NCBI GenBank assembly: GCA_037139515.1
Contig: JBAXGH010000001.1
Span: 16,101-80,100, forward strand
DNA from: a bacterium
Lineage (GTDB): Bacteria; Patescibacteriota; Patescibacteriia; JBAXGH01
Direction of reading: 5' to 3'
Length of the DNA stretch: 64,000 nt
In this document: positions 1 through 64,000 of the stretch, piece after piece
Layout of the letters: the number at the start of each line of letters is the position of its first letter
Numbering within the stretch: position 1 is the stretch's first letter
Notes under the pieces: generated by a model
The model's input: only the letters and a program-made list of their open reading frames with translations
Told to the model about the DNA's origin: nothing
Databases searched by the model: none
Translations under genes and position numbers: made by a program

Positions 1-1083
1 AAATATCGCGAGAATCACGAAGGGCGCCTCGTACTTATCGCGATCGCCTTGCTCGCTATGAGTCAGCATCCGCTCCTCGGGATTCCGCTCACGATTTTAA
101 TTTTTGTTTCAATTATATTTCCAAAGCACCAAAAACCAAAAACCAGAATTATTTTCGTTTTTATTTTGACGACTCTTTCTATTCCGCTACTCCTTGCAAT
201 AAATCAGATTAAGCTCGGTGCCACACCTTTCTCGTACACAAACCCACTCGCCCGCCTGGATTTCTTTTTCGGACTTTTTAAGAATTCTTACACGAATCCA
301 GAATCAGCGGATTTTTTCATGCGCGCGTTGTACGGATGGAAGACATATTTTCCGATCATCGGACTCGCGCTCGCCATGGTTGGCTTCTATCGAATCAGAA
401 AAAACGAATCCGCGCAGATTCTCGTTGCTTCACTTGCCGGCCTTCTGCTCGCGATTTTTGGTACCTCCACACTTTTTTATATTCCCGGCATTGCCTGGTA
501 CGAGCAGAGTGAATTTGCCTATCGCCTTCTATTTGCGCTTGGTATCGGACTTTTACCACTTATAATATCCGGGCTCGTCACGATTACCGAAAAGATAAAA
601 ATCGAAACGCTGATTCTCGTGCTTTCTTCATTTGCGATGACTATTTCCTGGTATTTTAGCTATCCGCAAAACAATCAAATCGTGAATGATAATGGCTCGA
701 GCGTCTCAGAATCTGATAGTGAGGCGATTAATTTCATCGAAACCCACGCGAAGGACAAATACGTAGTTCTCGCAGATCAAATGACCTCTGTTAGAGCGCT
801 CGAAATGCTTGGGTTCGAAAGAGCCCAAGGAAAACCAATTCCCATGTATCCGCTACCGGCACAGGAAGAAATCTATTCTGTGTTTTTGGAAATGGCTTGG
901 CAGTCACCGCTCCGAATCTATGCACTTCGAGCCATGGATATCGCGAAAGTAGATAAAGTATATTTACTTATTCCGAGCTACTACCCAGCTTCGGCAACGC
1001 TCAAACAAATTGCACAAAATGAAGCCGACTTTGTTTATGAAACTTCTAACGGCAACATGCTTATCGCCGAATATGATAGATAG
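1..1083 (+). CDS. integral membrane protein, 5' end outside window (partial)
   Basis: The reading frame is open from the first base of the window (ORF track start 49, in frame with position 1). There are multiple hydrophobic segments and no recognisable catalytic motif. Confidence 0.4.
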   Translation, partial: KYRENHEGRLVLIAIALLAMSQHPLLGIPLTILIFVSIIFPKHQKPKTRIIFVFILTTLSIPLLLAINQIKLGATPFSYTNPLARLDFFFGLFKNSYTNPESADFFMRALYGWKTYFPIIGLALAMVGFYRIRKNESAQILVASLAGLLLAIFGTSTLFYIPGIAWYEQSEFAYRLLFALGIGLLPLIISGLVTITEKIKIETLILVLSSFAMTISWYFSYPQNNQIVNDNGSSVSESDSEAINFIETHAKDKYVVLADQMTSVRALEMLGFERAQGKPIPMYPLPAQEEIYSVFLEMAWQSPLRIYALRAMDIAKVDKVYLLIPSYYPASATLKQIAQNEADFVYETSNGNMLIAEYDR

Positions 1084-1115
1084 CATGATATAATTACATC
1101 AACGCAAAAATTTTT

Positions 1116-1547
1116 ATGAAGAAGAAAGTTCTGAATAGTCCGGCACTCGCCGATAAGACGATGAAGATGGCTCTATTTTCCGCCGTCATCCTCTTCGCTG
1201 CCGCCACAAGCATACTGACGCTTGGATCCTCAGCTGCGACTGCACCAAAATCAAAAGCTCCGGCCGTAAAGGCAAAACCGGTTCCGGCAGCCTACAAAAA
1301 AGTAGGTTATAAGTTCCCCGGATACGCAACCCCTGGATACGTTGCTCCGGGATATGTAAGCCCAGGCTACGTCGCCCCCGGCTACACAGCTCCGGGTTAC
1401 GTGAATCCAGGCTACACACGCCCCGGATACGTAAACCCAGGATATACGTCGCCTGGTTATGTGAGCCCCGGCTATGTTGCTCCGGGATATGTGAGACCAG
1501 GATACGTAGCCCCGGGGTACAAGAAACCAGAATACATCCGCCAATAA
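1116..1547 (+). CDS. secreted tyrosine-rich pentapeptide-repeat protein: signal peptide, Ala/Lys/Pro linker, then about 17 tandem PGY(V/T)x repeats
   Basis: Direct reading of the ORF track translation. The N-terminal hydrophobic signal region MKMALFSAVILFAAATSIL is followed by GYKFPGYATPGYVAPGYVSPGYVAPGYTAPGYVNPGYT... through to the C-terminus. Confidence 0.6.
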   Translation: MKKKVLNSPALADKTMKMALFSAVILFAAATSILTLGSSAATAPKSKAPAVKAKPVPAAYKKVGYKFPGYATPGYVAPGYVSPGYVAPGYTAPGYVNPGYTRPGYVNPGYTSPGYVSPGYVAPGYVRPGYVAPGYKKPEYIRQ

Positions 1548-1551
1548 ACAC

Positions 1552-1583
1552 AAAAAAACCGGCTCGTGCCGGTTTTCTGTTTG
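1552..1583. terminator. rho-independent terminator, bidirectional, between convergent genes
   Basis: An A-tract is followed by the hairpin CCGGCTCGTGCCGG and then TTTTCTGTTTG. Confidence 0.6.
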
Positions 1584-1584
1584 C

Positions 1585-2538
1585 TTATTTTTTATTCATT
1601 TCATTTTCCACCACGCGCCCGGCCATGACCTTCAAAAAAGGCAGCATCACATCAAGAAGTAGGACAATTACCACAAGTTGAGGCACAACCTTCTGTTCAC
1701 TGAAAAACTGATCACCAACATATAGCGCGAGCGTAAAATTCATGTACATCATGCAAAGCGCAATCGTGATACGTTCCGAGACATTGCGCCAATAAATCAT
1801 GCGATAAGAAATCCAGACCAGGAATGCGATGTAAAAGAAAGTTATCATGAGCACCACAAAAGTCTTGAGCGACAGATGAAGCGCGGCCGGGTCTGAAGCC
1901 ACAACCGCAGTTTTACTGACAATCGAAGCGATTAGAAGGCCAAAAATCATCACCGATACAGTGCGCCAAATCGAACTTCCGCGCGCAACCAACTTCGGTA
2001 CCAAACGGCTCACGATATACGCAAGAATGAAAGGAATCAAAATCGCGGTCGCGAGTTCTCGAAGCATGAAAATAGCATGAATATGAACTTCAGCACCGGC
2101 GAAAATCTGAAAAACTATCGGCATGGTGAACGGCGCGAGAATACTCGTAACAACTGAAATAACGAGCGCGAGAGAAGTTTTTCCGTGAAAAAAGTCAGCT
2201 ACGAGCGCAATCGTCATACCGGTCGGACCGGCAAGCGCGATCAGAAATGCAAGCGCCCAATGTGGCGCGAAATATTTAAGCGGCAGATAAACCGCGACCG
2301 GCAAAAAAACCAGCATAAAAAAAGCGGCGAGCAGGTTCATTTTCCAATCGAGGGTGTATTTTTTCAAGTCGTTGATATCAATCCGAAGCGCGGAAAGAAA
2401 AAATATCAACTGCAACATGAAGGTGTTCCAGGAATGGAAAGGCTTAAAAAGCTCCGGATAGAAAAGCCCAGCCAAAAGCCCGACAAGTACAATAACAATC
2501 TGATTTTCGACCAGGAATCTCTTTATCGCTGTGAACAT
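1585..2538 (-). CDS. multi-pass membrane transporter, bile acid:sodium symporter (BASS)/AEC-like family
   Basis: About 10 transmembrane segments in 317 aa. The Pro/Gly-rich helix breaks (PTGMTIALVADFF, APFTMPIVFQ) resemble BASS-fold carriers. Confidence 0.4.
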   Translation of the reverse strand: MFTAIKRFLVENQIVIVLVGLLAGLFYPELFKPFHSWNTFMLQLIFFLSALRIDINDLKKYTLDWKMNLLAAFFMLVFLPVAVYLPLKYFAPHWALAFLIALAGPTGMTIALVADFFHGKTSLALVISVVTSILAPFTMPIVFQIFAGAEVHIHAIFMLRELATAILIPFILAYIVSRLVPKLVARGSSIWRTVSVMIFGLLIASIVSKTAVVASDPAALHLSLKTFVVLMITFFYIAFLVWISYRMIYWRNVSERITIALCMMYMNFTLALYVGDQFFSEQKVVPQLVVIVLLLDVMLPFLKVMAGRVVENEMNKK

Positions 2539-2612
2539 ATTTGTACAAATACTTTAGCACTCTTTGACATTCTTCCCCAGCCCCCTAGCGGTGTTTTCGC
2601 GGGTCAGGCACA

Positions 2613-4109
2613 ATGAGTGTCAAGAGAAGCTTGTCGCTCTCGCATATGTCATTCGCCGCTCTAATTTTTCCGCACCAACTTTTTGCCGAGCACCCGGCAC
2701 AAAAAGGCGCCAAGTCTACTTGGCTCTATGAATCACCGCATTTTTTTACCCGTTTCAAATTTCACAAACAGAAGTTGATTTTACACCGCGCTTCGATGAA
2801 GGCCTACGCCTCGAAGCTTCAACACAAGGTCCACGTCAGGTACGCCGACATAAAAAGCTTTCCGACGCTCGCACTGGTACTCAAAGATATCCGAAAACAC
2901 GGATATCGCGAAGTCCACATCGCTGATGTTCATGATTTCGCCCTCGCCGAGGAAATAACTCGCGAAATCAAGAAAGCTAAACTCAAAATCGTCACCCACA
3001 ACTCCCCGGCCTTCCTTCTCTCCACTCGGGAAACCGCTTCCATGCTTGGCGGAAATCCTCACGTGCAGATGTCGGCCTTCTACGCCAAAATGCGCAAGAA
3101 GTTCGGGGTTTTAATTGATAAAAAAGGCGAACCGGTTGGCGGAAGCTGGAGTTTTGAAAATGAAAACCGCAAAAGACTTCCGAAAAGCGCACCGATTCCT
3201 GAATTGCACTATCCAAACCGCTGCGAAACCGCACATGAAGCTTTTGATTACGTTGAAAAGAATTTTAGGCGTCACGGCGGGCACACCGAAGGCTTCATGT
3301 ATCCGACGACTCACACCGAAGCCGCGGCTTGGCTTGAGGATTTTTTGCGCCATCGCCTGGCCGAGTTTGGTGACTATGAAGATGCGATCGCCGAAGGCGA
3401 ACATGCGCTTTTCCATTCCCTGCTTTCCCCGCTTTTAAATATCGGGCTACTCACACCGCGTCAGGTTTTGGACGCCACACTTCATCACGCGCGCCGTCAC
3501 CCGATCAGACTGAATAGTCTTGAAGGTTTTATTCGTCAAATACTCGGTTCACGTGAATTTACACGAGCTATTTACGCTAATCACGGCAAGGAATTGCCGG
3601 AAATGAATTCTCTCCATAATCAGCGCAAGCTGAGCAAGGCTTTTATAAGCGGGACTACCGGTATTATCCCGGTCGATTTGACGATTAAAAAAGTCATGGA
3701 GACAGCTTATTGCCACCATACCGAAAGGCTGACCGTACTTGGAAACTTTTTATTGCTCACCGAAGTCAAGCCGAAGCTGATCCACGCCTGGTTCATGGAA
3801 AATTTTATCGATGCCGCCGAATGGGCCGTGGTTCCGAACGTCTTTGCGCAAAGCCAGTACGTCGACGGCGGATCTATCACCACCAAATTTCACCTAACGA
3901 GTTCAAACTATATTCGCAATATCAGCGACTATCCAAGCGGCGAATGGGAAAAAATCATGGACGCGCTTTTTTGGCGTTTTCTTTCCCGCCATGATGAGAT
4001 ATTAAAAGCTCAACCAAGACTAGCTTCACTATTTGAACAAATGCGAAAATCACCGGAAAGGCTGAAAAAACATATCGAGCTAGCGGACGGATTTTTGAAG
4101 AAATTGTAG
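2613..4109 (+). CDS. cryptochrome/photolyase-family protein (PhrB/FeS-BCP-like, COG3046-type)
   Basis: The N-terminal LIFPHQLF start is typical of COG3046 photolyase-related proteins. About 500 aa. Contains the FAD-binding-region-like HSLLSPLLNIGLL motif. Confidence 0.55.
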   Translation: MSVKRSLSLSHMSFAALIFPHQLFAEHPAQKGAKSTWLYESPHFFTRFKFHKQKLILHRASMKAYASKLQHKVHVRYADIKSFPTLALVLKDIRKHGYREVHIADVHDFALAEEITREIKKAKLKIVTHNSPAFLLSTRETASMLGGNPHVQMSAFYAKMRKKFGVLIDKKGEPVGGSWSFENENRKRLPKSAPIPELHYPNRCETAHEAFDYVEKNFRRHGGHTEGFMYPTTHTEAAAWLEDFLRHRLAEFGDYEDAIAEGEHALFHSLLSPLLNIGLLTPRQVLDATLHHARRHPIRLNSLEGFIRQILGSREFTRAIYANHGKELPEMNSLHNQRKLSKAFISGTTGIIPVDLTIKKVMETAYCHHTERLTVLGNFLLLTEVKPKLIHAWFMENFIDAAEWAVVPNVFAQSQYVDGGSITTKFHLTSSNYIRNISDYPSGEWEKIMDALFWRFLSRHDEILKAQPRLASLFEQMRKSPERLKKHIELADGFLKKL

Positions 4110-4129
4110 CGCCTTTCTCTCGCAAGCAA

Positions 4130-4165
4130 AAACCCCATCGTTGATTATAACGATGGGGTTTTGTA
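4130..4165. terminator. rho-independent terminator after the photolyase-like gene
   Basis: Perfect hairpin AACCCCATCGTT-gattataa-AACGATGGGGTT followed by TTTG. Confidence 0.6.
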
Positions 4166-4210
4166 AGTCGAAAATCGCGGCGTAGAAAGATGATGCGATA
4201 AAGTATGTTT

Positions 4211-4303
4211 GAAGTCGTACGAGCGACATTGGGCGTGTGTGAGCCGGCCAATCAGCCGTATCTTTGGCCGCCACACACACGCCCAAATCAGCGCTCGTGT
4301 AAG
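4211..4303. repeat. family-1 ~80-90 nt imperfect palindromic element, copy A (variant arms, conserved loop AATCAGCCGTATCTTT)
   Basis: The arms TTGGGCGTGTGTGAGCCGGCCAA and TTGGCCGCCACACACACGCCCAA flank a loop that is also found in copies at 5810, 37031 and 44624. Confidence 0.6.
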
Positions 4304-4312
4304 CCCGAAAAG

Positions 4313-5740
4313 TTATTTAGCCGTCTTCATCCATTCAACGAGATGCCGAGTCGCCAAGACATCATCCTCATTATAATCGACGATTTTTTGCAATATCTTT
4401 TTATCTTTTTTCTCCAACCAATCATGATACCAGGCAATCGAATTCGCGCCTGACGCGTCCGAAGAGCGCCACTTGAAACCGAGAAATTTAGCAATATCTT
4501 TGAGAGAATAAAAATATACCGGAAACAAAACCGAACGCGAAACAATCGGCAGCACATCAATCATGATTTCGCGATTACCAAGCACGCGCGCCGCAGTTTT
4601 CGTGATCCCGTATTTTTCCGTGAGCTCTTTTATCACGATAATTTCATACCAACCATAGTGATAAATCGCCAGGTTTTTGTAGCGCCCGATGAAAGCCTGA
4701 AATTCTTTCCAAGCTTTTTCTTCGCCGCTCGGTTTCTTCGCAAGAAAAGGTTTGAACTCAGACTTTCCGTTGCGTACCACCAAGCATCCAAACAAATAAT
4801 GCACGCTGCGCAAAGGATCAGATTCCATGTCGAAATATATTTCCGTTTTGGCTTTTGGAAAATTATATTTCTCAACAATCACGGCTTTTTTATCGCGCAA
4901 AGCCTCAGCCTGAAGCCTTAATCTTTCCAAACGCGGCTGAGTAATCGAAGGAACTTTAGCTTTCAACTTTCCAAGGTTGGCTCCGGCTAGCTTCTTGAGC
5001 TTTCCATAACCACCTTTCAGCAAAGCCTCTCTTTCGTCGGCACGAATCTTGTAAATCAAAGCAACATCGTCTTCGCCCTCGGCATCCAAAATACACTGTT
5101 TGAAATACGGCGACTGCTTACAGGAACCGTAAAGATGCGGTTCCGGCTTCTCCCCGGAAAGCAATTCTTCTACTTCCTTCAATTTTAAGTGATATTTTTC
5201 TTCGTAATCAGCGACGACCAATTCATGCGTGGCGCCAGTTGCATCAATAATATAAGCACGCTCCGGCATCACTCCCTGAGCTTTTTTCAGCAATTCCGAA
5301 TAGAAACACAGCTGCAACCGATGAACCTCTTCAAAGTGAGACGAGCGTTTGATATCGCACGGAACGTACATCCAATCACCCAAATCTGAAGTTCCATCAA
5401 CTCGTTCCAGCAAATCCGGAATCCCGACATAATTCCCATCCATGAGTACGCCGTGATAAATCAACCCAGCACCGTCTTTCATGTGCTTCAGGGTCATTTT
5501 TGCCTGGTCCTCCAGGTCGCCTTCATGTTTGATTTCAACCATGCTGGCTTTTTTCGATTTGAGGGCCACCATTTCTGCCTCATGCAAAAGGCCATCTTTC
5601 CAAAGCTTCTCCGTCATGGCCGAAACCGGCGCGCGTAGTTTGGCATCAGAAAAAGCTTCATGCCAAGGCCAAGCCGGACACTTCGAATATTGATAAAAAG
5701 ATGTGGCTGTGATGCGTATTTCTTGATTTTTCTTTTTCAT
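4313..5740 (-). CDS. RecB-family (Cas4-like PD-(D/E)xK) nuclease fused to an RNase H-like domain, TM0106-type
   Basis: A cysteine cluster typical of Cas4/RecB nucleases (CPAWPWH near the N-terminus, GSCKQSPYFKQC further on). The C-terminal half has the DMESDP...HYLFG pattern of an RNase H-like fold. Assigned by motif similarity only. Confidence 0.4.
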   Translation of the reverse strand: MKKKNQEIRITATSFYQYSKCPAWPWHEAFSDAKLRAPVSAMTEKLWKDGLLHEAEMVALKSKKASMVEIKHEGDLEDQAKMTLKHMKDGAGLIYHGVLMDGNYVGIPDLLERVDGTSDLGDWMYVPCDIKRSSHFEEVHRLQLCFYSELLKKAQGVMPERAYIIDATGATHELVVADYEEKYHLKLKEVEELLSGEKPEPHLYGSCKQSPYFKQCILDAEGEDDVALIYKIRADEREALLKGGYGKLKKLAGANLGKLKAKVPSITQPRLERLRLQAEALRDKKAVIVEKYNFPKAKTEIYFDMESDPLRSVHYLFGCLVVRNGKSEFKPFLAKKPSGEEKAWKEFQAFIGRYKNLAIYHYGWYEIIVIKELTEKYGITKTAARVLGNREIMIDVLPIVSRSVLFPVYFYSLKDIAKFLGFKWRSSDASGANSIAWYHDWLEKKDKKILQKIVDYNEDDVLATRHLVEWMKTAK

Positions 5741-5809
5741 GGATGTTTTTTCTCACCACCTCACACTTGATAAATTGCCGGAGCCGAAAAAAGTTGGCGT
5801 ATGCCCGAA

Positions 5810-5888
5810 GAAAGTGTACGGAGCCTATTCGTCGTCAGGCAATCAGCCGTACCTTTGCCTGACGAGCGAATAGGTCCGCACTTTCTGT
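5810..5888. repeat. family-1 palindromic element, copy B (GAAAGTGTACGGAGCCTATTCG...loop AATCAGCCGTACCTTTG...CGAATAGGTCCGCACTTTC)
   Basis: Imperfect inverted repeat with about 32-nt arms, read directly. It lies immediately 3' of the minus-strand PPIase gene. Confidence 0.65.
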
Positions 5889-5904
5889 AGTCCCCCGAGA
5901 AATG

Positions 5905-6564
5905 TTATTTAACCGTTACCGAAGTCATCTTATCCCCAACCACAATCTTATCAACCACTTCCATACCTTTGGTTACTTTACCGAAGATAGTATATGACGG
6001 TGGCAGTGGAGTATTCCCAAGCATGATGAAGAATTGCGAGCCGTTGGTATTCGGTCCCGCGTTCGCCATGGCTACAATTCCGCGATCGTAGCTGAGTTTC
6101 ACAGGTTCATCGTTAAAACGATAGCCAGGGCCGCCGGTGCCATTGCCAGAAGGATCACCGCCCTGAATCACAAAGCCTTCTTCGCGACGATGAAATGTCA
6201 GACCATTATAAAATCCGCCTTTTGTTAGATAAAGAAAGTTTGAAGCGGCGAGCGGAGCTTCGGCGCCAAAAACCTCGAATTCGATATTGCCTTTTGCGGT
6301 CTCGATCACGACGGTTTTTTTCAACAAATCCGCATCTGGTAACTTTCCAGGAAATTTCCATTCCATATTCTTTTTAGTTTCAGCGGCTGAGTTATTATCA
6401 GTTTTCGCAGTAATAGGATTATTTTGATCGTAAGCTGCAACCGGAGCCCGCGTATCCAGCAAATCCTGACTCGTACCATATGGCGTTACCGTACCAGTAG
6501 TATTTTGATTTCCACAACCAGCACCTAGGAACAGAAGCGCGAGCGCAAGAACGGTTTTTTTCAT
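5905..6564 (-). CDS. ppiB: peptidyl-prolyl cis-trans isomerase, cyclophilin type, lipoprotein
   Basis: Lipobox LFLGAGCG at the N-terminus. Cyclophilin motifs FHRREEGFVIQGGDP and SQFFIMLG are present. Confidence 0.8.
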   Translation of the reverse strand: MKKTVLALALLFLGAGCGNQNTTGTVTPYGTSQDLLDTRAPVAAYDQNNPITAKTDNNSAAETKKNMEWKFPGKLPDADLLKKTVVIETAKGNIEFEVFGAEAPLAASNFLYLTKGGFYNGLTFHRREEGFVIQGGDPSGNGTGGPGYRFNDEPVKLSYDRGIVAMANAGPNTNGSQFFIMLGNTPLPPSYTIFGKVTKGMEVVDKIVVGDKMTSVTVK

Positions 6565-6581
6565 AAGTTATTTATGAATAG

Positions 6582-7757
6582 CTATTTGTTATTTTTCGCC
6601 AAAAAGGCGTCTTCAGTATACACGTTTCGCGCGTTCCAGATGAGCCAGCCGGAGCCACCTTCATCCACAACCGCCTTCATCTGAGCCTGCACTTTCGCCT
6701 TGTCATAATCTGCGCCGATGTCGAAGTCCTGTATCCACGGCCGCGCCTGCCATTTCACTTCCGGCCATTCTTTCATGATATCTTTACCGCGCTTTAGAGT
6801 TTCAGCCACGATTTCGTAAGGATGCTCGGCTGGATTCTTAAATGTGAGCGTGCCCGGCGGGTAGTGTGAAGGATAAGCCATTGGCGAAAGAGCCGTAAAA
6901 TACGGCGCCGCATCTCTTATACGTTGACCAATGGTTAAATCTTCATCGCGATACCAAAACGCAAAACCGAACAGGTCGGCACTAATCGGAATTCCCTTTT
7001 GGCGCACTTCCGTATCCATATATTTGAAGAATCTGGTCATCACCTCGGAGCGCGATTCTTTAAGCGGGTCAAAATGCGTATATTTCACGAGTTTCATGTT
7101 TCCGTCAGACGGAAAACGAATATAATCAAGCTGAATTTCATCAAAGCCGAGTGCATATGCATCACGCGCAATTCTGGCGTTATAGCTCCACGCCTCTTCC
7201 GCAGCCGCATCGATCCAGGAAATACCCTTAAAGTCCTTCCAGACGCCACCGGCCGTGCTTTGAACCGCGAGCTTAGGATTAGATTCAACCAGCGCCCGAT
7301 CCTGAAAGATAAAAAGCCTAGCAATCACGTAAATGCCTGAGTCATGCAGCTCCTTAATCAATACGTCGATATCCTTCATGCTGGTTTTTTCAGAGAGATG
7401 TTTCGCGAGTTCCGGATCTTTGGCTGGATAAGCGATGCGACCGTAGTCATCCTTGATATCGATTACAACGGCATTTAGTTCGGTTTCCTTGAGCAATTTA
7501 AACATCGGCGCACGGCGCTTGGCGTCCATAGCCGTACCGGCAGTCATATAAAAGCCTTTCACAAAATCCGGAGTCTTGATGTGTGAAGCAGCTGCTACGG
7601 CTACTTTAACCGGCTCGGTAATTTTTATCTCATCTTTTGGCGTTTCATTCTTAATAGGCTTGAAAGACGCGAAGATAGATTGCCCGAAAAATACCAAAAC
7701 AAAAATTATAAGAGCTGTGATTTCCGGCAATAGTTTTCTGAGGCCTTCTTTTAACAT
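6582..7757 (-). CDS. TIM-barrel putative glycoside hydrolase-like protein (DUF4015-type), membrane anchored
   Basis: N-terminal transmembrane segment. The EIQLDYIRFP motif is characteristic of the DUF4015 family. Confidence 0.45.
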   Translation of the reverse strand: MLKEGLRKLLPEITALIIFVLVFFGQSIFASFKPIKNETPKDEIKITEPVKVAVAAASHIKTPDFVKGFYMTAGTAMDAKRRAPMFKLLKETELNAVVIDIKDDYGRIAYPAKDPELAKHLSEKTSMKDIDVLIKELHDSGIYVIARLFIFQDRALVESNPKLAVQSTAGGVWKDFKGISWIDAAAEEAWSYNARIARDAYALGFDEIQLDYIRFPSDGNMKLVKYTHFDPLKESRSEVMTRFFKYMDTEVRQKGIPISADLFGFAFWYRDEDLTIGQRIRDAAPYFTALSPMAYPSHYPPGTLTFKNPAEHPYEIVAETLKRGKDIMKEWPEVKWQARPWIQDFDIGADYDKAKVQAQMKAVVDEGGSGWLIWNARNVYTEDAFLAKNNK

Positions 7758-7816
7758 AGAGAAAATAAAACACTTCCGCGAAACTAAACTCTAGCAGAAA
7801 AATACAGCACCTTCAA

Positions 7817-8875
7817 TTATTTAACGTCCAGCTTCTCCCAAGGAAATTCGTTCCGCCCAAAATGCCCGTAACAAGCCGTTGCTTTATAAATCGGACGGCG
7901 CAAATCAAGCCGCTCCAATATCGAAGCCGGGCGAAAATCAAATTTTTCTTTCACGGTTTCGGTCAAATCTTTACCTTCTCCGGTACGGGCGCGCAAAAAT
8001 ACCGGTTTTTCTTCGCCACGAGAATAAATCGCCTCAATCATAACGGTGCGGCCTGCACCCATCGCAACTAAGTTTTTAGCCGCAAATCGACACATATAAG
8101 CACTCAAACGATCGATTTTTGACGGATCTTTTCCGGAAAGCGAACCGGCGCCCCAGGGCAAAACGCCACCATAAGTATCGGCTGCGAGCTTCTTTCCCGT
8201 CACGCCGGTATCAACTTGAAAGCCGCCCTGAGTAATTTTTCCGGAATAGTTGATATCAACTTTCACGCCGTCCAAATTCCGAAGCATGGACGCAACCACG
8301 CGTTCGAAAAGCTTGGTGCGAACCATCGAATCATCAACCGAGTCATCGTGTTGAACCATGATTTTGATGAACTTCGGATGTTGACCATCAAAGCCAACCA
8401 TGACTTTTCCGTCCGGACGCAGCCAATTGAAAGAAGAATCCGTGAGACGCAAATCATCCAGCCGTTTTGCGATAGCTTGCGCGAGTACCAAAGAAGCCGG
8501 TAAAAACTGCGGCGTCGCATTCGTAGCATAACCGCTCGCGATGCACATATCGTTAGCACCACCACGTTCACTTGTACGAATCGAATCAGGAGAATCGAGA
8601 GCAATGTTCACAAAAGGCTCAATCTCATCAAGATAACCGATTTCGTGATAGACCTGCTTGGCGACGGTTGCGACGTCAAAATCAGCCTTAGAAGTAACTT
8701 CACCGCCAATAACCATCATTCCGTGGGATCCAAAAACCTCTAAAGATACACGCGAATTGGGCTCGCGACGCAAATATTCATCCAAAACCGCATCGGCGAT
8801 TTGATCGCAGATTTTATCGGCTTGACCTTTAGTCACAACTTCCACGAATTGCATACGATCGGAGTGAAAAAACAA
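7817..8875 (-). CDS. metK: S-adenosylmethionine synthetase
   Basis: GQADKICDQIADAVLD (GHPDK-like) and GAGSLSGKDPSKIDRLSAY (GGGAFSGKDPSKVDRSAAY-like) motifs. The true start is probably the internal Met (MQFVEVV, about 8854). Confidence 0.85.
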   Translation of the reverse strand: MFFHSDRMQFVEVVTKGQADKICDQIADAVLDEYLRREPNSRVSLEVFGSHGMMVIGGEVTSKADFDVATVAKQVYHEIGYLDEIEPFVNIALDSPDSIRTSERGGANDMCIASGYATNATPQFLPASLVLAQAIAKRLDDLRLTDSSFNWLRPDGKVMVGFDGQHPKFIKIMVQHDDSVDDSMVRTKLFERVVASMLRNLDGVKVDINYSGKITQGGFQVDTGVTGKKLAADTYGGVLPWGAGSLSGKDPSKIDRLSAYMCRFAAKNLVAMGAGRTVMIEAIYSRGEEKPVFLRARTGEGKDLTETVKEKFDFRPASILERLDLRRPIYKATACYGHFGRNEFPWEKLDVK

Positions 8876-8906
8876 AAAATCAAGAAATCAAAAAATCAAA
8901 CTTCTT
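8876..8906 (-). promoter_or_regulatory. U-rich UUGAUUU-repeat 5' leader of metK with no Shine-Dalgarno sequence
   Basis: The minus-strand reading is UUGAUUUUUUGAUUUCUUGAUUUUUUG directly upstream of the start. The same motif precedes eno and gap. Confidence 0.5.
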
Positions 8907-8984
8907 GAAACCTTACGGGATTACGCAGAAGAAATCAATGCGAGTTTCGTCGCGTTGATTTCTTGCTTTATTGATTTATTGTGT

Positions 8985-9953
8985 TTAGTCGCTGAATTCC
9001 TGCACGAACATCTTTCCGTAGATTCCGGCGTCGATTACCCCAACGCCTAATTTTCCGTAGTCTTTAGATAAAATATTAGCTCTATGGCCCTCGGAATTCA
9101 TCAAACCATCATAGGCATATTCAACATCAGGCGCAAAAGCCAAGTTTTCACCGAGAACGCGATATTCGATTTTCATGTTTCCGGCGCGGGTACCGGGCGT
9201 GCTTCCATCTTTGCCGTTATGCGAGAAAAAACCCTGTTCAACCATAGTTTCACCGTATTTTCTAGCCAAATCACGAAGCTTCGTATCGTAAACAAGAGGC
9301 TTTATTCCGCGCGCAATTCTTTCGCTATTCACATGCTCAAACATCGTCGACTCGCTTTCTTCATCTACCGAATGATTGGTTGAACTAAATCTCAAACTCA
9401 CGCTTTCGTCAGACTTTGGATGAATCGTAAGAAAGGCCAGACTATCTTTAACAGCCGGAGAAAATATATTATTAATGCTGCGATCGATGCGATCCGAGAA
9501 ACGCGCTATCGGAGCACCGAGATTTGATCTCAACACAGCCTGCTTAACCGAACCGGAAAGCGGCAGAGTTACAAGTAGCGGCAGAACCACCATGAAGAGC
9601 ACGAGCGCATCCAAAAGCGCCGGCAGGAACCCAGACCACTTATTTAATTTGTGATTTTTTATGTCATCAGGAATCTTTCGATAAATAATCCGCGCGAAAA
9701 ATGGATAGAGCAAGCCGATACAGATCCAGATTGCAAAAAAAGCTATCGCATTTGCAAACGAGATCGGAATTTCTTTGAACTTCAAAATAATCTTCGCGAC
9801 CTGAACATAACCGACAAAGGCAAGCAGAAGCGAAATCAAAAAACCAACCACTTCGGTCAGAACCAAAAGAAAGCCTCTTCGAATACCATCAATCGAATAT
9901 AAAATAGCGATTATTACGAGAGCCGCATCAGTCCACCACGGTTGAATAACCAT
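8985..9953 (-). CDS. CvpA-family membrane domain fused to a C-terminal CAP/SCP (YkwD-like) domain
   Basis: The N-terminal four-TM region resembles colicin V production protein. The C-terminus has GFFSHNGKDG...EGHRANIL typical of CAP domains. Confidence 0.5.
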   Translation of the reverse strand: MVIQPWWTDAALVIIAILYSIDGIRRGFLLVLTEVVGFLISLLLAFVGYVQVAKIILKFKEIPISFANAIAFFAIWICIGLLYPFFARIIYRKIPDDIKNHKLNKWSGFLPALLDALVLFMVVLPLLVTLPLSGSVKQAVLRSNLGAPIARFSDRIDRSINNIFSPAVKDSLAFLTIHPKSDESVSLRFSSTNHSVDEESESTMFEHVNSERIARGIKPLVYDTKLRDLARKYGETMVEQGFFSHNGKDGSTPGTRAGNMKIEYRVLGENLAFAPDVEYAYDGLMNSEGHRANILSKDYGKLGVGVIDAGIYGKMFVQEFSD

Positions 9954-10035
9954 AAATATAATCTAAATCTACTGCTCGTAGTATAACAAAAACTATTTGT
10001 TTACGGCCGCGCACATACTTATCCACAGCCGACAC

Positions 10036-10082
10036 TTGCGTTCATGTTTGGTTCGTTTATAATACGAACATAACACGAACAT
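10036..10082 (+). promoter_or_regulatory. lexA promoter with a candidate SOS operator: palindrome GTTCG-N9-CGAAC overlapping the TATAAT -10, plus GAAC-N7-GAAC
   Basis: Sequence TTGCGT-16nt-TATAAT with GGTTCGTTTATAATACGAACATAACACGAAC, read directly. It lies 20 nt upstream of the lexA ATG. Confidence 0.5.
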
Positions 10083-10691
10083 ATGATTTCTCAACCGCTC
10101 ACCAAAAAACAAAAAGACATTCTGGACTTTGTGAAAAAGTTCGTCGCTACAGAAGGCTACGCTCCTTCCTACGCGGAAATTGCTGAACACTTCGAACTCT
10201 CATCAAAAGCGTCGGTCGCGCAGTACATCAGCACCCTCCAAGAGAAAGGATATCTCACAAAAGATGGCACTGCTCGTGGAGTCGCCATGACCGAAGAAAC
10301 TCCAAAGCGCACAGCTTTCGAACTCCCCCTTCTCGGCTTAATCGCCGCTGGCACACCAATCGAAGCCCTCGAAGGCCGAGAAACCATGACTATTCCGGAA
10401 GAACTGGTACGCGATCCGTCGCTCTCATATGTTTTGAAAGTCATGGGAACTTCAATGATAGAAGATGGCATTCTCCCGGGTGACTTCGTGGTAGTTGAAA
10501 AAAACGAAAAACCAAATAACGGCGACACCGTTGTCGCGCTGCTCGAAAACACCTACGCGACACTAAAAAGATTCTACAAAGAACCGGGAAGAATCAGGCT
10601 CCAGCCGGCAAACAGCACCATGCAACCGATCTATACAAACGACGTAACGGTCCAAGGTATAGTCCGCGCGATTATCCGAAAGTATACGTAG
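10083..10691 (+). CDS. lexA: LexA repressor (S24 peptidase)
   Basis: N-terminal winged helix-turn-helix. A-G cleavage site in LIAAGTP. Catalytic Ser (GTSM) and a downstream Lys. Confidence 0.9.
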   Translation: MISQPLTKKQKDILDFVKKFVATEGYAPSYAEIAEHFELSSKASVAQYISTLQEKGYLTKDGTARGVAMTEETPKRTAFELPLLGLIAAGTPIEALEGRETMTIPEELVRDPSLSYVLKVMGTSMIEDGILPGDFVVVEKNEKPNNGDTVVALLENTYATLKRFYKEPGRIRLQPANSTMQPIYTNDVTVQGIVRAIIRKYT

Positions 10692-10692
10692 G

Positions 10693-10735
10693 ACATCCCT
10701 AATCCCTAAGCTCTAACCTCTAATCCCTAGCCCCA
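10693..10735. repeat. CTCTAAG/CCCTAAC heptamer-like tandem array
   Basis: CATCCCTAATCCCTAAGCTCTAACCTCTAATCCCTAG. Related arrays occur at 51840 and 58998. Confidence 0.5.
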
Positions 10736-10993
10736 CCCATATGCCATTTCCTTAAACAAAAGGGCTGATTAAATTTACCTCCCCAACACATTTTACCAAT
10801 AAATATATGCTACAATCATCGCTTTTCTCTTCGCTCACAATGAAGATTTTCAATCGTCGAAAATTTCGAATGTCGCGCAGATTCGCTGCCCATAAAAACG
10901 ACAGTCAGAAAAAGAAGCAGACAGCGATGAAACTTGTACGCGCCCCGCTTTCACTAACACCATATCCTTCAGCTTTCTAAATCATAAATCATT

Positions 10994-11254
10994 TTGCCGA
11001 TGTACGATCACATCAATGAACCGGTCGAGACTACGGTTGAATTCAGATCGCCCGTAGTACGTCCCCTTTCAATGCGCTGGAATAATCGAGACTATCAAAT
11101 AGGAAGCGTCAACATGGTACATAAGGCACGTGACGGCGATTCAAGGATTTTCTTCTTCACGGTATCCGAAAAATCTAACGCTAATATATTTAAACTACAA
11201 TTTAATACTGAAACATTAGAATGGCGTCTCCTCGAAATTTATAATGAGAATTAG
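10994..11254 (+). CDS. hypothetical small protein (weak call)
   Basis: ORF of 86 aa with a TTG start and no obvious SD. It lies in a ~1 kb low-coding region between lexA and dinB. Confidence 0.2.
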   Translation: MPMYDHINEPVETTVEFRSPVVRPLSMRWNNRDYQIGSVNMVHKARDGDSRIFFFTVSEKSNANIFKLQFNTETLEWRLLEIYNEN

Positions 11255-11693
11255 TACCGCATTAGTTTAGTTTTATACGGGAAAGCTTTCAGCTTTGGAT
11301 GAGATGCCTCGCGCTGGAGGGCAAAAAAACCGCAGAAGTATTGAACATACTTTGAGGATTTTTTCGCCTGAAGCGCGAGACAGCTCGCCAAAGATGAGAG
11401 CTTTAGCGTCAAAATTAAATTAATGCGGTACTAAGGGAGGCGCCCAAGCGCCGGGTTCCGGTATGATTTTTCTAAAATATTCTTACACTACGTACCATGC
11501 TCAATGCCGATATATTTTGAATCATCTAAATTGTGATTTTGAAGCTCGCATTAAAAATGAGTTTTCATACACATTAGATTCCAAACATGTCAGCAATGAA
11601 ATGAGGAATACCGAAGAATAATCGTGATTTGCGCGCTCCTCCTCCGCAAATCTACATGCACGACTGGAGCCCGACGCTTGCTCGTAAATATAT

Positions 11694-12896
11694 ATGCTTG
11701 AACGCATCATTTTTCACATCGATATGAATGCGTTTTTTGCTTCCGTAGCACAACAGGCTAACCCCCTGCTCCGCGGAAAGCCTATTGGTGTTGGTGGTAA
11801 ACCCGGAACACGTTCAATTATCGCCGCTGCCTCATATGAAGCTAAAAGACTGGGCGTGAAATCAATCATGAACTCGTACGAGGCGCTCAAAATAGCTCCT
11901 AACTTAATCATCGTTGATGGCGACAATGAAGCTTATATCGAGGCCAATCATCGTTTCGTAACAATCTTTAAAAGATATACACATCTGGTTGAGGTATTTT
12001 CTATCGACGAATGTTGGCTCGATATGACCGGTTACGCAAAATCATACGAACATGCTCGCGAACTAGCCATTGCGATAAAAGAAGACATGCGCCGTGAACT
12101 CGGCGAGTGCATTACCTGTTCAATCGGTATCGCGCCGAATAAACTGCTTGCTAAACTTGCTTCTGACAAAGAAAAACCAAACGGTCTTTATATCATTAGA
12201 CCAAGCTCGGTTTCGGTGATAATGAAAACAACAAAACCAAACGAGCTACTTGGAATCGGACCACGCGTCAGCTTGCACATGGAGCGTCTCGGCCTGAAAA
12301 CAAACGAGCAAATAGCTGAAGCTCCAGATAATCTGCTCGAGAATGAATTCGGGATTCTCGGCGCAATATACAAACTAATCACGAAAGGCATCGACGAGTC
12401 TCCGGTAATCTCAATCAGCTCGACAGCAAAATCTGTTGGAAATTCTTATACGATGCCGCTTGATAGCGCCGATTCACGCATACTTAAGCCAACGCTTTTT
12501 GCTATATGCGAAAAGGTTGCGCGTAGGTTGCGAAGAGATGGTCTTCTGGCCCGCCAAATTACCACCTGGGGTAGGTATAAAAACTTCGAAGGATCATTTC
12601 GTCTCATGCGCACCCTGGACGCACCGACTTTCGATGCAAAGACACTTCTCGAAACAAGTTTACCGATAATAATGTCGGGCGCAAGAAGCGGCCCGATCCG
12701 CGCACTTGGTATCACGACCCACAACCTAATCAGCTCCACAAAAACTCCGCTACCACTTTGGACATCCGATCGCAAACGGATAATCGCAGCCTCGGCCTGC
12801 GATAAAATAAATAACCATTTCGGAGAAAGAACCATCAAACCGGCTAGCCTACTCGGAACAAGACTAAATCGGCACGTTTCCGGCTTTAAACCATAA
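11694..12896 (+). CDS. dinB: DNA polymerase IV (Y-family)
   Basis: N-terminal IFHIDMNAFFASV and SIDECWLDMTG motifs characteristic of the DinB/UmuC palm domain. Confidence 0.9.
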   Translation: MLERIIFHIDMNAFFASVAQQANPLLRGKPIGVGGKPGTRSIIAAASYEAKRLGVKSIMNSYEALKIAPNLIIVDGDNEAYIEANHRFVTIFKRYTHLVEVFSIDECWLDMTGYAKSYEHARELAIAIKEDMRRELGECITCSIGIAPNKLLAKLASDKEKPNGLYIIRPSSVSVIMKTTKPNELLGIGPRVSLHMERLGLKTNEQIAEAPDNLLENEFGILGAIYKLITKGIDESPVISISSTAKSVGNSYTMPLDSADSRILKPTLFAICEKVARRLRRDGLLARQITTWGRYKNFEGSFRLMRTLDAPTFDAKTLLETSLPIIMSGARSGPIRALGITTHNLISSTKTPLPLWTSDRKRIIAASACDKINNHFGERTIKPASLLGTRLNRHVSGFKP

Positions 12897-12981
12897 TAAT
12901 AAATAAAAATTGACACAACTATCCCCTCCATGATGATATTCGTTTGCGAGCAAATAAACCTCATACAAGGAGAGGCTAGCC

Positions 12982-13473
12982 ATGAAACCCGGAGAGTCTG
13001 AGTACACGCCTGAAGAGCTGAGTGAAGCCAGAGAAATACTTCTCAAGCATTTCAAGGCTTTCCACGAAAACAATGGTCGCGGTCCGAGATTCGAAGAAAT
13101 CGGTAACCCCTACCAGTACAACTCACACAAAGGGCTTCTGTGGAGCATACTTCCGTCCTTCAAGGAGATTCGACGCCTCTTCGGTGGCGACTCGAACTCA
13201 GGAACCTATACCTGCGTCATGGAGGCTGCCGGATACGTTCCTTTTCCGGCCACAGAAAAGGACACCGTGAAGACGGCGTCACCGCCTAAAAAAGTGCTGA
13301 AAAAACCTGAACCGACGGTTCCAGAGCCTAAGCAACCGGAACCCGTCGCACCCGTTCTGACGCCCGAAGAAGTCGCAAAGAAATCAGCCGAGGCAAATGC
13401 GGTTGTTCCGCTCAGGCGCAAGCCTGGCTGGGGCGAAGCACAGCCCGCGACCAAAAAACCGGACTCGAATTGA
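12982..13473 (+). CDS. hypothetical protein with a Pro/Glu/Lys-rich C-terminal tail
   Basis: Good SD (AAGGAGAGG) 8 nt upstream of the ATG. No recognisable domain. Confidence 0.45.
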   Translation: MKPGESEYTPEELSEAREILLKHFKAFHENNGRGPRFEEIGNPYQYNSHKGLLWSILPSFKEIRRLFGGDSNSGTYTCVMEAAGYVPFPATEKDTVKTASPPKKVLKKPEPTVPEPKQPEPVAPVLTPEEVAKKSAEANAVVPLRRKPGWGEAQPATKKPDSN

Positions 13474-13503
13474 GCCGGTTCTTTTTAATACTGTAAGAAG
13501 TAT

Positions 13504-14037
13504 TTAAAATTTGCCCTCCAGAATATGCGTGCTTGGTGCCGGATTTTTGTCGTTTTTTTCAAGCGTGATAATTATTTCGGAAAAACCTCGGAGGTCATCT
13601 TTTACTTCGAAAGCAAGACCGAATTTATCGTCGGTGCGCAGAATCATGGCGCCGAGCGACATAAACTTATACGGATCAGGTTGCACCGCCCAGACTTCGT
13701 AATAATAATTATTTTCAGGCTTCGGCAATTCTCCAATCACGGAAAATACCGACTTGCCGTCGGTAATTTTACGCGTAAATCTGGCTTGAGTTTTTCCACC
13801 TGTCGTATCGCGTAATTCCAAAGTCTGATCAAGATCGGATTTTGGTGACGATGAAGGTGCTGCATTCACAGCTGCAACGCTCACGGCTTCAGTCTTAACT
13901 TCAGAAGGATTATTGTTGGCTGCAAAATAACCCGCTCCACCAATTAAGGCGAACGTAATTATCATCAATTGAACAGCAAGCGCACCGCGCTGACTGCGGC
14001 GCTTGTATGTTCCGTAACCCGCAAACCTCCTCTGCAT
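13504..14037 (-). CDS. membrane-anchored protein, possibly an anti-sigma-K RskA-like C-terminal domain
   Basis: Single transmembrane segment followed by an extracytoplasmic domain containing YYEVWAVQP...FMSLG. Weak family resemblance only. Confidence 0.3.
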   Translation of the reverse strand: MQRRFAGYGTYKRRSQRGALAVQLMIITFALIGGAGYFAANNNPSEVKTEAVSVAAVNAAPSSSPKSDLDQTLELRDTTGGKTQARFTRKITDGKSVFSVIGELPKPENNYYYEVWAVQPDPYKFMSLGAMILRTDDKFGLAFEVKDDLRGFSEIIITLEKNDKNPAPSTHILEGKF

Positions 14038-14064
14038 AATGACTGTTTAGAGAATCCTGACATA

Positions 14065-15246
14065 TTATACCATATCACGCACAGCCTTCGCTATGATACC
14101 CGAAATTCGGGTATCAAGAATGTCTGGCAAGATATTTTCAGGACCCGGATTGTCTACAGTTTCAGCAAGAGCATGGGCAGCTGCGAGCTTCATTTTTTCT
14201 GTCACCTTTTTGACACGTGCATCGAGCAGTCCGCGAAAAAACCCTGGGAAAATAAAGGCGTTATTGACCTGATTTGGAAAATCAGAGCGACCGGTTGCGA
14301 CCACCATAGCACCGGCGCTCTTAGCCAAATCAGGCATAATTTCCGGAGTCGGATTCGCCATCGCAAAAACGATTGCCCGTGGTGCCATGCTCGCAATTCC
14401 GGATTCATCCACAACTCCCGGCTGGCTCAAACCGAGAAATAAGTCAGCACCAACCAAAGCTCCCCGCAAATCAGACGAAACATTTCGCGGATTCGTCATT
14501 TTCATGAGTTCGATCTTGGCATCATTCAAATCAGTTCTTCCGGAATGCAACGCGCCCTTAGAATCAAAAACCACAACGTCGCGAAGTCCGGCAAGCATCA
14601 AAAGCTTAACAACTGCAGTCCCGGCGGCGCCGGCGCCCGAAACAACCGCTCGCACATCAGCAATATTTTTTCCGACGACTTTAAGCGCATTCAAAAGTGC
14701 GGCCAGCACTACAATAGCCGTGCCGTGCTGATCATCGTGAAAAACCGGAATATCGAGAAGCTCGCGCAAACGAGCTTCGATTTCAAAGCAGCGCGGCGCC
14801 GAGATATCTTCCAAATTTATGCCACCAAAGGAAGGCGCGATTCGTACCACGGTTTCGATAATCTCTTCAACATCCTGAGTATTCAAAACAATCGGAAAAG
14901 CATCAACCCCGCCAAAAGACTTGAATAGCGCCGCCTTTCCCTCCATAACCGGAAGCGATGCTAAAGCACCCAAATTCCCGAGTCCGAGAATCGCCGACCC
15001 GTCAGAAACAACTGCGACGGTATTTTTCCGACATGTAAGTTCAAACGCCAAAGCCGGATTTGCGGCTACAGCCAGAACCACATCAGCAACTCCTGGAGTA
15101 TATGCGAGCGACAAATCTTCGCGTGTTGCAAGCGGAACTTTTGCCGTCACTTCAATCTTGCCGCCGAATTTTTTGTGCATTTCAATCGAACGTTCACCAA
15201 GTGTCATATGTTTATTTTTTAGGTTCGCCAAAACTATCAAGCTCAA
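14065..15246 (-). CDS. NAD(P)-dependent malic enzyme (short form, without a PTA domain)
   Basis: HKKFGGKIEV...DLSLAYTPGVA N-terminal signature. Two Rossmann GxGxxG motifs (VVSGAGAAG). Confidence 0.85.
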   Translation of the reverse strand: MSLIVLANLKNKHMTLGERSIEMHKKFGGKIEVTAKVPLATREDLSLAYTPGVADVVLAVAANPALAFELTCRKNTVAVVSDGSAILGLGNLGALASLPVMEGKAALFKSFGGVDAFPIVLNTQDVEEIIETVVRIAPSFGGINLEDISAPRCFEIEARLRELLDIPVFHDDQHGTAIVVLAALLNALKVVGKNIADVRAVVSGAGAAGTAVVKLLMLAGLRDVVVFDSKGALHSGRTDLNDAKIELMKMTNPRNVSSDLRGALVGADLFLGLSQPGVVDESGIASMAPRAIVFAMANPTPEIMPDLAKSAGAMVVATGRSDFPNQVNNAFIFPGFFRGLLDARVKKVTEKMKLAAAHALAETVDNPGPENILPDILDTRISGIIAKAVRDMV

Positions 15247-17311
15247 TTACCCCATCATCATCTTTAAATTCATCATCCGTTTTCCAAACCGTAGCGGTAC
15301 GGTCAGATTTTTCGTGATGCCCCCGCCCGCGTTCTTCTTTTTTTCGACCTGCATAACGAAGCTCGAGTTTCTCGTATAGGTGAGGCGAGATTTCATCAAC
15401 AAACATCGAAGGCTGAACCACCTCAAGATACTCATCCCCCATGACAGACGGGTAAGTCAAAAATAGTTTTCGCGCCGCCCGAGTCACGGCCACGTAAAAC
15501 AAGCGACGTTCCTCTTCCAAGCCATTCGGTTCCTCCATGGCGCGCCGATTTGGGAAATATTGATCGCACAAATGCATCACAAAAACCGTGTGCCACTCAA
15601 GACCCTTCGCTTGATGAATAGTCGAAAGCACTAAATGATCTTCATTTACATCATCATCGCCGGATCTTTGCGCTACGATTCCGTCGTACAAACTGACTTC
15701 GGCCAAAAACGCCGCCGGATCATCATATTGCGCCGCAAAAACCGCGAGCTGCTCCAAATCATCAAGTCTTTCTTCAAAGTTCGGAAACTCGGCCGCGAGA
15801 ATATCGCGATAAACAGATTTTGGAACCGCGCGAATCATTGAAGACGCCGAATCGGAGTTACCCATCACGGCGCGAATCACGCTTTCTATTTCTCTGAATC
15901 CTTCCCGCGAACGCGAAGTTAAAGCCGACGGAATTAACACCAAACCTTCCGCCAAAGTTTTAGCTTCGATCTGAGAAATAAAAGCTTTGCGAGCAGCCGC
16001 CTCCCCGATTCCTTTCCCCAAAAGAAGCGCACGCATCCAGGCCATTTCGTCTTTCGGATTCACCGACAAGCGCACAAAAGCCAGCGCGTCTTTAATATGA
16101 GAACGCTCAAAAAACTTCATGCCTCCGCGATATTCATAAGGAATCCCGCGCTTCATGAGCTCAAATTCAAGCTGTTGCGAATGATGTGCGGCGCGGAACA
16201 GAACGCAGGCGTCGGAAAACGGACGTCCTTCGCCGTTGATTTTCGTGAGCATTTCGGCAATGAAATGCGCTTCTTCGTGCGCACTCGCGGTCGGCACCAA
16301 AAATGGCTTCTCCCCGCTTGCAATCGCGCTCTTCAAATGTTTTTTAAATTGATTAGCATTGCGCGAAATACTTTCATTCGCGAGTTCCAAGATTTCCGGC
16401 GTCGAACGATAATTTGTTTCCAGACGAAAAGTTTTCGCGTCCTGGTAGCGCTTTGGGAATGACAATATATTCCCGATGTCGGCTGCGCGAAAAGAATAAA
16501 TCGATTGCGCATCGTCGCCAACCACAAGAAGATTTTTGTGAACCGAAGAAAGCGCATCAACTACATCCGACTGCAGCGCATTCGTGTCCTGAAACTCATC
16601 GACCAAAACATATTTAAATCGCGAAGACCATTCATAGCGAGCCGATTCGGAATCGACGAGCATTCGACGAAGCAAAACTAACAAATCATCAAAATCGACG
16701 GCATTCGCAGCGCGTTTTTTCTCATCATACTTTCTGATTACGCGAGAAATATCGCCTTCGATTTCAGAGAACTGCGGATATTTGCGAGTAATCACTTCGA
16801 ATAAATTTTTGGAAGCGTTACGCGAATAACTCGCAATCGATTTAACCACGTTCGCCGAAGGAAAACGCTTCTGCGAGGTGTCGACACCTTCTTCTTTGAC
16901 CGCGAGCTTCATCAAATCTTTAGCATCGTCTTCATCCATGATGGTGAAATTCTTTTGCAAGCCGACCCGTTCCGGTGCCGCCCGAAGAATCCGATTTGCG
17001 ACATGATGAAAAGTTCCGCTCCACAAACCCGGCGCTGCTCGTCCAAGCGAAGCCGAAACCCGATCAAGCATCTCGCGTGCAGCCTTATTTGTGAAAGTTA
17101 ATAATAGTATTTCATCCGGACGCACGCCCTGTTCGAGCAGATAAGCCACACGATACACAAGCGTGCGGGTCTTTCCGGAACCGGCACCAGCCAAAACCAA
17201 AACTCGCCCATCACCACCTTTTACGACCGCAAACTGCTCACCGTTGAGTTCTTTTTCAAAATCAATCGCTCGCCCGTTAAAAGCCGAACCCTGCATTTCA
17301 AAAACAGCCAT
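15212..17311 (-). CDS. uvrD: ATP-dependent DNA helicase UvrD/PcrA (SF1)
   Basis: LNGEQFAVV...VLAGAGSGKTRTL Walker A followed by SF1 helicase motifs. Confidence 0.9.
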   Translation of the reverse strand: MAVFEMQGSAFNGRAIDFEKELNGEQFAVVKGGDGRVLVLAGAGSGKTRTLVYRVAYLLEQGVRPDEILLLTFTNKAAREMLDRVSASLGRAAPGLWSGTFHHVANRILRAAPERVGLQKNFTIMDEDDAKDLMKLAVKEEGVDTSQKRFPSANVVKSIASYSRNASKNLFEVITRKYPQFSEIEGDISRVIRKYDEKKRAANAVDFDDLLVLLRRMLVDSESARYEWSSRFKYVLVDEFQDTNALQSDVVDALSSVHKNLLVVGDDAQSIYSFRAADIGNILSFPKRYQDAKTFRLETNYRSTPEILELANESISRNANQFKKHLKSAIASGEKPFLVPTASAHEEAHFIAEMLTKINGEGRPFSDACVLFRAAHHSQQLEFELMKRGIPYEYRGGMKFFERSHIKDALAFVRLSVNPKDEMAWMRALLLGKGIGEAAARKAFISQIEAKTLAEGLVLIPSALTSRSREGFREIESVIRAVMGNSDSASSMIRAVPKSVYRDILAAEFPNFEERLDDLEQLAVFAAQYDDPAAFLAEVSLYDGIVAQRSGDDDVNEDHLVLSTIHQAKGLEWHTVFVMHLCDQYFPNRRAMEEPNGLEEERRLFYVAVTRAARKLFLTYPSVMGDEYLEVVQPSMFVDEISPHLYEKLELRYAGRKKEERGRGHHEKSDRTATVWKTDDEFKDDDGVIELDSFGEPKK

Positions 17312-17365
17312 AGAATCAAAATCAACGAAAAGTGCTTAGATTATTGCCAAGCAATCTTACCAGGA

Positions 17366-17400
17366 CAAAAAAAATTGAACAGGGGCTAAAATCCCTGTTC
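17366..17400 (-). terminator. rho-independent terminator of the GC-rich gene 17424..18623
   Basis: On the minus strand, hairpin GAACAGGG-attttagc-CCCTGTTC followed by TTTTTTTT. Confidence 0.6.
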
Positions 17401-17423
17401 ATATGACACCGAATCCGAACTAC

Positions 17424-18623
17424 TCAGCCAAGGTACGAGGTGAACTCGCGAACCGAATTACGCACGTTCAGCATCCACTTTCGCGAACCACCAAGGTCGG
17501 CTCCGTCATAGCGGTCCTGAACAGCCTGGATGCAGCTACGGGCCTCCTCCCGAAGGGCGCTAGAGACACTTCCCTGCGCCCTCCACATGGCCCGCAGAGT
17601 CCGCTTGCGCAGCTCCCGAACCGCCTGCTTGAATCCGTCTCCAATGAGAGGCGAAGACTGCAAGTAGCCGTTCTCGATGTTCGTCTTCTGCACGGATTCG
17701 ATGTGCTCCGAAGCCCGCGCCCGATCACGCAGTTCCGACGTGAGCATCCGAATTTCCATCCGTCCGTGATTTCCGGGACTCACGAAGTCTCGGGCAAGCA
17801 CCGTCTGAAGATGCTCGCTGATGCGCACATACGGACGCGCCGTAATGCCCTGAAGCAGCGTCGTTGCCCTCGCGGCACCTTCCATGAACCTCTCAACTTC
17901 CGATCCCGAAAGCGCGTTTCGACTTGCCGCCCGCAGAAACCAGTACTCGCCGAATCTGCGCACGGCGTCAAAGACCCCGTGATACTCGTCGACCAGCGCC
18001 CGCATCGCGAGCACGTCGGTATCGATGAATTGGTAGATCCGACCAACTTCGCGCAGACGATTCCAGAGTTCCGAATTCGCCGAAACCAGCTGTGCCGCCG
18101 ACTTGCCGGGATTCACGCGATTGCGCTTGTCACGCATGTTCGCGCCGTGCACCAACTCCTCGAAAGCATGAACCTTGTGCTCATTCTCAACGTTCACAAG
18201 ATCAGCCGCGACGTGCAGAGCGAGCTTCTGAACACTCGCCTGCACCGTACCCTTCAGCCCGGCATACATATTGATGTACGAAAGTGCTTCGTGAACCGTC
18301 CTGCGATGTGCCAGAAGCTCGGGCGTTTCGTACCACTCAACCGCCCTCTTCCTGTGGCGCATCATTCCGCTCATCGCGTCCCAGACACCCTGGTCATAGA
18401 CGTCGAATCGTCCCTTGACCCAGCGCCCCGACATGTGAAGCACGGTGCCGTGAGGCAGGATGAGAATCGCGCCATCGATGTCGAAGATCTGTCTTCCACG
18501 CGTGATAAGCGTCCTCGGGCTCCCACGAACACGGTCGACCGCCACACTTACTTCACCATACTTCGTCTGAATTCCTGGACCCGCACTCGGCTTTTCGACC
18601 ACGAACGCCTCCGATTGGCGCAA
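17424..18623 (-). CDS. hypothetical protein, GC-rich (~58%) single-gene island
   Basis: The antisense long ORF (17403..18647 +) is Arg/His/Pro-rich junk typical of high-GC antisense, so the minus ORF is taken as real. No family recognised. It is flanked by terminators on both sides. Confidence 0.5.
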   Translation of the reverse strand: MRQSEAFVVEKPSAGPGIQTKYGEVSVAVDRVRGSPRTLITRGRQIFDIDGAILILPHGTVLHMSGRWVKGRFDVYDQGVWDAMSGMMRHRKRAVEWYETPELLAHRRTVHEALSYINMYAGLKGTVQASVQKLALHVAADLVNVENEHKVHAFEELVHGANMRDKRNRVNPGKSAAQLVSANSELWNRLREVGRIYQFIDTDVLAMRALVDEYHGVFDAVRRFGEYWFLRAASRNALSGSEVERFMEGAARATTLLQGITARPYVRISEHLQTVLARDFVSPGNHGRMEIRMLTSELRDRARASEHIESVQKTNIENGYLQSSPLIGDGFKQAVRELRKRTLRAMWRAQGSVSSALREEARSCIQAVQDRYDGADLGGSRKWMLNVRNSVREFTSYLG

Positions 18624-18660
18624 AGCGCCATTAAAGAAAAGGTCTGACCCGACGGCAATA

Positions 18661-18695
18661 TAACAAAAAACAGGCTTTTGTCAAGCCTGTTTTTT
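18661..18695. terminator. bidirectional rho-independent terminator
   Basis: AAAAAAC-AGGCTTTTGTCAAGCCT-GTTTTTT. Confidence 0.6.
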
Positions 18696-18708
18696 ACGAT
18701 TTGAATGC

Positions 18709-19389
18709 TTATTCTTCTTCCACAAACATGTGTCCGAAAACGTAAGCGAGCACGAGCTGGATCCAGAACATAATCATGTTTAACGAATGTGTTGATGGGC
18801 TCATCCAGCCAGCGGCAAAATAGAAGTTCGCGCTCATAAAAGCTCCAAAAAGCAGAGTCACGACCGAAAGCGCAAGTAAGCTCCTATGGTTTTCATGGCT
18901 CTCAAACATCAGGAATCCTGCAGCAAAGATAAGTCCGAGACCGACAAACAGCTCTCCCCAAGCAACCATGTATCCGAAGATATCAGCATATCCAATCGCG
19001 AAACTGACCAAAAAGTCGCGATACCAGCCATTTGGATTATTAAGCGCAAAAGCTCCGAGGGACTTGGACATTCCGGCTATGAAAGCCGGGTTCAAAATCT
19101 TAGAGACACCGGAAACCAACCATTCATAACCAAATACTATCTGAACCAGAAGTAAAGCAAAGCGATAAAGAGATCCGTATTTATGCTTCGGGGATTTTTC
19201 CAGAATACCGACTTTTTCAGCCAACCAACATCTGCCCATGGCAACTTCGAGCACCATGACTCCGCCGAAAATTATCACGCCGATTTGAGCAAGCGGGTTT
19301 TTGAAAATCGCAAGCGCGGAAAAGAAGGCAATCAGTGCCAGAGAAAAGCGTACCGACCTCTCAAAAATATTCAACTTTTGTTTTAACAT
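18709..19389 (-). CDS. integral membrane protein (DoxX-like?)
   Basis: Six or more hydrophobic helices. Family assignment is a weak guess. Confidence 0.3.
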   Translation of the reverse strand: MLKQKLNIFERSVRFSLALIAFFSALAIFKNPLAQIGVIIFGGVMVLEVAMGRCWLAEKVGILEKSPKHKYGSLYRFALLLVQIVFGYEWLVSGVSKILNPAFIAGMSKSLGAFALNNPNGWYRDFLVSFAIGYADIFGYMVAWGELFVGLGLIFAAGFLMFESHENHRSLLALSVVTLLFGAFMSANFYFAAGWMSPSTHSLNMIMFWIQLVLAYVFGHMFVEEE

Positions 19390-19488
19390 AAGCGATGTAT
19401 ATTATTAACGCCTAATATTATACCACTCAGACAATAAAAACCTGACGTGATATCATGATTACACTAATTAATATGAAATTTTTTTCAT

Positions 19489-20352
19489 ATGGCTATCGAC
19501 GTCGAAGGAGGTGCGCTGAATCCGGACGAACAAATGGTTTTCGATCACGATCTTGAAGATTTAAAAAAGGCCTCTGAAGCACTCGGACTCAAAGGCCTCG
19601 AAGGGCGTTTGAAGTATGGCTTGGATCCGGCCGCAATGATGGTCGTCGGTGATACTCGCGAGGAAGTTGAGAGAATCACAAAAGAACTCGGCGTTTCAAT
19701 GATGGACGTTTTGCCGCTCATCAAGAAACTTCATCAGGAAGGTCCATGGGGGCTCGCATCACAACTCAAAGCGGCAGAAGATCCTAAAATCCAAACTTAT
19801 TTGGTACTCGCTTCTATCTGCCACGAGTCCCGTGCCGGCTACACGCCAGCAGAATACATAGCAGACCGAAAGCGCGTGGTTCAGGAGCTAGCCGACTTCA
19901 CCCCGGAGCGATTTGATGAGTACAAAGAAAAAATCACACGCGAATTGAAAATTGAGAGCGTAGCAGCTGATGGTCGCGTGCCAATCGCCGAAGGAGATGT
20001 CGCCCTACCACTTTCTGCGCTCGGCTACGAAGGCTGCGTTACAAAAATAAAAGACATGCGTTTCTGCCAGACATCAAGCATTCCTGATGCTTTGCTCCAA
20101 AATGAGGGTTTGAGCAAGGGCTTTGCGGAAGTCTTCAACCCGGCAAAGGATGATTTCGAACGAGTTTCGCTTTCGGATCCGAATAGCGCCAAAGGACGAG
20201 TCGTTTGGGTGAAGAACGAAGACATTGGAAAACCTGAAGCAGACATGAAGCCAATCGTGAAGCGCCTATATCCCGGATATGTGCTCGCATATAACGATGA
20301 AGAATTAGCTGTCAGACTTGTGAGCGAAGCGATTGACGCAGGTAAAAAATAA
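19489..20352 (+). CDS. hypothetical acidic protein
   Basis: Clean 287-aa ORF followed by a terminator. No motif recognised. Confidence 0.4.
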   Translation: MAIDVEGGALNPDEQMVFDHDLEDLKKASEALGLKGLEGRLKYGLDPAAMMVVGDTREEVERITKELGVSMMDVLPLIKKLHQEGPWGLASQLKAAEDPKIQTYLVLASICHESRAGYTPAEYIADRKRVVQELADFTPERFDEYKEKITRELKIESVAADGRVPIAEGDVALPLSALGYEGCVTKIKDMRFCQTSSIPDALLQNEGLSKGFAEVFNPAKDDFERVSLSDPNSAKGRVVWVKNEDIGKPEADMKPIVKRLYPGYVLAYNDEELAVRLVSEAIDAGKK

Positions 20353-20355
20353 GTC

Positions 20356-20387
20356 CAAAAAACACCGGCCGAACCGGTGTTTTTTAT
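20356..20387. terminator. bidirectional rho-independent terminator
   Basis: AAAAAACACCGGCCGAACCGGTGTTTTTTAT. Confidence 0.65.
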
Positions 20388-20394
20388 TCGCGAA

Positions 20395-22137
20395 TTACCA
20401 GCTCCCTCCCCCTCCGCCACCAAAACCTCCGCCTGAAAATCCGCCCCCGATTCCACTGCCGCCGCTTGAAGCCGATTTTTGAGGTGTTGTCGCAACTGCC
20501 GAATTGAGCGACCGATTAAGATCATGCATCGCCGAATTAAACATCAAATAATCAAAAGCGCCTGGATGTGAACTCTGATACCAATCCTGTGTGCGAATCA
20601 CATCTTTTAGCGCCACCGACCACTTATCCACAACTAAGAAAACCATCGCATAAGGCAAAAACTTCTGAAAAACGTTTTCCGATTCCTGCCACTTCAATCG
20701 ATATTTCTCAGCTCGCGAAAGATATTCCTTGAAACCCATGATTTTTTCGTATTCCCGGGTTCCTGCCTCGGTTCGCTTCGGCATAAAGGTGCCGAATATC
20801 GCGAATATAATCGCCGATATAATCATCGAAATCATCCAGGCGATTGAAATGCCGGAAACAAACCAAATCGCAGCTACAACCAACACGGTCGCAACCACAT
20901 AAAAGAGATTTCTGACGGTTTCCGGATTTCCCACGAACCATTTACGTGAAACCATTTCTTCGTATAAAAACTTCTGCGCTGCCTCTCGCCCAGCCTTTAC
21001 TTCTTTGGCACGCGACTGTAGCTCAGAAATCTCACGCCTCATAGCGCTCCCCATAATGCCCGTGAGCATCGAAGTTTCATGCTGCTTCAAGCCATCAAGC
21101 GGCTTTTCCGTTCTTTCAATCGCAAATGATTTAGATGTTCCAAGAATTCCTTTCTTCTCCGTTTCGATAATCTTCAGGTATCCGCGAACAGCCAAGTCGA
21201 TAATCGTAGCCGATAAGTCCCGGTCATGAACTTTTCCATCTTCAAGTGCACCAACTTCTCCAGGAGTCATCCCCTCCGGCGCCTCAAATTCGGCGACAAT
21301 CGCGAGCGGCTTTGGATCGCGACCATTGCGATACCAATACAGGAACAGAAGAATAAAAATCACGAAAGGCATCGCGACAACCTTATTATCATTAGCAAAC
21401 CAAAACAGACGAGTTAAAATTGACGGCTGTTTGATGCTACCGCTCGGAAAACGTGCCGCGATGGTCAAAAAGTCATTTGCCTCAACTTTCACCACAGCGC
21501 GCCCGTCGATTTCGACCACGGATTTTGTGCAATTAGTTGAAGTCGAGCCGATTTCGCCCGTATAACATGATATTTCCACTTTCGCGGAATCGACGCCAGA
21601 CGGAAGCTTAATCGTAGCAATAGTTTTTTTCGGAATTACCGGCCAACCGCTACCGGTTACGTTCCAATACAGCTCGTCAGTTGCCTTATTTGAGAGCAGA
21701 ACACGGGTAACGTCGTAGGCGATTTCGTATTTCACGACACCTTTCACAAGCTTATTTGCGTCCCCGATTTTGATCACCAAGTCCTCGGACTCACGCGAAG
21801 TTGTATAACCGGTCGGCTCACCATTTGCCGTCACGCTCGCAACTTTTACTTTGATAGAAACGTTATTTCCGGAATCGTTTTTATAATCAACCGGAATCTT
21901 TCGAAAAATTCCGTGACGCCCGACAAAAAATCTAACATCGATGCTTTCTCTGACATGAACCGTGGAATTCGAAAGAACTTCGATATCAGCCGAATATTTT
22001 GATATATCAAAATCATTAATTCCCTCTTCGGTCTGAGCCTGAACAACGATGGGCAAGAAGAGCGAAAGCAGGAGCATGATTCGAGCCGCGATTTTTCGCA
22101 TAGTATTACAGTTAGCGCATGTAGCGTTTATTGGCAT
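20395..22137 (-). CDS. DUF2207-family membrane protein with a Gly-rich C-terminal tail
   Basis: Signal peptide, large extracellular domain, transmembrane segments, then the C-terminal GGGFSGGGFGGGGGGSW typical of DUF2207. Confidence 0.5.
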   Translation of the reverse strand: MPINATCANCNTMRKIAARIMLLLSLFLPIVVQAQTEEGINDFDISKYSADIEVLSNSTVHVRESIDVRFFVGRHGIFRKIPVDYKNDSGNNVSIKVKVASVTANGEPTGYTTSRESEDLVIKIGDANKLVKGVVKYEIAYDVTRVLLSNKATDELYWNVTGSGWPVIPKKTIATIKLPSGVDSAKVEISCYTGEIGSTSTNCTKSVVEIDGRAVVKVEANDFLTIAARFPSGSIKQPSILTRLFWFANDNKVVAMPFVIFILLFLYWYRNGRDPKPLAIVAEFEAPEGMTPGEVGALEDGKVHDRDLSATIIDLAVRGYLKIIETEKKGILGTSKSFAIERTEKPLDGLKQHETSMLTGIMGSAMRREISELQSRAKEVKAGREAAQKFLYEEMVSRKWFVGNPETVRNLFYVVATVLVVAAIWFVSGISIAWMISMIISAIIFAIFGTFMPKRTEAGTREYEKIMGFKEYLSRAEKYRLKWQESENVFQKFLPYAMVFLVVDKWSVALKDVIRTQDWYQSSHPGAFDYLMFNSAMHDLNRSLNSAVATTPQKSASSGGSGIGGGFSGGGFGGGGGGSW

Positions 22138-23209
22138 TATGTTCCTCCAGGGTCTTCGCGTACTTTACCTCACCGTCCGGCGTCGTCAAAAAGTACCAGG
22201 CTTCATTTTTACTCGGTTTCAAAGAAGCTAGAATTGAAGCCATTCCCGGGTTCGAAATCGGACCGAGCGGCAACCCTGGGCTTGTATAAGTGTTATATTC
22301 TGATTCCGATGCGCGATCGGTGGCCGTTGTAAAAGGCGTTTCGCCGTTTTTTTGATTTGCATATTTCACTGTCGAATCACATTGCAGCGCCCAGTTGATT
22401 TCATAACGCCGCCAAAGCAAATCCGAAACCTTGGCGCGATCAATATCGCCATTCACCTCGCGTTCAATCACGCTCGCCATCGTCACGATCTGAAAAACCG
22501 ATTTCTTGCTGTCTTTCGCAAGCCGAACCATATCCGAATCAAACTTCCGCGTAAATTCTTTGAGCAACTTTCTGACAACATCGACCGGCTTCGCGTCGTT
22601 CGCAAAGCGATATGTATCCGGGAAAAGATAACCTTCCAAACTCACATAAACCGGTTTATCTGCAAGAATCGGGAACTCTTTTGCCCAATCAATCGACGGC
22701 GCCATATTCGGAAGCTCGCGATAATCCGTAGCCGGACGCCCGGTGAGCTTCAAAAAATCTTCGCGTTTGCCGATTCCGAGTCTCTCAATTTCGTGCCCGA
22801 TATCTTCAAGCGTCCAGCCTTCAATCACGCGTAAAACTTTTTCGGAAGCCTCGGAGCCGGAAGAAATCAGACTCGCGATTTTTGCTGCCCCGCTGCCAAG
22901 TTCAAGCTTGAAACTTCCGGTTTGAAACCGATCGCCGCCACCGTGTAACTTCAAATAAATGCGAAAAGCTAGTTCGCTTTTCACAATGCCTTTTTTGGCA
23001 AGACCTGCCGCCACAACCCGTGCACTTTCACCCTGACTGATTTCGAAATCAACAAAACTTCCGGTACCACGCGCCAGATAAATCACATATAAATACCAAA
23101 TCGCGAAAATCACCGAAATAGCCAAAGCAAAAACGGTACCAATTTTGACGCCAAAAAATTTGGTTCGAGTTTTCAGGGCCTGATATCCGGGACCAAAATC
23201 TTGAATCAT
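22112..23209 (-). CDS. mltG: endolytic murein transglycosylase MltG (YceG family)
   Basis: N-terminal TM anchor and the EGYLFPDTY motif. Confidence 0.8.
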   Translation of the reverse strand: MIQDFGPGYQALKTRTKFFGVKIGTVFALAISVIFAIWYLYVIYLARGTGSFVDFEISQGESARVVAAGLAKKGIVKSELAFRIYLKLHGGGDRFQTGSFKLELGSGAAKIASLISSGSEASEKVLRVIEGWTLEDIGHEIERLGIGKREDFLKLTGRPATDYRELPNMAPSIDWAKEFPILADKPVYVSLEGYLFPDTYRFANDAKPVDVVRKLLKEFTRKFDSDMVRLAKDSKKSVFQIVTMASVIEREVNGDIDRAKVSDLLWRRYEINWALQCDSTVKYANQKNGETPFTTATDRASESEYNTYTSPGLPLGPISNPGMASILASLKPSKNEAWYFLTTPDGEVKYAKTLEEHNANKRYMR

Positions 23210-23261
23210 TTTATTCTCTATTAGAGCAAATATCCCGCGACTTGTCGCAGCTCGACTATCC

Positions 23262-23365
23262 CGTCATCCCCGAAACTCGAGCACGAGTTATCGGGGACCC
23301 ATGACGAACACTCATACTTGGGTCCCCGATAAAATCTGCTGATTTTTCGGGGATGACGTCTGTAG
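23262..23365. repeat. nested double inverted repeat (outer CGTCATCCCCGAAA/TTTCGGGGATGACG, inner ATCGGGGACCCA/TGGGTCCCCGAT)
   Basis: Read directly. The outer arm shares the GTCATCCCCG core with the family-2 repeats. Confidence 0.5.
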
Positions 23366-23428
23366 TAAAAAGCACACCGTGAGAGTGCCTGCTACCCAGC
23401 GGTTTGCTGCGAGGTAGTTCATTAGTTG

Positions 23429-25003
23429 TTAGATAAGTGGTGCTCCGGTCATTTCAACCGGCTGAGTCAGGCCCATGATTCGGAGCACGGTTGGCGCCAC
23501 ATCCGAAAGCATTCCAACCGGCGGAATCAGAGCCAAATCAGTTACAGGACCGTTCGGACCAAACTGACCCTCATATTGTTTACCTACAATAATCAACGGA
23601 ATCGGATTCGTCGAGTGTTCTTTATCGATATCGCCAGTCTGCAAATTCAAGACCTCTTCGGCGTTGCCGTGGTCGGCGGTAATCAAAACCACGCCACCTT
23701 TTGAAAGTACGGCATCAATCACCTTTCCAAGGCATTCATCAACAACTTTCATGGCCGCAATTGTGGCTTTCAAATTTCCGGTATGCGCAACCATGTCGGG
23801 GTTGGCGTAATTCAGTACGATAAAATCGTATTTTTCTTCACGAATTTCCTTAATCACGCGATCGGTCAGTTCATAAGCCGACATTTCAGGTTTTTGATCG
23901 TAACTTGAAACCTTTGGTGAAGGAATAATCGCGCGGTCTTCGCCGGTAAAAGGATCTTCGCGAGTACCGTTGAAAAAGAAAGTCACGTGCGCGTATTTTT
24001 CCGTTTCCGCGATATGGAGCTGTTTCAAACCGGCTTCCGAAATCACGCGCGCAAGCGGCATGACCACGGTTTGCGGAGGAAAAGCTACGGTAAGCGGAAG
24101 TCCGGCTTCGTATTCCATCATCGTGATAAATTTCAGATTCTTGATTTTTTCGCGCTTGAACCCAGGATCTTCATCAAGCACAAAAGCTCGAGCTAGCTCG
24201 CGCGCCCGGTCCGAACGATAATTCCAAAAAATCACAGCATCACCTTCTTCAACAACAGCGACCGGTTTATCGCCATCCATCATCACGGTCGGCGGGATCT
24301 GTTCATCGTAAACTTCTTTAGCATACGAAGCCTTGAGCGCTTCTATCGGATCAGTCGCCTTTTCACCTTTGCCTTCTGTGATACATCGATAAGCCGCCTC
24401 CACGCGGTCAAAACGATTGTCGCGGTCCATGGCAAAATATCGGCCAGCCATAGAAGCTAGCTTGCCGATTTTAATTTCCTTCATTTTCGCGAGCAACGTG
24501 GCTACAAAATCAACACCGCTATTATAAAGAGAATCTCGACCATCAAGAAAAGCGTGGATGTAAACTTTTGATAAACCCTGACGCTTTGCAAAATCAAGAA
24601 GCGCATGAGCGTGAGTATCCATGCCATGAACTTTTCCGGAAGAAAGCAAACCCATCAAATGCAATTTCCCGCCAGTCTTTTTGACATGATTCGCGGCCTC
24701 AATAAAAGCCGGCATTTCAAAAAACCCTCCGGAGTCAATAGCATGAGCTAATCGCGGCAAAGATTGAAACAAAACTGTGCCGGCACCAGCGGTTAAATGC
24801 CCGACTTCCGAGTTCCCCATCTCGCCCCATGAAAGTCCGACTTCTTCGCCGCTCGCCCTGAGCGTCATCGACGGATATTTTTGGATTAGCTCTTTAAAAA
24901 CCGGCGTATCAGCACGCGAAACGCCATTGCCTTCGGTGTCCGGCGCAACTCCAAGTCCATCACACATGATAAGCACGACTGGCTTTGGTCTTTGTTCTGG
25001 CAT
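23429..25003 (-). CDS. gpmI: 2,3-bisphosphoglycerate-independent phosphoglycerate mutase
   Basis: VVLIMCDGLG...SEVGHLTAGAG N-terminal phosphatase-domain motifs. The start is taken at the internal MPEQRP. Confidence 0.85.
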   Translation of the reverse strand: MPEQRPKPVVLIMCDGLGVAPDTEGNGVSRADTPVFKELIQKYPSMTLRASGEEVGLSWGEMGNSEVGHLTAGAGTVLFQSLPRLAHAIDSGGFFEMPAFIEAANHVKKTGGKLHLMGLLSSGKVHGMDTHAHALLDFAKRQGLSKVYIHAFLDGRDSLYNSGVDFVATLLAKMKEIKIGKLASMAGRYFAMDRDNRFDRVEAAYRCITEGKGEKATDPIEALKASYAKEVYDEQIPPTVMMDGDKPVAVVEEGDAVIFWNYRSDRARELARAFVLDEDPGFKREKIKNLKFITMMEYEAGLPLTVAFPPQTVVMPLARVISEAGLKQLHIAETEKYAHVTFFFNGTREDPFTGEDRAIIPSPKVSSYDQKPEMSAYELTDRVIKEIREEKYDFIVLNYANPDMVAHTGNLKATIAAMKVVDECLGKVIDAVLSKGGVVLITADHGNAEEVLNLQTGDIDKEHSTNPIPLIIVGKQYEGQFGPNGPVTDLALIPPVGMLSDVAPTVLRIMGLTQPVEMTGAPLI

Positions 25004-25046
25004 AATGTGGGTAGTGTAACAAAAAGACACGATTAAGTCTGTTTCA

Positions 25047-26078
25047 TTACGATGACCAACAGATAGGAGTAAAACTCGCGATAAGTTTACTCGCATTTCC
25101 GTGTGAGCACAGCCCTAAATACGAAGTTGTTCTTTCTTTAGAAGATTCTTCTAGTAATCTTCGCATCATTCGTTTTTTTGTCGCGGTTCGTAGAATCCGA
25201 TGATCCGAAAAATGCACCCAGCCAAGAAAATCAACCCCCGAAGCCAACGTTTCGATAAACACTTTATCAGGGTGCAGCTGCAACTTTAATCGTCGGCACA
25301 AAAAGTCATCAATCACAGGTAGTAGACATTCAAGATATTGTTTTTCGTGATGCAAAAATACAAAGTCATCCGCATAACGCAGATAATACTTTACCCGTAA
25401 TTCGTGTTTTACAAATTGATCAAATTCATTCATGTACGCATTCGCGAGCAGCTGCGAGGTCAAATTCCCGAGCGGCAGACCAATTCCCCCGTCATTCCCG
25501 CGAAGGCGGGAATCCATTTTAGGGTAACTTGTCACAATAGTCCTAAGGAGATCAAAGATTCGTTCATCAAAAATATAGCGACGTAAAATTCCAAGTAATG
25601 TATTTTGATCAATCGAGGCAAAGAATTTTCGTATATCGCATTTTAAAACCCAACAGGTTCGACGATGATTCAAACTCACTTTCCGCGCAAAATCACGAAA
25701 ACGATTCATGGCCGCGTGCGTTCCCTTCCAATTTCGGCAAGAAAAAGAATCCGCAACAAAGCGCTGGTCGAAAAACGTATACAATTTGCGATATAATGCG
25801 TGATGTAAAACCCGGTCACGAACCGAAGCCTTGTGAATATGACGCCGCTTTGGGTCGTTCACGAAAAAGTCTTGATATATTCCATGACGATATTTAGCTA
25901 CACTTAGTTCCTCATGAAGTGCTAAAATATTGTCTACAAGATGCCGTTCATATTCCAACACATCAGGCTTGCCGTGTTTCCCACAAGAAAATTCGCGCCA
26001 TGCTTCAAATAAATTTTCTAACGAAATAATTTCTTCAAAACTACGTTTAAAGCACCCAATATGGTTACCCCCCCCCAA
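25047..26078 (-). CDS. diversity-generating retroelement (DGR) reverse transcriptase
   Basis: RT motifs including YLRYADDFV (YxDD) and the DGR-specific GLPLGNLTSQ (I/LGxxxSQ in place of the group II QGxxxSP). TR and VR lie 0.4-1.0 kb upstream on the same strand. The start is ambiguous: it is called as TTG inside a G9 run. Confidence 0.85.
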   Translation of the reverse strand: MGGGNHIGCFKRSFEEIISLENLFEAWREFSCGKHGKPDVLEYERHLVDNILALHEELSVAKYRHGIYQDFFVNDPKRRHIHKASVRDRVLHHALYRKLYTFFDQRFVADSFSCRNWKGTHAAMNRFRDFARKVSLNHRRTCWVLKCDIRKFFASIDQNTLLGILRRYIFDERIFDLLRTIVTSYPKMDSRLRGNDGGIGLPLGNLTSQLLANAYMNEFDQFVKHELRVKYYLRYADDFVFLHHEKQYLECLLPVIDDFLCRRLKLQLHPDKVFIETLASGVDFLGWVHFSDHRILRTATKKRMMRRLLEESSKERTTSYLGLCSHGNASKLIASFTPICWSS

Positions 26079-26082
26079 CGGG

Positions 26083-26436
26083 CTGAATGAACTCCCAATC
26101 CTTAAAAAGCTGACCGATGCCTACAAACTCTGGCACACGGCCTTTCGGCATCTGCCGAGACTTTCCCGCTTTACGCTTGGGGCTAAGGTCGACGCGATTT
26201 TTTGTGAAGTAATTGAGCATATTTTAACAGCAGGCTATGCAGCTCGAGAGAACAAGATTCTTTGGCTGCAAAGAGCCAGTATCAAACTCGATTCGTTAAA
26301 ATATTTTTTAAAATTAGCCTGGGAGCTGAAAGCACTTAACACTGGCTGTTTTTCCGAAATCTCACACAAACTGGTCGAAGTCGGAAAAGATTTGGGCGGT
26401 TGGCTGAAAGATCTTAAAAAGCAAACTCCCACATAG
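26083..26436 (+). CDS. avd: Avd-like four-helix-bundle protein (23S rRNA-intervening-sequence protein family), putative DGR accessory variability determinant
   Basis: LPILKKLTDAYKLWHTAFRHLPRLSRFTLGAKVDAI...VGKDLGGWLKDLKK matches the helical pattern of bAvd/PF05635 proteins. It is on the strand opposite to the RT. An ATG at 26061 would come into frame only if the C9 tract were C8. Confidence 0.55.
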   Translation: MNELPILKKLTDAYKLWHTAFRHLPRLSRFTLGAKVDAIFCEVIEHILTAGYAARENKILWLQRASIKLDSLKYFLKLAWELKALNTGCFSEISHKLVEVGKDLGGWLKDLKKQTPT

Positions 26437-26462
26437 GCGAGAGTTTGCAAGCAAGAAGAAAG

Positions 26463-26604
26463 TTGCGCACGGCCAGGAACCGATTGTCGGGATCCCACTG
26501 ATTACCGGGATTATCCCAGTTCAGGTTCAACTTACGCTTACCGGAATTCTCGTTCAAATACGGAACCTTACGATTACCGTCTGAATTCACGAAGTCCGAG
26601 CCGA
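26463..26604 (-). repeat. DGR template repeat (TR), 142 bp
   Basis: Matches 27003..27144 except at 20 positions. At 17 of these the TR has A on the minus (sense) strand. TR codons at variable sites are AAT/AAC/AAG/GAT/TAT. Confidence 0.85.
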
Positions 26605-26998
26605 TGTGTGCGTAATGCCGTCCGCTTCACCGCTTCCCGATTTCTCAAAAAGCTGTATCGCATTTGGTATCTTTGAATACCCTAGCATCACGCACCAAGT
26701 TTCTTCATACCAGGGACAAATCGAGAGCGCACTCACACAAAGCTTGCCTTGCATGATTCCGGCATACCGATAAATCCAGAGTTCGGCCGCCCACAGCCAT
26801 AGCGGTGGGAAACATATCGCCTAGACTCCGGTTAACATTATAACACCCAGTACCCGACTAATAAGAATCAAAGTAGGAGGGCTAAGCACCCGACCTCCAA
26901 AAATCAAAGTAGGAGGGTGTAAAAAAATTCGGATGGCCGAGTGTCCTAGGGCCTAAGAACCGGGAACAGAGTACCCAGGGACCAAGCGTCCAAGTTCC

Positions 26999-27958
26999 TC
27001 ACTTGCGCACGGCCAGGAACCGATTGTCGGGACCCCACTGACTACCGGGAAAGCCCCAACTCAAGCCCAACTCACGCCTACCGGAATTCTCGTTCAAACA
27101 CGGAACCCCACGACCACCGTCAGAATCCACGAAGTCCGAGCCGAGAGCTACGATCCAAGATTTTCTTTGAAGATCTGGTTTAGCCGCACCCAAGGCCAGT
27201 AATTCTTCAAGAGTCGCTGGGCGCAACCCGAGCGCATCCAGGCGATCTTCTATCTGCTTGGTAGTTAAGGTTTCGCCAAAGGCGACGGCGATAACTTCAA
27301 TTTCTGTTTTTTCTTTTTCCTTGCCAAAAATGTTTTTCAGAGCCGTTTTAGCACTTCGTTTCCGAGGAAAGTTCTTTTCATTGATATCGCCGTTTTTCCA
27401 GTCGTACTTCCCGGCCGCGATCATTTGTTCCAAGCTCTGACCATAATCAACTTCAACTTTTTCTTTAATTACTTTTTGATCTGGAAAACGAGTGAAAATA
27501 TTCTCGATATGAAGCTTAAAGATTCCCGGAAAAAGCGGGCCGATATAGGCTTTGATGTCAGGTCTGATTTCTTTCTCGCTTGTCGCGATTTGATCCAGGC
27601 GACAATCTAAAACAATCAGCGCGTCTTCTTTTAGATTGCGAGTTTCACGAATCTTGGCCACTCGCGGGTCGTTACCGCGACCAAAACCTTGAATCGGCGC
27701 TTCGATTTCATACAAGAAGATAAGCTCGTCTTTTGTGAGCAGTTCTTTTCTATTTATCTTTCGTTCGATGGCTGTGACTCGCTTCATGTCTGCGGACTGT
27801 TTCGCGTATTTTTCACCGTTCGGATATTCCTTTAGTTTTTTTCGCGAGCACATCGGCGATATAAGCATCAGTATTCTGGTTCGTACCGATGCCTCGGACT
27901 TCATTAAGATTGCCTTCGACAACATGAAGAGCGGCGCGCGGAATTTTCGGAGTTCCAT
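26999..27958 (-). CDS. DGR target (variable) protein, C-terminal portion carrying the VR
   Basis: The ORF ends 4 nt after the VR. Its N-terminal region overlaps the upstream ORF by 146 nt in another frame. Confidence 0.6.
   Translation of the reverse strand: MELRKFRAPLFMLSKAILMKSEASVRTRILMLISPMCSRKKLKEYPNGEKYAKQSADMKRVTAIERKINRKELLTKDELIFLYEIEAPIQGFGRGNDPRVAKIRETRNLKEDALIVLDCRLDQIATSEKEIRPDIKAYIGPLFPGIFKLHIENIFTRFPDQKVIKEKVEVDYGQSLEQMIAAGKYDWKNGDINEKNFPRKRSAKTALKNIFGKEKEKTEIEVIAVAFGETLTTKQIEDRLDALGLRPATLEELLALGAAKPDLQRKSWIVALGSDFVDSDGGRGVPCLNENSGRRELGLSWGFPGSQWGPDNRFLAVRK
27003..27144 (-). repeat. DGR variable repeat (VR) forming the C-terminus of the target gene
   Basis: VR encodes ...GSDFVDSDGGRGVPCLNENSGRRELGLSWGFPGSQWGPDNRFLAVRK followed by a stop. 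The TR equivalent encodes N/K/Y/D at the variable codons. Confidence 0.85.
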
Positions 27959-28859
27959 CTTGATCCATGGAATAGTAGATGGTTAGGTCGCCACTCGAAA
28001 GATAGCTTTTAGCCGTGGCATCACCCGCGATACACAGATTGGTATTGAATCCCTTCAAAGTTTCGGTGAGCTTAGTTTCATCAGAACCTTTCCGGTATGT
28101 TTTCCAAACTCCGCGAGTTTCTTTAAGCTGTTTTTCATCGAGTGGTACGAGCGAACGCAAAGTTTCGGCATATAAAATCGGGAATTTATAGCCTTTGGTT
28201 CTTTCTTTCTCTTGCTGATTCCCGGCATTGATACGGTCAAGCACCATGGCGAGCGCTTGGCTATTGAGTTCCGGATACGGTGCCGTGGTGCCTGGTTTGC
28301 GACCGGAATACTTGTTGGTTATGCGATCATAGCTTCCGGTCTGCAAAACTTCGCGAATCACATAGTATTTGAACCAATCCGGATAAGCGGCTTCGCCGGA
28401 GACGAGATAATCAATCCAAGCGTCGAGCGACTGGCGCTGATCTTCTATGACGGTTTCAGCTAGGCGATGCTTGGTTTCTTGTTTTACTCTTTCCGGAGCG
28501 CGTTCATAATCATCCATCTCACCACGTTCACGAAACATCTCTTCTTGATGTTTCCAATAGCTTTCTGGAATATCTGCGGCTTTGATGACGTATTTTTCGT
28601 GAAATCTAGTGCGCAATAATTCGATATTTCTTTCGCGTTTGCGTTCGTCAAGCTTTCCTTCTTTGTTTTTCGGATGCAAAACCGCATCAATGCGCTCGAA
28701 ATAATTGCCTACGAGCTTTTCTTTCGGCACAGCTTCCCCGGTTTCGGTCTGCGTACGACTAGCCGCGCGCAAAACCGGCTTCGAGCCAGGCAAGTCAGAG
28801 TATTTTTGAGAGATAATATCGTTTTCCATAATACGGGCATTATAACAAAAAACCGCCAT
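27813..28859 (-). CDS. hypothetical protein, possibly the N-terminal part of the DGR target split by a frameshift
   Basis: Same strand as the ORF 26999..27958 and overlapping it by 146 nt. No recognisable domain. Confidence 0.4.
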   Translation of the reverse strand: MAVFCYNARIMENDIISQKYSDLPGSKPVLRAASRTQTETGEAVPKEKLVGNYFERIDAVLHPKNKEGKLDERKRERNIELLRTRFHEKYVIKAADIPESYWKHQEEMFRERGEMDDYERAPERVKQETKHRLAETVIEDQRQSLDAWIDYLVSGEAAYPDWFKYYVIREVLQTGSYDRITNKYSGRKPGTTAPYPELNSQALAMVLDRINAGNQQEKERTKGYKFPILYAETLRSLVPLDEKQLKETRGVWKTYRKGSDETKLTETLKGFNTNLCIAGDATAKSYLSSGDLTIYYSMDQDGTPKIPRAALHVVEGNLNEVRGIGTNQNTDAYIADVLAKKTKGISER

Positions 28860-28871
28860 GGCGTGGCAGTC

Positions 28872-29105
28872 TTAATTGTTTCGTTCCAGGAATTTGAGTA
28901 GTGTCTCTTTTTTCAGACCAAGCGTACGAAGGTTATTCATCACTATGAAAGGCGGCAATGGATCATATTCAGGAATCACAATCAGCCTTAACGCACCAGC
29001 CTTTTTATAAATCCGATGATCACCTTTCATGCGATCAAATTCACAACCAACAGAAATAACAAATTTTACAAAAATCTTCCAGTCCACGGCCCCAAAATCC
29101 CCCAT
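28872..29105 (-). CDS. hicA: HicA-like (YcfA family) mRNA-interferase toxin
   Basis: GDHRIYK...LIVIPEYDPLPPFIVMNNLRTLGL resembles the HicA pattern GSHH...VPxHxxxLxxGTLxSILKQAGL. It lies 5 nt downstream of a HicB-like ORF. Confidence 0.5.
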   Translation of the reverse strand: MGDFGAVDWKIFVKFVISVGCEFDRMKGDHRIYKKAGALRLIVIPEYDPLPPFIVMNNLRTLGLKKETLLKFLERNN

Positions 29106-29110
29106 ATTTT

Positions 29111-29398
29111 TTATACAGAAGCTAAAATATCCATTCGCATCATTGAGTGGTTCACCACCTCTGGTGGGACCATAATTTTTTTAACTTTCTTCCAACCAAG
29201 ATCCTTCAATACCTGCTCTAGTGTTCCCATTCGAATGTGCTCCTCAAAAAAGATATCAACAATCTCGTGCCACATACGCTTGGCGTCTTCCTCGCTATTC
29301 CCACAAGTCGACAAATCTAAAGCCGGCGAATACGCAACATATGCGTTGCCTTCCTTAAAGATTGTAACAGGCAGCTTAACGGAAAAAACGTTTTTCAT
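29111..29398 (-). CDS. hicB: HicB-like (UPF0150) antitoxin
   Basis: N-terminal VTIFKEGNAYVAYSPALDLSTCGNSEEDAKRMWHEIVDIFFEE matches the HicB N-domain fold pattern. Confidence 0.5.
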   Translation of the reverse strand: MKNVFSVKLPVTIFKEGNAYVAYSPALDLSTCGNSEEDAKRMWHEIVDIFFEEHIRMGTLEQVLKDLGWKKVKKIMVPPEVVNHSMMRMDILASV

Positions 29399-29458
29399 AA
29401 CGCCGTCATATTAACAAAAACTATGTTAAAACACAATGCATTGATTAAATTCGCCCTT

Positions 29459-30331
29459 TTATTTTTTCCCAGCAAAACCAAGCCTCCAGTAATTTCCCGG
29501 CATCCAAATACGCTGTGCGCCAAAGTGAGTTTTGAAAAGTGAATAACCGTTTCCGGGGTCAAAAGGTAGCGAGCGTGGACCGACAGAAACGCCAAAATTA
29601 CAGGCTTTTAGACCCCGCTCACGGGAACGAGTAAACCACCATTCAACAAGACCGAGCATCGGATGCATCCGGCTAGCTTCCGGAATAAAAAAACCGAGAA
29701 GATACAAACTATATTTGGCCTCGTCGCAGTGGATTCCGATAAACCCTGCAATAATCCCCATGGTTTCGTGTTCAGCGAGCATAATATCAACCGCGTCCGG
29801 ATGCGCGATTTGATGCCGCTGAACCTCGGCCATAAAAACATCTTGCATATCCATCGGCACTTGCGAACGGATATAGGCCGGCAACAATTCTTCTAAAGTT
29901 CCGAGGCGTAACTTTATTCCCGGAGTTTTTTTAAAAACCTTCAAATGGCGGCGCGCCTGCTCGCTCCATGATTTTGTAAAATCACCTTCAGTCAGCCATG
30001 AAACTGACTTGTGCCGAGCACCGGTCACACGCGCAAAACCAATACTCTGCTCACGCGTCGGGCTTCTCCCCGGCAACCACTCATCCAACTGAAAAAGCGA
30101 CTTGCTCTTGAGTCTTGGCGGAGGCAGAGCGTCGCGCGTAAAACTTCGATACCAAGTTATGACACGGTTTGAAACCACCTGAATCGTCACCGAACGGTCG
30201 GTGATAAAAAGACTTTTTGGATCAATAAAAGTCGCCGCATACCAAGGCGTCGATTCGTGCGGAATAAACCAGTGATTCGGAAGTAGACTCACATCCTTAA
30301 CCCAGCGCAAGCGTTTCAGCGGGTCATTCAT
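29459..30331 (-). CDS. acyl-CoA N-acyltransferase-fold protein (FemAB/BioF2-like?)
   Basis: Weak resemblance only. Length and hydrophobic C-terminal half are consistent with GNAT-fold peptidoglycan bridge-forming enzymes. Confidence 0.25.
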   Translation of the reverse strand: MNDPLKRLRWVKDVSLLPNHWFIPHESTPWYAATFIDPKSLFITDRSVTIQVVSNRVITWYRSFTRDALPPPRLKSKSLFQLDEWLPGRSPTREQSIGFARVTGARHKSVSWLTEGDFTKSWSEQARRHLKVFKKTPGIKLRLGTLEELLPAYIRSQVPMDMQDVFMAEVQRHQIAHPDAVDIMLAEHETMGIIAGFIGIHCDEAKYSLYLLGFFIPEASRMHPMLGLVEWWFTRSRERGLKACNFGVSVGPRSLPFDPGNGYSLFKTHFGAQRIWMPGNYWRLGFAGKK

Positions 30332-30354
30332 AAGTCGTCAACTAACATACATAA

Positions 30355-30450
30355 CAACACGAATCGGCGCGACGGTGTTCCCTGCGCCCTCCTCCGCGCG
30401 TGTAACGCTGCGGTGAATGCTCGGAAACACCAATCGTCGCCGATTCGTCT
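30355..30450. repeat. family-4 structured repeat (core CTGCGCCCTCCTCCGCGCGTGTAACGCTGCGGTGAATGCTCG within a ~95-nt inverted repeat)
   Basis: Near-identical 42-nt core at 56376..56419 and a partial copy at 11636. Outer arms GAATCGGCGCGACGGTGTTCC and GGAAACACCAATCGTCGCCGATTC. Confidence 0.6.
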
Positions 30451-30462
30451 ACCTTACAACAT

Positions 30463-31722
30463 TTAGCCGCCGACTTCCTCCGCGATTTCCATGAGCCTGT
30501 TATATTTCGCGACCCGTTCGCCGCGCGACATCGAACCGGTCTTGATAAATTCCGCATTCACCGCGACCGCCAAGTCAGCAATGGTCGTATCTGTAGTTTC
30601 GCCTGAACGATGAGAAATCACCACTTTATAGTTGTACTGTTTGGCAAGAAGGATCGTTTCCATGGTTTCGCTAAGCGTACCAATCTGGTTCAACTTAATC
30701 AAAATCGCATTTCCAACACCCAAGCTGATTCCCTTCTGCAAACGCTCGGCTTTCGTGACAAACAAATCATCGCCAACCAGCATCATTTTTTCTCCGTTAG
30801 CTTTGGTCATTTCGACCCAGTTCGTCCAATCATCTTCTGCCAAGCCATCTTCCACCGAAATCAGCGGATATTTTTTCGCCCAGTTCGCAAACATCTCAGT
30901 CATCTGCGACGACTTATATTTCACTTTATCAGTTCGCAAAATATATCGGGCTGATTTTTCATCGTAGAATTCGCTCGCCGCCGCATCAACCGCAATCGCG
31001 ATATCCTTTCCAGGCTTGAACCCGGCTTTCTTGATGGCCGCGACTAACATATCCAAAGCGTGGATAGTTTTTCCGACCATCGGTGCATATCCGCCTTCAT
31101 TTCCAACGCCTGTTGATAACTTCCGAGCCTTCAAAATAGCACCCAAAGCATGAAAAACTTCGGCCGCAATTCGCACGCGTTCAGCCATTTTCTTGGCACC
31201 AACCGGAACCACCATGAATTCCTGAAAATCCAAATCAGTATCGGCGTGGCGGCCACCATTCAAGATATTGACCATCGGCATCGGCATTTTATAGCTTGAA
31301 TAGCTCAAGCCGTACGCCTCGCGCAGATATTTGAAGAGCGGCATCTCTTTGCCTCTTGAAGCCGCACGCGCGACCGCGAGCGAAACTCCCAAAATCGCAT
31401 TCGCGCCCAGTTTTGATTTATTCTTGGTGCCGTCGAGTTTGATCATGGCCGCATCAATCGCTTTTTGATCAAGCGCGTCGTGGCCGAGCAAAGCCGGCAA
31501 AATCTTGTTATTCACGTTCGCGACCGCTTTCTTCACACCCTGACCGCGATATCGCTTAACATCTCCATCGCGAAGCTCGAGAGCCTCATGAACACCCGTT
31601 GACGCCCCAGACGGCACCGAAGCTATACCACGAGCACCGTTATCAAGCACAACGGTCACCGAAACCGTCGGATTTCCGCGTGAATCAAGAATTTCATGAG
31701 CATGGATATTGGCGATTTTCAT
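30463..31722 (-). CDS. eno: enolase
   Basis: MKIANIHAHEILDSRGNPTVSV start. The SHRSGETED-like SHRSGETTD motif is present. Confidence 0.9.
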   Translation of the reverse strand: MKIANIHAHEILDSRGNPTVSVTVVLDNGARGIASVPSGASTGVHEALELRDGDVKRYRGQGVKKAVANVNNKILPALLGHDALDQKAIDAAMIKLDGTKNKSKLGANAILGVSLAVARAASRGKEMPLFKYLREAYGLSYSSYKMPMPMVNILNGGRHADTDLDFQEFMVVPVGAKKMAERVRIAAEVFHALGAILKARKLSTGVGNEGGYAPMVGKTIHALDMLVAAIKKAGFKPGKDIAIAVDAAASEFYDEKSARYILRTDKVKYKSSQMTEMFANWAKKYPLISVEDGLAEDDWTNWVEMTKANGEKMMLVGDDLFVTKAERLQKGISLGVGNAILIKLNQIGTLSETMETILLAKQYNYKVVISHRSGETTDTTIADLAVAVNAEFIKTGSMSRGERVAKYNRLMEIAEEVGG

Positions 31723-31775
31723 AGGGGGTAAAAAATCAAGAAAACAATAAATCAAGAAATCAAAAATACACACAA
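31723..31775 (-). promoter_or_regulatory. U-rich UUGAUUU-repeat leader of eno with no SD
   Basis: On the minus strand UUUUUGAUUUCUUGAUUUAUUGUUUUCUUGAUUUUUUACCCCCU precedes the ATG. A second array lies at 31835..31900. Confidence 0.5.
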
Positions 31776-31901
31776 CATGATAACACAAAAGACGCCTAAT
31801 GCTATTAAGCGTCCTCAGTGTTGTGTTTTTTTGATTTATTGATTTCTTGATTTTTTGTCCCGCGTCCTGTCCCTTAGTTTCTTGATTTATTGATTTCTTA
31901 C

Positions 31902-32729
31902 TTACTCTATCTCGTAAGTTAAAGTAACACTCGAAGAAATATCCTGTGTTCCCGGCTGAATCGTCGGAGCCGGAGCTGCCGATGGCGCCGCACCAAGCAT
32001 CATTTTGTCATAATACATCGGGTATGGTGTCGGGTTATAGCCGCCTTCCGAATAGTTTACGACCTTTCCAAGTTTAAATCCGGCCTGTGAAGCCATGGTC
32101 TGTGCCTTGGTCTTTGCTTTCTCAACCGCCAAAGCACGGGCCTGATCGACATATTTATCCGGGAATTCAACGCTAAACTCTAGGTTTCCAACGCGATTCG
32201 CGCCAATAGAACCAGCGGCCTGAAGCACATCTCCAGCTTTGGATAAATCACGAATCTTGATTTCCAAATCCTGACTAACCGTATAGCCCATAAAAACCTG
32301 GGCATTATTGGTCCAATTATATTTTGGCTGAATGCCGTAGCTCGTCGTCTTTAAATCTTTTTCATCAATTCCCAAAGCCTTCAATCGCCCGAGCAAATCA
32401 TTAAACCGCTGAGTATTCACCTTCTGCGATTCTGCGATTTTGAAACCGTCGATACTCAAACCAACCGAAAGCATGGCGATATCTGGAGAAATCGTGACTT
32501 TATCATCCGCGCTCACGGTCAAAGTGTGACGCTCGAGCGGCAGAACGCCAACTTGCTTTTTTTGCGCATTCTTATAGCCGGCATCAACGAACAACCAGCC
32601 CGTCAAAGCCAACCCAACCATAATCATGATGACCATTTTCCCCATGTGGCGACCGCAATGGCCACCGCATCCCTGTACACCGCCTTCTTTTCCGTCAGTA
32701 CCAACACCGCCGCAGCAGTTCATGCCCAT
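31902..32729 (-). CDS. SIMPL-domain (DUF541) protein, membrane anchored
   Basis: LTVSADDKVTISPDIAMLSVGL...LKALGIDEKDLKTTSYGIQPKY matches SIMPL/26 kDa periplasmic immunogenic protein. The likely start is the internal MGKMVIM. Confidence 0.6.
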   Translation of the reverse strand: MGMNCCGGVGTDGKEGGVQGCGGHCGRHMGKMVIMIMVGLALTGWLFVDAGYKNAQKKQVGVLPLERHTLTVSADDKVTISPDIAMLSVGLSIDGFKIAESQKVNTQRFNDLLGRLKALGIDEKDLKTTSYGIQPKYNWTNNAQVFMGYTVSQDLEIKIRDLSKAGDVLQAAGSIGANRVGNLEFSVEFPDKYVDQARALAVEKAKTKAQTMASQAGFKLGKVVNYSEGGYNPTPYPMYYDKMMLGAAPSAAPAPTIQPGTQDISSSVTLTYEIE

Positions 32730-32820
32730 ATAAATTTGGTTAGATATTAAAGCGACTATATTATATGCTCATTAGACTAAAAAATACACCGCGTAGAACG
32801 GTGTATTTCATTAAATATTT

Positions 32821-33987
32821 TTATTTTTCCACAAGCGGAATCAAACCAGGCAGCATCCGACCCGACAAAAACTCGAGCATGGCGCCTCCGCCTGTCGAAA
32901 CATAGCTAAAAGCCTGTTCCATGCCCGACATATGCGCGACTTCCAAAGTTTCGCCGCCGCCAACCACGCTAAACGCACCAAACTGGGTTCGCGCTGCAAC
33001 CGTGCGCGCAAGCATAATCGAACCGTGCGCAAATGACGGGATTTCGTAGATGCCCATAGGGCCGTTCCAGACGATAGTCGAAACCCGATCCAGAATTGCG
33101 CGATATTCGCAAAGCGTAGACAAACCAACATCAACGATGATTTCATCCGACTCAATCGCGGTCGGCGGAACCATGCGCAAAGGCGCTTTATCAGCCAAGC
33201 GCTTCGCAACCACAACGTCAATCGGCAAAACCAAATTCTTATATCGCACGAGTTTCGCGGCGGCCTTAACTTCTTCCGATGCCGCGAGCGACTTTCCGAC
33301 TTCAAACCCACGCGCCTTGAAAAACGCATTCGCCATCGCTCCACCAACCAGAACCAACGAACCCTGCTTCAAGAATCTTTCCAAAACATCAATTTTTGAT
33401 GAAACTTTTGCGCCGCCCATCACAACCACTAAACCGCGCGGGCGCTCTTCCAAAACGTGCATTTGATGCTGAACCTCCTGCGACAAGCCAATTCCGGCGT
33501 ATGAATCCAAGTGTTTCGTGATGCCGAGTACCGAAGCATGTGCACGATGCGAAACCGCAAAAGCGTCATTCACATACAGGTCCCCGAGCGAAGCCAAAGC
33601 TTTTGCAAACTTAGTATCATTTTTTTCTTCGCCTTTTTCAAAACGAAGATTTTCAAGCATCAAAATTTCGCGATTCTTGAGCTTCAAGACCGCAGCCTTG
33701 GCCTTCGGGCCCACAACATCGCCGGCATATTTGATTTTCATGCCGACAAGTTTCGCGAGATGGGAAGCCAGCGTTCGTGTTGAAAGCGAAGGCACGACGC
33801 GACCGTCCGGACGTCCCAAATGCGTCATGAGAACAACCTTAGCGCCGCGATGGACCAGCATGCGAAGCGTCGTCAAAGCTCTTTCCAATTTTGTCTCTGA
33901 TCCTTCCGTCGCGCCATTAAAATCAACCCGCAACAATACGGTTTTTCCGCGCAGTTCACCCGCTCCCGAAATAGAACGAAGTCTCAT
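32821..33987 (-). CDS. pgk: phosphoglycerate kinase
   Basis: GKTVLLRVDFN...MTHLGRP N-terminal signature. The start is taken at the internal Met. Confidence 0.9.
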   Translation of the reverse strand: MRLRSISGAGELRGKTVLLRVDFNGATEGSETKLERALTTLRMLVHRGAKVVLMTHLGRPDGRVVPSLSTRTLASHLAKLVGMKIKYAGDVVGPKAKAAVLKLKNREILMLENLRFEKGEEKNDTKFAKALASLGDLYVNDAFAVSHRAHASVLGITKHLDSYAGIGLSQEVQHQMHVLEERPRGLVVVMGGAKVSSKIDVLERFLKQGSLVLVGGAMANAFFKARGFEVGKSLAASEEVKAAAKLVRYKNLVLPIDVVVAKRLADKAPLRMVPPTAIESDEIIVDVGLSTLCEYRAILDRVSTIVWNGPMGIYEIPSFAHGSIMLARTVAARTQFGAFSVVGGGETLEVAHMSGMEQAFSYVSTGGGAMLEFLSGRMLPGLIPLVEK

Positions 33988-34057
33988 AGTATCATGATTT
34001 GATGCTCTAATTATACCACGACTAAAAAAGCTCCCGCGGTCGGGAGCTTTTTTATTA

Positions 34058-34495
34058 TTAAATCTTGCAAGCCACGAAGCAATCAGAATATTTGGAATCA
34101 ACCTTCAGAATGTGATGAAAGAGCCACGATCCGGCAAAAGCCGCTATTTCCCCGACCAAAATACGCGGATCATCTTCGGCGCGTACGCGTGCCATATACT
34201 CTTTGACATCATGACGAAACTTATTGTGCACCTCAACGTGCGCTGCCACTTCCGGATATTTGCATTTTTCGAAGAGCTCTTCTTCCGTTCGCAAGTGATA
34301 AAAAGCGTAGTCTTCAAGCTCGCTTATGAGCGCGAGAACCGATTTTTTTGACGCCGTCTCGCCCTCAAGTTCATCAAAAACCTTGTTCGCGAGATCGAAG
34401 AAATGGTGGTGCTGTTCATCAATCAGATCAACTCTAACACTGTATTTCTGGCTCCAAACAAATCTTTCATGCATATGACTGCTATTATAACTCAA
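34058..34495 (-). CDS. bacteriohemerythrin (HHE cation-binding domain)
   Basis: FVWSQKYSVRVDLIDEQHHHFF...HLRTEEELF...HVEVHNKFRH...WLFHHILKVD gives the His/Glu ligand pattern of hemerythrin. Confidence 0.7.
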   Translation of the reverse strand: MSYNSSHMHERFVWSQKYSVRVDLIDEQHHHFFDLANKVFDELEGETASKKSVLALISELEDYAFYHLRTEEELFEKCKYPEVAAHVEVHNKFRHDVKEYMARVRAEDDPRILVGEIAAFAGSWLFHHILKVDSKYSDCFVACKI

Positions 34496-34497
34496 TT

Positions 34498-35835
34498 CTA
34501 TTTTGAATCAGGCTTAAGATATACACTAATACCGTGCCTAAAAACCTGCAAAGCATAGCGCATCGGCAAAATCTTCATAAAATAATCCAGGTCGGCTATT
34601 TTTCGAAGATAGTATGCGATGCGACCGCGAATATGCAGCGACCCGACGGTTGCGACGGCATATTTTCCGCCAAGCGTGACCACCGAAGGCCATCTTGTCG
34701 GTAGCTTATATGAAACCAAAGTTTTATTTTTCAAAAGTCGACAGATATTATCAGCCGCATATTTGCCTTCAAGCATGGCTGATTGCGCCAAATACATAAC
34801 CGGCTTCTTGGTTTCCTCCTGAATCAAAGACGTGGCGTCGCCGAGTGCAAAAACATCGCTCTCGCCTTTCACTAGAAATTCCGATGAAATCACGATGCGC
34901 CCAGATTGATCTAACTCAAAAGGAAGCGTGCCGACAACTTTTGACGGCTTGATGCCGGCAGTCCACAAAACCATATTCGCTTCGATTAATCGCTCGGTTT
35001 TATCAACCGCGTCTTCCGAAGCTGGCCCGACTACGACACCGGATTCATTCACTTCCAGGACCTTATTCTGAACCAAAACTTCAACGCCAAGAGCGCGCAA
35101 TCTTTCCTCGGCCCACCGACGCACCGTCATATCGTTTCCCGAAAGAAGAGTCGCGCCGGAATCGATAATCGTAATCCGCGCGTGACGGTGACGAATTATT
35201 TCCTGTTTACGAAGCTCTTCAAAAAATACGGCGAATTCAGCCGCTACTTCAACTCCGGTCGCACCGCCGCCACAAATCGCAACACTCACAACTTCTTCCG
35301 TACCGCTCAAATGACTGGCGATGAATTTATTCAGGCGCTTTCGAACATTCAAACCATTTTCAATAGTTTTTAGCTTGAACGCATATTCGTTCACGCCTTT
35401 GATTTCAAAATCCTTTGATTCACTCCCGAGTGCCACAACCAAATAATCATAATCGAGCAACTCGCCGTCTTTTAAGAAAACCTGTTTTGATGTTTTATCG
35501 ACACCGGTAATTTCCGCCCGCTTAAAACTCAGATATTTTTTTCCGCTGAGTTTTGAAAAATCATTTAAACTTACACAGACGCTTTCACGCAGCTCATAAA
35601 CGCACCCTTTGGAAGAATCACTAAGACAGCCACTCGCGATTTGATAAAGCAGCGGCGTGTAAAGATGAGCCGGATTTTTGTCGACAAGCACAATTTCGCA
35701 ATCGTCGCCACACTTCTTCGCAAGCTTTAAAGCACAAGCGAGACCGCCAAAACCGGCGCCCAGAATCACAACCCGCGGTTTTTTATTTTCGTTTTTCATG
35801 AAAGGACAGCCGTCATCATGATTAAATGTTGTCAC
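34498..35835 (-). CDS. ndh: type II NADH dehydrogenase-like FAD-dependent pyridine nucleotide-disulfide oxidoreductase
   Basis: Two dinucleotide-binding motifs (VVILGAGFGGLA and VAICGGGATGVE) plus LLYQIASG. Confidence 0.7.
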   Translation of the reverse strand: MTTFNHDDGCPFMKNENKKPRVVILGAGFGGLACALKLAKKCGDDCEIVLVDKNPAHLYTPLLYQIASGCLSDSSKGCVYELRESVCVSLNDFSKLSGKKYLSFKRAEITGVDKTSKQVFLKDGELLDYDYLVVALGSESKDFEIKGVNEYAFKLKTIENGLNVRKRLNKFIASHLSGTEEVVSVAICGGGATGVEVAAEFAVFFEELRKQEIIRHRHARITIIDSGATLLSGNDMTVRRWAEERLRALGVEVLVQNKVLEVNESGVVVGPASEDAVDKTERLIEANMVLWTAGIKPSKVVGTLPFELDQSGRIVISSEFLVKGESDVFALGDATSLIQEETKKPVMYLAQSAMLEGKYAADNICRLLKNKTLVSYKLPTRWPSVVTLGGKYAVATVGSLHIRGRIAYYLRKIADLDYFMKILPMRYALQVFRHGISVYLKPDSK

Positions 35836-35869
35836 CCCGGGCCCTCATCGTCATCCCAAAGTTTTCTAG

Positions 35870-35893
35870 TTGTCATCCCGAAGCCGAGGGATC
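35870..35893. repeat. family-2(ii) 24-nt hairpin repeat TTGTCATCCCGAAGCCGAGGGATC
   Basis: Identical or near-identical copies at 42505, 62575 (reverse complement) and 39918 (reverse complement, inside queA). Confidence 0.7.
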
Positions 35894-35902
35894 TAGTAAT
35901 GT

Positions 35903-36910
35903 TTATTTAAGCTTTTTTGCAAATTCAAGAGCCATATCGGCGAGCCGGCAAGAATATCCCCACTCGTTATCATACCAAGCCACAACTTTCACAAAATCCC
36001 CACCAACAACCTTAGTCAAACCTAAATCAACGATAGAAGATGCCGGATTTTTTATAAAATCAGAAGAAACGAGCGGCTCTTCGGTGACTTCCAAAATCCC
36101 ATTCCAACGCGAAGTCTTGCTCATCGATTTAAACAAATCGTTGATTTCTTTTTCAGTCGTATGCTTTCGAAGCAAGAAGGTAAAATCCGCGAGCGAAACC
36201 ACACTCGTGGGCACACGAATCGAAAGCCCGTCAAACAAGTCTTTTAATTCTGGAATCGCCTCCGATACCGCAATCGCCGCACCGGTTGAAGTCGGCACCA
36301 TATTCGCGGCCGCTGCACGCGCTCGACGTAAATCCTTATGCGGACCGTCCTGCAAGTTTTGATCAGCGGTATATGAATGAATCGTCGTCATCAAAGCGCG
36401 TTTCACCCCGAAATGCTCGTGCATGATGGCGGCGACCGGCGCGATGCAGTTCGTCGTACAAGAGGCATTGTTTATCACCTTGTACTGCTTGCCGAGCTTC
36501 GAGTGATTCACACCCAAAACGTAGGTCGGCACAACGCCACCCTTAGCCGGCGCGCTGATTATAACGCCCTTCGCACCAGCCGTGATGTGCTGCGAGGCGC
36601 CTTCTTCGGAAGTAAATCGCCCGGTACATTCCAAAACGATATCGATTTTTTCCGCTTTCCAAGGCAATTTCGTCGGCTCTTTTTCGGCGTAAACCCGAAT
36701 TTTCTTGCCGCCGACAATCAAAGAATCCTTCGTGGCTTCAACTTTCTGATCATAAGCGCCGTAATTCGTATCATGACGCAATAAATGCGCAAGCGTCGCC
36801 GGATCAGTCAAATCGTTAACCGCGACAACCTCAAATCCCTTTTTCAAAAAACCAGCTTTCAAAACGTTGCGCCCGATGCGCCCAAACCCGTTGATGGCAA
36901 TTCGTGGCAT
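35903..36910 (-). CDS. gap: glyceraldehyde-3-phosphate dehydrogenase
   Basis: INGFGRIGR N-terminus and the ASCTTNC active-site motif. Confidence 0.9.
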   Translation of the reverse strand: MPRIAINGFGRIGRNVLKAGFLKKGFEVVAVNDLTDPATLAHLLRHDTNYGAYDQKVEATKDSLIVGGKKIRVYAEKEPTKLPWKAEKIDIVLECTGRFTSEEGASQHITAGAKGVIISAPAKGGVVPTYVLGVNHSKLGKQYKVINNASCTTNCIAPVAAIMHEHFGVKRALMTTIHSYTADQNLQDGPHKDLRRARAAAANMVPTSTGAAIAVSEAIPELKDLFDGLSIRVPTSVVSLADFTFLLRKHTTEKEINDLFKSMSKTSRWNGILEVTEEPLVSSDFIKNPASSIVDLGLTKVVGGDFVKVVAWYDNEWGYSCRLADMALEFAKKLK

Positions 36911-36955
36911 AAATTCAATAAATCAAAAAATCAATAAAACAAGAAATCAAAAGAC
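36911..36955 (-). promoter_or_regulatory. gap promoter (-10 TATAAT) and UUGAUUU-repeat leader with no SD
   Basis: The minus strand reads GGTATAATGTCTTTTGATTTCTTGTTTTATTGATTTTTTGATTTATTGAATTT followed by ATG. Confidence 0.5.
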
Positions 36956-37030
36956 ATTATACCATTTTCAAAAACAAAAACCGCGGCAGATACCGTGGTT
37001 TTTGTTTTTGTTCGTGTGAGGTTCGGGTAT

Positions 37031-37110
37031 GCGATATTTTGGCCGAAGTGTGCGACGAGCAATCAGCCGTACCTTTGCTCGTCGCAGCACTCGGCAAAAT
37101 ATTGTCGTAT
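37031..37110. repeat. family-1 palindromic element, copy C (loop AATCAGCCGTACCTTTG)
   Basis: Arms GATATTTTGGCCGAAGTGTGCGACGAGC and GCTCGTCGCAGCACTCGGCAAAATATTGTC. It lies between the tsf stop and the gap start. An overlapping + ORF (37029..37583) is spurious. Confidence 0.65.
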
Positions 37111-37118
37111 CCACCGAG

Positions 37119-37712
37119 TTATTTCTTAATCATGTATCTCGTAAACCGCGAGACTTCGATTTTCTCTCCAATCTTTGCCGAAGCTTCCGCAATCATCTCC
37201 CCGACTTTCTTCGCATCATCTTTTACGAAAACCTGTTCGAGAAGACAAATATCGGAGAAATATTTATCGAGCTTGCCGGTCAAAATCTTTTCGATAACGT
37301 CAGCCGGTTTGTTCTGAGCCTTAAGTTCGTCGATATGAAAATCTTTTTCCTTTTCGACGACTTCGGTCGGAACATCTTCGCGCCTCACGTAAAGCGGATC
37401 AGTCGCAGCAATATGAAGAGCGATATCGTGAGCGAGTTCCTGGAAAGCTTCATTTCGTGCCACGAAATCGGTTTCGCAGTTCACCTCAACCATGACGCCG
37501 ACCTTGCCGGTTCCATGCGTGTAGCAAGCGATGAGTCCCTCTTTCGCCGTGCGTTCCGAAGCTTTCTTAGCAGCTTTCAATAAGCCCTTCTTGCGCAAGA
37601 TATCCATGGCCTTTTCCTTATCGCCACCGGCTTCTTCCAAAGCACGCTTAGCATCCATCATGCCAGCACCTGACGATTCACGAAACTCCGCAACCATCTT
37701 TGCGTCGATCAT
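37119..37712 (-). CDS. tsf: elongation factor Ts
   Basis: N-terminal [22 protein letters not shown]-like motif. Confidence 0.9.
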
Positions 37713-37804
37713 AATGTCGTGTAGCGTGTAACGCGTAACGTGTAACGACAACGTTGAAAGAGTTGACGATGCACGATACAGGTTACACGATACAAGTTTT
37801 AATT

Positions 37805-38614
37805 TTATTTCTTTCCCGCAACTGCCGCGACCGGAGCCATGACCGGAGCCGGAGCTGAAGCCTTCGCAGCAACTGCCGCCGCCGCTGATTTTTCCGCCGC
37901 AAGTTTCGCGGAGGCCTTTATTTTATCACCTTCAACACGACCCTCGCTCGCCGCTTCGGCAATCAGGTTCGCAATAAGCGTGATTGACTTCACTGCATCG
38001 TCGTTTGCCGGGATGCAATACTGAATACCAACCGGGCTCACGTTTGTATCGCACATGGCGACAATCGTGGTATCAGAAACCTTGGCTTCATCAACTGCGG
38101 TCTTTTCATGGCGGGTATCAACCACAAACATGATTTCCGGCTTCTTTTCCAAATCCTGGATACCACCAATCTTGTGTTCGAGCTCTTCGATTTCACGGGC
38201 GAATTCGAGCTGTTCGAACTTGGTGTACTTTTTCAAAGCACCAGTTTCGTGCTGGAACTTCAAATCCTTCAAGCGGCGAAGAACGCGCTTGATCTGGACG
38301 AAATTCGTGAGCGTACCGCCGAGCCAACGGTTCGTGATGTACGGCATCTGGCAGGACTTAGCGGCGGCCTCGACAATCGGAGCGGCCTGGCGCTTGGTAC
38401 CGACAAACAAAACCACACCGCCGCGGGCCACAACGCCTTTCACGTATTCAAGAGTCTTCTCAAGGATGCGCGATGTCTTTTCGACGTCGATGATATGCAC
38501 ACCGTTTCGCGAACCAAAAATATACTGCTTCATCTTTGGGTGCCAACGGCCGGACTGATGGCCGAAGTGAACACCGCTCTCGAGCATCTCAACCAACGAA
38601 GGGAGCTTGGACAT
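37805..38614 (-). CDS. rpsB: 30S ribosomal protein S2
   Basis: [10 protein letters not shown]...[10 protein letters not shown]...[12 protein letters not shown]. Confidence 0.95.
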
Positions 38615-38667
38615 AACTATATATTTGCCCTTTATTTTGGCGTTAAGTGTTGGATTTAGTAGCGATG

Positions 38668-38700
38668 TCGCCCTACGGCCTGTGGCCTATGGCCTAACCC
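38668..38700. repeat. GGCC(R)TAGG octamer-like motif cluster upstream of rpsB
   Basis: CCCTACGGCCTGTGGCCTATGGCCTAACC. The related large palindrome is at 45485..45572 upstream of rplY. Confidence 0.5.
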
Positions 38701-38861
38701 CTATCTACCCCCAACACATCCGCCAACCGCCGCTTTTATCATCTGAACATCTGCGACACCGAAGTATCGAGGGCGATATTCATCAAAAAGCGTGAGAAAT
38801 AAAATGCCTTTTTCAAGGTGGTAGCGAGTGTACATTAAGCCGATAAACCACGCAAATCCAC

Positions 38862-38946
38862 AAATCTACCTGTCCCCTGGTGACAGTCACCTGGGGACAG
38901 GTAGATCTGGCACAGAACGTTGACACAATCACTAAAACGTGATAGA
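38862..38946 (+). promoter_or_regulatory. perfect 14-bp-arm palindrome (ATCTACCTGTCCCC..GGGGACAGGTAGAT) abutting a TTGACA-17-TAGAAAT promoter of the M23 peptidase gene
   Basis: Read directly. The SD AAAGGAGG lies 5 nt before the TTG start at 38977. Confidence 0.55.
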
Positions 38947-38976
38947 AATCCTTCGTAATACGAAAGGAGGACCGTC

Positions 38977-39660
38977 TTGTTCATTCAAACATTGGCTGCT
39001 TTGATGCTCGCGGCGCCTCCGGCTACTCCGGAAACCGCAAAACTCAAACTCGCCCCGGAATGCTTCGCTTGGTCACCACGCGAAAACTGCGATCCGAAAC
39101 ATTCCCTGATCTTCCCAGTCCTTTTCAGAAGCCGGCTCAAAGACTACGAACTGATGCAGTTTGTCGGCAGCCGCTACGGCAAGCGCTGCAACCCGGTCGA
39201 GAGCAAACCCGGCAAGTGCCTCGACGATTTTCACATGGGTCTCGACATCAAAGTTCCACGCGGTACCCCGGTGGCTTCGGTTCGAGGCAATGGTCGCGTA
39301 ATCGAAATCACGCCAATCAATTACTGCCTCCTCATCGAGTACGCCTGGGAAGAGCCGCTCGCGAAGATGACCCAGCGCGCCAAGTATTGCCACCTTGATA
39401 AGATCTATCCGAAGGTTGGCGATCGCATCGAAAAAGCCGGCACCGCGATTGGCGAAGTTGGCGACCGCGGTCACGCAAAGGGCGTTCACCTGCATTTCGA
39501 GCTCAGCGTCCCGCGTGGTCAACCGGTCAGCGAATGGGAAGAAGAAACCTGCGTACCGGATGTGCCGGCGAAAATCCTGGCTATTCCGTATAAAGAAGTT
39601 CGTTTCCCAACTATCGACCCGAGCTGCTACAGCTATCGGGTCGGATATCGCAACCAATAG
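38977..39660 (+). CDS. secreted M23-family (LytM-like) metallopeptidase
   Basis: Signal peptide. HMGLDIKVPRGTPV (HxxxD) and HLHFEL (HxH) motifs. Local GC is about 55% and the antisense ORF 39073..39675 is spurious. Confidence 0.65.
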   Translation: MFIQTLAALMLAAPPATPETAKLKLAPECFAWSPRENCDPKHSLIFPVLFRSRLKDYELMQFVGSRYGKRCNPVESKPGKCLDDFHMGLDIKVPRGTPVASVRGNGRVIEITPINYCLLIEYAWEEPLAKMTQRAKYCHLDKIYPKVGDRIEKAGTAIGEVGDRGHAKGVHLHFELSVPRGQPVSEWEEETCVPDVPAKILAIPYKEVRFPTIDPSCYSYRVGYRNQ

Positions 39661-39694
39661 CAGAACCGCCTCCACGGAGCGCGGTTCTTTTTAT

Positions 39695-40747
39695 TTACCG
39701 TATAAACATCGCGTCGCCAAAGCTGAAAAAACGATATTTGAGTTCAATCGCTTCTTCGTAAGCGCGCATGATATTTTCGCGACCGGCGAGCGCGGAAACG
39801 AGCGCCAATAATGTCGACTTTGGCAAATGAAAATTCGTAATCAAACCGTCGATTATTTTAAATTCAAAACCCGGCGTGATGAAAATATTCACATCACCGG
39901 AGAAAGCTGTGATACAAGATCCCTCGGCTTCGGGATGACAGCACTGGCCGAGATGACAACGCGCGGCAACGCCCTCGAGTGCACGAGTCGTCGTCGTGCC
40001 AACCGCAATTACGCGACGACCTTCACGTTTCGCGAGATTAATCTTTTCTGTAGTTTCTTTTGAAATCTCAACCCACTCTTCATGCATCGGATGATTGGAT
40101 AAATCATCAACTTTGATTGGCTGAAAAGTACCGAGTCCGACGTGAAGCGTGATACTCGCGAACTCAATCCCCTGCTTTTTCAATTCTTCGATTAACCGCG
40201 GCGTAAAATGAAAGGCCGCCGTCGGTGCCGCAACCGAGCCGGTTTCGCGCGCAAAAATCGTTTGATAACCCTCCAGCTTTTCCGGCGCCCGCTCGATATA
40301 TGGCGGAACCGGAATCTCACCGTGCGCGTTCGCAAAATCAATCAGCTCGGAATCTGAAATCGATGGTTTCACAATCGCGGTGCCGTCTTCCGGCAAAGCT
40401 AAAACCGAAAGCGACACATCAAAACCCAAATCGATCACCGAGCCGAGTTTTAACTTCTTTCGCGGCTTCACAAGCGTCACCCAAGAATCGCCATGCGGGC
40501 GCACTAAAAAAATCTCAAGTTTCTTTCCGTCCACAGTACCGTGCAAACGAGCGCGAAAGACCTTGGTATCGTTCACAACAAGCAAGTCTCCAGCGCGCAA
40601 AAACTTGCCGATTTCAGCAAAAATTCGATGCTCAAAAGCCCCGGTTTTCTTATCTAAAACCAGTAAACGTGAAGAATCCGGCGGCTCGAGTCTGGTCTGC
40701 GCGATGCGCTCCGGCGGCAAATTATAGTCAAAATCGCTGGTTTTCAT
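39695..40747 (-). CDS. queA: S-adenosylmethionine:tRNA ribosyltransferase-isomerase
   Basis: MKTSDFDYNLPPERIAQ start plus LVVNDTKV and TNFHLPKSTLLALVSA motifs. A family-2(ii) repeat lies in frame (encoding CHPEAEGS). Confidence 0.9.
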   Translation of the reverse strand: MKTSDFDYNLPPERIAQTRLEPPDSSRLLVLDKKTGAFEHRIFAEIGKFLRAGDLLVVNDTKVFRARLHGTVDGKKLEIFLVRPHGDSWVTLVKPRKKLKLGSVIDLGFDVSLSVLALPEDGTAIVKPSISDSELIDFANAHGEIPVPPYIERAPEKLEGYQTIFARETGSVAAPTAAFHFTPRLIEELKKQGIEFASITLHVGLGTFQPIKVDDLSNHPMHEEWVEISKETTEKINLAKREGRRVIAVGTTTTRALEGVAARCHLGQCCHPEAEGSCITAFSGDVNIFITPGFEFKIIDGLITNFHLPKSTLLALVSALAGRENIMRAYEEAIELKYRFFSFGDAMFIR

Positions 40748-40817
40748 GATTTGTGCGTGGATTGACGGCTTAGAACCCCCATGCTAACCTACCGCCATAT
40801 TTTTAGACAATCCCTTC

Positions 40818-40842
40818 GTCATGTTGAGCACAGCGAAACATC
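40818..40842. repeat. family-3 repeat GTCATGTTGAGCACAGCGAAACATC
   Basis: An inverted copy (GTCATGTTGAGCGCAGCGAAACATC on the minus strand) lies at 42540..42564. The two bracket rpmE and prfA. Confidence 0.6.
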
Positions 40843-40887
40843 ATGAACATGATCCTTCGCTACGCTCAGGATGACAACAAAAACACT

Positions 40888-41166
40888 ATGCAGAAAGAAA
40901 TCCACCCAATCATGAACGCCGGCATCAAAGTTCTCTGCGCCTGTGGCAACACTTTCGCGACCGACTCAACTATCAAAGAAATCCGTACAGAATTGTGTTC
41001 TGCTTGCCACCCTTTCTATACCGGCAAACAGAAGCTCGTCGATACGGCTCGCCGCGTCGAAAAGCTCGCCGGTCGTTTCACCGCCACGAAGTCTGTGGTC
41101 GGCACCCGCGGCAACAAGAAGGAACGCCGTGCGAAGCGCGACGATTCGAAGAAGGATTCAAAATAG
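40888..41166 (+). CDS. rpmE: 50S ribosomal protein L31 with a Lys-rich C-terminal extension
   Basis: MQKEIHP...CACGN...[12 protein letters not shown] zinc-ribbon motifs. Confidence 0.85.
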
Positions 41167-41171
41167 CTACG

Positions 41172-41207
41172 AAAACGCGGCCAGCTTTATCGCTCGCCGC
41201 GTTTTTG
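41172..41207 (+). terminator. rho-independent terminator after rpmE
   Basis: AACGCGGC-cagctttatcgctc-GCCGCGTT followed by TTTTG. Confidence 0.6.
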
Positions 41208-41438
41208 ATTATCCAAAAATCTTTGGGCTTATACGCGAGCGCGGTTTGGGAGTACCTCGCGGCGGATTAGGGGCGAGCAATAATCCGGCGCGAGGTACGT
41301 CCCAAAATCGCTCGCTTCGAGCCGACCATTTTGAAACACAAGCGCCACCTATAAAAACTCCACGCTTTTTCTTGCGGGCGGCACGAGAAAAAACACACAT
41401 TCGTCGGCACTCCGCAACTAAGCTAAAATAAAGAGAAT

Positions 41439-42491
41439 ATGTCTTCATCTATCGAACAGAAAAAAATACGGCTCGTAGAGCTTGAAAAGCTCCTGAGCTC
41501 ACCAGAAACTATCAGCGATCAAAAAAAGTTCGCTTCGCTTTCGGTTGAATACACCGCCGTTCGCGAGCTCGTTAACATGGTTGACGAACTTGAACGCGTC
41601 GAAAATAACATCAAGGGTTCTAAAGAAATCATTTCCGGGAGCGACATTGAGCTACGCGCCATGGCCGAAGCTGAACTCGTCGATTTATTAAAACGCGAAA
41701 AAGAATTGACGATTCAAATTGAAGACGAGTTGAATCCTCCTGATCCGCTGGACGGCAAGAACATCATCATGGAAGTCCGCGCCGGTGCCGGCGGTGATGA
41801 ATCGGCGCTTTTCGCGGCCGAGCTTGTGCGCATGTACTCGAACTACGCTATTACCAAAAAATGGAAGACGGCTTTGATTTCGTCCTCCGTGAACGATGTC
41901 GGCGGTTACAAGGAAGCCATCATCGAAATCACCGGGCGCCAGGTTTACTCGGCACTCAAATGGGAATCCGGCGTGCACCGAGTTCAGCGCGTTCCGGAAA
42001 CTGAAAAGCAGGGTCGCATTCATACCTCGACCGTCACGATTGTGGTTTTGCCGAAGCTTGAAGAGCTTGATTTCAAAATCGACATGAAAGATTTGCGCAT
42101 CGAAGCGGCAACTTCGGGTGGCGCCGGCGGACAGTCGGTAAATACAACTTATTCGGCAATCAGAATCGTGCATATTCCGACCGGCATTGTGGCGCAGTGC
42201 CAGGACGAACGTTCGCAGGCACAGAACAAAGAAAAAGCGATGGAAGTTATCCGCACCCGTGTGTTTGATTTTTACGAAGAAAAGCGCCGTCGCGAGCACG
42301 CCGAAGCACGCAAGTCACAAATCGGTACCGGTGATCGCTCGGAAAAAATCCGCACCTACAATTTCCCACAAGACCGCATCACCGATCATCGCATCAACGA
42401 AAGCTGGCACAATATTCAGCAGATCATGGACGGTGACTTGGATCGCGTGATTACTAAACTCAAAGACGCTGAGCGTGCCCTACGCTCTTAG
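41439..42491 (+). CDS. prfA: peptide chain release factor 1
   Basis: GGQ motif (AGGQSVNTT) and RF1-type PxT tripeptide (PET). Confidence 0.85.
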
Positions 42492-42573
42492 GGTATTACC
42501 CCGATTGTCATCCCGAAGCCGAGGGATCTTGACATACTAGATGTTTCGCTGCGCTCAACATGACACAAAGGAC

Positions 42574-43413
42574 ATGATCATTCGTTCACTACTCAAAGAC
42601 GCTGGGAAGAAAATAAATCCGGCTGACGCGGAGTTGCTTTTGAGTTCCGCGCTTGGCATCACAAAGCTTCTCATGATCATGGAGCCGGAAAAACAGGTTT
42701 CGCCCGATCAAGAATCCGCCTTTCGCGAGCTAGTCGCGCGACGTCTGAAACACGAACCGGTTGCCTACCTAACCGGCCAGAAAGATTTTTTCGGCCTGAC
42801 TTTTCAGGTCGCGCCAGGAGTTTTGATTCCGCGCCCGGAAACAGAAACGATGGTCGAACTCGCGCTTGAACACTTACGCTTTTGCAAGCGTCGTCACACG
42901 GTGATCGATATCGGCACCGGGAGTGGCGCGATTGCCTGCGCACTGGCCGCAAACTCGGGTGAAAAAATACTCGCGACAGAGTTTTCACCGGTCGCATTCA
43001 AAATTGCTCGAGAAAATATCAAGCGACTCGGCTTCGCGAATCGAATCGAGCTTCTCCCCGGAAACGGCTTGGCGCCGGCACTCAGCAAACACGCCTTCAA
43101 AGAAGCCGAAGAGCTGATTATTCTCGCCAATCTGCCATATATTCCGACACGCGATTGGGAAAAGTTAATGCCGGATGTAAAAGACTTTGAGCCGCGAGAA
43201 GCGCTCGACGGCGGCGCCGACGGCTTGGATTTGTACCGAGTACTACTGAATCAGTTAGAAGATATAAAAAAGCCGATGAGAGTGATAATGGAAATCGATC
43301 CATCGCAGACCGAGTCTCTGCCGAAGGAAATTATTAAGCGCTTTCCTGATGCTGAAATCACAACCTACAAAGATTTAGCTAACCTTAACAGATTTATAAT
43401 CTTCACAAAATAA
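42574..43413 (+). CDS. prmC: release factor glutamine N5-methyltransferase PrmC/HemK
   Basis: VIDIGTGSGAIA SAM-binding motif and the NLPYI (NPPY) motif. Confidence 0.8.
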   Translation: MIIRSLLKDAGKKINPADAELLLSSALGITKLLMIMEPEKQVSPDQESAFRELVARRLKHEPVAYLTGQKDFFGLTFQVAPGVLIPRPETETMVELALEHLRFCKRRHTVIDIGTGSGAIACALAANSGEKILATEFSPVAFKIARENIKRLGFANRIELLPGNGLAPALSKHAFKEAEELIILANLPYIPTRDWEKLMPDVKDFEPREALDGGADGLDLYRVLLNQLEDIKKPMRVIMEIDPSQTESLPKEIIKRFPDAEITTYKDLANLNRFIIFTK

Positions 43414-43414
43414 C

Positions 43415-43447
43415 AAAACCGCCTATTCAAGGCGGCTTTGTTATTTA
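43415..43447. terminator. bidirectional terminator between prmC and the DUF3048 gene
   Basis: AAAACCGCC-tattcaa-GGCGGCTTTGTTATTT. Confidence 0.5.
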
Positions 43448-44530
43448 TTCCTTAATTTTTACTTTTGAAACTCCATCCACAACTTCGACCCAAGTGGTTC
43501 CCGGAATGAAGCTCACCTCCCCACCTTCCTGACCGAAAAATCGCAATCTGTCCGCCGCCGAATCTTTCTTCCAAGTGCCATTAATCACCACGCCTTCACT
43601 TAAAATCATCGCCTTGCCCGTGCCAATAACCGGCATATCAAGCCGGCCCTTATCATCCAAAACCTTCGACGAAGTAATCATGACGGCAACGTTTTTAGCA
43701 CGGATTTCCGAACCGTCTTCGTCTTTATGCCGAACGCGTCCTTCGTAACGAATGTAATCATTGGCTGCCGAATCATATTTCCACTCAGCCTCGTATTGAT
43801 AAGTTGAAAAGTTGATGACAACACCAGCGTTTCCGGAGCGTTCATCGGGCTTTTTTTCATCGCGATATAACCACGGCGCGACCGGCCCAAAAGTGCGCGA
43901 TTGGAGCGCGAACAAAGCGGCCATGTTTTCGGAATCAGTGTAGGCATTGTGCGGAGCCGCCCGAGTCTTAACGCGATAAATAGTTTTCGGCGAAAGCGTT
44001 TCACCAACATTGTAAATCAAGTTCGAATTTGCAATCTCATCAAGCGCCGCCGGAGAACCGCCGATATGCAAATACATGCCATTGAATTCTGACATCAAAT
44101 CAACCGCATAAGGTCGCGCGCTGCGAACCGGGCCGATTTTTTTCACTTCATCGCCATTCGCAAAAACAGCCAAGAACCGCGTAATCCCCATCTCAACAGG
44201 AAGTTCAAAAACAAGTTTAGCCTTTGAAATTCCGGCCGGCGGTCGCGCTTCCAGAATATTATCGATCATGACGCCATAGATTCCGACTTGCTGTGAAGCC
44301 TCGAGCGCCACAACGACACCATCAAGCGCACGACGATAAACAATCGCTTCTTCGATTACCGGAGTTTCCGTAACCGGATTTTGTTTCGGCGGTGAAGATC
44401 TTGTAACTAAAGAATAGATGAGATATCCACCGAGCAACCAAATGAGTCCGGTGAGCGCAATCCCAATCAGGATCGGCGAGATGCCGCGACGACGCAATCT
44501 ATTGGCTGCATTTTCGATTGTGTTAAACAT
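43445..44530 (-). CDS. DUF3048 (YerB-like) membrane-anchored protein
   Basis: N-terminal TM segment. The GITRFLAVF motif is typical of DUF3048. Confidence 0.55.
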   Translation of the reverse strand: MFNTIENAANRLRRRGISPILIGIALTGLIWLLGGYLIYSLVTRSSPPKQNPVTETPVIEEAIVYRRALDGVVVALEASQQVGIYGVMIDNILEARPPAGISKAKLVFELPVEMGITRFLAVFANGDEVKKIGPVRSARPYAVDLMSEFNGMYLHIGGSPAALDEIANSNLIYNVGETLSPKTIYRVKTRAAPHNAYTDSENMAALFALQSRTFGPVAPWLYRDEKKPDERSGNAGVVINFSTYQYEAEWKYDSAANDYIRYEGRVRHKDEDGSEIRAKNVAVMITSSKVLDDKGRLDMPVIGTGKAMILSEGVVINGTWKKDSAADRLRFFGQEGGEVSFIPGTTWVEVVDGVSKVKIKE

Positions 44531-44623
44531 GTGCCCTACATTATATCAAAACGCGACGAAATAACTCATCGCGTTCCGACTTTTTTATTTTTTTCACGCG
44601 GTGAAAGCTGGCCTGTAAAGTTG

Positions 44624-44702
44624 AGAAAGTGTACGAGGCCCATACTTCGACGAGCTATCAGCCGTACCTTAGCTCGTCGAGAGTATGGGCTCGCACTTTC
44701 TG
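44624..44702. repeat. family-1 palindromic element, copy D
   Basis: GAAAGTGTACGAGGCCCATACTTCGACGAGC-TATCAGCCGTACCTT-AGCTCGTCGAGAGTATGGGCTCGCACTTTC. It lies immediately 3' of rplY. Confidence 0.65.
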
Positions 44703-44705
44703 TAA

Positions 44706-45467
44706 TTATTTCTTAGCAGCCGGTTTCTTCTCTGCGGCCTTTTCCGGAGCCTTGGCGCCCGGCTTAGCGGCTGCACCCGGAGCGGCGGCAGCGCCCGGAG
44801 CGCCTTCCGCAACCTCTTCACCTTCCTTCTTCTCCTTCTTGAGCACTTCAACCTTCGAAGCATCAGCGTCGACGGCGGTATCAAGCTTGGCCATTTCTTC
44901 ATCAGTACGAGGAGGAGCAACGAGCACGACGACTTCTTCTTTCTTGCCGACCGGTTCCATGCCCGGAGGAAGCTTCACGTCCTGAATACGCAAACGATCT
45001 TCGAAAGTCTTAAGACCGGAAATATCGACGTCGATGTGAGAAACGAGAGCTGACGGAAGACACATGACTTCGAGTTCGCCCAAGTTCTTAACGAGCGTAC
45101 CGCTCAAGAACTTAACGGCAGCAGATTCGCCGACAAAGTTGAAAGCGATCTTCACGTGCAACTTCTCGTCCATCGAAACGGCGCGGAAATCGACGTGGAT
45201 GATGTGGTCCGAAAGCGGATCGCGCTGAACTTCCTGAACGAGGGTCTTGATCGGAGCTTTGGCGCCTTCAATCGCGAGGTCAATAAGCGTCGATTCACCG
45301 GCTTCGAGCAACATTTTGTTAAAAATCTTCTCATCAACAGAAACCATGAGCGATGGCTGCTTTTTGCCATAAACGACGGCAGGAATCATGTTTTTGGCGC
45401 GAATAGCAACTGCTCCGACGGTACCGGCATCTGTACGAGGCTGTGCGTTCAAAACGAGAGTTTCCAT
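44706..45467 (-). CDS. rplY: 50S ribosomal protein L25/Ctc with an Ala/Pro/Lys-rich tail
   Basis: RTDAGTVGA...MIPAVVYGK...HVDFRAV motifs. Confidence 0.85.
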   Translation of the reverse strand: METLVLNAQPRTDAGTVGAVAIRAKNMIPAVVYGKKQPSLMVSVDEKIFNKMLLEAGESTLIDLAIEGAKAPIKTLVQEVQRDPLSDHIIHVDFRAVSMDEKLHVKIAFNFVGESAAVKFLSGTLVKNLGELEVMCLPSALVSHIDVDISGLKTFEDRLRIQDVKLPPGMEPVGKKEEVVVLVAPPRTDEEMAKLDTAVDADASKVEVLKKEKKEGEEVAEGAPGAAAAPGAAAKPGAKAPEKAAEKKPAAKK

Positions 45468-45484
45468 ATGTTATGAGACAAGGG

Positions 45485-45572
45485 CGTAGGCCATAGGCCG
45501 TAGGCCGTAGTTATGTCATTTTAAGACATCCTACGCCCTATGGCCTACGCCCTACGGCCTAATATTTATTGC
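45485..45572. repeat. ~90-nt palindrome built from inverted arrays of the octamer GGCC(A/G)TAG around a central ATGTCATTTTAAGACAT
   Basis: AGGGCGTAGGCCATAGGCCGTAGGCCGTAG ... CTACGCCCTATGGCCTACGCCCTACGGCCT, read directly. It lies upstream of rplY. Confidence 0.6.
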
Positions 45573-45625
45573 AACAGAATGGGCATATTCTATGCGAATG
45601 AGCGAAATCGGTCAAGGTCGGGATG

Positions 45626-46723
45626 TTAGCGCTTGCCCTCAGACGCCACAGATTGCGCAATTCCCAAGGCAATCAGCATAAAAATGAGGGAGGAAGCACC
45701 ATAACTCACGAAAGGCAAAGTAATACCGGTAACCGGCAGCATCGACAGATTCATACCTATATTTACGCTGAACTGGATAAGAATCAGAAACAGCACTCCG
45801 AGCGCTAGCATCGAGCCAAAATCATCGGCAGCATTCTCCGCGACCCTTACCAGACGATAAAAAGTGAAGGCAAAAGCCAGAAGCAGGATCAGCATTCCGA
45901 CGAAACCCAATTCTTCACCGATAACCGAAACGATAAAGTCAGTCATCGATTCCGGTAAAAAGCGTAATTGTGATTGCGAACCAAAGCCGACGCCGCGCCC
46001 AAAAAATCCGCCGGCACCAATCGCGATACGCGCCTGGGTTACATTATAGCCCTGACCGAGCGGATCGGATTCGGGATGCATGAAAACCGTGATGCGATCT
46101 TTTTGGTAAGGCGCCATCATGAACCAGCCGGACGTCGCAATCAGAATCACGCCCAGAACAAGCGCGATAAATACCCGCTTGCGCAAGCCGACCACAATAA
46201 GATAGAGAGTCCACATCCCGAGAAGCACCAGGGCTGATCCTAAGTCTGGCTGCAACATTGTGAGCGCAACCGGAATGCCGACCAAGACAGCGCTCTCGAA
46301 AACCTCGCGCCATCGTAGTGAGTCTCGCGTGTGGGCCGCAAAATATCTGGCGAGCACAATAATAACTGCAATCTTCGCGCATTCAACCGGCTGAAAATTT
46401 ATCGGTCCGATTTCAAACCAGCCAGTCGTGCCGCGAATAGCTTTGCCGAGAACCAAAACCGCGACAAGCATCGCGTTTGCAGCAACATAAATAATCAGCG
46501 AAAAAGAGCGCAGTGTTTTATAACTCATCTTCGCGATAAAAATCATGGCGAGTAGCCCAAGTCCAATCGCAACAAACTGCTTTTTGAGGGTAAAAAAAGT
46601 ATCCGGTTCGCGAGAGAGCGAAAGAGAATATATGGCAAGCAAGCCATGAACCAGCAAGACCATGACCGAGAAAATCAAAAGCCAGTCAAGCTTGAAAAGA
46701 GATTTTAGAAACGACTGGAACAT
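45626..46723 (-). CDS. SEDS-family peptidoglycan polymerase FtsW/RodA
   Basis: About 10 TM segments with the conserved FQPVECAK/loop region typical of FtsW/RodA. Confidence 0.8.
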   Translation of the reverse strand: MFQSFLKSLFKLDWLLIFSVMVLLVHGLLAIYSLSLSREPDTFFTLKKQFVAIGLGLLAMIFIAKMSYKTLRSFSLIIYVAANAMLVAVLVLGKAIRGTTGWFEIGPINFQPVECAKIAVIIVLARYFAAHTRDSLRWREVFESAVLVGIPVALTMLQPDLGSALVLLGMWTLYLIVVGLRKRVFIALVLGVILIATSGWFMMAPYQKDRITVFMHPESDPLGQGYNVTQARIAIGAGGFFGRGVGFGSQSQLRFLPESMTDFIVSVIGEELGFVGMLILLLAFAFTFYRLVRVAENAADDFGSMLALGVLFLILIQFSVNIGMNLSMLPVTGITLPFVSYGASSLIFMLIALGIAQSVASEGKR

Positions 46724-46786
46724 GTCTGACAGAGTAATGATAAAACCAAAAAGAGAAAAGGCTTCCCTTTGCTCTTTTATGTTTTG

Positions 46787-51153
<4,367 letters not shown>

Positions 51154-51164
51154 TATTTACAAAC

Positions 51165-51187
51165 TACCGCCTTGTGGCGGTTTTTTG
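51165..51187 (+). terminator. rho-independent terminator after gyrB
   Basis: CCGCC-ttgtg-GCGG followed by TTTTTTG. Confidence 0.6.
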
Positions 51188-51190
51188 TTG

Positions 51191-51270
51191 CCGTCATTCC
51201 CGAAATTTGAGCACAAATTGTCGGGAATCCATTTTCTTCAAATAGACTCCCGCCTTCGCGGGAATGACGG
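51191..51270. repeat. family-2(i) repeats: variant copy with a 20-nt palindromic insert, plus an inverted canonical copy GTCATTCCCGCGAAGGCGGGAGTC
   Basis: Other copies at 25491..25518 (inside the RT CDS) and 52842..52874. Confidence 0.65.
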
Positions 51271-51354
51271 AAGGGGCAAAAAAACCGTTTACTTAATCAG
51301 AGACCGGTGCTACATTCCGAAAACAGCTCAGCCCTTTTCGGAAAGGAGCAACCC

Positions 51355-51564
51355 ATGACGTTCCTCGGAGCCTCAAGTGGAAACGGCGAATGTCACTGCA
51401 TCTGCCATAGCAAGCCAGAAGGCGTCATAAAGCACATGCGCGCCTGTTGCGACAAGTGCCCATTTTGCGGAAAGCACATCTCGAATGCGAGACGGCACGA
51501 TCCGGTCTGTGAAAAGAACCCGGCGAACCAAAGAAAGCCAGCGAGCGGAGGAGAAAAGAAATGA
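51355..51564 (+). CDS. small Cys/His-rich protein (CxCxCH...H...CCxxCPxCGKH) with a basic tail
   Basis: SD AAGGAG 7 nt upstream. 69 aa with 7 Cys in a ~30-aa core. Confidence 0.5.
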   Translation: MTFLGASSGNGECHCICHSKPEGVIKHMRACCDKCPFCGKHISNARRHDPVCEKNPANQRKPASGGEKK

Positions 51565-51827
51565 GCGGACTCGAAGATTTTGCTCTCGGACTTTGCGATT
51601 GCGCCTGCCACCGCGGACCAAAAGGCTTCGTGAACCACATCACGGCCTGCTGCTCACGCTGTCCGCATTGCGGCAAGAATGTGAAGTTCAGGCTTTTCTT
51701 CACGAACCAAACTGCAAGCAGAACCCGGCAAACCAGAAACCAGAAGAGCCGCCAAAAGAAGGCGGTTGACGCCCTAGCCCCAGCGTGTTATCCTATGTTT
51801 ATTGGATGCCCGCCGGGGCATTTTTAA
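51561..51827 (+). CDS. paralogous small Cys/His-rich protein, with an apparent +2 frameshift relative to the first copy after CGKN
   Basis: SD GGAGGA. The core CDCACH...H...CCSRCPHCGKN aligns with the first copy. In frame +3 the tail HEPNCKQNPANQKPEEPPKEGG aligns with the first copy's HDPVCEKNPANQRKPASGGEKK. Confidence 0.45.
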   Translation: MSGLEDFALGLCDCACHRGPKGFVNHITACCSRCPHCGKNVKFRLFFTNQTASRTRQTRNQKSRQKKAVDALAPACYPMFIGCPPGHF

Positions 51828-51839
51828 ATAGCGAAAAAT

Positions 51840-51910
51840 AGAGATTAGAGCTTAGGGTTTAGAGATTAGTGACATCCCTAACCTCTAAGCTCTAACCTCT
51901 AAGTTCTACC
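51840..51910. repeat. palindromic array of CTCTAAG/CTCTAAC-like heptamers upstream of secE
   Basis: GAGATTAGAGCTTAGGGTTTAGAGATTAG-tgacatc-CCTAACCTCTAAGCTCTAACCTCTAAG. Confidence 0.55.
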
Positions 51911-51914
51911 CCAT

Positions 51915-52118
51915 ATGACCAAATACGTTGATTCGATTGTGAACTACTTCAAAGACGCCAAGCTCGAACTCATGAAGGTTTCCTGGCCTTCAAAGCATGA
52001 TTTGACCCGCTACAGCGTCATCGTCATCGCCGCTTCGATTATCGTCGCTGCTTCTTTCGGCGCGCTCGATTTCGGACTTGCGAAGGGACTCAACAAACTC
52101 ATCGATTTAGTTTCTTAA
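51915..52118 (+). CDS. secE: preprotein translocase subunit SecE
   Basis: 67 aa with a single C-terminal TM helix. Positioned immediately before nusG. Confidence 0.8.
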   Translation: MTKYVDSIVNYFKDAKLELMKVSWPSKHDLTRYSVIVIAASIIVAASFGALDFGLAKGLNKLIDLVS

Positions 52119-52142
52119 ATCGAATTTTAACGCACTTTAGCT

Positions 52143-52688
52143 ATGCCTAAGCAAACAAGTAATTACGGCCGTCGCTGGTATGCCATCCATACCTACTCCG
52201 GCTACGAAGAGAACGTCGAAGACAACCTTCGCAAGCGTATCGACTCGATGGACAAAGAGAAAGAAATTTTCAACATTCTGATTCCGAAAGAAAAGAAAAT
52301 CAAAATCAAGAACGGCAAACGTCGCGTGGTTGAGGAAAAAATCTTCCCGGGCTATGTCTTGGTTGAAATGATCGTGACGGATGATTCCTGGTACGTTGTG
52401 CGCAATACCCCAAACGTGACCGGTTTCATCGGCACAGGTACGACGCCGACTCCCGTTTCGGAAGACGAAATCAAGGCGCTTCAGTCACGCATGGGCGTCA
52501 ATGAGCCGCAATTCAAACTTGATGTTACGGTTGATTCTCCGGTTCGCATTTCCGACGGCCCATTCAAAGGCTTCGAAGGAAAGGTTTCGGAAATCGACGA
52601 AGCTCGCGGCAAAGTCAAGGTGTTGGTCAATATGTTCGGTCGCGAAACTCCAATCGAACTCGACTTCTTGCAGGTTAAGAAGATATAG
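52143..52688 (+). CDS. nusG: transcription termination/antitermination factor NusG
   Basis: RRWYAIHTYSGYE NGN start and the C-terminal KOW motif GPFKGFEGKV. Confidence 0.9.
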   Translation: MPKQTSNYGRRWYAIHTYSGYEENVEDNLRKRIDSMDKEKEIFNILIPKEKKIKIKNGKRRVVEEKIFPGYVLVEMIVTDDSWYVVRNTPNVTGFIGTGTTPTPVSEDEIKALQSRMGVNEPQFKLDVTVDSPVRISDGPFKGFEGKVSEIDEARGKVKVLVNMFGRETPIELDFLQVKKI

Positions 52689-52699
52689 CGCTCGACACT

Positions 52700-52830
52700 A
52701 CAAAATAAAACACGGGTCCTGGGTCGGTATGTGTTGCGCGTTCGAGACGGGACTGTCCCCAAAGCCGCAGGGGACTGTCCCTCCGAACGCGTAACACGGG
52801 GCCCCTCCCACCCGTGCTTTATTTTATACA
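52700..52830. repeat. ~130-nt imperfect palindrome (outer AAAATAAAACACGGGT/ACCCGTGCTTTATTTT, inner GGGACTGTCCCC x2)
   Basis: Read directly in the nusG-rplK spacer. Confidence 0.5.
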
Positions 52831-52934
52831 TTCGAACCCCCATCGTCATTCCCGCGAAGGCAGGAATCCATTCTAGTCCCAGTTTCGCGCGAAAATGAAT
52901 TGCCTGCCGAAAAAGGGGCCCCTTTCGTAATGGA

Positions 52935-53088
52935 GTGATTACGGTTTTGGGCCGTATTTTGCGAGAAGCCCACAGGCGCCCAATCTTAACTACGAATTTC
53001 AGCTAAACTCAGCGGGCGCCGAGGACCAGAAGGCGCGACTCCACACGCGCCGGTTCTCGCAAAATATGCCCAAAAGCCGTAATCCGAA
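52935..53088. repeat. ~150-nt element bounded by 30-nt inverted repeats (ATTACGGTTTTGGGCCGTATTTTGCGAGAA / TTCTCGCAAAATATGCCCAAAAGCCGTAAT)
   Basis: Read directly. It ends 8 nt before the rplK -35. Confidence 0.5.
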
Positions 53089-53095
53089 GTCCTGC

Positions 53096-53125
53096 TTGAC
53101 GTTTAATGTGGAATTAGATATAAAT
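53096..53125 (+). promoter_or_regulatory. sigma-70-type promoter of rplK (TTGACG-17-TATAAAT)
   Basis: Exact hexamers with 17-nt spacing, followed by a ~110-nt leader. Confidence 0.6.
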
Positions 53126-53237
53126 CACGGGCTTAAAACAAAGGCGGCATCCACCGCCACTTCTCTTCTCTGGAATCGTCTGGGTCGGCCAATGCGTTAC
53201 CTCATTGCCCACACCCGTACTAATTCCAAAACTCAGT

Positions 53238-53663
53238 ATGGCCAAGAAAATCAAGGCCCTAGTCAAGCTCCAGATTCCGGCAGGCGCAGCTAACCCAGCT
53301 CCTCCAGTCGGTCCGGCTCTCGGTCAGCACGGTGTCAACATTCAGGATTTCTGTCAGAAGTTCAATGCCGCAACCCAGGCCATGCGCGGTGATACGGTTC
53401 CGGTCATCATCACGATCTACGATGACCGCTCGTTCACCTTCATCATGAAGACGCCTCCGGCCGCCGATCTTATCAAAAAGGCCATTGGCCTCGCGAAAGG
53501 ATCCGGCAAGCCGCAGTCGGAAAAGGTTGGCAAAATCACGATGGCTCAGATTCGCGCCATCGCTGAAAAGAAAATGCCAGACATGAATTGCCGAACGGTT
53601 GATGCCGCAGCTCGCTGTATTGCCGGTACCGCAAAGAACATGGGAGTTGAAATAGTTGGGTAG
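53238..53663 (+). CDS. rplK: 50S ribosomal protein L11
   Basis: [35 protein letters not shown]. Confidence 0.95.
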
Positions 53664-53671
53664 GTTCAAGA

Positions 53672-53760
53672 AATCAAAAAATCAAGAAAACGAGAAATCA
53701 AGGAACGCTGCCCGCGCCCTTGATTTTTTGATTTCTTGATTTTTTACCAATACCGGGCGG
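53672..53760. terminator. 19-nt perfect inverted repeat of AATCAAGA units enclosing a GC hairpin; candidate terminator after rplK (no rplA follows)
   Basis: AAGAAATCAAAAAATCAAG ... CAAGGaacgctgcccgcgCCCTTG ... CTTGATTTTTTGATTTCTT. Confidence 0.45.
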
Positions 53761-53764
53761 CTTT

Positions 53765-53822
53765 TCGTATTGACAAAGCTAAGATTCTTTGCTAGTTTCA
53801 GCTGAGTCCGAGAAAGGAGGAC
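53765..53822 (+). promoter_or_regulatory. promoter/operator CGTATTGACAAAGCTAAGATTCTTTGC plus SD for the HExxH gene
   Basis: Shares a CGTATTGACAAA..T.A.A.TCTTTGC motif with 54821..54860 upstream of the amidohydrolase gene. Confidence 0.45.
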
Positions 53823-54764
53823 GTGATGAATTTTCTCAAACACAATCTGATGATTCTCATCCCCCTCACGATATGTGCAGCGCTCTTCGGCGCTCGCGTG
53901 TATCAGAAAGCCGAACAGGAACAGACGCTGGCTCAAAAGGAAAAAGCGCGCGCAGAAGCCGAAGATAAACGCAGCAAGAACGAAGCTCTGAAAGACTGGC
54001 AATATGCCTACACCGATCATACAGCGCTTCCGCAGGGTACTCAGGTAAGCTTCCCCGCGATTCCGCCACTCGTCATTTGTCGACCAGACAATGCTGGCAC
54101 CGAAGGCTGCACAATGGAACTCATGGGCAGATTCTCGTGGCTCCTATCACAGCTCCCAGAACCTTCGCGTGGCGCGCTCACCGCGTCTATCGAGAACAGT
54201 GAGGTTTTTCCCGGACTGCTCTCCGATGCCGACTATGTTGGCGCGGCGTTCATCACCGAAGAGAAAGCCTTGCCGGACGGCGGAATGCTCGTAAAACCGC
54301 GCCTCGGAGTTTCAGGAACTGCACTCATGAAAATTCCGCAGGAAAAAGGAGTCGGCGAAACCCTCGTCGCCATCCTGCACGAATACCGTCACTTCCTTCA
54401 GTGGCACGAGGATTGTCGCAGGCAAGGCAAAATCGTGAGCAATCGCGTGGACCGAAGGCGAATCTTGCCAATGAGCGAAGCAAAATGTGCACAGCACTGG
54501 GAGAATGAGCACGAGGCATACTTTGAAGGCTGCTACCGAGCCTTCAGCTGGGGGCTTCCGAGAAACAATCTCTCCGACCTCTGCGACAAGCTTGATGATC
54601 CGAGCGTAATTGCCTTCAAACGTGCACTCTTCTTCGCGCTTGGAAATACTATCGGACAAGACAAGCAACCCGAATGTCTCCCGGTTTGGGCGCGCCTCGC
54701 CGGACACCCGCACCCGGAAGCGTTTGCCGAATATTGGTCACAGCGCAAAAACAGAAACCTATGA
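53823..54764 (+). CDS. membrane-anchored hypothetical protein with an HExxH motif (putative metallopeptidase-like), GC-rich
   Basis: N-terminal TM segment, coiled-coil, then LVAILHEYRHFLQWHED. Local GC is about 57%. Confidence 0.4.
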   Translation: MMNFLKHNLMILIPLTICAALFGARVYQKAEQEQTLAQKEKARAEAEDKRSKNEALKDWQYAYTDHTALPQGTQVSFPAIPPLVICRPDNAGTEGCTMELMGRFSWLLSQLPEPSRGALTASIENSEVFPGLLSDADYVGAAFITEEKALPDGGMLVKPRLGVSGTALMKIPQEKGVGETLVAILHEYRHFLQWHEDCRRQGKIVSNRVDRRRILPMSEAKCAQHWENEHEAYFEGCYRAFSWGLPRNNLSDLCDKLDDPSVIAFKRALFFALGNTIGQDKQPECLPVWARLAGHPHPEAFAEYWSQRKNRNL

Positions 54765-54870
54765 CCCTAAGCTCCGCTTCAAAAACGGAGCTATTTTATT
54801 ATCCGATACAGCCTCGGGCATCGTATTGACAAAAATCAAAATCTTTGCGATTCTACGCCTTGCAAAACAA

Positions 54871-55719
54871 ATGCCCGTCGGGCAGAAAGCGAGTCGTACC
54901 TTGGAAATCATTGACGCACATGCTCATTTGGGCTCAAAAGCCACAGAACAGACGAGGCCCATCCTTGTGAGCGCTGACGAACTCGTCGCTTCGATGGACA
55001 AGAACGGAATCTCGAAAGCGCTCGTGATCGCACGTGCCGAGAGCGGGACTTCGAATGCCAGGCTCATGAGCGATCTCAAGCCACACCGCACGAGGCTTTT
55101 CGCGATTGCGGAAGTTGGGCCAGGAACAGAGCACGCCGACGCGCAGCTGGATTTCCTTTGGCCACTTCTGGAAGATGGTGTGATCCGTGGATTCAAGCTT
55201 TATCCCGGAAACACCAAGTGCCACTCATTCGACAAACGCCTGCACAAGTACCTTGAATCCCTGGAAGATGCCGGCCGACCGGTTATCGTCCATACCGGGG
55301 ACTGTCTCTGCCGCGTTCCAGGCTCCGACCTGGCTTTCGTGAAAGCTCGTTCAGTCGAGATTCTCGCGACGATGATGCCGGAACTCAAGATCGTGATGGC
55401 GCACGCCGGTGCCCCACACATCGCGGACACCGTCAAAGCCTGCCTCGAGCATCCGAACGTGAGCGTCGATTGCTCCGGGTTCATGCGCACGCGAACCGAC
55501 GACGAAGACGATTCTGAGACCGCCTGCGACACGCGCTGGCTCCTGACATGCTTGATGCAGCTTCTCGAGGCCATCGGACCCGAACGGATTCTCTTCGGTA
55601 CCGACTTCCCAATCGCACGACACATGCCGTACATCAAGGCCATGAACGGAATGCCGATCACGGCGGACAAGCTCGCGCTCATCATGAGCGGAAACGCCAA
55701 GCGGATTTTCGGCCTGTAA
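54871..55719 (+). CDS. amidohydrolase-2 family TIM-barrel metal-dependent hydrolase, GC-rich
   Basis: IIDAHAHLG start motif, HTGD and MAHAG metal-ligand motifs, and a FGTDFP C-terminal motif. Confidence 0.6.
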   Translation: MPVGQKASRTLEIIDAHAHLGSKATEQTRPILVSADELVASMDKNGISKALVIARAESGTSNARLMSDLKPHRTRLFAIAEVGPGTEHADAQLDFLWPLLEDGVIRGFKLYPGNTKCHSFDKRLHKYLESLEDAGRPVIVHTGDCLCRVPGSDLAFVKARSVEILATMMPELKIVMAHAGAPHIADTVKACLEHPNVSVDCSGFMRTRTDDEDDSETACDTRWLLTCLMQLLEAIGPERILFGTDFPIARHMPYIKAMNGMPITADKLALIMSGNAKRIFGL

Positions 55720-55780
55720 TCAGAACCTTTTCGCGAGTTAGTGCAACGCAAAGCGCCCCAGAATACCGGGGCGCTGTTTT

Positions 55781-56002
55781 TTATCTTGTCTGGCACTGCG
55801 CTTCAACCGCCTGCAGCCTTTGCCCCATCTCCTGCGTCATCCGAGTCAGCGCATCGCGAGTCATAAGTACGTAAACACCGAAAACCAGAACTACGACCAG
55901 CGCCACGATATTCGCAAGCCAGCCATCGTGATGATGATGATCAAACAAACTGTGAGCTCCGACTGGTTTTTTCGCCTCGACGACCTCCTTTCGTTTTGGC
56001 AT
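55781..56002 (-). CDS. small His-rich membrane protein
   Basis: 73 aa with an HHHHD tract and one TM helix. It starts 2 nt after the upstream small membrane ORF ends. Confidence 0.35.
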   Translation of the reverse strand: MPKRKEVVEAKKPVGAHSLFDHHHHDGWLANIVALVVVLVFGVYVLMTRDALTRMTQEMGQRLQAVEAQCQTR

Positions 56003-56003
56003 A

Positions 56004-56282
56004 TTATTCTTCTTTCTTGTCTTTAAAGTATTTTACAATGTGCTTGGCCGCATCACCGATAGTTCCGAGATGCGCAACCGAGTGTTCGATCCTATCTTTT
56101 ACTCCGCGAATGCCTTCATCAATTCGTTCAACCTTTTTCTGAATATCCATCATGAAAGCTTCAACTGTGCGTAGAATCACGACGAGATGATAAAGTAGCC
56201 AACAGAAAAACACCGTCACCCAAAGGATGCAGAAAGCCAGCACCAGAAAAAGAATATCCTGCGAGGTATTCACCATAGCCAC
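56004..56282 (-). CDS. small membrane protein with a C-terminal amphipathic helix
   Basis: 92 aa with an N-terminal TM hairpin. Confidence 0.35.
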   Translation of the reverse strand: MAMVNTSQDILFLVLAFCILWVTVFFCWLLYHLVVILRTVEAFMMDIQKKVERIDEGIRGVKDRIEHSVAHLGTIGDAAKHIVKYFKDKKEE

Positions 56283-56349
56283 ATTTTACCACATTCCCAT
56301 TTCTTCTTCCTCTACAAAACAAAAATCAAAATCACTCAGGTACGGAAAT

Positions 56350-56450
56350 ACGCGAACGGCGGTGCGCGATTCTCTCTGCGCCCTCCTCCGCGGCGTGTGA
56401 CGCCTGCGGTGAATGCTCGCGAGAATACGCGCAATCCGTTCGCCTACTTT
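56350..56450. repeat. family-4 structured repeat, second copy
   Basis: Core CTGCGCCCTCCTCCGCGGCGTGTGACGCCTGCGGTGAATGCTCG. Outer arms CGCGAACGGCGGTGCGCGATTCTC and GCGAGAATACGCGCAATCCGTTCGC. Confidence 0.6.
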
Positions 56451-56482
56451 TCGGGCTCAAACTGTTGCGTTCGAAATGTTTT

Positions 56483-56559
56483 GAAAGTGTACGAAGCCTA
56501 TTCGTCGCTGGGCTATGGCTCCCCTCTAGCCCAGCGAGCGAATAGGTTCGCACTTTCTG
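56483..56559. repeat. family-1 palindromic element, copy E (arms conserved, loop differs)
   Basis: GAAAGTGTACGAAGCCTATTCGTCGCTGGGCTA-tggctcccctc-TAGCCCAGCGAGCGAATAGGTTCGCACTTTC. It lies immediately 3' of pheT. Confidence 0.65.
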
Positions 56560-56582
56560 TTGCTGAGCGAGAAAAAAGAAAG

Positions 56583-58985
56583 TTAAGACCGCACTTCGGC
56601 TGCAAACCGATCACGCAAAACCTTGCGTACTTTTTCGAGCAGTTCATCTGCCTGAGCCGTGGTTAGAGTTGCATTCGGATCGCGTAATTCCAGGTGATAT
56701 GCAAGTGATTTTCGCTTCTCCCCAATCTCCGGCCCGCGATACTCATCAAACTTCTCGGCGCCAATGACCAACGCATCAACAGCCAAGAATGCCTCCATTA
56801 TTTCATCGTGAGTTAGTCTGTCCTGAACCACGAAGCTGATATCGCGTTTTATCGACGGAAAAGTCGGAATACCCATGAAAATCTTAGCGAGCTTCATGTT
56901 CGGTACAAGTTTTGCGAAATCAAACGTAAGCACGCCAGCGCGATGCTCCAGGTCGGCACCCTTTTGAACCTCAGCTCGAAGCTCGCCCACCATGCCCACC
57001 GATTCGCCGTTAATCAGAATTTCAGCTGACCGGCTCGGATGGAACAAGATATTATCAGTCATGCGCATTAACCTAAAACCCTCGAAACCGAATTTGTCGG
57101 CCAGCGTTTCTAATAACCCCTTGGCGGATGCGAATCCTTCTTCATTGTGACCATATGAAATCGCAGTAAACCGCAGACCTTCGACCGGCAAACCGGACTG
57201 TGCGGGCATAAAGACATTACCAATTTCATAGATTTTACCGCTTGGATAGCGCTCCTGATTTTCTTTGATTGCGACAAGCATGTTAGGCAAAAGCTTATCG
57301 CGAAGATGCGTGAAGTCTGAAGAAAGCGGGTTCGAGACCGCGAGAAGCGTATCAGTCGACTGACCAATAGCCTTATAAATCGCGGCGTTCGTATACGAAT
57401 AAGTCATGGTTTCGGTCCAACCAGTCGCCTCCAAAAAACTTTTCATCTCATCAATCCAGAAGAATTCGGTATTTTTAGCTTGCGCAATACGGCTCGAAAA
57501 ACCGGCCGGGAGTACCGGCTTGATATTATGGAGTCCGTAAATGCGCGCCACTTCTTCAACCAAATCACGCTCGCCCTCGATATCAAATTCACGCCAAAAC
57601 GGAACTTTCACGCTCCATTTTGTGCCTTTTCCTGAAACCACAAAACCTAAAGACTCGAGAATCTTTTTCTGCTTTTGCGCCGGGATTTTTTCACCAATAA
57701 GTGATTCGGCATAGGCTGGCCGAAAACCGTAAACATGAACCGGCGATTTCTTTGGATTCACGTCGATAATTTCCGTGAGTTCAGATTCCGGCATCAGCTC
57801 TCGCACAAGCTCAAGCGCTCGCGACATCGCCCAAGCACATCCATGTGACGACAAACCCTTCTCAAAACGCAATGAAGCTTCGGTGATCAGGTCTCGTGAA
57901 CGCGAGGTTTTGCCAACTGATCCGGGATCAAAGGCCGCCGCTTCAAATACCACCGAAATAGTTTTTTCTGTTGTACCGCTCTCCTCGCCACCAATCACGC
58001 CAGCAATCGCAATCGGTTTTACTGCATCAGCAATTACCAAATCCCTTTCATTTAAAGAATATTCTTTATTATCGAGCGCGAGCATTTTTTCACCAGGCTT
58101 GGCGCTGCGAATCTTGATTAAATCGCCTTCAAGCGCGGCGCGATCAAAAGCATGCATCGGATGTCCGATTTCAAGCATCACATAATTCGTGATGTCGACA
58201 ATATTGTTGATTGAACGGATTCCGGCCTGCGATAGTCTCGCGCGCATCCAGGCTGGAGATGGACCAACTTTGACGCCGCGAACTACGGCGCCCAAATATC
58301 GAGAACAGAGCTTTTTATTTTCAATCACGATTTTTAAACCATCGCGGACTTTCTTGGTTTTCGGAAGTCCGGATTCACTGAACGAGAAGCGCCCAAGTCC
58401 CGAAGCCGAAGCCTCGAGTGCGAGCCCAACCATCGAAAGACAATCTGGACGGTTCGTCGTGGCCTCGATATCAAAAATCGGATCTTCTAAGCCAACCGCG
58501 GTTGAAACCAAAGTTCCGGGCTTTGCTTTCGTGAAAGTTAAATCTAAAATTTCGCGCTCACCGCTCGACGGAAACAAATCCGTGAGTCCGATTTCGTTCG
58601 CGCCACAAATCATACCGTCGGATTTCACGCCGCGCAGTTCCGCGCTCGCGAGCAAGACCGGCTCGCCTTCTCCGTGCCATCTAACGCTCGACCCCGGAAG
58701 CGCGACTGCGACCAATTGCCCGACTTCCAAATTCGAACCTCCACAAACAATTTGCTGCGGTTTTTTGGCTCCGACATCAACTTGCGTGACACGAAGTTTA
58801 TCGGCATTCGGATGTTTTTCGACCGAAATCAATTTTCCGACGACGATATTTTTGAACTGGCCGGAAACGGAAATAACTTTTTCCACTCCCGGTCCGCGCA
58901 GCGAGAGTTCGCGCGCAAACTCATCCGGCGTGGCGTCGGTTTTAAGAAATTCTTTAATCCAATTGTACGAAGCGAGAATATTCAT
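56583..58985 (-). CDS. pheT: phenylalanine--tRNA ligase beta subunit
   Basis: 800 aa with an N-terminal tRNA-binding domain and B3/4 and B5 domains. Confidence 0.9.
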   Translation of the reverse strand: MNILASYNWIKEFLKTDATPDEFARELSLRGPGVEKVISVSGQFKNIVVGKLISVEKHPNADKLRVTQVDVGAKKPQQIVCGGSNLEVGQLVAVALPGSSVRWHGEGEPVLLASAELRGVKSDGMICGANEIGLTDLFPSSGEREILDLTFTKAKPGTLVSTAVGLEDPIFDIEATTNRPDCLSMVGLALEASASGLGRFSFSESGLPKTKKVRDGLKIVIENKKLCSRYLGAVVRGVKVGPSPAWMRARLSQAGIRSINNIVDITNYVMLEIGHPMHAFDRAALEGDLIKIRSAKPGEKMLALDNKEYSLNERDLVIADAVKPIAIAGVIGGEESGTTEKTISVVFEAAAFDPGSVGKTSRSRDLITEASLRFEKGLSSHGCAWAMSRALELVRELMPESELTEIIDVNPKKSPVHVYGFRPAYAESLIGEKIPAQKQKKILESLGFVVSGKGTKWSVKVPFWREFDIEGERDLVEEVARIYGLHNIKPVLPAGFSSRIAQAKNTEFFWIDEMKSFLEATGWTETMTYSYTNAAIYKAIGQSTDTLLAVSNPLSSDFTHLRDKLLPNMLVAIKENQERYPSGKIYEIGNVFMPAQSGLPVEGLRFTAISYGHNEEGFASAKGLLETLADKFGFEGFRLMRMTDNILFHPSRSAEILINGESVGMVGELRAEVQKGADLEHRAGVLTFDFAKLVPNMKLAKIFMGIPTFPSIKRDISFVVQDRLTHDEIMEAFLAVDALVIGAEKFDEYRGPEIGEKRKSLAYHLELRDPNATLTTAQADELLEKVRKVLRDRFAAEVRS

Positions 58986-58997
58986 AGTTCGTTCGGG

Positions 58998-59072
58998 CGC
59001 AGAGCAAGAGCTTAGGGCTTAAAGCTTAGTGATATCTCTAAGCTCTAATCTCTAAACTCTAAGCTCTAATCC
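58998..59072. repeat. palindromic array of CTCTAAG-like heptamers
   Basis: AGAGCTTAGGGCTTAAAGCTTAG-tgatat-CTCTAAGCTCTAATCTCTAAACTCTAAGCTCTAATCCC. Confidence 0.55.
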
Positions 59073-59076
59073 CATT

Positions 59077-59409
59077 TTACTTCCAATTAATCATCACGAT
59101 CGCGAGCACCGCAAAGCAGTATCCGGCCATATTGAGAGCGCTGATATTCTCGCGAAAGAAGTACCAGCCAAAGAACGAAGAAAAGATAACCGCCGAAACT
59201 CCGAGCGTAATCGTGGCCTTCGAAAGCGGATATCGTGAGAGCACATAGATGAAGAATATGTGTGGCACGATCGGGAGGATATTTGCGGCTAAGAATTGCC
59301 AATCTTGCAACAAAGTCAGGTTGAATGGCTTATCCGCCATGCGTGTTTTTTTGAGAACATCCGAGAGGCTATAAAGCAGCTGTGAAAAGACAATAATGGC
59401 AACGTACAT
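59077..59409 (-). CDS. small four-TM membrane protein (SMR/EamA-like)
   Basis: 110 aa with four hydrophobic helices. Confidence 0.3.
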   Translation of the reverse strand: MYVAIIVFSQLLYSLSDVLKKTRMADKPFNLTLLQDWQFLAANILPIVPHIFFIYVLSRYPLSKATITLGVSAVIFSSFFGWYFFRENISALNMAGYCFAVLAIVMINWK

Positions 59410-59419
59410 AAAGAGCGGT

Positions 59420-60493
59420 TTATAACTGCTTTAAGAAGCGGAAATCGTTTTTGTAGAGCATACGCAAATCCGGCACCGAAAGCCCCTCTTTCATCATGTA
59501 GCAGCGCTCAACACCGAAGCCAAAAGCAAAGGCACTGTACTTTTCAGGATCCACTCCGCCAGCTTTCAAAACATTCGGATGCGTCATGCCGGCGCCCCCA
59601 AGTTCAAGCCAGCCGCGCTTACAAACTCCGCATTTAACACCATTCTTCAAACCGGTACCGCCACAAATAACGCAGGAAATATCTACTTCGAAGCTCGGTT
59701 CGGTGAAGCGGAAATGATGAGGACGCAGGCGCGTTTTCCGATCAGTGCCAAAGAACGATTTAATAAAATAATCTATGACGCCTTTAAGATTAGCAAGATT
59801 CATGTTCTTATCAACACAAAAACCCTCAAACTGATGAAACATCGGGATATGAGAGATGTTCGATTCACGCCTAAAAGCTTTGCCGATGCAGACCGCGCGA
59901 ATCGGAAACTCGCCACGCTCAAGCAGACGCACCTGTGAGTTTGAGGTATGCGGAGTCAAAACCATTTTGCCGTATTTTTTATCGGTCGCGATTTCGCCTT
60001 CACGAGGTCCGACAAAGAAAGTTTCGGTTTCGTTACGCGCCGGATGATCATGCGGCATATTCAACGCTTCGAAAGCATAATGATCCCAGTCGGCTTCAAA
60101 ACCCTTCTCGCGCACAAAACCGATACGCGAAAAAATCGCCTCGATTTCGCGAGTAGCCTTGGTTATGATATGCGAATGACCAAGTTCGTGAGCAACGCCC
60201 GGGGCTGTCACATCCATCCACTCAGCCTCGGCAATAAGATTTGAAGCGCCAGCTTTCAACTTCGTATTCTGAGACACAAAAGCTGCTTCAAGTTCAGACT
60301 TGATAGAATTGACCAACTCCCCCATCTTTTTGCGATCTTCAGGCGCCAAAGCACCCAAGCCACGCATTAAACCTGATAGTTCACCCTTGCGACCGAGATA
60401 CTTAGTTTCCGCTTCACCTAGCGATTCTTCGGACTGCGCCGCATTGATTGCTTTGAGCGCAGCTTCTTTGAGCGTTTTTAGTTGTTGTTCCAT
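59420..60493 (-). CDS. pheS: phenylalanine--tRNA ligase alpha subunit, with a CxxC-x9-CxxC insertion
   Basis: FRFTEPSFEVD class II motif. The insert SCVICGGTGLKNGVKCGVCKRGW lies between motif 2 and GGAGMTHPNVL. Confidence 0.85.
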   Translation of the reverse strand: MEQQLKTLKEAALKAINAAQSEESLGEAETKYLGRKGELSGLMRGLGALAPEDRKKMGELVNSIKSELEAAFVSQNTKLKAGASNLIAEAEWMDVTAPGVAHELGHSHIITKATREIEAIFSRIGFVREKGFEADWDHYAFEALNMPHDHPARNETETFFVGPREGEIATDKKYGKMVLTPHTSNSQVRLLERGEFPIRAVCIGKAFRRESNISHIPMFHQFEGFCVDKNMNLANLKGVIDYFIKSFFGTDRKTRLRPHHFRFTEPSFEVDISCVICGGTGLKNGVKCGVCKRGWLELGGAGMTHPNVLKAGGVDPEKYSAFAFGFGVERCYMMKEGLSVPDLRMLYKNDFRFLKQL

Positions 60494-60655
60494 AGTTAGA
60501 CCTGTTACTGAATAAATCTTTGGTCGAAAAATCGCGTTTTTCGGCTGCATCGCGCTTAAAAATGCTCGTAATACTATCAGTATTCCTGTGCTTTTATGCA
60601 CGCGATGCCGCTCTAAAAACGCGACTCTCGCCTCAAAGTTTATCAGCAACAGGTC

Positions 60656-60698
60656 TAACGGATATTCTAACAAGATTTAGGAGAATGTCGATATTTAG
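60656..60698 (-). promoter_or_regulatory. pheS promoter TATCGACATTCTCC-N3-ATCTTGTTAGAATAT followed by a ~160-nt leader bearing a 15-nt inverted repeat
   Basis: Near-identical promoter at 61545..61583 upstream of the DinD-like gene. Confidence 0.5.
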
Positions 60699-61541
60699 CT
60701 ATTTTAATCTTTTCTGCTCTTGCGATTTCTTAAAATTATCACCGTTCACGATTTTTTTACCGGTTTTTGATTCAATTTCTTTGCGCGCATTGCCAGCTAT
60801 ACTTCCACCCTCGCGCGCTACCGACCTATTTTCATCAAAATCCTTCGGCTCGCGCTTTTGTGAGATTTCCGTCGTCGCCGTTTCCGCGAGCATGCTCAAA
60901 ACCAATTCCATGTTAGACATGTTATCGTGAAGATTTTCTTTCTTTAAATCTTTAAGATTTTTATATTCTTTGGTCGTAAGTCCAGCCCAAGCTTTTGTGA
61001 TTTCGTCAGTCAGAATCGCAAATTCCAAACCCTCTTTCACCCCGCGCGTCTCCCACTCATTCGTGAGCGACTTGCGAATCTCGATACTCTTCAAGCGTTG
61101 ATTCACCCATTCCGGGCTATATCCTTTCTGCAAATACGTTTTAAGAGCGCGATTAATGGCGAGTTCCGGATCGGCGGCTTCTTCAAGTCGCTCATAACCG
61201 ACGCGGGCGAGCCAAAGCTTGAACGGTTCGGCATTCTGCGAAGGCACCGACTGAATCAACCGAAGCATAGTTTCGGTATCGGCGGCGTCCGTCGTGCGCA
61301 TCTTGCCGTCCGGAGCCACCATTTTCAAACCGTGACATTTTGTCACGGTTTCATTTCCACCTTCTTTTAACAGCCTTTCTTTCAACTTTCGCCAATAAGC
61401 GACCGGGTCGATACTTTTCGTTAGAACCGCAAGAACGTCAGACACCGCAAAATACCAAAGTTCTTTTTCCGCATCCCAGTGGCGACGAATCTGCTGCCCA
61501 TCGAACAAGGCAATGACTTTAGCTTTTGGGAGTTGATTCAT
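60699..61541 (-). CDS. dinD: DinD-like DNA-damage-inducible protein
   Basis: The C-terminal region FAILTDEITKAWAGLTTKEYKNLKDLKKENLHDNMSNMELVLSMLAETATTE parallels E. coli DinD FAIFQNHGYQGLYGGLDQKAIHQRKGLKKNQKILDHMGSTELAANLFRATQTEE. The promoter's -10 TAGAAT lies 11 nt before the ATG (near-leaderless). Confidence 0.5.
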   Translation of the reverse strand: MNQLPKAKVIALFDGQQIRRHWDAEKELWYFAVSDVLAVLTKSIDPVAYWRKLKERLLKEGGNETVTKCHGLKMVAPDGKMRTTDAADTETMLRLIQSVPSQNAEPFKLWLARVGYERLEEAADPELAINRALKTYLQKGYSPEWVNQRLKSIEIRKSLTNEWETRGVKEGLEFAILTDEITKAWAGLTTKEYKNLKDLKKENLHDNMSNMELVLSMLAETATTEISQKREPKDFDENRSVAREGGSIAGNARKEIESKTGKKIVNGDNFKKSQEQKRLK

Positions 61542-61642
61542 ATCAGAATATTCTAGCAAGAACCGGGAGAATGTCGATAATAACAAAAGTCCCAGACCCG
61601 CGGTTGCGGTTCTGGGACGGGAAGAACAGAGGGAATGAGGAC

Positions 61643-62527
61643 TTAAAGTACTGCCACGAAACGGAATGCGAAGCAGTCGTTCGAGCGCGACGGACGATAG
61701 CTGTCGACAAGCGCAAGGCCACCGAACTCACGGTTACCGACGAGGAGCCGAAAACCCGAGTCGTAACGATTATCACACCACTCCCAGGAGTATGTGCTCC
61801 CAAGATCCGGCAGATCCATCCCGCGACTCGCGCGCAGCTCGTTCATGACGTTCGCGAACAGGTTGTACTGCTCCGCTGTCATGTGGCGGAACGCGCCGGC
61901 TGTGAGGTGAAACTCGCGGTCGAGCTTCGGGTAATGCGTCTCGACGCAGTCATTCCAACTCACGCCGAACCGCGTCTTCAGACCCAGGATCTCGGTGATC
62001 TGATCCTTGTACGCGGCCTCGTCATCCCAGTTGAGCTTCGGGGTCGTATCCACGATACCCCAGAATCCTTCGATCGGCTTGCGCTCGATCTCGGATTCGT
62101 CGGTGTACTGGCCCCACTTGGGCTTCACAAAGCTGTTCGGGTAATCCGCCTCCGTGACCGACGGGAAGTACCACCACATGAGTTGGGGGTACTTTTCGAG
62201 CGCCGCCGCGGTTTCCGCGCTCACCTCCATGAGTGGCGGAACCACGATTCCCTTGCCCGGAAAAAGCTCGTCGTACAACTCCTGGAAGAACTCCTGCGGC
62301 CCGGCAAGCTTCACGCCACCCTTGGTCTTCCGGGCAATCAACGCCTGGATTTCGGCGAAAAGGCCTTCTTTAGCATCAATCTCAAGGAGTTGCCTCATCT
62401 GCCCAGTCGACATCTTCTTTTTCTTCGCTTTCACGAGAACCTCCAAACCATCCGCGGGAGCACAAGTGACAGCGCCGTATGCGCCAGCATTTTGGTTACC
62501 CTTTGGACAGCCGACACATAATCGCAT
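61643..62527 (-). CDS. hypothetical protein, GC-rich (~58-60%) island
   Basis: The antisense ORF 61526..62521 is Arg/His-rich junk. There is a hairpin terminator at 61596..61625. No family recognised. The likely start is the internal MSTGQ. Confidence 0.45.
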   Translation of the reverse strand: MRLCVGCPKGNQNAGAYGAVTCAPADGLEVLVKAKKKKMSTGQMRQLLEIDAKEGLFAEIQALIARKTKGGVKLAGPQEFFQELYDELFPGKGIVVPPLMEVSAETAAALEKYPQLMWWYFPSVTEADYPNSFVKPKWGQYTDESEIERKPIEGFWGIVDTTPKLNWDDEAAYKDQITEILGLKTRFGVSWNDCVETHYPKLDREFHLTAGAFRHMTAEQYNLFANVMNELRASRGMDLPDLGSTYSWEWCDNRYDSGFRLLVGNREFGGLALVDSYRPSRSNDCFAFRFVAVL

Positions 62528-62574
62528 ATTTTAGCGAAGATGTCAATATACAATAACAAAATCAAGGGAATCAA

Positions 62575-62598
62575 GACCCCTCGGCTTCGGGATGACAA
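62575..62598. repeat. family-2(ii) hairpin repeat, reverse orientation
   Basis: GACCCCTCGGCTTCGGGATGACAA. Confidence 0.65.
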
Positions 62599-62641
62599 CT
62601 TTAAGGCTCTAGATAACAACAAAGGACTTTTTACAGCCAAA

Positions 62642-63739
62642 TCACATCCCAACCAACCCCTTCAGTCCACCTAAAATACCGGCGCCGTAGCGCGCCACAT
62701 CTTTCAGTGTGATGACTGCAACCAGCAACATGAGTAGAAAGAATCCGACGGTGTGAAAAACATTTTCGATTTTGGCGGCGACTTTTCGACCGCGGGCGGC
62801 GGCAATCGCGACAAACAACAAACGTCCGCCATCAAGCGCCGGGAACGGCACGATATTCAAGACTGCCAAATTTATCGAAAGCATCGCGGCAAATTGCAAC
62901 AGGTGCATGAATCCAAGTTTTGCGACCTGGCCGGTAATCACCGCGATACCAATCGGACCAGAAACTTCACCCACTCCCCGACCACGGAAAATCCCGCTAA
63001 TCAAATCACCGAAAGCCGCAAAAGTCCCGACCGTAATCGCATAAGTGGTTTTTGAGGCTTCAACCAGAGCGCGAATCGGACCGTATGACACGACACCGGT
63101 TTCAACCAAACCGACTCCGATTCCGTAGCGCGCAGTGCCATCTATCAATTTTTTTTCGATTTTCAAAACGCGGGTTTCACCGTTCACAACTTCAACTTCG
63201 ACCGTGCCCGGCTTATCGGATTGAGCAGCCTTGATAAAATCACCATAATTCAAAACCGGTGTGCCGTTTGCTGACTTGATGCTATATCCTGGCGCGATTC
63301 CAGCTTTGTCGGCCGGCGAACCAGCAACCACCTGCTCGATCATGAGTTTCCTGTCACTCACGGCGGCGTCCGAAGGCAGACCTTCAACCGCCATCGGAAA
63401 ACCGGAAATATAACCAATCCAAAACAATAACAATGCCAAAACCAGGTTCATGAAAACCCCGGCCACCAAAATAATCGCTTTTTGCCAAAGCGGTTTCACG
63501 AAAAAACTATCCTGCTCATTAGCTTCTTCGGATTCACCCTTGATTTTCACAAAGCCGCCAAGCGGAATCCAATTCAAGCTCCACAAAGTTTTTCCTTTTT
63601 TAAAACCCCAGGCGCGCGGCGGAAAACCGAAACCGAATTCTTCAACCGCACAGCCAAATAATCGCGCCGTCAGATAGTGTCCACATTCATGAAAAAGCAC
63701 TAAGAGCGAAAGAACCAGCAAAAAAATCAGCAAAGTCAT
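62642..63739 (-). CDS. rseP: RIP site-2 metalloprotease RseP (M50) with a PDZ domain
   Basis: HECGHYLTARLFG HExxH motif near the N-terminus and the LNLLP.P.LDGG C-terminal motif (LAVLNIVPFPALDGG). Confidence 0.85.
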   Translation of the reverse strand: MTLLIFLLVLSLLVLFHECGHYLTARLFGCAVEEFGFGFPPRAWGFKKGKTLWSLNWIPLGGFVKIKGESEEANEQDSFFVKPLWQKAIILVAGVFMNLVLALLLFWIGYISGFPMAVEGLPSDAAVSDRKLMIEQVVAGSPADKAGIAPGYSIKSANGTPVLNYGDFIKAAQSDKPGTVEVEVVNGETRVLKIEKKLIDGTARYGIGVGLVETGVVSYGPIRALVEASKTTYAITVGTFAAFGDLISGIFRGRGVGEVSGPIGIAVITGQVAKLGFMHLLQFAAMLSINLAVLNIVPFPALDGGRLLFVAIAAARGRKVAAKIENVFHTVGFFLLMLLVAVITLKDVARYGAGILGGLKGLVGM

Positions 63740-63748
63740 AGGACGCTA

Positions 63749-64000
63749 CTATAACATCACTTTCTCGACTTTGACATCCTCACCCAGCCATTTTCGCGCC
63801 AAATCCACGGTTCCTATGCGCGCATCGGTGAGCGCGAGCGTGAGTTCGCCATCGCCATCAAATAATTCTCCGCTGAAAATCTCTTTCACGATTCCTTCGC
63901 GAAAATAGTTCAAAACCGCAGGACCGGATTCAACGAGTTCAACTTTTTTTCCGACGACGCTCGCAATTGTTGCTTCCATGAACGGAAAATGAGTACAACC
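63749..64000 (-). CDS. partial CDS running off the window end, unknown product
   Basis: The ORF continues beyond position 64000. Confidence 0.3.
   Translation of the reverse strand, partial: GCTHFPFMEATIASVVGKKVELVESGPAVLNYFREGIVKEIFSGELFDGDGELTLALTDARIGTVDLARKWLGEDVKVEKVML

What the first reader, a model, noticed from the sequence alone, without database searches (positions are those of the whole stretch)
26055..26440. Avd-like gene on the strand opposite to the DGR RT, with a C9/G9 homopolymer at the junction
The Avd-like ORF (26083..26436, +) is antisense to the minus-strand RT. Canonical DGRs have avd co-oriented with the RT.

- The only upstream ATG (26061) is out of frame by one C of the 9-C run at 26068..26076. 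A C8 tract would fuse ATG-VTPP to the Avd frame.
- The RT's annotated start is a TTG inside the same run (read as G9 on the minus strand).
- So the tract could be a slipped-strand phase switch for avd and/or RT expression, or simply a homopolymer sequencing error.
- A hairpin (26421..26448) plus an A5/T5 tract sits between the avd stop and the TR.
Basis: partly seen in the sequence, partly recalled or inferred. Interest (0 to 1): 0.55.

Follow-up and report, generated by a model that had tools for sequence, protein, structure and literature searches.

The report
Hypermutable repeat gating a DGR
The nine-C run between the back-to-back avd and reverse-transcriptase genes is not a sequencing error but this genome's copy of a length-variable repeat kept at that spot across a huge group of CPR bacteria, where it probably acts as a random on/off switch for the machinery that hypermutates a target protein.

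Summary
The reverse-strand avd is not an oddity: TR-(avd)-RT is the published "B3" architecture typical of CPR DGRs, and all 77 testable relatives have it.

The C9 run is the real finding.
- **Conserved:** 74 of 77 relatives carry C6-C14 (mode C9-C10) at the same junction. The other three carry (CA)n or (GCCA)n there.
- **Out of place:** such runs are otherwise avoided (relatives: 66 runs of 9 or more, 2.25 expected).
- **Variable:** near-identical assemblies differ only in tract length (G9/G10 over 4.1 kb; G10/G11 with an identical RT).
- **Translated into:** on the avd strand an ATG open into the repeat occurs in 74/75 loci (42.6 expected). An RT His codon is CAT in 41/41, preserving that ATG.
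- **Mostly out of frame:** the ATG is in frame with Avd in only 19/75.

In this window C9 is out of frame; C8 or C11 gives a 124-125-aa Avd.

Best reading: a slipped-strand contingency switch on Avd, and possibly on the RT, whose -10-like box abuts the tract. I found no prior description. The mechanism is inferred, not shown.

The parts
26999..27958 (-). DGR target gene (319 aa, no Pfam match) with the VR at its 3' end
27003..27144 (-). Variable repeat (VR)
   Evidence: 86% identical to the TR; 17 of 20 differences at TR adenines on the minus strand
26463..26604 (-). Template repeat (TR)
26416..26448 (-). Terminator-like hairpin (26448..26421) followed by UUUUU (26420..26416), 14 nt after the TR end and overlapping the avd stop codon
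   Evidence: 12-pair stem, 4-nt loop, -20.6 kcal/mol, z = -4.5; conserved in relatives, 54 of 73 by a strict scan
26083..26436 (+). Avd (bAvd four-helix-bundle accessory protein) reading frame; no ATG/GTG/TTG between the tract and helix 1 (only CTG at 26083)
   Evidence: PF22296 55.3 bits; start-codon analysis
26061..26090 (+). Leader ORF ATG-GTT-A-C9-...-TGA (MVTPPQRAE*); fused to Avd at C8 or C11
   Evidence: equivalent ATG leaders in 74 of 75 junctions against 42.6 expected
26068..26076 (.). C9/G9 simple-sequence repeat at the avd/RT head-to-head junction (candidate contingency switch)
25047..26078 (-). DGR reverse transcriptase; start uncertain (TTG 26078-26076 at the tract edge, or ATT 26060-26058); the relatives' ATG position is TGC here
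   Evidence: NCBI annotation is only 304 aa

Best explanation
The C9 run is this genome's copy of a clade-wide, hypermutable simple-sequence repeat. It sits in the head-to-head overlap of avd and RT in CPR 'B3' DGRs.

Shown:
- The repeat is conserved in position but not in length or even in unit type.
- Its length differs between otherwise identical assemblies.
- On the avd strand a selected ATG opens a short leader that reads into the repeat.

Inferred:
- Slipped-strand mispairing changes the repeat by one unit. That sets whether the ATG leader is fused in frame to Avd, so Avd synthesis, and with it mutagenic retrohoming, switches on and off at random within a population.
- In about 43 of 75 junctions the ATG lies exactly 7 nt after a TATnnT box, which suggests a leaderless avd mRNA.
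- On the other strand the repeat lies 12-13 nt before the RT start and abuts a -10-like hexamer. The same length change may therefore also alter RT transcription.

This window is at an out-of-frame length (C9). One deletion (C8) or two insertions (C11) would give a full-length Avd.
For: - Position conserved: C6-C14 in 74 of 77 relatives with RTs only 55-63% identical; (CA)10, (CA)9 and (GCCA)10 in the other three.
- Otherwise avoided: 66 G/C runs of 9 or more against 2.25 expected in the relatives, nearly all at the junction; the window has 1 run of 6 or more against 11.4 expected.
- Hypermutable: L008 (G9) against L082-L084 (G10), 0 mismatches and 1 gap, the tract, in 4,095 bp. Six assemblies with an identical RT whose ORF starts downstream of the tract: G10 four times, G11 twice. 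Within 90% RT clusters the frame upstream of the GGG stretch changes while the sequence downstream is identical.
- Translated on the avd strand: an ATG open into the tract in 74 of 75, against 42.6 expected (0 of 20,000 simulations); opposite-strand control 38 against 35.9. The RT His codon opposite the ATG is CAT in 41 of 41 (background 57.5%, p = 1.4e-10). TAnnnT ends exactly 7 nt before the ATG in 43 loci, kept through xAT codons although the RT amino acid varies.
- No other route to Avd: 22 of 75 junctions, including this window, are out of frame and have no ATG/GTG/TTG between the tract and helix 1.
- All three repeat unit sizes (1, 2 and 4 nt) shift the frame.
- Window arithmetic.
Against: - In-frame states are under-represented: 19 of 75 for any ATG, and 6 of 43 for the -10-associated ATG (chi-square p = 0.026). 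This is not what a start codon normally fused to its protein would give.
- TTG at Avd residue 4 is enriched (27 of 60 Leu codons against 17.4% background), so many lineages could make Avd independently of the tract.
- In the P0042 lineage the VR differs between samples although both observed tract lengths are out of frame.
- One related lineage (P0045) has no tract at all.
- The window's own junction departs from the clade consensus: both hexamers lack the final T, and there is no RT ATG.
- No reads, transcripts or proteins were available. Homopolymer miscalls in assemblies could contribute to the apparent polymorphism.
Confidence: 0.5

Rival explanations
1. The repeat is a slippery or stalling site used at the RNA or ribosome level, not a DNA switch. 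RNA polymerase slippage or tRNA-Pro frameshifting on the C run gives a constant small fraction of in-frame Avd from any DNA length. Alternatively, the leader is a regulatory upstream ORF whose poly-proline codons stall ribosomes over the Avd start.
For: - The frame relative to Avd is spread over all three phases with in-frame depleted, as expected if the DNA-encoded frame hardly matters.
- A C run reads as Pro-Pro(-Pro) in every frame.
- A downstream TTG is enriched.
- VR diversity is seen with out-of-frame consensus lengths.
Against: - (CA)n and (GCCA)n at the same site encode no poly-proline and are not known slippery sites for ribosomes.
- Loci needing +1 and loci needing -1 are equally common (19 against 18), so there is no single programmed direction.
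- Leader ORFs end at very variable distances after the tract, 5-124 nt.
- DNA-level length variation is directly observed.
- From general knowledge: polymerase slippage is established for A/T runs rather than G/C runs.
Confidence: 0.2
2. The repeat is a non-coding promoter or 5'-end element. A G tract directly upstream of a -10 box drives the RT (a 'G(n)-TAnnnT-N7-ATG' module). The frame relation to avd is incidental. Length changes tune transcription or are neutral.
For: - TAnnnT abuts the G tract in 24 of 75 junctions against about 2.7 at other offsets (p = 7e-17).
- The RT start is most often exactly 13 nt after the tract.
- The same module occurs elsewhere in L016: G10-TATAAT-AATAGA-ATG before a signal-peptide protein, and G10-N12-ATG before a second Avd-like gene.
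- The terminator-like hairpin after the TR implies that the RT needs its own promoter.
Against: - No convincing -35 element (best scores 3-4 of 6).
- A 40-nt (GCCA)10 cannot serve as a 17-bp promoter spacer.
- It does not explain the selected ATG and open frame on the avd strand.
- The window's hexamer is TAACCA, and the codon at the usual ATG position is TGC.
- The window shows no genome-wide TAnnnT-N7-ATG enrichment.
Confidence: 0.2
3. In this particular window C9 is an assembly or sequencing miscall of a true C8, and avd is simply an ordinary ATG-initiated gene.
For: C8 gives a clean 124-aa Avd. Homopolymers of 9 or more are error-prone in short-read data (general knowledge).
Against: - Out-of-frame lengths are the majority state in 75 independently assembled junctions.
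- At C8 the only full-length RT frame with a canonical start (TTG) closes.
- The NCBI record encodes an identical RT segment, though that is not independent of this window.
Confidence: 0.05

Closest known systems
DGR architecture B3, TR-(avd)-RT, of CPR bacteria (Wu et al. 2018, PMC5758913; 'DGR clade 2' of Roux et al. 2021, PMC8144416)
   Same: Order and orientation target/VR - TR - reverse-strand avd - RT; a CPR host lineage; a target without recognisable domains.
   Different: Neither of the two papers I could read mentions a repeat tract, promoters or start codons at the avd/RT junction. The conserved hypermutable repeat and the ATG leader are additions to that description. Paul et al. 2017 could not be read.
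Bordetella phage BPP-1 DGR (mtd-avd-TR-brt)
   Same: The same parts: an adenine-specific TR/VR pair, an Avd four-helix-bundle protein and a DGR-type RT.
   Different: In BPP-1 all genes are on one strand and avd precedes the TR. The roughly 140-nt spacer RNA between TR and brt takes part in priming (PMC6182149). Here avd lies antisense between TR and RT, and a terminator-like hairpin follows the TR.
Translational phase variation by homopolymer or short repeats in 5' coding regions (Neisseria, Haemophilus and Campylobacter contingency loci; Bordetella bvgS C run)
   Same: A G/C run of 8-14 or 2-4-nt units just after a start codon; length polymorphism between near-identical genomes; many copies in the OFF frame.
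   Different: The gated gene is an accessory factor of a targeted hypermutation system rather than a surface structure or methylase. The host is a free-living or episymbiotic CPR bacterium. The tract is shared by two divergent genes.
Promoter-spacer repeats in divergent or single promoters (H. influenzae hifA/hifB (TA)n; N. meningitidis porA poly-G and opc poly-C; Bordetella fim C stretch)
   Same: A repeat directly upstream of a -10-like box, placed between two divergently expressed genes.
   Different: No -35 element could be identified. The transcription starts are unknown. The repeat also lies inside a translated leader on the other strand.

Membership tests
Diversity-generating retroelement (DGR) | TR/VR pair whose differences fall at TR adenines | tested here: met
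   17 of 20 mismatches at TR adenines on the minus strand; the other 3 lie at the repeat edge
Diversity-generating retroelement (DGR) | Reverse transcriptase adjacent to the TR with intact catalytic motifs | tested here: met
   RVT_1 at 74.9 bits; YADDF and LPLGNLTSQ conserved with 7 relatives
Diversity-generating retroelement (DGR) | VR at the 3' end of a protein-coding target | tested here: met
   VR 27144..27003 lies within the last roughly 50 codons of ORF 27958..26999
Diversity-generating retroelement (DGR) | Ongoing mutagenic retrohoming (VR variants within a population) | not testable with these tools
   No reads for this window. In a relative (P0042 lineage) the VR differs between samples.
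DGR architecture B3 (TR-(avd)-RT) | avd between TR and RT on the opposite strand | tested here: met
   Window coordinates; 77 of 77 relatives; definition in PMC5758913
bAvd (PF22296) | Profile match above the curated cut-off over the whole domain | tested here: met
   55.3 bits against a cut-off of 40; profile positions 3-106 of 107
Simple-sequence-repeat contingency locus (phase variation) | Repeat long enough to slip (mononucleotide run of about 8 or more), standing out from the genome background | tested here: met
   C9; the only G/C run of 6 or more in 64 kb, 11.4 expected
Simple-sequence-repeat contingency locus (phase variation) | Repeat inside a translated 5' region or a promoter, so that length changes alter expression | tested here: inconclusive
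   An ATG leader open into the tract is strongly selected, and C8/C11 fuse it to Avd. But in-frame states are depleted and a downstream TTG is enriched.
Simple-sequence-repeat contingency locus (phase variation) | Length polymorphism among otherwise identical genomes | tested here: met
   Met in relatives only: G9/G10 with 0 other differences in 4.1 kb; G10/G11 with an identical RT; frame changes within 90% clusters. No second assembly of this window's own locus was found.
Simple-sequence-repeat contingency locus (phase variation) | Reversible, high-frequency switching of the phenotype | not testable with these tools
   Needs reads, cultures or reporters
Intrinsic (rho-independent) terminator | GC-rich hairpin followed by a U run | tested here: met
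   Pattern met on the minus strand and conserved in relatives. Termination itself was not tested.
Leaderless mRNA promoter geometry (-10 box, about 7 nt, ATG) | TAnnnT ending 6-8 nt before the start ATG | tested here: not met
   Not met in this window: TAAAGC before ATG 26061, and TAACCA then TGC on the RT side. Met in relatives: 43 of 75 on the avd strand and 24 of 75 on the RT strand.

The most novel reading that the evidence does not exclude
A single hypermutable repeat is a two-sided switch. Its length simultaneously sets the reading frame of Avd on one strand and the promoter geometry or start of the RT on the other. Targeted hypermutation (the DGR) is then itself under stochastic, heritable, reversible control by a second, cruder hypermutation device. 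This would be a two-tier bet-hedging circuit conserved across thousands of CPR genomes.
Probability: 0.22. Interest if true: 0.85.

Novelty: new variant of a known kind. Interest (0 to 1): 0.7.

Why it matters
How DGRs are regulated is largely unknown, and uncontrolled mutagenic retrohoming should be costly. CPR bacteria are the group most enriched in DGRs (PMC8144416). A conserved slippage-prone repeat at the avd/RT junction would give these cells a simple way to keep diversification off in most cells and on in a few.

It would also extend contingency loci, known mainly from host-adapted pathogens, to uncultivated groundwater lineages.

Practically, it explains why gene callers give erratic Avd and RT models in this clade: RT lengths of 296-416 aa within 90% clusters, and a truncated 304-aa RT for this window. 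It also flags a site where assemblies should not be 'corrected'.

Tried and rejected
- **Other assemblies of this window's locus:** exact-protein look-ups with the RT and the 348-aa neighbour found nothing. A metagenome scan with the junction flanks found no hits.
- **Tract lengths among contigs encoding identical RTs P0089, P0080 and P0024:** rejected as uninformative. Those ORF calls read through the tract, so an identical protein forces an identical length.
- **Poly-G as the RT's Shine-Dalgarno:** rejected. The modal spacing is 13 nt, the tract is replaced by (CA)n or (GCCA)n in some loci, and the genome barely uses SD motifs (5 of 69 ORFs).
- **One-directional programmed ribosomal frameshift:** rejected, because +1 and -1 requirements are equally common.
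- **The -35/-10 spacer hypothesis:** no -35 above chance. The promoter scan of the window is at shuffle level (2 found, 1.9 expected).
- **Genome-wide leaderless geometry in the window:** no enrichment.
- **Known RNA families:** none. The only hit is FtrB at 25.8 bits against a gathering score of 66.
- **The 'SRLRGNDGG' stretch as an RT-disrupting insertion:** rejected, because that loop varies in length in relatives.
- **Literature:** six full-text searches found nothing linking DGRs with homopolymers, phase variation, slipped-strand repeats, contingency loci or leaderless expression at the avd/RT junction. Paul et al. 2017 and one 2026 preprint could not be read, so prior description cannot be fully excluded.

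Full report
**1. The observation**

The window holds a complete DGR on the minus strand.
- Target ORF 27958..26999, with the VR (27144..27003) at its 3' end.
- TR at 26604..26463. It is 86% identical to the VR, and 17 of 20 differences fall at TR adenines.
- An RT ORF at 26078..25047 (RVT_1, 74.9 bits).
- Between TR and RT, on the plus strand, a 117-codon frame (26083..26436) that matches Pfam bAvd PF22296 over the whole profile (55.3 bits).

C9 at 26068-26076 is the only G/C run of 6 or more in 64 kb. A first-order Markov expectation is 11.4 such runs, and 0.13 runs of 9 or more.

ATG 26061 reads MVTPPQRAE* at C9. C8 or C11 gives a 124-125-aa Avd.

The only ATG/GTG/TTG that opens the full RT frame is TTG 26078-26076, at the edge of the run.

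**2. The antisense avd is ordinary for this lineage**

A scan of one genome per GTDB species with the RT found 573 relatives. The best 80 (55-63% identical RTs) are all labelled as CPR/Patescibacteria or unclassified MAGs.
- In all 77 loci with upstream sequence, the Avd homologue lies directly upstream of the RT on the opposite strand.
- This is architecture "B3, TR-(avd)-RT" of Wu et al., which accounts for 90% of their CPR set (PMC5758913).
- Roux et al. place the CPR elements in DGR clade 2 (PMC8144416).
- The family is very large: 7,930 of the 8,000 candidates that were scored reached E <= 1e-60.

**3. The tract is a conserved feature of the junction**

Aligned on the Avd N-terminus, 74 of 77 relatives have a C run at the same place. 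Counting the window, the lengths are C6 once, C7 twice, C8 ten times, C9 twenty times, C10 twenty-six times, C11 eleven times, C13 three times and C14 twice. The other three loci have (CA)10, (CA)9 or (GCCA)10 there.

In the 606 kb of these loci there are 66 G/C runs of 9 or more against 2.25 expected. Only five runs of 7 or more lie away from the junction.

A sequencing error in this one window therefore cannot explain the tract.

Two related lineages differ. P0045 has no tract and a 20-nt gap between the genes. In P0036 avd is not adjacent to the RT.

**4. The tract length changes between near-identical genomes**

- L008 (G9) and L082-L084 (G10) show 0 mismatches and one gap, the tract, over 4,095 bp. 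An unconditioned metagenome hit, L100, has G10.
- For RT P0042, whose ORF begins downstream of the tract, six independent assemblies encode the identical protein. Four have G10 and two have G11. In L113 the only differences from L110 apart from the tract fall in the VR; other members also carry a few substitutions outside it (positions 99-105, 489 and 723-753).
- Three assemblies of P0028 all have G10.
- Inside 90% RT clusters, members share the sequence after the GGG stretch but read a different frame before it. Examples are ...GKIRRGGGTARR (G10) against ...GQNPQGGGTARR (G9, in two assemblies), MLAGGG against ...CVGRGGG, and GGG against GG.
- Look-ups with RTs whose ORF call spans the tract were uninformative by construction.
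- Caveat: assemblies can miscall long homopolymers, and I had no reads.

**5. The avd strand is translated into the tract**

- In 74 of 75 junctions an ATG lies within 60 nt upstream of the tract with no stop before it. Shuffles give 42.6, and none of 20,000 simulations reached 74. The RT strand serves as a control and shows 38 against 35.9.
- All three non-homopolymer loci also have such an ATG.
- Where the ATG lies opposite the conserved RT His (H-x-Y/F-E), that His is CAT in 41 of 41. Other His codons of the same ORFs are 57.5% CAT (p = 1.4e-10).
- In 43 loci a TAnnnT hexamer ends exactly 7 nt before this ATG, while neighbouring gaps give 0-4. It is maintained through an RT codon that varies in amino acid (D, H, N, Y, S, T) but is xAT in 39 of the 43. 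That set was selected for TAnnnT, which already forces a third-position T in the codon. Since one search found only 41 His-bearing loci by an independent pattern, essentially all of them carry the hexamer.
- This is the geometry of a -10 box and a leaderless start. That reading is an inference. The GATATC palindrome gives a hexamer on both strands.

**6. Frame relations**

- The upstream ATG is in frame with Avd in 19 of 75 junctions. For the -10-associated ATG, 6 of 43 are in frame, 19 need +1 and 18 need -1 (chi-square p = 0.026).
- Twenty-two of 75 junctions, including the window, are out of frame and have no ATG/GTG/TTG between the tract and helix 1.
- The Leu codon at Avd residue 4 is TTG in 27 of 60 cases against a 17.4% background (p = 7e-7). 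A tract-independent start probably exists in a subset.
- The same Kaiserbacteria element is in frame at G9 (135-aa Avd, MSELNPPSRTPPLRILPV...) and out of frame at G10.
- In the P0042 lineage the VR varies between samples although G10 and G11 are both out of frame. That lineage has AGGAG-TT-TTG after the tract.

**7. The RT side**

- In most relatives the RT start lies downstream of the poly-G, most often exactly 13 nt after it (10 ATG and 4 GTG). Seventeen junctions have no canonical start there, and many of these carry ATT or ATC at the equivalent position.
- TAnnnT abuts the G tract in 24 of 75 against about 2.7 at other offsets (p = 7e-17). No convincing -35 was found.
- L016 carries two further G10 runs with the same layout: G10-TATAAT-AATAGA-ATG before a signal-peptide protein, and G10-N12-ATG before a second Avd-like gene.
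- The window deviates from this pattern: G9-TAACCA-TATTGGG-TGC. Its RT start is therefore TTG 26078 or ATT 26060-26058. NCBI's model is only 304 aa and omits conserved N-terminal residues.
- If the TTG is used, the RT frame is open only at G9, among the lengths G7-G11 tested. TTG-initiated RT and ATG-initiated Avd are then mutually exclusive here.

**8. The hairpin**

On the minus strand, 26448..26421 forms a 12-pair stem with a 4-nt loop followed by UUUUU (-20.6 kcal/mol, z = -4.5). On the plus strand it is weaker and has no U run.

Relatives share the layout TR end (CGCAAC), a pyrimidine linker, a GC-rich stem and TTTT, overlapping the avd 3' end (54 of 73 by a strict scan).

It looks like a terminator, or a structured 3' end, for the TR RNA. 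That would leave the RT dependent on a promoter near the junction. This is an inference.

**9. Interpretation**

The common property of C(n), (CA)n and (GCCA)n is slippage-prone length instability in steps that are not multiples of three. Together with the observed polymorphism and the selected ATG leader, the best reading is a contingency (phase-variation) switch acting on Avd by reading frame. It may also act on the RT through the abutting -10-like box.

The excess of out-of-frame states would then mean that the DGR is kept off in most cells.

Rivals remain open: RNA-level or ribosomal slippage or stalling on the same tract, and a purely promoter-level G-tract module. A miscall of C8 in this window is possible but unnecessary.

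I found no description of this repeat in the literature I could search.

Noticed in passing
window 26416-26448 (minus strand); relatives L001-L080: A conserved terminator-like module follows the TR across the clade: TR end CGCAAC, linker TCTCTTCATTT, stem CTCTCC...GGAGAG, then TTTT, overlapping the last avd codons. It may define the 3' end of the TR RNA or stand in for the BPP-1 spacer structure.
   Followed up: partly
relatives, RT start region (e.g. L001, L006, L008, L015, L038, L063, L069, L074, L076): About a fifth of the RTs have no ATG/GTG/TTG near the N-terminus. Many carry ATT or ATC exactly where relatives have ATG, 13 nt after the tract, which suggests frequent near-cognate start codons.
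   Followed up: partly
L016 (reverse-complement coordinates about 2054 and 3903): Two more G10 runs outside the avd/RT junction: G10-TATAAT-AATAGA-ATG before a signal-peptide, peptidoglycan-binding-like protein, and G10-N12-ATG before a second Avd-like gene (MAQYQHLPIYSATFRLLKEFY...). These may be further phase-variable modules in CPR genomes.
   Followed up: partly
window 26849-26917: Two 33-nt direct repeats 36 nt apart (AGTACCCGACTAATAAGAATCAAAGTAGGAGGG and AGCACCCGACCTCCAAAAATCAAAGTAGGAGGG) in the roughly 400-nt gap between VR and TR. Each ends in AGGAGGG, in a genome that otherwise almost lacks SD-like motifs.
   Followed up: no
window 25485-25510 (inside the RT gene): A perfect palindrome, attcccgcgaaggcgggaat, encodes part of a length-variable RT loop (DSRLRGNDGG). 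It is the site of a weak sub-threshold Rfam hit (FtrB, 25.8 bits against a gathering score of 66). P0012 has a similar PSRNDGGI stretch.
   Followed up: partly
window 25047-26078 / P0001: The public NCBI annotation of this RT is 304 aa and starts about 39 codons inside the conserved N-terminal region. Within 90% clusters, called RT lengths range from 296 to 416 aa. Gene models around the tract are systematically unreliable.
   Followed up: yes
whole window: Only 5 of 69 long ORFs have an SD-like motif 4-18 nt before their first ATG, and G/C runs of 6 or more are about 11-fold under-represented.
   Followed up: partly
L114 against L110, positions 723-753 (TR of the P0042 lineage): The TR itself differs at four positions between assemblies (T or C in L110, A in L114). 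This is unexpected for an invariant template. It could be TR/VR chimeric assembly or real TR variation.
   Followed up: no
L090 against L087-L089 (Magasanikbacteria lineage), around positions 1198-1238: A 31-nt length difference near the avd 3' end and TR-proximal hairpin between otherwise identical assemblies. Avd gene calls change accordingly (91 aa, 69 aa or none).
   Followed up: no
P0131 (cluster of P0088): One RT variant reads GWG instead of GGG at the tract. This is a substitution interrupting the G run, which would stabilise its length.
   Followed up: no

Follow-up and report, generated by a model that had tools for sequence, protein, structure and literature searches.

Dispersed CGTC/TGTC-tagged repeats in a Patescibacteria genome, their probable link to Ssn nucleases and their in-frame copies in queA and a DGR reverse-transcriptase gene

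The short repeats dispersed through the 64-kb window (the whole stretch of DNA analysed, from a Patescibacteria MAG) are probably CGTC/TGTC-tagged, Ssn-linked motifs that spread genome-wide and persist in frame in permissive protein loops. A known repeat phenomenon is here extended to a new bacterial group, the Patescibacteria of the Candidate Phyla Radiation (CPR). We found 13 tagged hairpin elements of four sequence types, A to D, against 0.5 expected, and every one of them starts with CGTC or TGTC, the tag of the CGTC-tagged REP superfamily. All copies in the window share one anatomy, in which an unpaired (C/T)GTC head is followed by a palindrome with AT at both ends and then by a C; with A-T and T-A as the outer pairs of the hairpin and a short tail at the end, a unit measures about 25–40 nt. 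Nine of the 13 fit the scheme GTC-AT...AT-C strictly (0.49 expected, shuffle maximum 2), and the remaining four deviate by one base each, in the right arm. Eight elements make up four heads-outward pairs and two lie within genes, the family being dispersed, multi-copy, mainly intergenic and partly arranged as inverted pairs, as defined for CGTC REPs. Elements, head-only remnants and host genes are given below in window coordinates.

23262..23301, plus strand: C1, type C; 13-bp imperfect stem with an AGCA loop between CGTC head and CCA tail; left member of a heads-outward pair, flanked by ORFs 22112-23209 (-) and 23429-25096 (-); fold -13.7 kcal/mol, z -6.2
23319..23358, minus strand: C2, type C; inverted partner of C1 across a 17-nt gap; inner stem with compensatory changes relative to C1, CTCG/CGAG versus AATC/GATT
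25047..26078, minus strand: DGR RT gene, host of B1; RVT_1, E 9e-21; LGNLTSQ motif; homologues are CPR RTs
25490..25517, plus strand: B1, type B, CGTCATTCCCGCGAAGGCGGGAATCCAT; antisense to, and in frame within, the DGR RT gene; 25-mer exact at 25491-25515
35849..35862, plus strand: head-only remnant CGTCATCCCAAAGT, 8 nt upstream of A1
35870..35895, plus strand: A1, type A; intergenic, between ORFs 34498-35835 (-) and 35903-36910 (-); 24-mer exact at 35870-35893
39695..40747, minus strand: queA, host of A2; 350-aa ORF, Pfam PF02547, E 1e-125
39916..39941, minus strand: A2, type A; on the queA sense strand, in frame; 24-mer at 39918-39941 with one mismatch
39942..39958, minus strand: head-only remnant TGTCATCTCGGCCAGTG, directly 5' of A2 and in frame in queA (CHLGQ)
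40817..40844, plus strand: D1, type D, CGTCATGTTGAGCACAGCGAAACATCAT; upstream of rpmE
40849..40876, minus strand: D-like element, TGTCATCCTGAGCGTAGCGAAGGATCAT; inverted partner of D1 across a 4-nt gap; overlaps the N-terminus of the mechanically called rpmE ORF, which is probably 5'-UTR instead
42505..42530, plus strand: A3, type A; 14 nt past the prfA stop codon; forms a mixed heads-outward pair with D2, of which it is the left member; 24-mer exact at 42505-42528
42538..42565, minus strand: D2, type D; inverted partner of A3 across a 7-nt gap; overlaps the mechanically called N-terminus of prmC (MFRCAQHD)
51192..51231, plus strand: C3, type C, CGTCATTCCCGAAATTTGAGCACAAATTGTCGGGAATCCA; long stem, AGCA loop, CCA tail; 39 nt past the gyrB stop; fold -11.6 kcal/mol, z -5.7
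51242..51269, minus strand: B2, type B; inverted partner of C3 across a 10-nt gap; 25-mer at 51244-51268 with two mismatches
52844..52871, plus strand: B3, type B; one stem mismatch; 25-mer at 52845-52869 with one mismatch; family D19; in a 516-nt gap from ORF 52143-52688 (+, NusG-like by eye) to ORF 53205-53663 (+, L11-like by eye)
62573..62598, minus strand: A4, type A; intergenic, GGGGTC variant, between ORFs 61643-62527 (-) and 62642-63739 (-); 24-mer at 62575-62598 with one mismatch

The four types differ in sequence and in their capacity to fold. Type A is a 24-mer, TTGTCATCCCGAAGCCGAGGGATC, present in four copies against 0 expected by chance, and none of 100 shuffles matched it; type B is a 25-mer, GTCATTCCCGCGAAGGCGGGAATCC, in three copies, and type D, (C/T)GTCATGTTGAGC(A/G)CAGCGAAACATC, shares the head and tail alone with the other types. 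Type B folds into an 8-bp stem with a GAAG loop (-8.9 kcal/mol, z -3.9) and ends in a CCA tail, as does type C, which has a stem of 13–15 bp and a 4-nt loop. For type A, which possesses a 5-bp stem, an 8-nt loop (-2.8 kcal/mol, z -0.8) and a CTT or CTA tail, and for type D, with a 5-bp stem, an 11-nt interior (-2.2 kcal/mol) and a CAT or CTA tail, the predicted fold is no more stable than that of shuffles. The preliminary description of this DNA had called the repeats palindromic, which holds for type B, type A being weakly palindromic. Its copies of the 24-mer between genes (35870, 42505 and 62575) and in queA were all recovered, exactly or with one mismatch. The further copies that it had assigned to the type B motif near 51247 and 52842 are indeed of this type, whereas the one near 51191 is the long-stem type C element at 51192-51231; the GTCATCCCCG arms that it had placed at 23262..23365 correspond to the long-stem pair at 23262-23358, but no such arms are found at 40818/42540, where type D lies together with a further type D copy at 40849-40876 (-). 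Comparison of the window to Rfam (gathering threshold) and a tRNA scan gave no matches. The type A unit comprises about 30 nt, as the sequence information is at background 4–8 nt beyond the core, and no duplication is visible. Since the flanks are random, we rejected the reading as a larger MITE, which would have 15-30-bp TIRs around 70-300 bp and a target-site duplication.

The type A copy in queA reads TGT CAT CCC GAA GCC GAG GGA TCT and encodes CHPEAEGS, residues 270-277 of QueA, as had been proposed. It matches the intergenic type A copies at 23 of 24 positions. The segment between TTTxRALEG and (V/I)NxFIxPG spans 43 aa in this protein but mostly 26-34 aa across 44 close homologues; the extra residues amount to about 9-15, to which the head-only remnant contributes, and the CHLGQ encoded by this remnant resembles the insert head of an orthologue (P0093, CHLELAE...). 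When QueA is aligned to its PDB match 1vky (E 1e-100), the insert falls into an alignment gap. In the AF2 model (mean pLDDT 85.7) it forms a coil between the helix 251-264 and the strand 282-286, and the pLDDT of residues 267-272 is under 50.

The second intragenic copy lies in the reverse-transcriptase gene of a diversity-generating element, whose TR (26463-26604) and VR (27003-27144) differ with 17 of 20 mismatches on TR adenines. The preliminary description had seen SRLRGNDG encoded just before the LGNLTSQ motif by a repeat with an 8-bp stem and a GAAG loop; the 25-mer is exact (25/25) at 25491-25515, with the fold of -8.9 kcal/mol, and this copy encodes MDSRLRGNDG, residues 188-197, immediately before GLPLGNLTSQ; B1 as delimited above covers MDSRLRGND, residues 188-196. 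Of 114 homologues, 79 have 6-9 aa ahead of GLPLGNLTSQ, compared with 14 aa here; B1 accounts for seven extra residues. The AF2 model places the insert in a coil between the helices 172-183 and 206-227, with block pLDDT values of 77 and 64.

The alignment of orthologues that had been suggested as a check thus shows both 8-aa segments to be lineage-specific (26-34 versus 43 aa for QueA, 6-9 versus 14 aa for the RT), and the evidence supports reading them as insertions of the dispersed repeat. Both inserts are absent from most orthologues and form low-confidence loops in otherwise confident AlphaFold models. These loop lengths, the DNA identity, the low-confidence coil and the five of six reading frames that are free of stop codons in types A and B together argue for insertion rather than ancestry. 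It could be objected that nothing was inserted and that the matches go back to ancestral coding sequence, to convergence or to a faulty assembly, given that both loops differ in length among homologues anyway and that a few RT homologues have RLRGND at the same site. However, the residues are missing in most orthologues, and the DNA match of 23/24 and 25/25 between intragenic and intergenic copies stands against host proteins that share no more than 64% identity with their closest relatives. An identical QueA protein is on record from four independent sources, and in the RLRGND homologue in question (L027) the DNA motif itself is present in decayed form; orthologues with the same residues and no repeat, which the preliminary description had named as the refuting case, were not seen. 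We regard this objection as largely refuted and as very improbable.

Similar copies occur well beyond this window. Exact type A copies lie in long open frames in 22 of 120 cases and cover all five open frames. The host genes elsewhere include those for LeuRS (two copies), IleRS, ValRS, UvrD, Dus, ABC-F and a Mur ligase; the label 'essential genes' given earlier to queA and the DGR RT was wrong for these two, but would suit the synthetases. Many CPR homologues carry other repeat-like peptides at the same places in the QueA and RT loops. A TGTCAT head at the same codon in three QueA lineages and the clustering of insert-bearing RTs in a rough tree could reflect old inserts with later replacement or loss, as opposed to repeated fresh insertion. 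The 22-mer core of type A was present in several phyla in a scan of genome contigs; among viral contigs type A gave no matches and type B at least 120, which are uninformative on the host.

The link to Ssn, which is absent from the preliminary description, comes from other contigs. Ssn is a GIY-YIG nuclease of about 94 aa that binds its motif as single-stranded DNA and cuts a few nt upstream of the head. The base that matters most for binding is the C that follows the palindrome, for cutting it is the GTC ahead of the palindrome, and an ssn gene typically has its own motif on both sides (PMC11893778). In Patescibacteria contigs, two genes for GIY-YIG proteins of 94-98 aa (P0345, Taylorbacteria, and P0278) are bracketed heads-outward by TGTCATTCCCGCGAARGCGGGAATCCA, and P0345 is 60.7% identical to an N. 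gonorrhoeae gene located among nine NTS copies in 1.4 kb. Type B brackets GIY-YIG genes in the loci L028-L037, type A brackets an intact one in L044 and one interrupted by a stop codon in L098, and type D brackets one in L083; in the loci examined the GIY-YIG gene was the sole gene bracketed repeatedly. The query for these genes was a hand-written GIY-YIG consensus. Because of the 61% identity to the Neisseria NTS-array gene we consider the flanking genes to encode Ssn-like nucleases, membership being judged by this match and by the flanking architecture instead of CDD cd10448. NCBIfam returned no family above cut-off for these proteins, and the PDB only distant UPF0213 GIY-YIG structures. The motifs RNGTLY and KKWxRxWKL are common to the nucleases adjacent to type B, and those adjacent to types A and D differ there. 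A regular-expression search and tblastn with five family members found no GIY-YIG gene in the 64-kb window or in 23 type-A-bearing GTDB loci.

There are also signs of turnover among the motifs. L034 and L035 share the same GIY-YIG gene and neighbours but differ by a 156-bp motif block in the spacer downstream of this gene. Another head on the same strand precedes 38 of the 120 type A copies by at most 60 nt (background 6.8%), an excess with which the window's remnant at 35849..35862 is consistent, and an inverted partner lies downstream of 23 (background 5.9%). When the published SRM search pattern, HGTCWYN(0-2)YYVSBRHN(0-5)WNVSBRGN(0-2)RNCYNB (PMC11893778), was run on the window, it matched B1 and B2, two of the 13 elements with 0.22 expected, and did not match types A, C and D, the queA copy included. 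With two matches only, the pattern is unfit for counting the elements of the window, and since type A fails it, the case for type A as an SRM is built on the GTC and C bases and the bracketed GIY-YIG gene.

On this evidence we infer that the repeats of the window are such motifs and that Ssn may mobilise them. Each of the four window types would have an Ssn variant of its own and would spread to further sites in the genome, either as one unit or as a heads-outward pair; copying might be connected with the Ssn cut, which would fall shortly before a resident head. Landings in frame in permissive surface loops, as in queA and the DGR RT, would persist as 7-10 extra residues, because units of types A and B are small and contain no stop codon in five of six frames; the repeat-derived peptides themselves are most likely without function. 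'Propagation' and 'selfish', the terms chosen in the preliminary description, would likewise be deductions. Against the Ssn explanation stand several features of type A, which departs from the SRM pattern, from the CGTC stem and loop lengths and from the expectation that the hairpin be more stable than shuffles, and so does the negative search for a GIY-YIG gene in the 64-kb window and the 23 type-A-bearing loci.

Non-autonomous elements might instead be moved by another enzyme, such as an IS200/IS605-type RAYT-like protein or a hairpin-targeting IS110-type recombinase, with Ssn riding along or using the copies as landmarks. To our knowledge no mechanism exists by which a nuclease alone copies DNA, and the window itself is without an ssn gene. 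A 4-nt unpaired tag with a hairpin and inverted pairs moreover mirror the GTAG REPs and REPINs moved by RAYTs (PMC3733652). However, transposases were sought beside CGTC repeats and none was found (Di Nocera et al., PMC3733652), and in the loci examined the only gene repeatedly bracketed is the GIY-YIG gene, by every type except C, so that we consider another enzyme unlikely. Slightly less likely still are host regulatory or structural elements, that is, transcript-end hairpins, mRNA stabilisers or protein-binding sites. Intergenic copies do lie near gene ends (prfA, gyrB), the compensatory changes in the inner stems of type C indicate that the hairpin is preserved, REPs have been proposed as RNA elements and NTS copies modulate transformation in Neisseria. 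Yet types A and D barely fold, copies are without a following T-run, and they occur on either strand relative to their neighbours and in five reading frames of unrelated proteins; the presence of the same 22-mer in several phyla is also more readily understood for a mobile element than for a regulator of local scope. As a terminator in particular, type A was rejected for its weak hairpin and missing T-run.

If the repeats are indeed Ssn-linked motifs, a pairing of repeat and nuclease described only in 2025 now reaches the Candidate Phyla Radiation. The published search pattern misses types A, C and D, of which A and D appear to come with nuclease variants of their own, and these variants are candidates for new site-specific ssDNA nucleases. 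CHPEAEGS, SRLRGNDG, VIPKPRDL, RSLGFGMT and similar odd peptides of CPR proteins would be explained as repeat-derived, and false N-termini such as those of rpmE and prmC here are flagged. The repeatedly occupied QueA and RT loops in CPR homologues offer a natural map of permissive sites and allow targeted insertion to be tested against a mere selection filter. More speculatively, Ssn-linked hairpins in Patescibacteria might be mobile, active and still diversifying, and might have given rise, so far unnoticed, to a large part of the lineage-specific insertions in CPR proteins. New copies would then arise beside resident heads at the Ssn cut, hot-spots would form at fixed codons of conserved genes (queA, DGR RT, aminoacyl-tRNA synthetases), and every repeat type would evolve in concert with the nuclease variant that belongs to it; we propose this wider view only tentatively. 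A literature search gave nothing specific on these repeats in CPR or on the encoded peptides.

When compared to known systems, the repeats resemble Rickettsia palindromic elements (RPEs), which were reportedly described by Ogata et al. in 2000 in frame in conserved protein genes. Here too, dispersed palindromic repeats are found in frame in conserved genes, are missing from orthologues and are apparently tolerated at permissive surface sites. Classic RPE-1 measures more than 100 bp and encodes 30-50 residues, far longer than the inserts described here (seven residues in the RT, about 9-15 in QueA), and the RPE host is an intracellular alphaproteobacterium in contrast to a free-living or episymbiotic CPR bacterium. 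The resemblance to Rickettsia, drawn in the preliminary description, is nevertheless more than an analogy, for type B fits CGTC-1, the family of RPE-6; that both belong to one family follows from the equation published in the 2013 classification (PMC3733652).

The CGTC/TGTC-tagged REPs comprise dRS3/NTS of Neisseria, RPE-4 and RPE-6 of Rickettsia and the SRMs (PMC3733652, PMC11893778). In the survey of Di Nocera, De Gregorio and Rocco (2013), which predates CPR genomes, four families, CGTC-1 to CGTC-4, were distinguished across five phyla, dRS3 and RPE-6 being CGTC-1 and RPE-4 being CGTC-4, and intragenic copies were reported (PMC3733652). A CGTC REP is defined by an unpaired terminal CGTC tag, for which TGTC or CCTC may stand in, an 8-9-bp stem with A-T and T-A first pairs, a 4-5-nt loop and a tail that is mostly CCA (PMC3733652). 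Type B is a textbook CGTC-1 REP by its 8-bp stem, GAAG loop and CCA tail. The window elements share with these repeats the tag, the stem starting with AT, the frequent inverted pairs including mixed ones, the mostly intergenic location and the occasional copy within a gene that adds a few residues. The CCA tail is common to types B and C, whereas type A ends in CTT/CTA and type D in CAT/CTA; by stem and loop length types A and D fit none of the four families, and the stem of type C is much longer.

GTAG REPs and REPINs with their RAYT are alike in the unpaired tag and hairpin, the inverted pairs, the high copy number and a small associated gene bracketed by its own repeats. The tag here is CGTC/TGTC, and the bracketed gene encodes a GIY-YIG nuclease in place of an HUH tyrosine transposase, and in both respects the elements differ from GTAG REP/RAYT.

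A close counterpart is the NTS/SsnA system of Neisseria (Chenal et al. 2025, PMC11893778), in which the demonstrated role of Ssn is the restriction of transforming DNA and NTS copies modulate transformation. B1 matches the 28-nt NTS consensus, CGTCATTCCCGCGMAVGCGGGAATCYRG (PMC11893778), at 27 of 28 positions, the sole mismatch being the last base, and so stays within the one mismatch allowed for an NTS match; B2 and B3 differ from the consensus by two to three mismatches. The main text of that paper holds neither 'Patescibacteria' nor 'Candidate Phyla', the host here being a Patescibacteria MAG, and in-frame intragenic copies, present here, are not discussed there (PMC11893778). The window carries no ssn gene, and the ssn role of the variants found in other contigs is predicted from sequence. 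Like NTS, all four types retain GTC before and C after the palindrome, and the NTS-ssnA-NTS layout is mirrored in other contigs by types A, B and D around 94-98-aa GIY-YIG genes.

The 24-mer TTGTCATCCCGAAGCCGAGGGATC, initially described as dispersed between genes and inside queA, was indeed found with at most one mismatch at four sites, 35870 (+), 39918 (-), 42505 (+) and 62575 (-), and had no match in shuffled windows. The 25-mer GTCATTCCCGCGAAGGCGGGAATCC occupies positions 25491 (+), 51244 (-) and 52845 (+). Among the relatives of the 25-mer named in the preliminary description, the copies inside the reverse transcriptase (RT) gene, near 51244 and at 52845 were recovered, while the element near 51191 and the pair of arms at 23262-23358 turned out to be long-stem relatives and not the 25-mer itself; the arms at 40818 and 42540 had to be reassigned to a fourth type with only head and tail in common. 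Every copy follows a common plan, consisting of an unpaired (C/T)GTC head, a palindrome of the form AT...AT, a C and a short tail. A scan of the window for GTC-AT...AT-C returned nine elements, compared to 0.49 expected and a shuffle maximum of two, and four further elements deviate from this plan by one base. The elements comprise four sequence types:

Type A: TTGTCATCCCGAAGCCGAGGGATCTT, four copies, 5-bp stem and 8-nt loop, fold of -2.8 kcal/mol with shuffles equally good
Type B: CGTCATTCCCGCGAAGGCGGGAATCCA, three copies, 8-bp stem and GAAG loop, fold of -8.9 kcal/mol
Type C: 40 nt, three copies, 13-15-bp stem, AGCA loop and CCA tail, fold of -11.6 to -13.7 kcal/mol
Type D: (C/T)GTCATGTTGAGCRCAGCGAAACATC and a variant, three copies, fold of -2.2 kcal/mol

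The inner-stem changes between the type C copies are compensatory. Eight elements form four inverted pairs with their heads outward and gaps of 4-17 nt, two of which are of mixed type (A+D and C+B). Five of the six frames of types A and B are free of stops, the sixth being closed because the head gives TGA on the reverse strand. In the regions 40843-40890 and 42541-42573, the longest ORFs of rpmE and prmC start inside type D elements (prmC as MFRCAQHD...); their true starts probably lie downstream (MQKEIHP... and MIIRSLL..., respectively), and annotations of genomes of this kind are likely to contain many repeat-derived false N-termini.

The copy at 39918 lies on the sense strand of a 350-aa ORF, 39695-40747 (-), which is QueA (PF02547, E 1e-125; 1vky, E 1e-100) and whose translation agrees with the CHPEAEGS peptide reported for this copy. 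An identical QueA is on NCBI record as a MAG protein; its next best homologue shares 64% identity, and those homologues that carry a taxon name stem from Patescibacteria (Uhrbacteria, Magasanikbacteria), which makes a CPR bacterium the very likely host. Across 45 aligned QueA sequences, the TTTxRALEG-NxFIxPG segment comprises 43 residues here versus mostly 26-34, the extra residues facing an alignment gap in the structures from T. maritima and B. subtilis. The AlphaFold model (mean pLDDT 85.7) shows residues 264-281 as coil between a helix and a strand, with pLDDT below 50 at residues 267-272. Of 120 homologues listed, the loop anchors could be located in 119, and 49 of these possess a loop of at least 24 residues as measured by these anchors; many long loops contain repeat-like peptides, e.g. 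CHPEPFDFAQGKLREGS, NPPLERGE and LCHPEEAKPTKDL...EIPHFVRDD. The DNA behind the long loops was examined in two homologues (loci L025 and L026). Both queA genes carry a TGTCAT head whose codon position is identical to that in the window, two codons past GTT GCC, and each harbors a heads-outward pair of other tagged hairpins.

The copy at 25491 is antisense in the RT ORF 25047-26078 (-) (RVT_1), where translation yields MDSRLRGNDG directly before GLPLGNLTSQ, in agreement with the reported in-frame copy upstream of LGNLTSQ. This RT is part of a diversity-generating retroelement (DGR), the repeats of which form a 142-nt pair:

26463-26604: template repeat (TR)
27003-27144: variable repeat (VR), the 3' end of ORF 26999-27958 (-)

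TR and VR differ at 20 positions, 17 of them at template adenines (14 A-to-G, 3 A-to-T), and therefore the retroelement has been active despite the repeat insert in its RT. The stretch before GLPLGNLTSQ comprises 14 residues here versus 6-9 in 79 of 114 RT homologues, and a predicted model places it in a coil between two helices with a confidence below that of its surroundings. Six homologues contain a type-B-derived (D/Y)(S/Y)R(L/V/F)RGND at the same site; the DNA of one of these (L027) was examined and revealed a decayed type B copy. In a rough neighbour-joining tree the insert-bearing RTs fall into two neighbouring clades with insert-free members interspersed.

The intragenic copies match intergenic ones at 23/24 (queA) and 25/25 (RT) DNA positions, while the host proteins share no more than 64% identity with their relatives. 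An ancestral or convergent origin of these coding segments is hence not credible, and the ortholog alignments with their lengthened loops bear out the earlier proposal that the 8-aa segments are lineage-specific insertions. The occupancy of the same site in different QueA and RT proteins fits either old inserts followed by replacement and loss or repeated insertion at one spot.

Outside the window, the exact 22-nt type A core is rare (23 loci among 185,579 species genomes), yet it occurs across phyla:

Harrisonbacteria MAG: 11 copies
Further hosts: several Saccharibacteria MAGs, several Acidobacteriaceae MAGs and one Ruminococcus MAG

JGI metagenomes contributed 64 stretches, almost all of which come from a single sample, with a maximum of seven copies in 13 kb. 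The 118 distinct copies from all sources have sequence information only in gTT-core-TTGaa and random flanks, and the type A unit is therefore about 30 nt long and not part of a larger element. In Acidobacteriaceae MAGs (L003-L005, L012, L013, L015, L019, L020) the core has conserved flanks, CCCTCCCCTTT-core-TGCAGTT; in contrast to the CPR copies, these cores seem to sit within a longer repeat. Among 120 exact type A copies, 22 lie in frames open for at least 60 codons on both sides, with all five open frames used. Pfam matches confirmed the following hosts: LeuRS (two copies, different frames), IleRS, ValRS, UvrD, Dus, an ABC-F ATPase, a Mur ligase and a glycosyltransferase.

The window also contains other repeats and features. 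Hairpins of about 80 nt at 5809-5889, 44624-44704 and 56493-56567 (-48 to -49 kcal/mol, z -7.5 to -9.2), with shorter relatives at 4237-4275 and 37048-37086, share a conserved outer stem (AGAAAGUGCG...CGUACACUUUCU) and differ in compensatory fashion in the inner stem. Each copy is flanked by minus-strand genes, one shares 97% identity over 67 nt with the unrelated metagenome contig L063, and the family has no match in Rfam. A/T-rich TTGATTTATTGATTTCTTGATTT repeats (8955-8988, 31823-31907, 36899-36950 and 53650-53745) adjoin several gene starts. LeuRS and ValRS on the type-A-rich metagenome contigs L043 and L090 contain the peptide (G)QEINKSINQ(E/K)I, which by hand translation, at the peptide level, would correspond to the reverse complement of TTGATTTATTGATTTCTTGATTT; if so, a second, unrelated repeat also resides in frame in proteins. 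Palindromic CTCTAAGCTCTAA / TTAGAGCTTAGGG blocks are present in three copies (10692-10733, 51847-51912 and 59007-59072). The 1152-aa GyrB ORF, 47695-51153 (+), appears from its translation to contain a candidate intein (...GDSAGG|...VFVHN|SAKQGR...), and tandem 15-nt periodicity at 1293-1521 in ORF 1116-1547 (+) gives a PGY(V/T)x pentapeptide-repeat protein.

SsnA, a 94-aa GIY-YIG nuclease, binds the Neisseria NTS, an oriented 28-nt CGTCATTCCCGCGMAVGCGGGAATCYRG, in single-stranded form and cuts a few nucleotides upstream of it (Chenal et al. 2025, PMC11893778). Among the bases, the C that follows the palindrome counts most for binding, and the three that precede the palindrome count most for cutting; NTS-type motifs often flank ssnA genes on both sides, and the system restricts transformation by NTS-bearing DNA in Neisseria (PMC11893778). 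No GIY-YIG gene was found in the 64-kb window. A search with a hand-written consensus GIY-YIG sequence retrieved a large family of ~95-aa PF01541 proteins with up to 86% identity, Patescibacteria members included. The genes of two of these, P0345 (Taylorbacteria) and P0278, are bracketed heads-outward by type B TGTCATTCCCGCGAARGCGGGAATCCA, and one such locus contains a frameshifted second GIY-YIG copy bracketed likewise. P0345 is 60.7% identical to the product of an N. gonorrhoeae gene situated among nine NTS copies within 1.4 kb, which links the CPR proteins with the Ssn family. The motif-bracketed Ssn-like genes in L028-L033 (Taylorbacteria) and L034-L037 lie between conjugation/type-IV-secretion-like genes (PrgI, TraC-like, TraG / T4SS-DNA_transf), with intact and frameshifted Ssn-like copies ~1 kb apart at one locus. 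L034 (3297-3702) and L035 (3297-3546) share the P0278 gene and its neighbours and differ in the downstream spacer by a 156-bp block of tagged hairpins, which looks like a recent gain or loss. Three type A metagenome loci contain GIY-YIG genes:

L044: intact gene, type A on both sides
L098: gene with an in-frame stop, type A on both sides
L083: gene bracketed by type D

Nucleases adjoining type B (CPR, proteobacterial-like, Neisseria) have RNGTLY and KKWxRxWKL in common, whereas the three adjoining types A or D have other residues there. This small sample suggests that nuclease variants may be matched in specificity to repeat types.

In 38 of 120 type A copies (background 6.8%) the 60 nt upstream contain a second GTCAT head on the same strand, and in 23 of 120 (background 5.9%) an inverted partner is found downstream, while the other two arrangements are near background (8/120 and 12/120). 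Intact copies have a head-only remnant immediately on their 5' side in queA (39942-39958), at 35849-35862 and beside CPR ssn genes. Hence, new copies appear to gather at the expected Ssn cutting site of a resident motif.

The repeats in queA and the DGR RT are real and were read correctly in the preliminary description. They probably belong to the CGTC-tagged REP / Ssn-related motif family, in a phylum without an earlier description. New are the type A, C and D variants, which the published pattern misses, the nucleases that appear to be cognate to types A and D, and the finding that particular loops of QueA and DGR RTs are occupied time after time. In CGTC-tagged REPs the tag reads CGTC, TGTC or CCTC, the stem has 8-9 bp and begins with AT, the loop measures 4-5 nt and the tail is CCA, and pairs are frequent; intragenic copies were reported and a dedicated transposase was not found (Di Nocera et al. 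2013, PMC3733652). Family CGTC-1 takes in Neisseria dRS3 and Rickettsia RPE-6, and CGTC-4 takes in RPE-4 (PMC3733652). Type B fits the definition of CGTC-1 exactly, which substantiates the noted resemblance to Rickettsia palindromic elements, and in-frame copies of such repeats are already known from Rickettsia and other bacteria. The type B copy at 25490-25517 (+) equals NTS at 27 of 28 positions, and all four window types retain the GTC before the palindrome and the C after it.

Follow-up and report, generated by a model that had tools for sequence, protein, structure and literature searches.

Tandem Cys/His-rich mini-genes between gyrB and secE belong to an unannotated protein family of Patescibacteria and phages

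We show that two short, adjacent open reading frames between gyrB and secE, ORF1 and ORF2, are members of an unannotated family of Cys/His-rich proteins of about 65 residues that occurs in Patescibacteria and phages. Both lie in the window, by which we mean the whole 64,000-nucleotide stretch of DNA that was analyzed. In the joint explanation that we regard as probable, the pair is a cassette inserted at this junction, its second copy is broken, and the proteins would act as small zinc-stabilised binding modules. The two genes comprise the following features.

51355-51564, + strand: ORF1 (mini-gene 1), 69 aa, with ATG at 51355 and TGA at 51562-51564; an intact family member.
51343-51348, + strand: AAGGAG, the Shine-Dalgarno sequence of ORF1, 6 nt 5' of its ATG, seen in the sequence.
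51306-51353, + strand: stem-loop (inverted repeat I2; RNA fold -18.4 kcal/mol, z -2.9) that pairs in part with the Shine-Dalgarno region of ORF1.
51547-51553, + strand: GGAGGAG, the Shine-Dalgarno sequence of ORF2, 7 nt 5' of its ATG and within the 3' end of ORF1, seen in the sequence.
51561-51677, + strand: the part of mini-gene 2 that is surely in frame 0, namely the N-terminal module CDCACH…H…CC plus the first two finger ligands, CPHCGK.
51561-51827, + strand: ORF2 in frame 0 as it stands, 88 aa, the final 49 residues without family similarity.

An initial reading, made from the sequence alone, had described this locus as a tandem of paralogous mini-genes, each with a strong Shine-Dalgarno sequence and with the stop of the first overlapping the start of the second. 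Our analysis bears this out. The two copies are 46% identical, both ribosome-binding sites are present, the ATG of ORF2 (51561-51563) overlaps the ORF1 stop as ATGA, and the quoted cores, CHCICH-x12-CCDKCPFCGKH in ORF1 and CDCACH-x12-CCSRCPHCGKN in ORF2, are exact. The start of ORF1 requires revision: position 51307, where that reading began, is an in-frame upstream GTG, and the ATG at 51355 with its Shine-Dalgarno sequence is the likelier start. The stem-loop in front of this ATG may modulate translation of ORF1. Both ORFs were missed by gene callers, such that neither product is recorded among 153 billion gene positions. That the copies share 46% of their residues, and that 125 database clusters have the same Cys/His scaffold, shows the ORFs to be more than chance reading frames.

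These clusters were found when a profile of the two copies was run exhaustively against 1.84 billion representatives (125 clusters with E<=1e-3, the best at 7e-13, most of them 55-85 aa long), so that the Cys core, which the sequence-only reading had singled out for a homologue search, does have homologues. They have in common the pattern C-x-C-x-C-H…H-x3-C-C-x2-C-x2-C…H-x3-C/H. In an alignment of 56 sequences, H27, C31, C32, and C38 (ORF1 numbering) are invariant, and conservation reaches at least 90% at C13, C15, C17, H18, C35, and H48. Of the 48 members that fit the pattern test, 39 have Cys and 9 have His as the last ligand. Altogether, 11 conserved Cys/His positions fall within about 40 residues.

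No model in Pfam, NCBIfam, or PHROG covers this domain, which is defined here by our alignment A2 and has no public name. Among ten members looked up, a single one carries a name in its source, “hypothetical protein”, from Candidatus Buchananbacteria. The earlier statement that neither copy resembles L33, L36, or a curated family thus holds. A word-indexed protein search returned no match with ORF1 alone and only 7 members with the 56-sequence alignment; a scan of genome contigs with ORF1 gave no match; viral contigs gave none with the two-copy alignment and yielded members with a 12-sequence subset; and 50,697 deposited phage genomes contained no tblastn match to the repaired ORF2 or to the member P0003. 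The literature searched for C2HC zinc fingers of the candidate phyla radiation offered nothing relevant.

The domain consists of two joined parts. The N-terminal module, C-x-C-x-C-H-x5-11-H-x3-C-C, has seven conserved ligands and, in some proteins, stands alone or is repeated without a finger. Directly joined to it is a C2HC finger, C-x2-C-x9-12-H-x3-C/H, which in about one-fifth of members continues as x2-N-P-x-N. Both copies in the window contain the N-terminal module, as CHCICH-x8-H-x3-CC in ORF1 and CDCACH-x8-H-x3-CC in ORF2. In ORF1, its ligands are C13, C15, C17, H18, H27, C31, and C32, and those of the finger are C35, C38, H48, and C52, encoded in a single reading frame with a linker of 9 and followed by the tail CEKNPANQ. 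Against a family HMM made without the window sequences, ORF1 scores a significant 63.8 bits. We also asked whether the N-terminal half is homologous to the C-terminal half, and rejected such an internal duplication (hhalign probability 0.6%).

Several members are two-domain proteins (among them P0001, P0003, P0004, P0023, P0044, P0057, and P0113). As the tandem genes of the window correspond to these two-domain fusions elsewhere, the two copies probably work together. A further member, P0028, is fused to cREC_REC.

The C-terminal half is, as judged from its sequence, a C2HC zinc finger with weak resemblance to UBZ, TRAF-type, and zf-C2HC_2 fingers. Specifically, an AF2 model of ORF1 predicts paired short strands (33-34 and 41-42) and a helix (45-51), with pLDDT of 85-88 across residues 31-60 and moderate confidence in the N-terminal half (block pLDDT 52-76). 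The C2HC ligand pattern and the predicted strand-strand-helix are those of the zf-C2HC_2 and zf_UBZ folds. Profile comparison points the same way. The PDB matches of the family profile are FLN29/TRAFD1, a C2HC/C3H protein, and the UBZ of RAD18, with E from 6e-4 to 2e-3 and all in the C-terminal half; P0003 passes the cut-off of Pfam zf_UBZ (26.2 bits against 25.6), and P0007 that of zf-C2HC_2 (27.6 bits against 27). The window proteins themselves have no match to zf-C2HC_2 (PF13913) or zf_UBZ (PF18439) at E<=10. When the C-terminal half was aligned with the fingers of P0007 and P0072, hhalign returned a probability of 98.5%, with an E-value that is optimistic because these two proteins had been picked for matching the profile. 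P0007 is a GIY-YIG SegE-like protein encoded between gp25 and gp13 homologues on a 172-kb phage contig, with five repeated fingers behind its GIY-YIG nuclease domain. The domain as a whole gave no significant fold match, and for the N-terminal CxCxCH…H…CC module we found no known sequence or structure counterpart.

Mini-gene 2 departs from this organization within its finger, in the following two segments.

51678-51700, + strand: frame-change zone (-1), aat gtg aag ttc agg ctt ttc ttc, which includes the T-run 51694-51697.
51701-51769, + strand: -1-frame tail of mini-gene 2, HEPNCKQNPANQKPEEPPKEGG followed by a stop, which encodes the two final finger ligands (H, C) together with NPxN; within the ORF 51485..51769.

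The sequence-only reading had noted that the ORF1 tail, HDPVCEKNPANQRKPASGGEKK, is paralleled in the second copy only in another reading frame, and we confirm this. The conserved tail of ORF2, which begins HEPNCKQNPANQ…, sits solely in the -1 frame, ends at the stop 51767-51769, and is 74% identical to the ORF1 tail at the DNA level. In frame 0, ORF2 continues to 51827 as ...NVKFRLFFTNQTASRTRQ... and lacks the finger H and C, such that it fits the same-frame finger pattern only after a -1 frame change. The accompanying claim of a 2-nt indel stands as a measurement: by manual count, the Cys codons are 41 nt apart in ORF2 and 39 in ORF1, the same excess of two as the 47 versus 45 counted before, and the copy-to-copy register grows from 203 nt at the CPxCGK cysteine (manual count) to 205 nt at the tails (repeat D1). 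As an event, a 2-nt insertion is not what we prefer. Since linkers in the family are mostly 10-11 residues long, a 10-residue linker that lost 1 nt, possibly within the T-run 51694-51697, is the better reading.

Repair of the frame raises the score of ORF2 against the family HMM made without the window sequences from 60.9 bits to 71.6-73.9 bits, a gain of 11-13 bits, and in the family members inspected that have a C-terminal finger, the finger is encoded in frame. We conclude that ORF2 is most likely a recently disrupted paralogue. The frame change of copy 2 lies inside the finger, between CPHCGK and H-x3-C, and cuts off the NPxN tail along with the final two ligands; it most likely arose through the recent loss of one nucleotide, for example in the T-run, and the frame-0 product would retain just the N-terminal module and half a finger.

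The same data bear on whether the frame change is a sequencing or consensus artefact, with both copies intact and either a T missing from 51694-51697 or a consensus that is chimeric between strains. The -1-frame tail is undamaged and fits the family consensus at every key residue, with the above gain in score, a single-base correction regains the typical 10-residue linker, and the window comes from a metagenome-type assembly. However, a very recent real deletion would be equally expected to leave an intact tail, and a run of four Ts is short for a homopolymer error. In addition, a contig in the Logan assembly of SRR7053541 is 100% identical to the window over 50940-52775 (1836 nt), frame change included; although built independently, this contig may share sequencing reads with the window, so that its identity is still compatible with an error at the level of reads or consensus. 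On balance, we consider an artefact unlikely, although it deserves weight.

Programmed -1 ribosomal frameshifting could also account for a full-length ORF2 product, if tRNA-Phe slipped at C-UUU-UC (51693-51698) from UUC onto UUU. Two isoforms would result, a truncated form with a basic tail and one with the complete finger. The shift needed is indeed -1, and re-pairing of UUC to UUU in the P site is possible at 51694-51698, giving CGKNVKFRLF-LHEPNC, with a family-typical linker of 10 and the highest HMM score of all versions (73.9 bits). Nevertheless, a canonical X-XXY-YYZ heptamer is missing from aag ttc agg ctt ttc ttc acg, which permits only this single-tRNA slip, the segment 51660-51770 folds no better than shuffled sequences (z -0.84) and shows no significant downstream structure, and the in-frame fingers of the other members speak against such decoding. 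For transcriptional slippage, the T-run is too short. We therefore regard recoding as very improbable and retain a recent disruption of copy 2 as the preferred reading.

We then compared the locus with related genomes and with the loci of other members. The syntenic relatives (n = 80) were gathered by a NusG search of genome contigs, and in 49 of them gyrB lies within 5 kb upstream of nusG. A family member is present at the syntenic locus in none of the 80. The gyrB-secE gap measures 761 nt here, compared with a median of 227 nt over 33 loci, and in other relatives the same junction holds unrelated inserts. The sequence-only reading had named conservation in related genomes as a check. At the same locus there is none, whereas the family is kept at other Patescibacteria loci and in phages. 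Specifically, chromosomal members in Patescibacteria lie between glyA and thyA (L082 and L085), beside smpB and a GIY-YIG gene (L084), 3' of rnc (L089), and in the truB-uvrC interval (L100). Three other loci (L083, L086, and L095) are on phage-like contigs with PHROG hits, and members also occur on IMG/VR contigs of 69, 155, and 430 kb. Tandem copies are found in L082 (two) and L083 (three). Since the relatives lack the pair, we interpret it as an accessory insertion in the otherwise conserved gyrB-secE-nusG junction. The distribution suggests a possible derivation of the cassette from a phage or mobile element; its flanks show no integrase, transposase, or target-site duplication. The inserted interval contains the following elements.

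51166-51191, + strand: intrinsic terminator of gyrB, formed by the stem ACCGCC/GGCGGT and the T-run after it (terminator scan; RNA fold -15.5 kcal/mol, z -4.3), which forms the upstream boundary of the interval.
51191-51270, no strand assigned: REP-like element, in which two 12-nt arms, CCGTCATTCCCG / CGGGAATGACGG, form a perfect inverted repeat across a 56-nt spacer.
51804-51829, + strand: terminator-like hairpin GGAUGCCC-GCCG-GGGCAUUU, then U-rich (RNA fold -14.6 kcal/mol, z -3.0).

The hairpin at 51804-51829 lies about 35 nt past the -1-frame stop, is absent from the list of a simple terminator scan, and is probably the cassette's own terminator; frame-0 ORF2 reads through it. Besides this hairpin, the cassette has translational coupling at ATGA and its own ribosome-binding sites. 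A sigma-70-like site at 51766-51794 is at chance level (1 found versus 0.9 expected) and, lying just 5' of the hairpin, was rejected as a promoter. Rfam gave only sub-threshold chance matches over 51100-51950. Separately, the motif GCGGGAATGAC of the REP-like element recurs at 25491 and 52845.

The position of the ORFs, directly 3' of gyrB and 5' of secE, could itself reflect a functional tie, either to gyrase, as for YacG, or to the translation/secretion operon, as a divergent zinc ribbon of the L33/L36 type; rpmG is located upstream of secE in many bacteria. The YacG-gyrase structure 4tma (4tma_J) is among the non-significant Foldseek matches (E 6.5), and single family members show stray weak matches to L24e or L37ae. 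Against such a tie, Pfam gave no match to YacG, L33, or L36 even at E<=10, members elsewhere adjoin neither gyrB nor secE, and both the lack of the ORFs in the 80 syntenic relatives and the unrelated inserts at the same junction point to an accessory occupant. We consider a tie to gyrase or the ribosome highly improbable and favor an accessory insertion.

As to function, the sequence-only reading had offered metal-binding mini-proteins, anti-sigma-like zinc ribbons, and precursors of a modified peptide. The 11 conserved Cys/His positions and the C2HC finger of the C-terminal half support the first of these. A domain with 11 such positions would most likely coordinate two or three Zn2+ ions in a structural role. 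Its role is probably nucleic-acid or protein binding. Nucleic-acid binding is our leading guess because the finger is homologous to the repeats in a Seg-like homing endonuclease of a T4-like phage. A basic character is not shared by all members (median K+R-D-E of -1 and median pI of 6.4 over 98 members; pI 9.05 and 8.16 for the two copies in the window), which weakens the case for general DNA binding and leaves room for protein binding.

The dense Cys/His content of the domain could instead serve metal buffering or storage, as in a metallothionein-like protein or a zinc chaperone, and the wide variation of net charge within the family, which speaks against a single nucleic-acid target, would agree with this. 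However, the fixed ligand spacing and predicted finger fold are typical of structural zinc, members occur in phage genomes and in fusions (cREC_REC in P0028, and related fingers behind a GIY-YIG nuclease domain), and no metallothionein family is among the Pfam matches. We find metal buffering quite unlikely and prefer zinc-stabilised binding modules.

The other two earlier proposals fare worse. A ZAS anti-sigma factor (zf-HC2, H-x3-C-x2-C) is rejected, as there is no Pfam match to zf-HC2 and no sigma-factor family among the flanking genes scanned. Tandem paralogues that are short and rich in Cys would suit Cys-rich RiPP precursors (ranthipeptides/SCIFF), for which the surroundings offer no maturase, protease, or exporter: the neighbors in the window are gyrB, secE, nusG, rplK, ftsW, and pheST, and the homologous loci likewise lie among housekeeping genes, again with no maturase. 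Moreover, what is conserved is a full-length, fold-like Cys/His scaffold with a predicted finger fold and His ligands at fixed spacing, rather than a leader and a core, and none of 56 members matched a SCIFF or other precursor model in NCBIfam or Pfam. We give this origin almost no credence.

A bolder proposal, which we hold to be improbable overall while taking it seriously, is that CxCxCH-x5-11-H-x3-CC is an undescribed metal-cluster fold and that the family is a phage-derived effector set in phage-Patescibacteria conflict or host takeover. The mini-proteins would then be, for example, small inhibitors or adaptors aimed at the host nucleic-acid machinery. Such effectors would explain the jumbo-phage contigs, the tandem diverging paralogues, and the scattered insertion at housekeeping junctions. 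A still rarer addition would have copy 2 decoded by -1 frameshifting into two isoforms.

Patescibacteria genomes are small and rich in unannotated short genes, and our results supply annotation with a model for a family that recurs in at least 125 clusters and is shared with large phages. The N-terminal module, having no known counterpart, is a candidate for structural study, and the family is a marker of accessory insertions, possibly phage-derived, at conserved junctions, gyrB-secE among them. Small hypothetical proteins with zinc fingers are common and no long-standing open question is addressed here; as such, the value is incremental unless the N-terminal module or the phage link proves to have a specific function.

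Among known systems, YacG, the small gyrase inhibitor, is likewise a small zinc-binding protein of about 60 aa, and the window genes adjoin gyrB; however, YacG is a Cys4 finger with no sequence or significant structural likeness to the family, which is unlinked to gyrB in other genomes. The metallothioneins SmtA/BmtA and SCIFF-type precursors are short and Cys-rich with CxC motifs, as the family is, whereas the family has His ligands at finger-like spacing, fold-like conservation over its full length, no maturase gene nearby, and no match to their models. The fingers of zf-C2HC_2 (PF13913), zf_UBZ (PF18439, RAD18), and FLN29/TRAFD1 (2d9k) share with it both C-x2-C-x9-12-H-x3-C(H) and the predicted strand-strand-helix. 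These fingers are parts of large eukaryotic proteins, where they bind proteins or ubiquitin, whereas the family consists of free-standing proteins of about 65 aa in bacteria and phages, in which a further module of seven ligands, CxCxCH…H…CC, is joined directly to the finger. Finally, the Seg-like GIY-YIG endonucleases (P0007 in a T4-like contig, and P0072) have C2HC “H-x3-C-x2-NPN” fingers that align with the family together with the NPxN tail, and both groups occur in phage genomes. P0007 and P0072 lack the N-terminal CxCxCH module, and the fingers of P0007 are arrayed after a nuclease domain, whereas the mini-proteins have no catalytic domain. The finger repeats of these endonucleases, which presumably bind DNA, provide the best lead for nucleic-acid binding by the family.

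Two tandem Cys/His-rich paralogues, mini-gene 1 (ORF1) and mini-gene 2 (ORF2), occupy the gyrB–secE junction of the window with the following layout:

Upstream bracket of the pair: gyrB terminator and REP-like inverted repeat
51355–51564: ORF1, 69 aa, ATG at 51355 and TGA at 51562–51564, AAGGAG 6 nt 5' of the ATG
51561–51827: ORF2 as it stands (frame 0), ATG at 51561 overlapping the ORF1 stop as ATGA, GGAGGAG 7 nt 5'
51804–51829: terminator-like hairpin (−14.6 kcal/mol, z −3.0), downstream bracket of the pair

Direct reading of the sequence bore out the tandem ORFs, Shine-Dalgarno sites, stop/start overlap and Cys cores (CHCICH-x12-CCDKCPFCGKH in ORF1, CDCACH-x12-CCSRCPHCGKN in ORF2) described in the sequence-only reading, and the two genes are translationally coupled. 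The start at 51307 proposed there is an in-frame GTG 5' of ORF1 and is less likely than the ATG. With the ORF2 frames joined, identity between the copies is 46%. At 51306–51353, part of the mini-gene 1 Shine-Dalgarno region is paired within a stem-loop (−18.4 kcal/mol, z −2.9) that could gate translation of this gene.

ORF1 alone found no match in a word-indexed protein search, a species-genome scan or a viral scan; no Pfam or PHROG model matches the window ORFs, and neither is present as a called gene in the gene-call records. A degenerate-pattern scan of metagenome contigs yielded clear homologues at four loci, often two or three at each, and 125 cluster representatives passed E ≤ 1e-3 (best 7e-13) when the two-copy profile was run in an exhaustive HMMER search; they are mainly 55–85 aa long, some with two domains. 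The search for homologues of the Cys core that had been suggested from the sequence thus found a family. Its members share a conserved 11-ligand scaffold: in an alignment of 56 sequences (ORF1 numbering), H27, C31, C32 and C38 are invariant, and conservation reaches 90% or more at C13, C15, C17, H18, C35 and H48. Among the 48 members that fitted the pattern test, 39 have Cys and 9 have His as the last ligand. The C38–H48 linker is mostly 10–11 residues long. None of the 56 has a convincing curated-family match in Pfam or NCBIfam, in line with the earlier impression that the copies belong to no recognised family. Only one of ten members looked up carried a source name (“hypothetical protein”, Candidatus Buchananbacteria).

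Past its core, frame 0 of ORF2 reads NVKFRLFFTNQTASRTRQ… to 51827 and loses the last two finger ligands. The counterpart of the ORF1 tail, HDPVCEKNPANQRKPASGGEKK, is found, as first noticed, only in another frame of ORF2, the −1 frame (…QAFLHEPNCKQNPANQKPEEPPKEGG, stop at 51767–51769). Copy-to-copy spacing measures 203 nt (counted directly from the sequence) at the CPxCGK cysteine and 205 nt at the tails, so the stretch between these points is 2 nt longer in ORF2 than in ORF1. The offset behind the proposed 2-nt indel thus stands, but a 1-nt deletion is preferred as its cause. Against a family HMM from which the window sequences were left out, frame 0 scored 60.9 bits, the tail joined by a 2-nt insertion model 71.6 bits, by an early 1-nt deletion 73.4 bits, and by a slip or deletion at the T-run 51694–51697 73.9 bits (CGKNVKFRLF-LHEPNC, linker 10). 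The downstream hairpin begins about 35 nt past the −1-frame stop and is read through in frame 0, which fits the −1-frame stop as the original gene end. The main alternative, a sequencing or consensus error, is unlikely. A Logan contig (L001, run SRR7053541, 1836 nt) is identical to window 50940–52775, frame change included. Since this contig and the window possibly share a sequencing run, the identity disfavours an assembler artefact and not a read-level error. Programmed frameshifting is a far more remote alternative, given that the region lacks a canonical slippery heptamer, that the predicted downstream fold is not significant (z −0.84), and that the inspected finger-carrying members encode the finger in frame. 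Most likely, copy 2 was hit by a recent 1-nt deletion.

The neighbouring genes are housekeeping genes: an intein-bearing gyrB, secE, nusG, rplK, ftsW, an L25/TL5-family ribosomal protein gene and pheST. The adjoining NusG is 68–82% identical to NusG from Patescibacteria MAGs (Uhrbacteria, Magasanikbacteria and others), and gyrB lies at most 5 kb 5' of nusG in 49 of 80 relatives. The gyrB–secE gap has a median of 227 nt over the 33 loci with both genes detected (≤256 nt at 18 loci) and measures 761 nt in the window. Because the 80 relatives hold no mini-gene homologue at this locus by tblastn, regular expression or six-frame HMM scan, and several carry unrelated inserts there, the pair is an accessory insertion, placed where an otherwise conserved gene order varies. 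Conservation in related genomes, to which the sequence-only reading had tied the two genes, fails at this locus and holds for the family at others.

The junction itself appears to be a hot spot for repeated insertion. Diverse inserts occur in related Patescibacteria (L080 3602–4300, L072 2474–4798, L036 3204–4784 and other loci); their translations read as a candidate HicAB-type toxin-antitoxin pair of two small ORFs in L080, a possible methyltransferase in L072, and a 448-aa ORF in L036 that could not be placed. Within the window, gyrB (47830–51153) is split by an intein (Pfam Intein_splicing match, residues 444–866 of the 1107-aa product), which probably contains an HNH-type homing endonuclease because its central part bears an HNH-like motif. 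The REP-like element at 51191–51270 has perfect 12-nt inverted arms, CCGTCATTCCCG and CGGGAATGACGG; its core GCGGGAATGAC recurs at 25491–25501 and 52845–52855 (four matches in the window versus 1.6 expected). Directly 5' of secE, a long near-perfect hairpin of CTCTAAG/CTCTAAC-type units (51839–51908; RNA fold −30.6 kcal/mol, z −5.6) looks like a dispersed REP- or MITE-like repeat, with related copies at two other places (10703–10724 and 59035–59063) versus none expected by chance.

The family distribution is accessory, scattered and phage-associated. Members occur on Patescibacteria chromosomes at unrelated housekeeping junctions:

glyA–thyA: L082, L085
Beside smpB and a small GIY-YIG gene: L084
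After rnc: L089
Between truB and uvrC: L100, a Buchananbacteria MAG

Phage-like contigs with PHROG matches (L083, L086, L095) also hold members, as do IMG/VR contigs of 69, 155 and 430 kb, with one further member each. No conserved partner gene emerges across the examined loci. At L084 (5684–6144) the member lies directly 3' of an 85-aa ORF, a putative stand-alone GIY-YIG protein by its N-terminal sequence; this pairing is either coincidence or a split form of a nuclease-plus-finger architecture. Tandem genes (window, L082, L083) mirror two-domain fusions (P0001, P0003, P0004, P0023, P0044, P0057, P0113), which suggests that the copies act together.

The N-terminal module, C-x-C-x-C-H…H-x3-C-C, had no match in any library searched, and whole-domain fold searches gave nothing significant. 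That it duplicates the C-terminal half was ruled out (hhalign probability 0.6%). It occurs without a finger in P0097, P0101 and P0030. P0030 has it twice in one chain, P0101 apparently ends in a putative hydrophobic membrane-spanning tail, and P0028 fuses the full domain to a cREC_REC receiver-like domain.

The C-terminal half, by contrast, is by homology a C2HC finger, which is of a known kind. The family profile matches FLN29/TRAFD1, a C2HC/C3H protein and the RAD18 UBZ in the PDB (E 6e-4 to 2e-3), always at profile positions 32–63, and P0003 exceeds the Pfam zf_UBZ cut-off. In the AF2 model made with the family alignment, residues 31–60 have pLDDT 85–88 and form short strands at 33–34 and 41–42 and a helix at 45–51. 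About one-fifth of members (17/98), including both window copies, continue as H-x3-C-x2-N-P-x-N, and finger plus tail align at 98.5% hhalign probability with five repeats behind the P0007 GIY-YIG domain and two P0072 fingers. As no curated model covers the combination of this finger with the N-terminal module and the literature yielded no description of it, this free-standing family common to Patescibacteria and phages appears undescribed.

The mini-proteins would each bind two or three structural Zn2+ and may serve as small binding modules. The favoured guess is nucleic-acid binding, given the homology of the finger to homing-endonuclease repeats and the basic pI of both window copies (9.05 and 8.16); protein binding is possible because family charge is heterogeneous (median net charge −1). 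Of the roles first offered, metal binding is thus retained, whereas anti-sigma and peptide-precursor readings, like L33/L36, YacG and metallothionein, each failed a defining test.

In P0007 (L102 5001–5882, 293 aa), a SegE-like GIY-YIG domain precedes five C2HC “H-x3-C-x2-NPN” fingers. The protein appears to be a free-standing homing endonuclease whose predicted zinc-finger DNA-binding array is unusual. In its 172-kb T4-like phage contig it is flanked by homologues of gp25 and gp13, the classic setting for the free-standing Seg homing endonucleases.

Follow-up and report, generated by a model that had tools for sequence, protein, structure and literature searches.

Gene layout and predicted products

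The region described here lies within a 64-kb stretch of DNA, referred to as the window, which was analyzed as a whole. It contains rplK, the last gene of a secE-nusG-rplK cluster, followed on the same strand by a gene for a membrane-anchored, zincin-like protein (gene A) and a gene for an amidohydrolase (gene B). The features of the region are listed below.

53238..53663, plus strand: rplK, ribosomal protein L11, 141 aa (Pfam Ribosomal_L11_N, 1.4e-29; Ribosomal_L11, 1.1e-27)
53666..53748, plus strand: AT-rich long hairpin with 28-nt arms and a GC-rich loop, then a T-run; likely rplK terminator
53765..53798, plus strand: predicted promoter of gene A, with a putative start; near 53805; motif 53765-53792, TCGTATTGACAAA-N8-TCTTTGC; -35 TTGACA 53770-53775, 17-nt spacer, extended -10 TG 53790-53791, -10 TAGTTT 53793-53798
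53826..54764, plus strand: gene A, 312 aa; ATG 5 nt after the ribosome-binding site AGGAGG (53815-53820)
54770..54802, plus strand: intrinsic-terminator-like hairpin after gene A; 7-bp stem AGCUCCG/CGGAGCU, 9-nt loop, U-rich tail
54821..54854, plus strand: predicted promoter of gene B, with a putative start near 54861; motif 54821-54848; -35 TTGACA 54826-54831, 17-nt spacer, extended -10 TG 54846-54847, weak -10 GATTCT 54849-54854
54871..55719, plus strand: gene B, 282 aa; Pfam PF04909 (Amidohydro_2), 95.4 bits against a cut-off of 26.4
55752..55782, plus strand: strong intrinsic terminator after gene B; 8-bp GC-rich stem and T6

The arrangement of hairpins indicates that rplK, A, and B are separate predicted transcription units, each with its own terminator. 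The rplK hairpin, identified by its inverted repeats, has a folding energy of -35.5 kcal/mol (z = -5.15) and is made of a dispersed repeat, further copies of which lie in the window at 8874-8899, 31727-31899, and 36914-36950. The hairpin after gene A folds with -10.9 kcal/mol (z = -3.58) and also appears in the list of a consensus terminator scan. The terminator of gene B is the top-ranked site of that scan (-17.8 kcal/mol) and closes the block; convergent minus-strand genes lie beyond it. A known leader RNA was rejected as a candidate, as an Rfam scan of the whole window was empty.

Both open reading frames exist as originally predicted, with a correction to the start of gene A, which is the ATG at 53826 rather than the GTG one codon upstream at 53823. 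In exact-sequence look-ups, gene A was matched only with the ATG at 53826, while the starts originally given for A and B matched nothing. The contig matching gene A is 100% identical to the window and therefore provides no population variation. For gene B, one gene caller placed the start at TTG 54724 (331 aa), but the N-termini of homologues and the JGI/ENA call favor 54871.

The product of gene A fits its earlier description as an HExxH membrane protein. An N-terminal transmembrane anchor is followed by a long charged helix and then by a zincin-like domain containing the HEYRH motif (H185, E186, H189), E228, four conserved cysteines, and the C-terminal motif WARLAGHPHPEAF. Across 32 family sequences, E186 is invariant, and H185 and H189 each show a conservation of at least 90%. 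E228, located downstream in a WxxExEAY motif on helix 218-241 of the structural model, also reaches at least 90% conservation and is a candidate for the third metal ligand. The family comprises about 100 clusters and was found by an exhaustive HMMER scan only; word-indexed protein searches returned gene A alone, even with the family alignment as query. There was no sequence match in Pfam, NCBIfam, or the PDB, which places the family outside the named peptidase families, and Foldseek searches of the model against the PDB and BFVD gave no significant match. Gene A thus probably encodes a membrane-anchored zincin-type metallopeptidase of a family without a name, with a predicted extracytoplasmic topology and putative catalytic activity. 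Its four conserved cysteines suggest two disulfides.

Gene B was correctly predicted to encode an amidohydrolase. The PF04909 match covers residues 14-282 and the complete profile (positions 1-289 of 289). This family includes ACMSD, LigI, and sugar lactonases. In an alignment of 13 sequences, residues D15, H17, H19, K109, H141, H178, and D245 are invariant; the metal-binding HxH, His, His, and Asp (H17, H19, H141, H178, and D245) are thus all retained. The best homologue outside its own cluster is 37% identical. By these criteria the product is a predicted cytoplasmic metal-dependent TIM-barrel hydrolase with an intact HxH-K-H-H-D metal site and presumed catalytic activity. The invariant Lys109 may further point to a bridged binuclear center, which is not known to be typical of characterized PF04909 members.

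The upstream repeat and its promoter-like architecture

A repeat search of the window revealed a 28-nt direct repeat at 53765-53792 and 54821-54848, with one copy ahead of each gene, the two sites 1056 nt apart, and 23 of 28 positions identical. Its exact blocks, TCGTATTGACAAA and TCTTTGC, are separated by 8 nt. Within this center only 3 of 8 positions match, and the flank upstream of the repeat matches at about 14 of 30. The motif of the original prediction therefore does precede both genes, and its coordinates were accurate to within 1-2 nt. The full motif was found nowhere else in the 64-kb window, where other matches were at chance level only (12-mer with at most 2 mismatches; gapped 23-mer with at most 3). 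Its supposed absence from other promoters holds for this full form, but not for the core TTGACA-N16/17-TGn, which also precedes three further genes, the most GC-rich non-ribosomal ones of the window after A and B. The spacer segment ACAAAAATCAAAATC of promoter B is seen again at 56319-56333.

The motif has the architecture of a sigma-70-type promoter, with a -35 element, a 17-nt spacer, and an extended -10 TGc, and we predict that it is active as such. Both copies carry an exact TTGACA and a TGC at -15 to -13. Of the two -10 hexamers, TAGTTT in copy A has T1, A2, and T6, while GATTCT in copy B does not have T1. A consensus promoter scanner called neither site, and promoter B would produce a leader of only about 10 nt without a Shine-Dalgarno sequence. 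Since both -10 hexamers are poor, promoter activity may need an activator or another sigma factor.

To describe generic preferences, we used 83 promoter-like sites in related Patescibacteria loci, where A is preferred at -29 (0.65) and -28 (0.60), T at -17 (0.63), G at -14 (0.60), and C or G at -13 (0.72). About 12 of the 20 block positions match the preferences of these sites, and most of the motif is generic Patescibacteria promoter architecture. Eight more positions are identical between the copies without a generic preference: TCGTA just upstream of the -35 element, plus T-19, C-18, and T-16. Among the 14 TTGACA sites of the window, which form 91 pairs, the two promoters agree at 17 of 22 non-hexamer positions, while the next-best pair agrees at 13. 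The regions upstream of A and B thus resemble each other much more closely than expected from chance or from promoter function by itself, and because the eight identical positions exceed generic preferences, the two promoters probably share ancestry or a constraint. However, 12 identical block positions, 8 of them without generic preference, around a randomized 8-nt center could reflect selection for a bound protein as well as ancestry.

Promoters of the same kind occur beside homologues and in unrelated organisms. Upstream of gene A homologues, a TTGACA promoter is present in three of four contexts and a TTGACG promoter in the fourth, while the upstream regions of three gene B homologues carry TTGACA or TTGACG promoters, with one lacking any. 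The TCGTA and TCTT positions are absent upstream of these four A and three B homologues, all of which are distant (25-37% identity). A metagenome-wide motif scan gave 11 matches, 8 of them distinct and none from the source organism; the exact 19-base motif was present in unrelated metagenome contigs, with a -10 element (TATATT, TACAAT, or TGCAAT) directly after it in 3 distinct cases.

These comparisons bear on the proposal that the 28-nt module is an operator or activator site, at which a dedicated factor or an alternative sigma factor binds TCGTATTGACAAA and TCTTTGC and co-regulates A and B. Such a site would account for the 8-12 positions that are identical beyond generic preferences next to a decayed center and upstream flank, and the weak -10 hexamers would suit activator dependence. 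However, the conserved blocks fall on the regions contacted by the polymerase (-35, and -17 to -13), and the same motif in its exact form is an ordinary promoter in unrelated organisms. The weak dyad ACAAAG-N8-CTTTGC of copy A is complementary at five of six positions, and at only four of six in copy B. Furthermore, a search of the neighboring genes identified no regulator in or beside the block, the 64 kb contain no third site, and the extra positions are not seen at homologues of A and B in other contexts. We therefore regard this proposal as possible but rather unlikely, and the dedicated factor put forward in the original prediction found no support: there is no regulator nearby, the dyad is weak, and the extra positions are missing at homologues. 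An extended version, in which the gene A family represents Patescibacteria cell-surface zincin proteases outside Pfam and NCBIfam that process host or environmental peptides, and in which gene A is co-regulated with the amidohydrolase by a lineage-specific factor recognizing TCGTA-TTGACAAA-N8-TCTTTGC, we consider improbable. If it were true, the two genes would form a small scavenging regulon in an episymbiont.

Composition and the rplK-rplA junction

Gene A has a GC content of 54.4% and gene B one of 58.0%; the block as a whole reaches 55.0%, compared with 48.1% in the window. The original estimate of about 57% for both genes thus fits B but is too high for A. GC3 is 0.588 in gene A and 0.700 in gene B. 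With a GC of 0.545 and a GC3 of 0.620, rplK is close to gene A, whose GC3 is indistinguishable from that of rplK, rpsB, and nusG. Codon usage was analyzed for the 48 genes of the window, without plus-strand shadow ORFs; the GC-rich plus-strand ORFs at 17403-18647 and 61526-62521 were rejected as such, the real genes being on the minus strand. In this set, gene B has the third-highest codon-usage distance. The GC and codon analysis suggested alongside the original prediction thus singles out gene B as a clear outlier, whereas gene A resembles rplK. In three of four genomes, the gene A homologue exceeds its host locus in GC content, which makes high GC a trait of the gene A family.

A tblastn search with E. 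coli L1, a query that matched L1 at 49 other loci, detected no rplA in the whole 64-kb window, including the 10.3 kb downstream of rplK. The absence of rplA after rplK, as originally noted, is thus confirmed. It is not specific to this insertion, however: at 31 of the 80 related rplK loci no L1 is present within the available flank of up to 6 kb, and 11 loci have unrelated stretches of 1-5 kb inserted ahead of it. Breaks and insertions at the rplK-rplA junction are common in this clade. A homologue of A or B beside rplK was seen at none of the 80 loci, the closest relatives among which are distant (NusG identity at most 81%). In the nearest relatives by NusG identity rplA still adjoins rplK, and the genes after rplK in the closest relative (L081) have no homologue in the window. 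The best L11 identity in the genome collection is 73%, with no close relative or sister genome there.

In the light of these data, it is improbable that A and B form one horizontally acquired island that entered as a whole between rplK and rplA and displaced the latter. In favor of such an island, the GC of the block exceeds that of the window (55% vs 48%), gene B ranks in the top three for codon-usage distance, and neither gene occurs at the 80 related loci; but gene A matches rplK in GC and GC3, its high GC is shared by its family, and the broken junction is widespread in the clade. The two genes differ in GC3 (0.59 vs 0.70) and are separate transcription units, and their homologues were never adjacent in the seven distinct contexts examined. 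No integrase or transposase ORF is present, and a tRNA scan of the whole window was empty, which rules out a tRNA-targeted island as a candidate. A phage or defense origin was likewise rejected, with no match for A or B in PHROGs or PADLOC. A 17-nt imperfect direct repeat (14/17; pattern AATACCGGG(C/G)(G/C)GCT) at both block edges, 53749-53765 and 55762-55778, could resemble an insertion scar. However, other chance repeats in the window equal it in length and match quality, and its right copy is simply part of the terminator of gene B (loop and 3' stem), so it was discarded as a scar. Contrary to the original suggestion of acquisition as a unit, A and B were probably not acquired together.

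Coincidence, meaning that two independent strong promoters converged on an optimum with neither shared origin nor shared regulation, is very improbable: although about 12 of 20 block positions are generically preferred and an identical 19-base pattern arose in unrelated organisms, all 8 positions without generic preference agree (about 3e-5 by chance), none of the other 91 - 1 pairings of TTGACA sites stands out in this way (17 matches vs at most 13), and the sites are only 1056 nt apart.

Interpretation and comparison with known systems

The locus is real but largely ordinary. We favor, with moderate confidence, an interpretation in which A and B are served by parallel ordinary promoters, likely of shared origin or under a shared constraint, and constitute separate units at a broken junction that were probably not co-acquired. 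On this interpretation, rplK, A, and B would follow one another on the same strand as three transcription units, each ending in a terminator hairpin, and A and B would be lineage-specific accessory genes at the site of the lost rplK-rplA linkage. Each gene would have its own sigma-70-type promoter, with the -35 region TTGACAAA, a 17-nt spacer, T-17, an extended -10 TGc, and a weak -10 hexamer. Because the eight extra positions agree and the 8 nt in the middle of the spacer match at chance level only, the two promoters are most likely copies of one, or have been kept alike by the same constraint. The housekeeping RNA polymerase would then suffice to transcribe A and B in parallel, without the need for a dedicated regulator.

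The result is mainly a clarification. The supposed special operator is largely a standard Patescibacteria promoter (TTGACAAA, T-17, extended -10 TGc), and the supposed rplA-displacing island is one case of the rplK-rplA break that recurs in a group known to lose L1. The analysis also provides a compact description of promoter architecture for an uncultured CPR lineage, and shows that the most GC-rich accessory genes of the window all carry consensus promoters of the extended -10 type. The gene A family, with its roughly 100 clusters and a confident structural model, could enter family databases and be tested as a surface protease.

Loss of L1 has been documented in a Parcubacteria subgroup (bioRxiv 10.1101/2022.01.07.475337, citing Brown et al. 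2015). The present locus resembles this loss and the ribosomal-operon rearrangements of CPR/Parcubacteria in that rplK is not followed by rplA, as at 31 of the 80 related loci. It differs in that the absence applies to the window, so that L1 may be encoded elsewhere, and in that the nearest relatives keep rplA beside rplK.

The promoters share with extended -10 sigma-70-type promoters the TTGACA element, the 17-nt spacer, TG at -15/-14, and T at -17, as well as their placement 30-45 nt upstream of the start codon and right after the preceding terminator. They differ in their weak -10 hexamers (TAGTTT and GATTCT), in the eight extra positions common to both copies, including TCGTA, which are not required generically, and, for promoter B, in a predicted leader of about 10 nt that lacks a Shine-Dalgarno sequence.

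Gene B resembles Amidohydro_2 proteins in its full-length Pfam match and in the retained HxH, His, His, and Asp. It is set apart from members of that family by an identity of at most 37% to anything outside its own cluster and has no equivalog-level assignment, the best NCBIfam hit being a partial fuconolactonase match (26 bits against a cut-off of 400). Gene A was compared with gluzincin-like metallopeptidases, such as minimal zincins (PDB 3e11), the BlaR1 sensor domain, M48/BepA, and SprT/Wss1. It differs from these known zincins in having no sequence match to any Pfam, NCBIfam, or PDB family, and it combines a single N-terminal anchor and a long charged helix with four conserved cysteines and the family-specific C-terminal motif WAxLAGHPHPEAF.

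Layout of the locus

The host is an uncultured Patescibacteria/CPR MAG; in a set of 185,579 species representatives, the best matches of its L11, the rplK product, come from Patescibacteria and do not exceed 73% identity, and the best NusG identity is 81%. Genes A (312 aa) and B (282 aa) lie downstream of the secE-nusG-rplK cluster, arranged as follows.

51915, secE, upstream member of the secE-nusG-rplK cluster
52143-52688, nusG, same cluster
53238-53663 (+), rplK, same cluster
53666-53748, long AT-rich hairpin and T-run after rplK (RNA fold -35.5 kcal/mol, z = -5.15)
53765-53792 (+), motif copy 1 (promoter A), upstream of gene A
53826-54764 (+), gene A
54770-54802, 7-bp hairpin and U-rich tail after gene A (RNA fold -10.9 kcal/mol)
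54821-54848 (+), motif copy 2 (promoter B), upstream of gene B
54871-55719 (+), gene B
55752-55782, strong GC hairpin and T6 after gene B
Beyond 55782 (-), convergent genes: two small membrane proteins, then pheT and pheS

Judged from the order of hairpins and motif copies after rplK, the genes rplK, A and B appear to be transcribed as three separate units, all from the same strand.

The nusG-rplK spacer (52689-53237) measures 550 nt, compared with about 10-420 nt, mostly below 250 nt, in related loci. Within it lie a 31-nt inverted repeat (52937-52967 / 53054-53084, 87% complementary) and GGGACTGTCCC repeats (52748-52782), and its segment 52844-52872 recurs at 25490-25518 (96%) and 51252-51269. 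No Rfam family matches the spacer, which may represent a small inserted element or a novel leader RNA. An AT-rich repeat, AAAAAATCAAGAAATCAAAAAATCAAG, is dispersed in intergenic regions (53666-53745, 8874-8899, 31727-31766, 31825-31899, 36914-36950 and 5718-5731), often as REP-like inverted pairs around a GC-rich centre, one of which makes up the hairpin with 28-nt arms that follows rplK. A related 15-mer, ACAAAAATCAAAATC, is found in the promoter B spacer (54829-54843) and at 56319-56333.

Two related predicted promoters

The direct repeat in front of A and B spans 28 nt with 23 identities, comprising the exact blocks TCGTATTGACAAA and TCTTTGC with 8 nt between them. The window has no other good match to either the 12-mer or the gapped 23-mer; near matches occur at chance frequency. 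The original prediction of a shared motif, absent in full from other promoters, is thus borne out. When the 14 TTGACA sites of the window were aligned at the hexamer and 22 flanking positions were compared across 91 pairs, promoters A and B agreed at 17 of 22, and the next-best pair at 13. At least 17 matches were reached by only about 5e-4 of the 5,565 pairs formed between promoter-like sites of related loci, a tail that may include orthologous promoters.

The motif is a predicted sigma-70-type promoter with an extended -10 element, both copies carrying TTGACA and a 17-nt spacer ending in TGC, followed by TAGTTT (A) or GATTCT (B). Generic preferences were drawn from 83 TTGACA-N17-TAnnnT sites in 80 Patescibacteria rplK loci (A-29 0.65, A-28 0.60, T-17 0.63, T-15 0.47, G-14 0.60, C/G-13 0.72), and they identify TTGACAAA ... 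T.TGC as the putative ordinary promoter form of this group. Three further sets of sites agree with this assignment of the motif core. The same form is found upstream of 17424-18623(-), 38977-39660(+) (M23 peptidase) and 61643-62527(-), which are the window's other three non-ribosomal genes of highest GC, and gene A homologues in other genomes have TTGACA promoters (TTGACG in one case). Eight distinct, unrelated metagenome sequences also contain the exact 19-base pattern, and three of them continue directly into a -10 hexamer (TATATT, TACAAT or TGCAAT); in one of the three, L093, the hexamer is followed after about 20 nt by the start of a gene.

After removal of the generic positions, 8 identical positions are left (TCGTA at -40 to -36, T-19, C-18 and T-16), with a chance probability of roughly 3e-5, whereas the two promoters match at only 3/8 positions in the centre of the spacer and about 14/30 of the 30 nt upstream. 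This contrast argues that promoters A and B have a common origin or are kept similar by a shared constraint.

We consider the best explanation, and a fairly probable one, to be that A and B are accessory genes that would be transcribed independently from sister sigma-70 / extended -10 promoters and that sit in a variable slot of a CPR genome. Co-regulation by a dedicated factor, as originally proposed, retains the relatedness of the promoters in its favor, but the dyad in the motif is weak (5/6 complementary in copy A, 4/6 in copy B), no third motif site occurs in the 64 kb, and no regulator gene was found near the A/B block. An operator or regulon in which the motif serves regulator binding is the less likely reading.

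The slot after rplK and the origin of the genes

No homologue of L1, the product of the expected rplA, was found anywhere in the window, in line with the reported absence of that gene; the query, E. coli L1, was validated by its detection of L1 in 49 other loci. Conservation of A or B next to rplK, which would have spoken against the original proposal, was seen in 0 of 80 related rplK loci, and in L081, the closest relative, rplK is followed by genes that lack a homologue in the window. L1 is missing from the flank examined (up to 6 kb) in 31 of these 80 loci, and a Magasanikbacteria-like clade shows this lack within that flank. In 11 loci (L009, L028, L034, L043, L046, L054, L055, L057, L066, L077 and L079, about 6420 to L1 start), 1-5 kb of unrelated genes separate rplK from rplA, encoding, by translation only, membrane proteins and ldh/mdh-like, pyrE/pyrF-like, MGMT-like and 2-hydroxyacid dehydrogenase products. 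In a rough NusG+L11 neighbour-joining tree, the window falls on a long branch, lying between insert-bearing clades and those that lack adjacent L1, and L1 loss has been published for a Parcubacteria subgroup (bioRxiv 10.1101/2022.01.07.475337). The missing L1 and the unrelated inserts at many loci therefore mark the post-rplK slot as a recurrently variable site.

A and B are accessory genes, and the A+B block is GC-rich (55.0% versus 48.1% for the window). The originally noted value of about 57% for both genes fits B (58.0%) better than A (54.4%), and codon usage divides them in the same way: B ranks third among 48 genes in codon-usage distance and second in GC3, grouping with 17424-18623 and 61643-62527, two genes without a family match, whereas A (GC 0.544, GC3 0.588) resembles rplK (0.545, 0.620), rpsB and nusG. 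In 3 of 4 genomes, homologues of gene A exceed their host loci in GC, so the elevated GC of A is partly a family trait. The partner gene is absent within 5-6 kb flanks in 3 distinct B-homologue and 4 A-homologue contexts, where the neighbours are unrelated housekeeping genes. With homologues unlinked in these 7 contexts, no integrase, transposase or tRNA found, differing composition and a variable locus, acquisition of A and B as a unit is unsupported.

A 17-nt direct repeat (14/17), AATACCGGGCGGCTTTT (53749-53765) and AATACCGGGGCGCTGTT (55762-55778), lies exactly at both edges of the block and could be an insertion scar or chance; its right copy belongs to the gene B terminator, where it makes up the loop and 3' stem, and other chance repeats from the same search are at least as good.

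Across the window, the top codon-usage outliers are at 17424, 61643 and 54871 (gene B). The five most GC-rich non-ribosomal genes, A and B among them, all have consensus TTGACA-N16/17-TGn promoters, and the M23 peptidase gene (38977) has the RBS context GAAAGGAGGAC in common with gene A. Adjoining the GC-rich gene 61643-62527, which lacks a family match, 60699-61586(-) encodes a Bro-N-type protein matching the PADLOC candidate defence family PDC-S13 (1.7e-127) and phrog_15286 (3.9e-116). In gyrB (47695-51153(+), 1152 aa), translation alone reveals an apparent intein-like insert, with an HNH/LAGLIDADG-like middle segment between conserved GyrB halves.

The two gene products

Gene B is a full-length Amidohydro_2 match (95.4 bits), with D15, H17, H19, K109, H141, H178 and D245 invariant in its alignment and a closest outside relative at 37% identity. 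Its start at ATG 54871 is backed by homologue N-termini and alignments and by the JGI/ENA call; this start lacks a Shine-Dalgarno sequence, and its leader is predicted to be about 10 nt long. A Logan public gene call instead begins at TTG 54724 (331 aa, 41-nt overlap with gene A) and would cross both the terminator of gene A and promoter B; we rejected this start, which conflicts with the homologue N-termini and the JGI/ENA call.

The gene A product, recorded at NCBI as 'MAG: hypothetical protein WCJ29_00345 [bacterium]', has no sequence match in Pfam, NCBIfam, PHROG, PADLOC or PDB. When 1.84 billion cluster representatives were scanned exhaustively with HMMER, 103 relatives emerged at E<=1e-3, mostly of 250-350 aa and 25-37% identical. 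Their alignment has an N-terminal hydrophobic anchor, a charged helix and a Pro-rich segment, and contains HExxH(Y)xQW, in which E186 is invariant and conservation of H185 and H189 reaches at least 90%, WxxExEAY with E228, and WAxLAGHPHPEAF at the C-terminus. Four conserved cysteines (C221, C236, C253 and C284) suggest two disulfides. From these features, the product is probably a membrane-anchored, extracytoplasmic zincin-like peptidase of an unnamed family. This family, without a match in the searched Pfam and NCBIfam copies, is the most useful by-product of the analysis; A and B themselves are further members of already known kinds.
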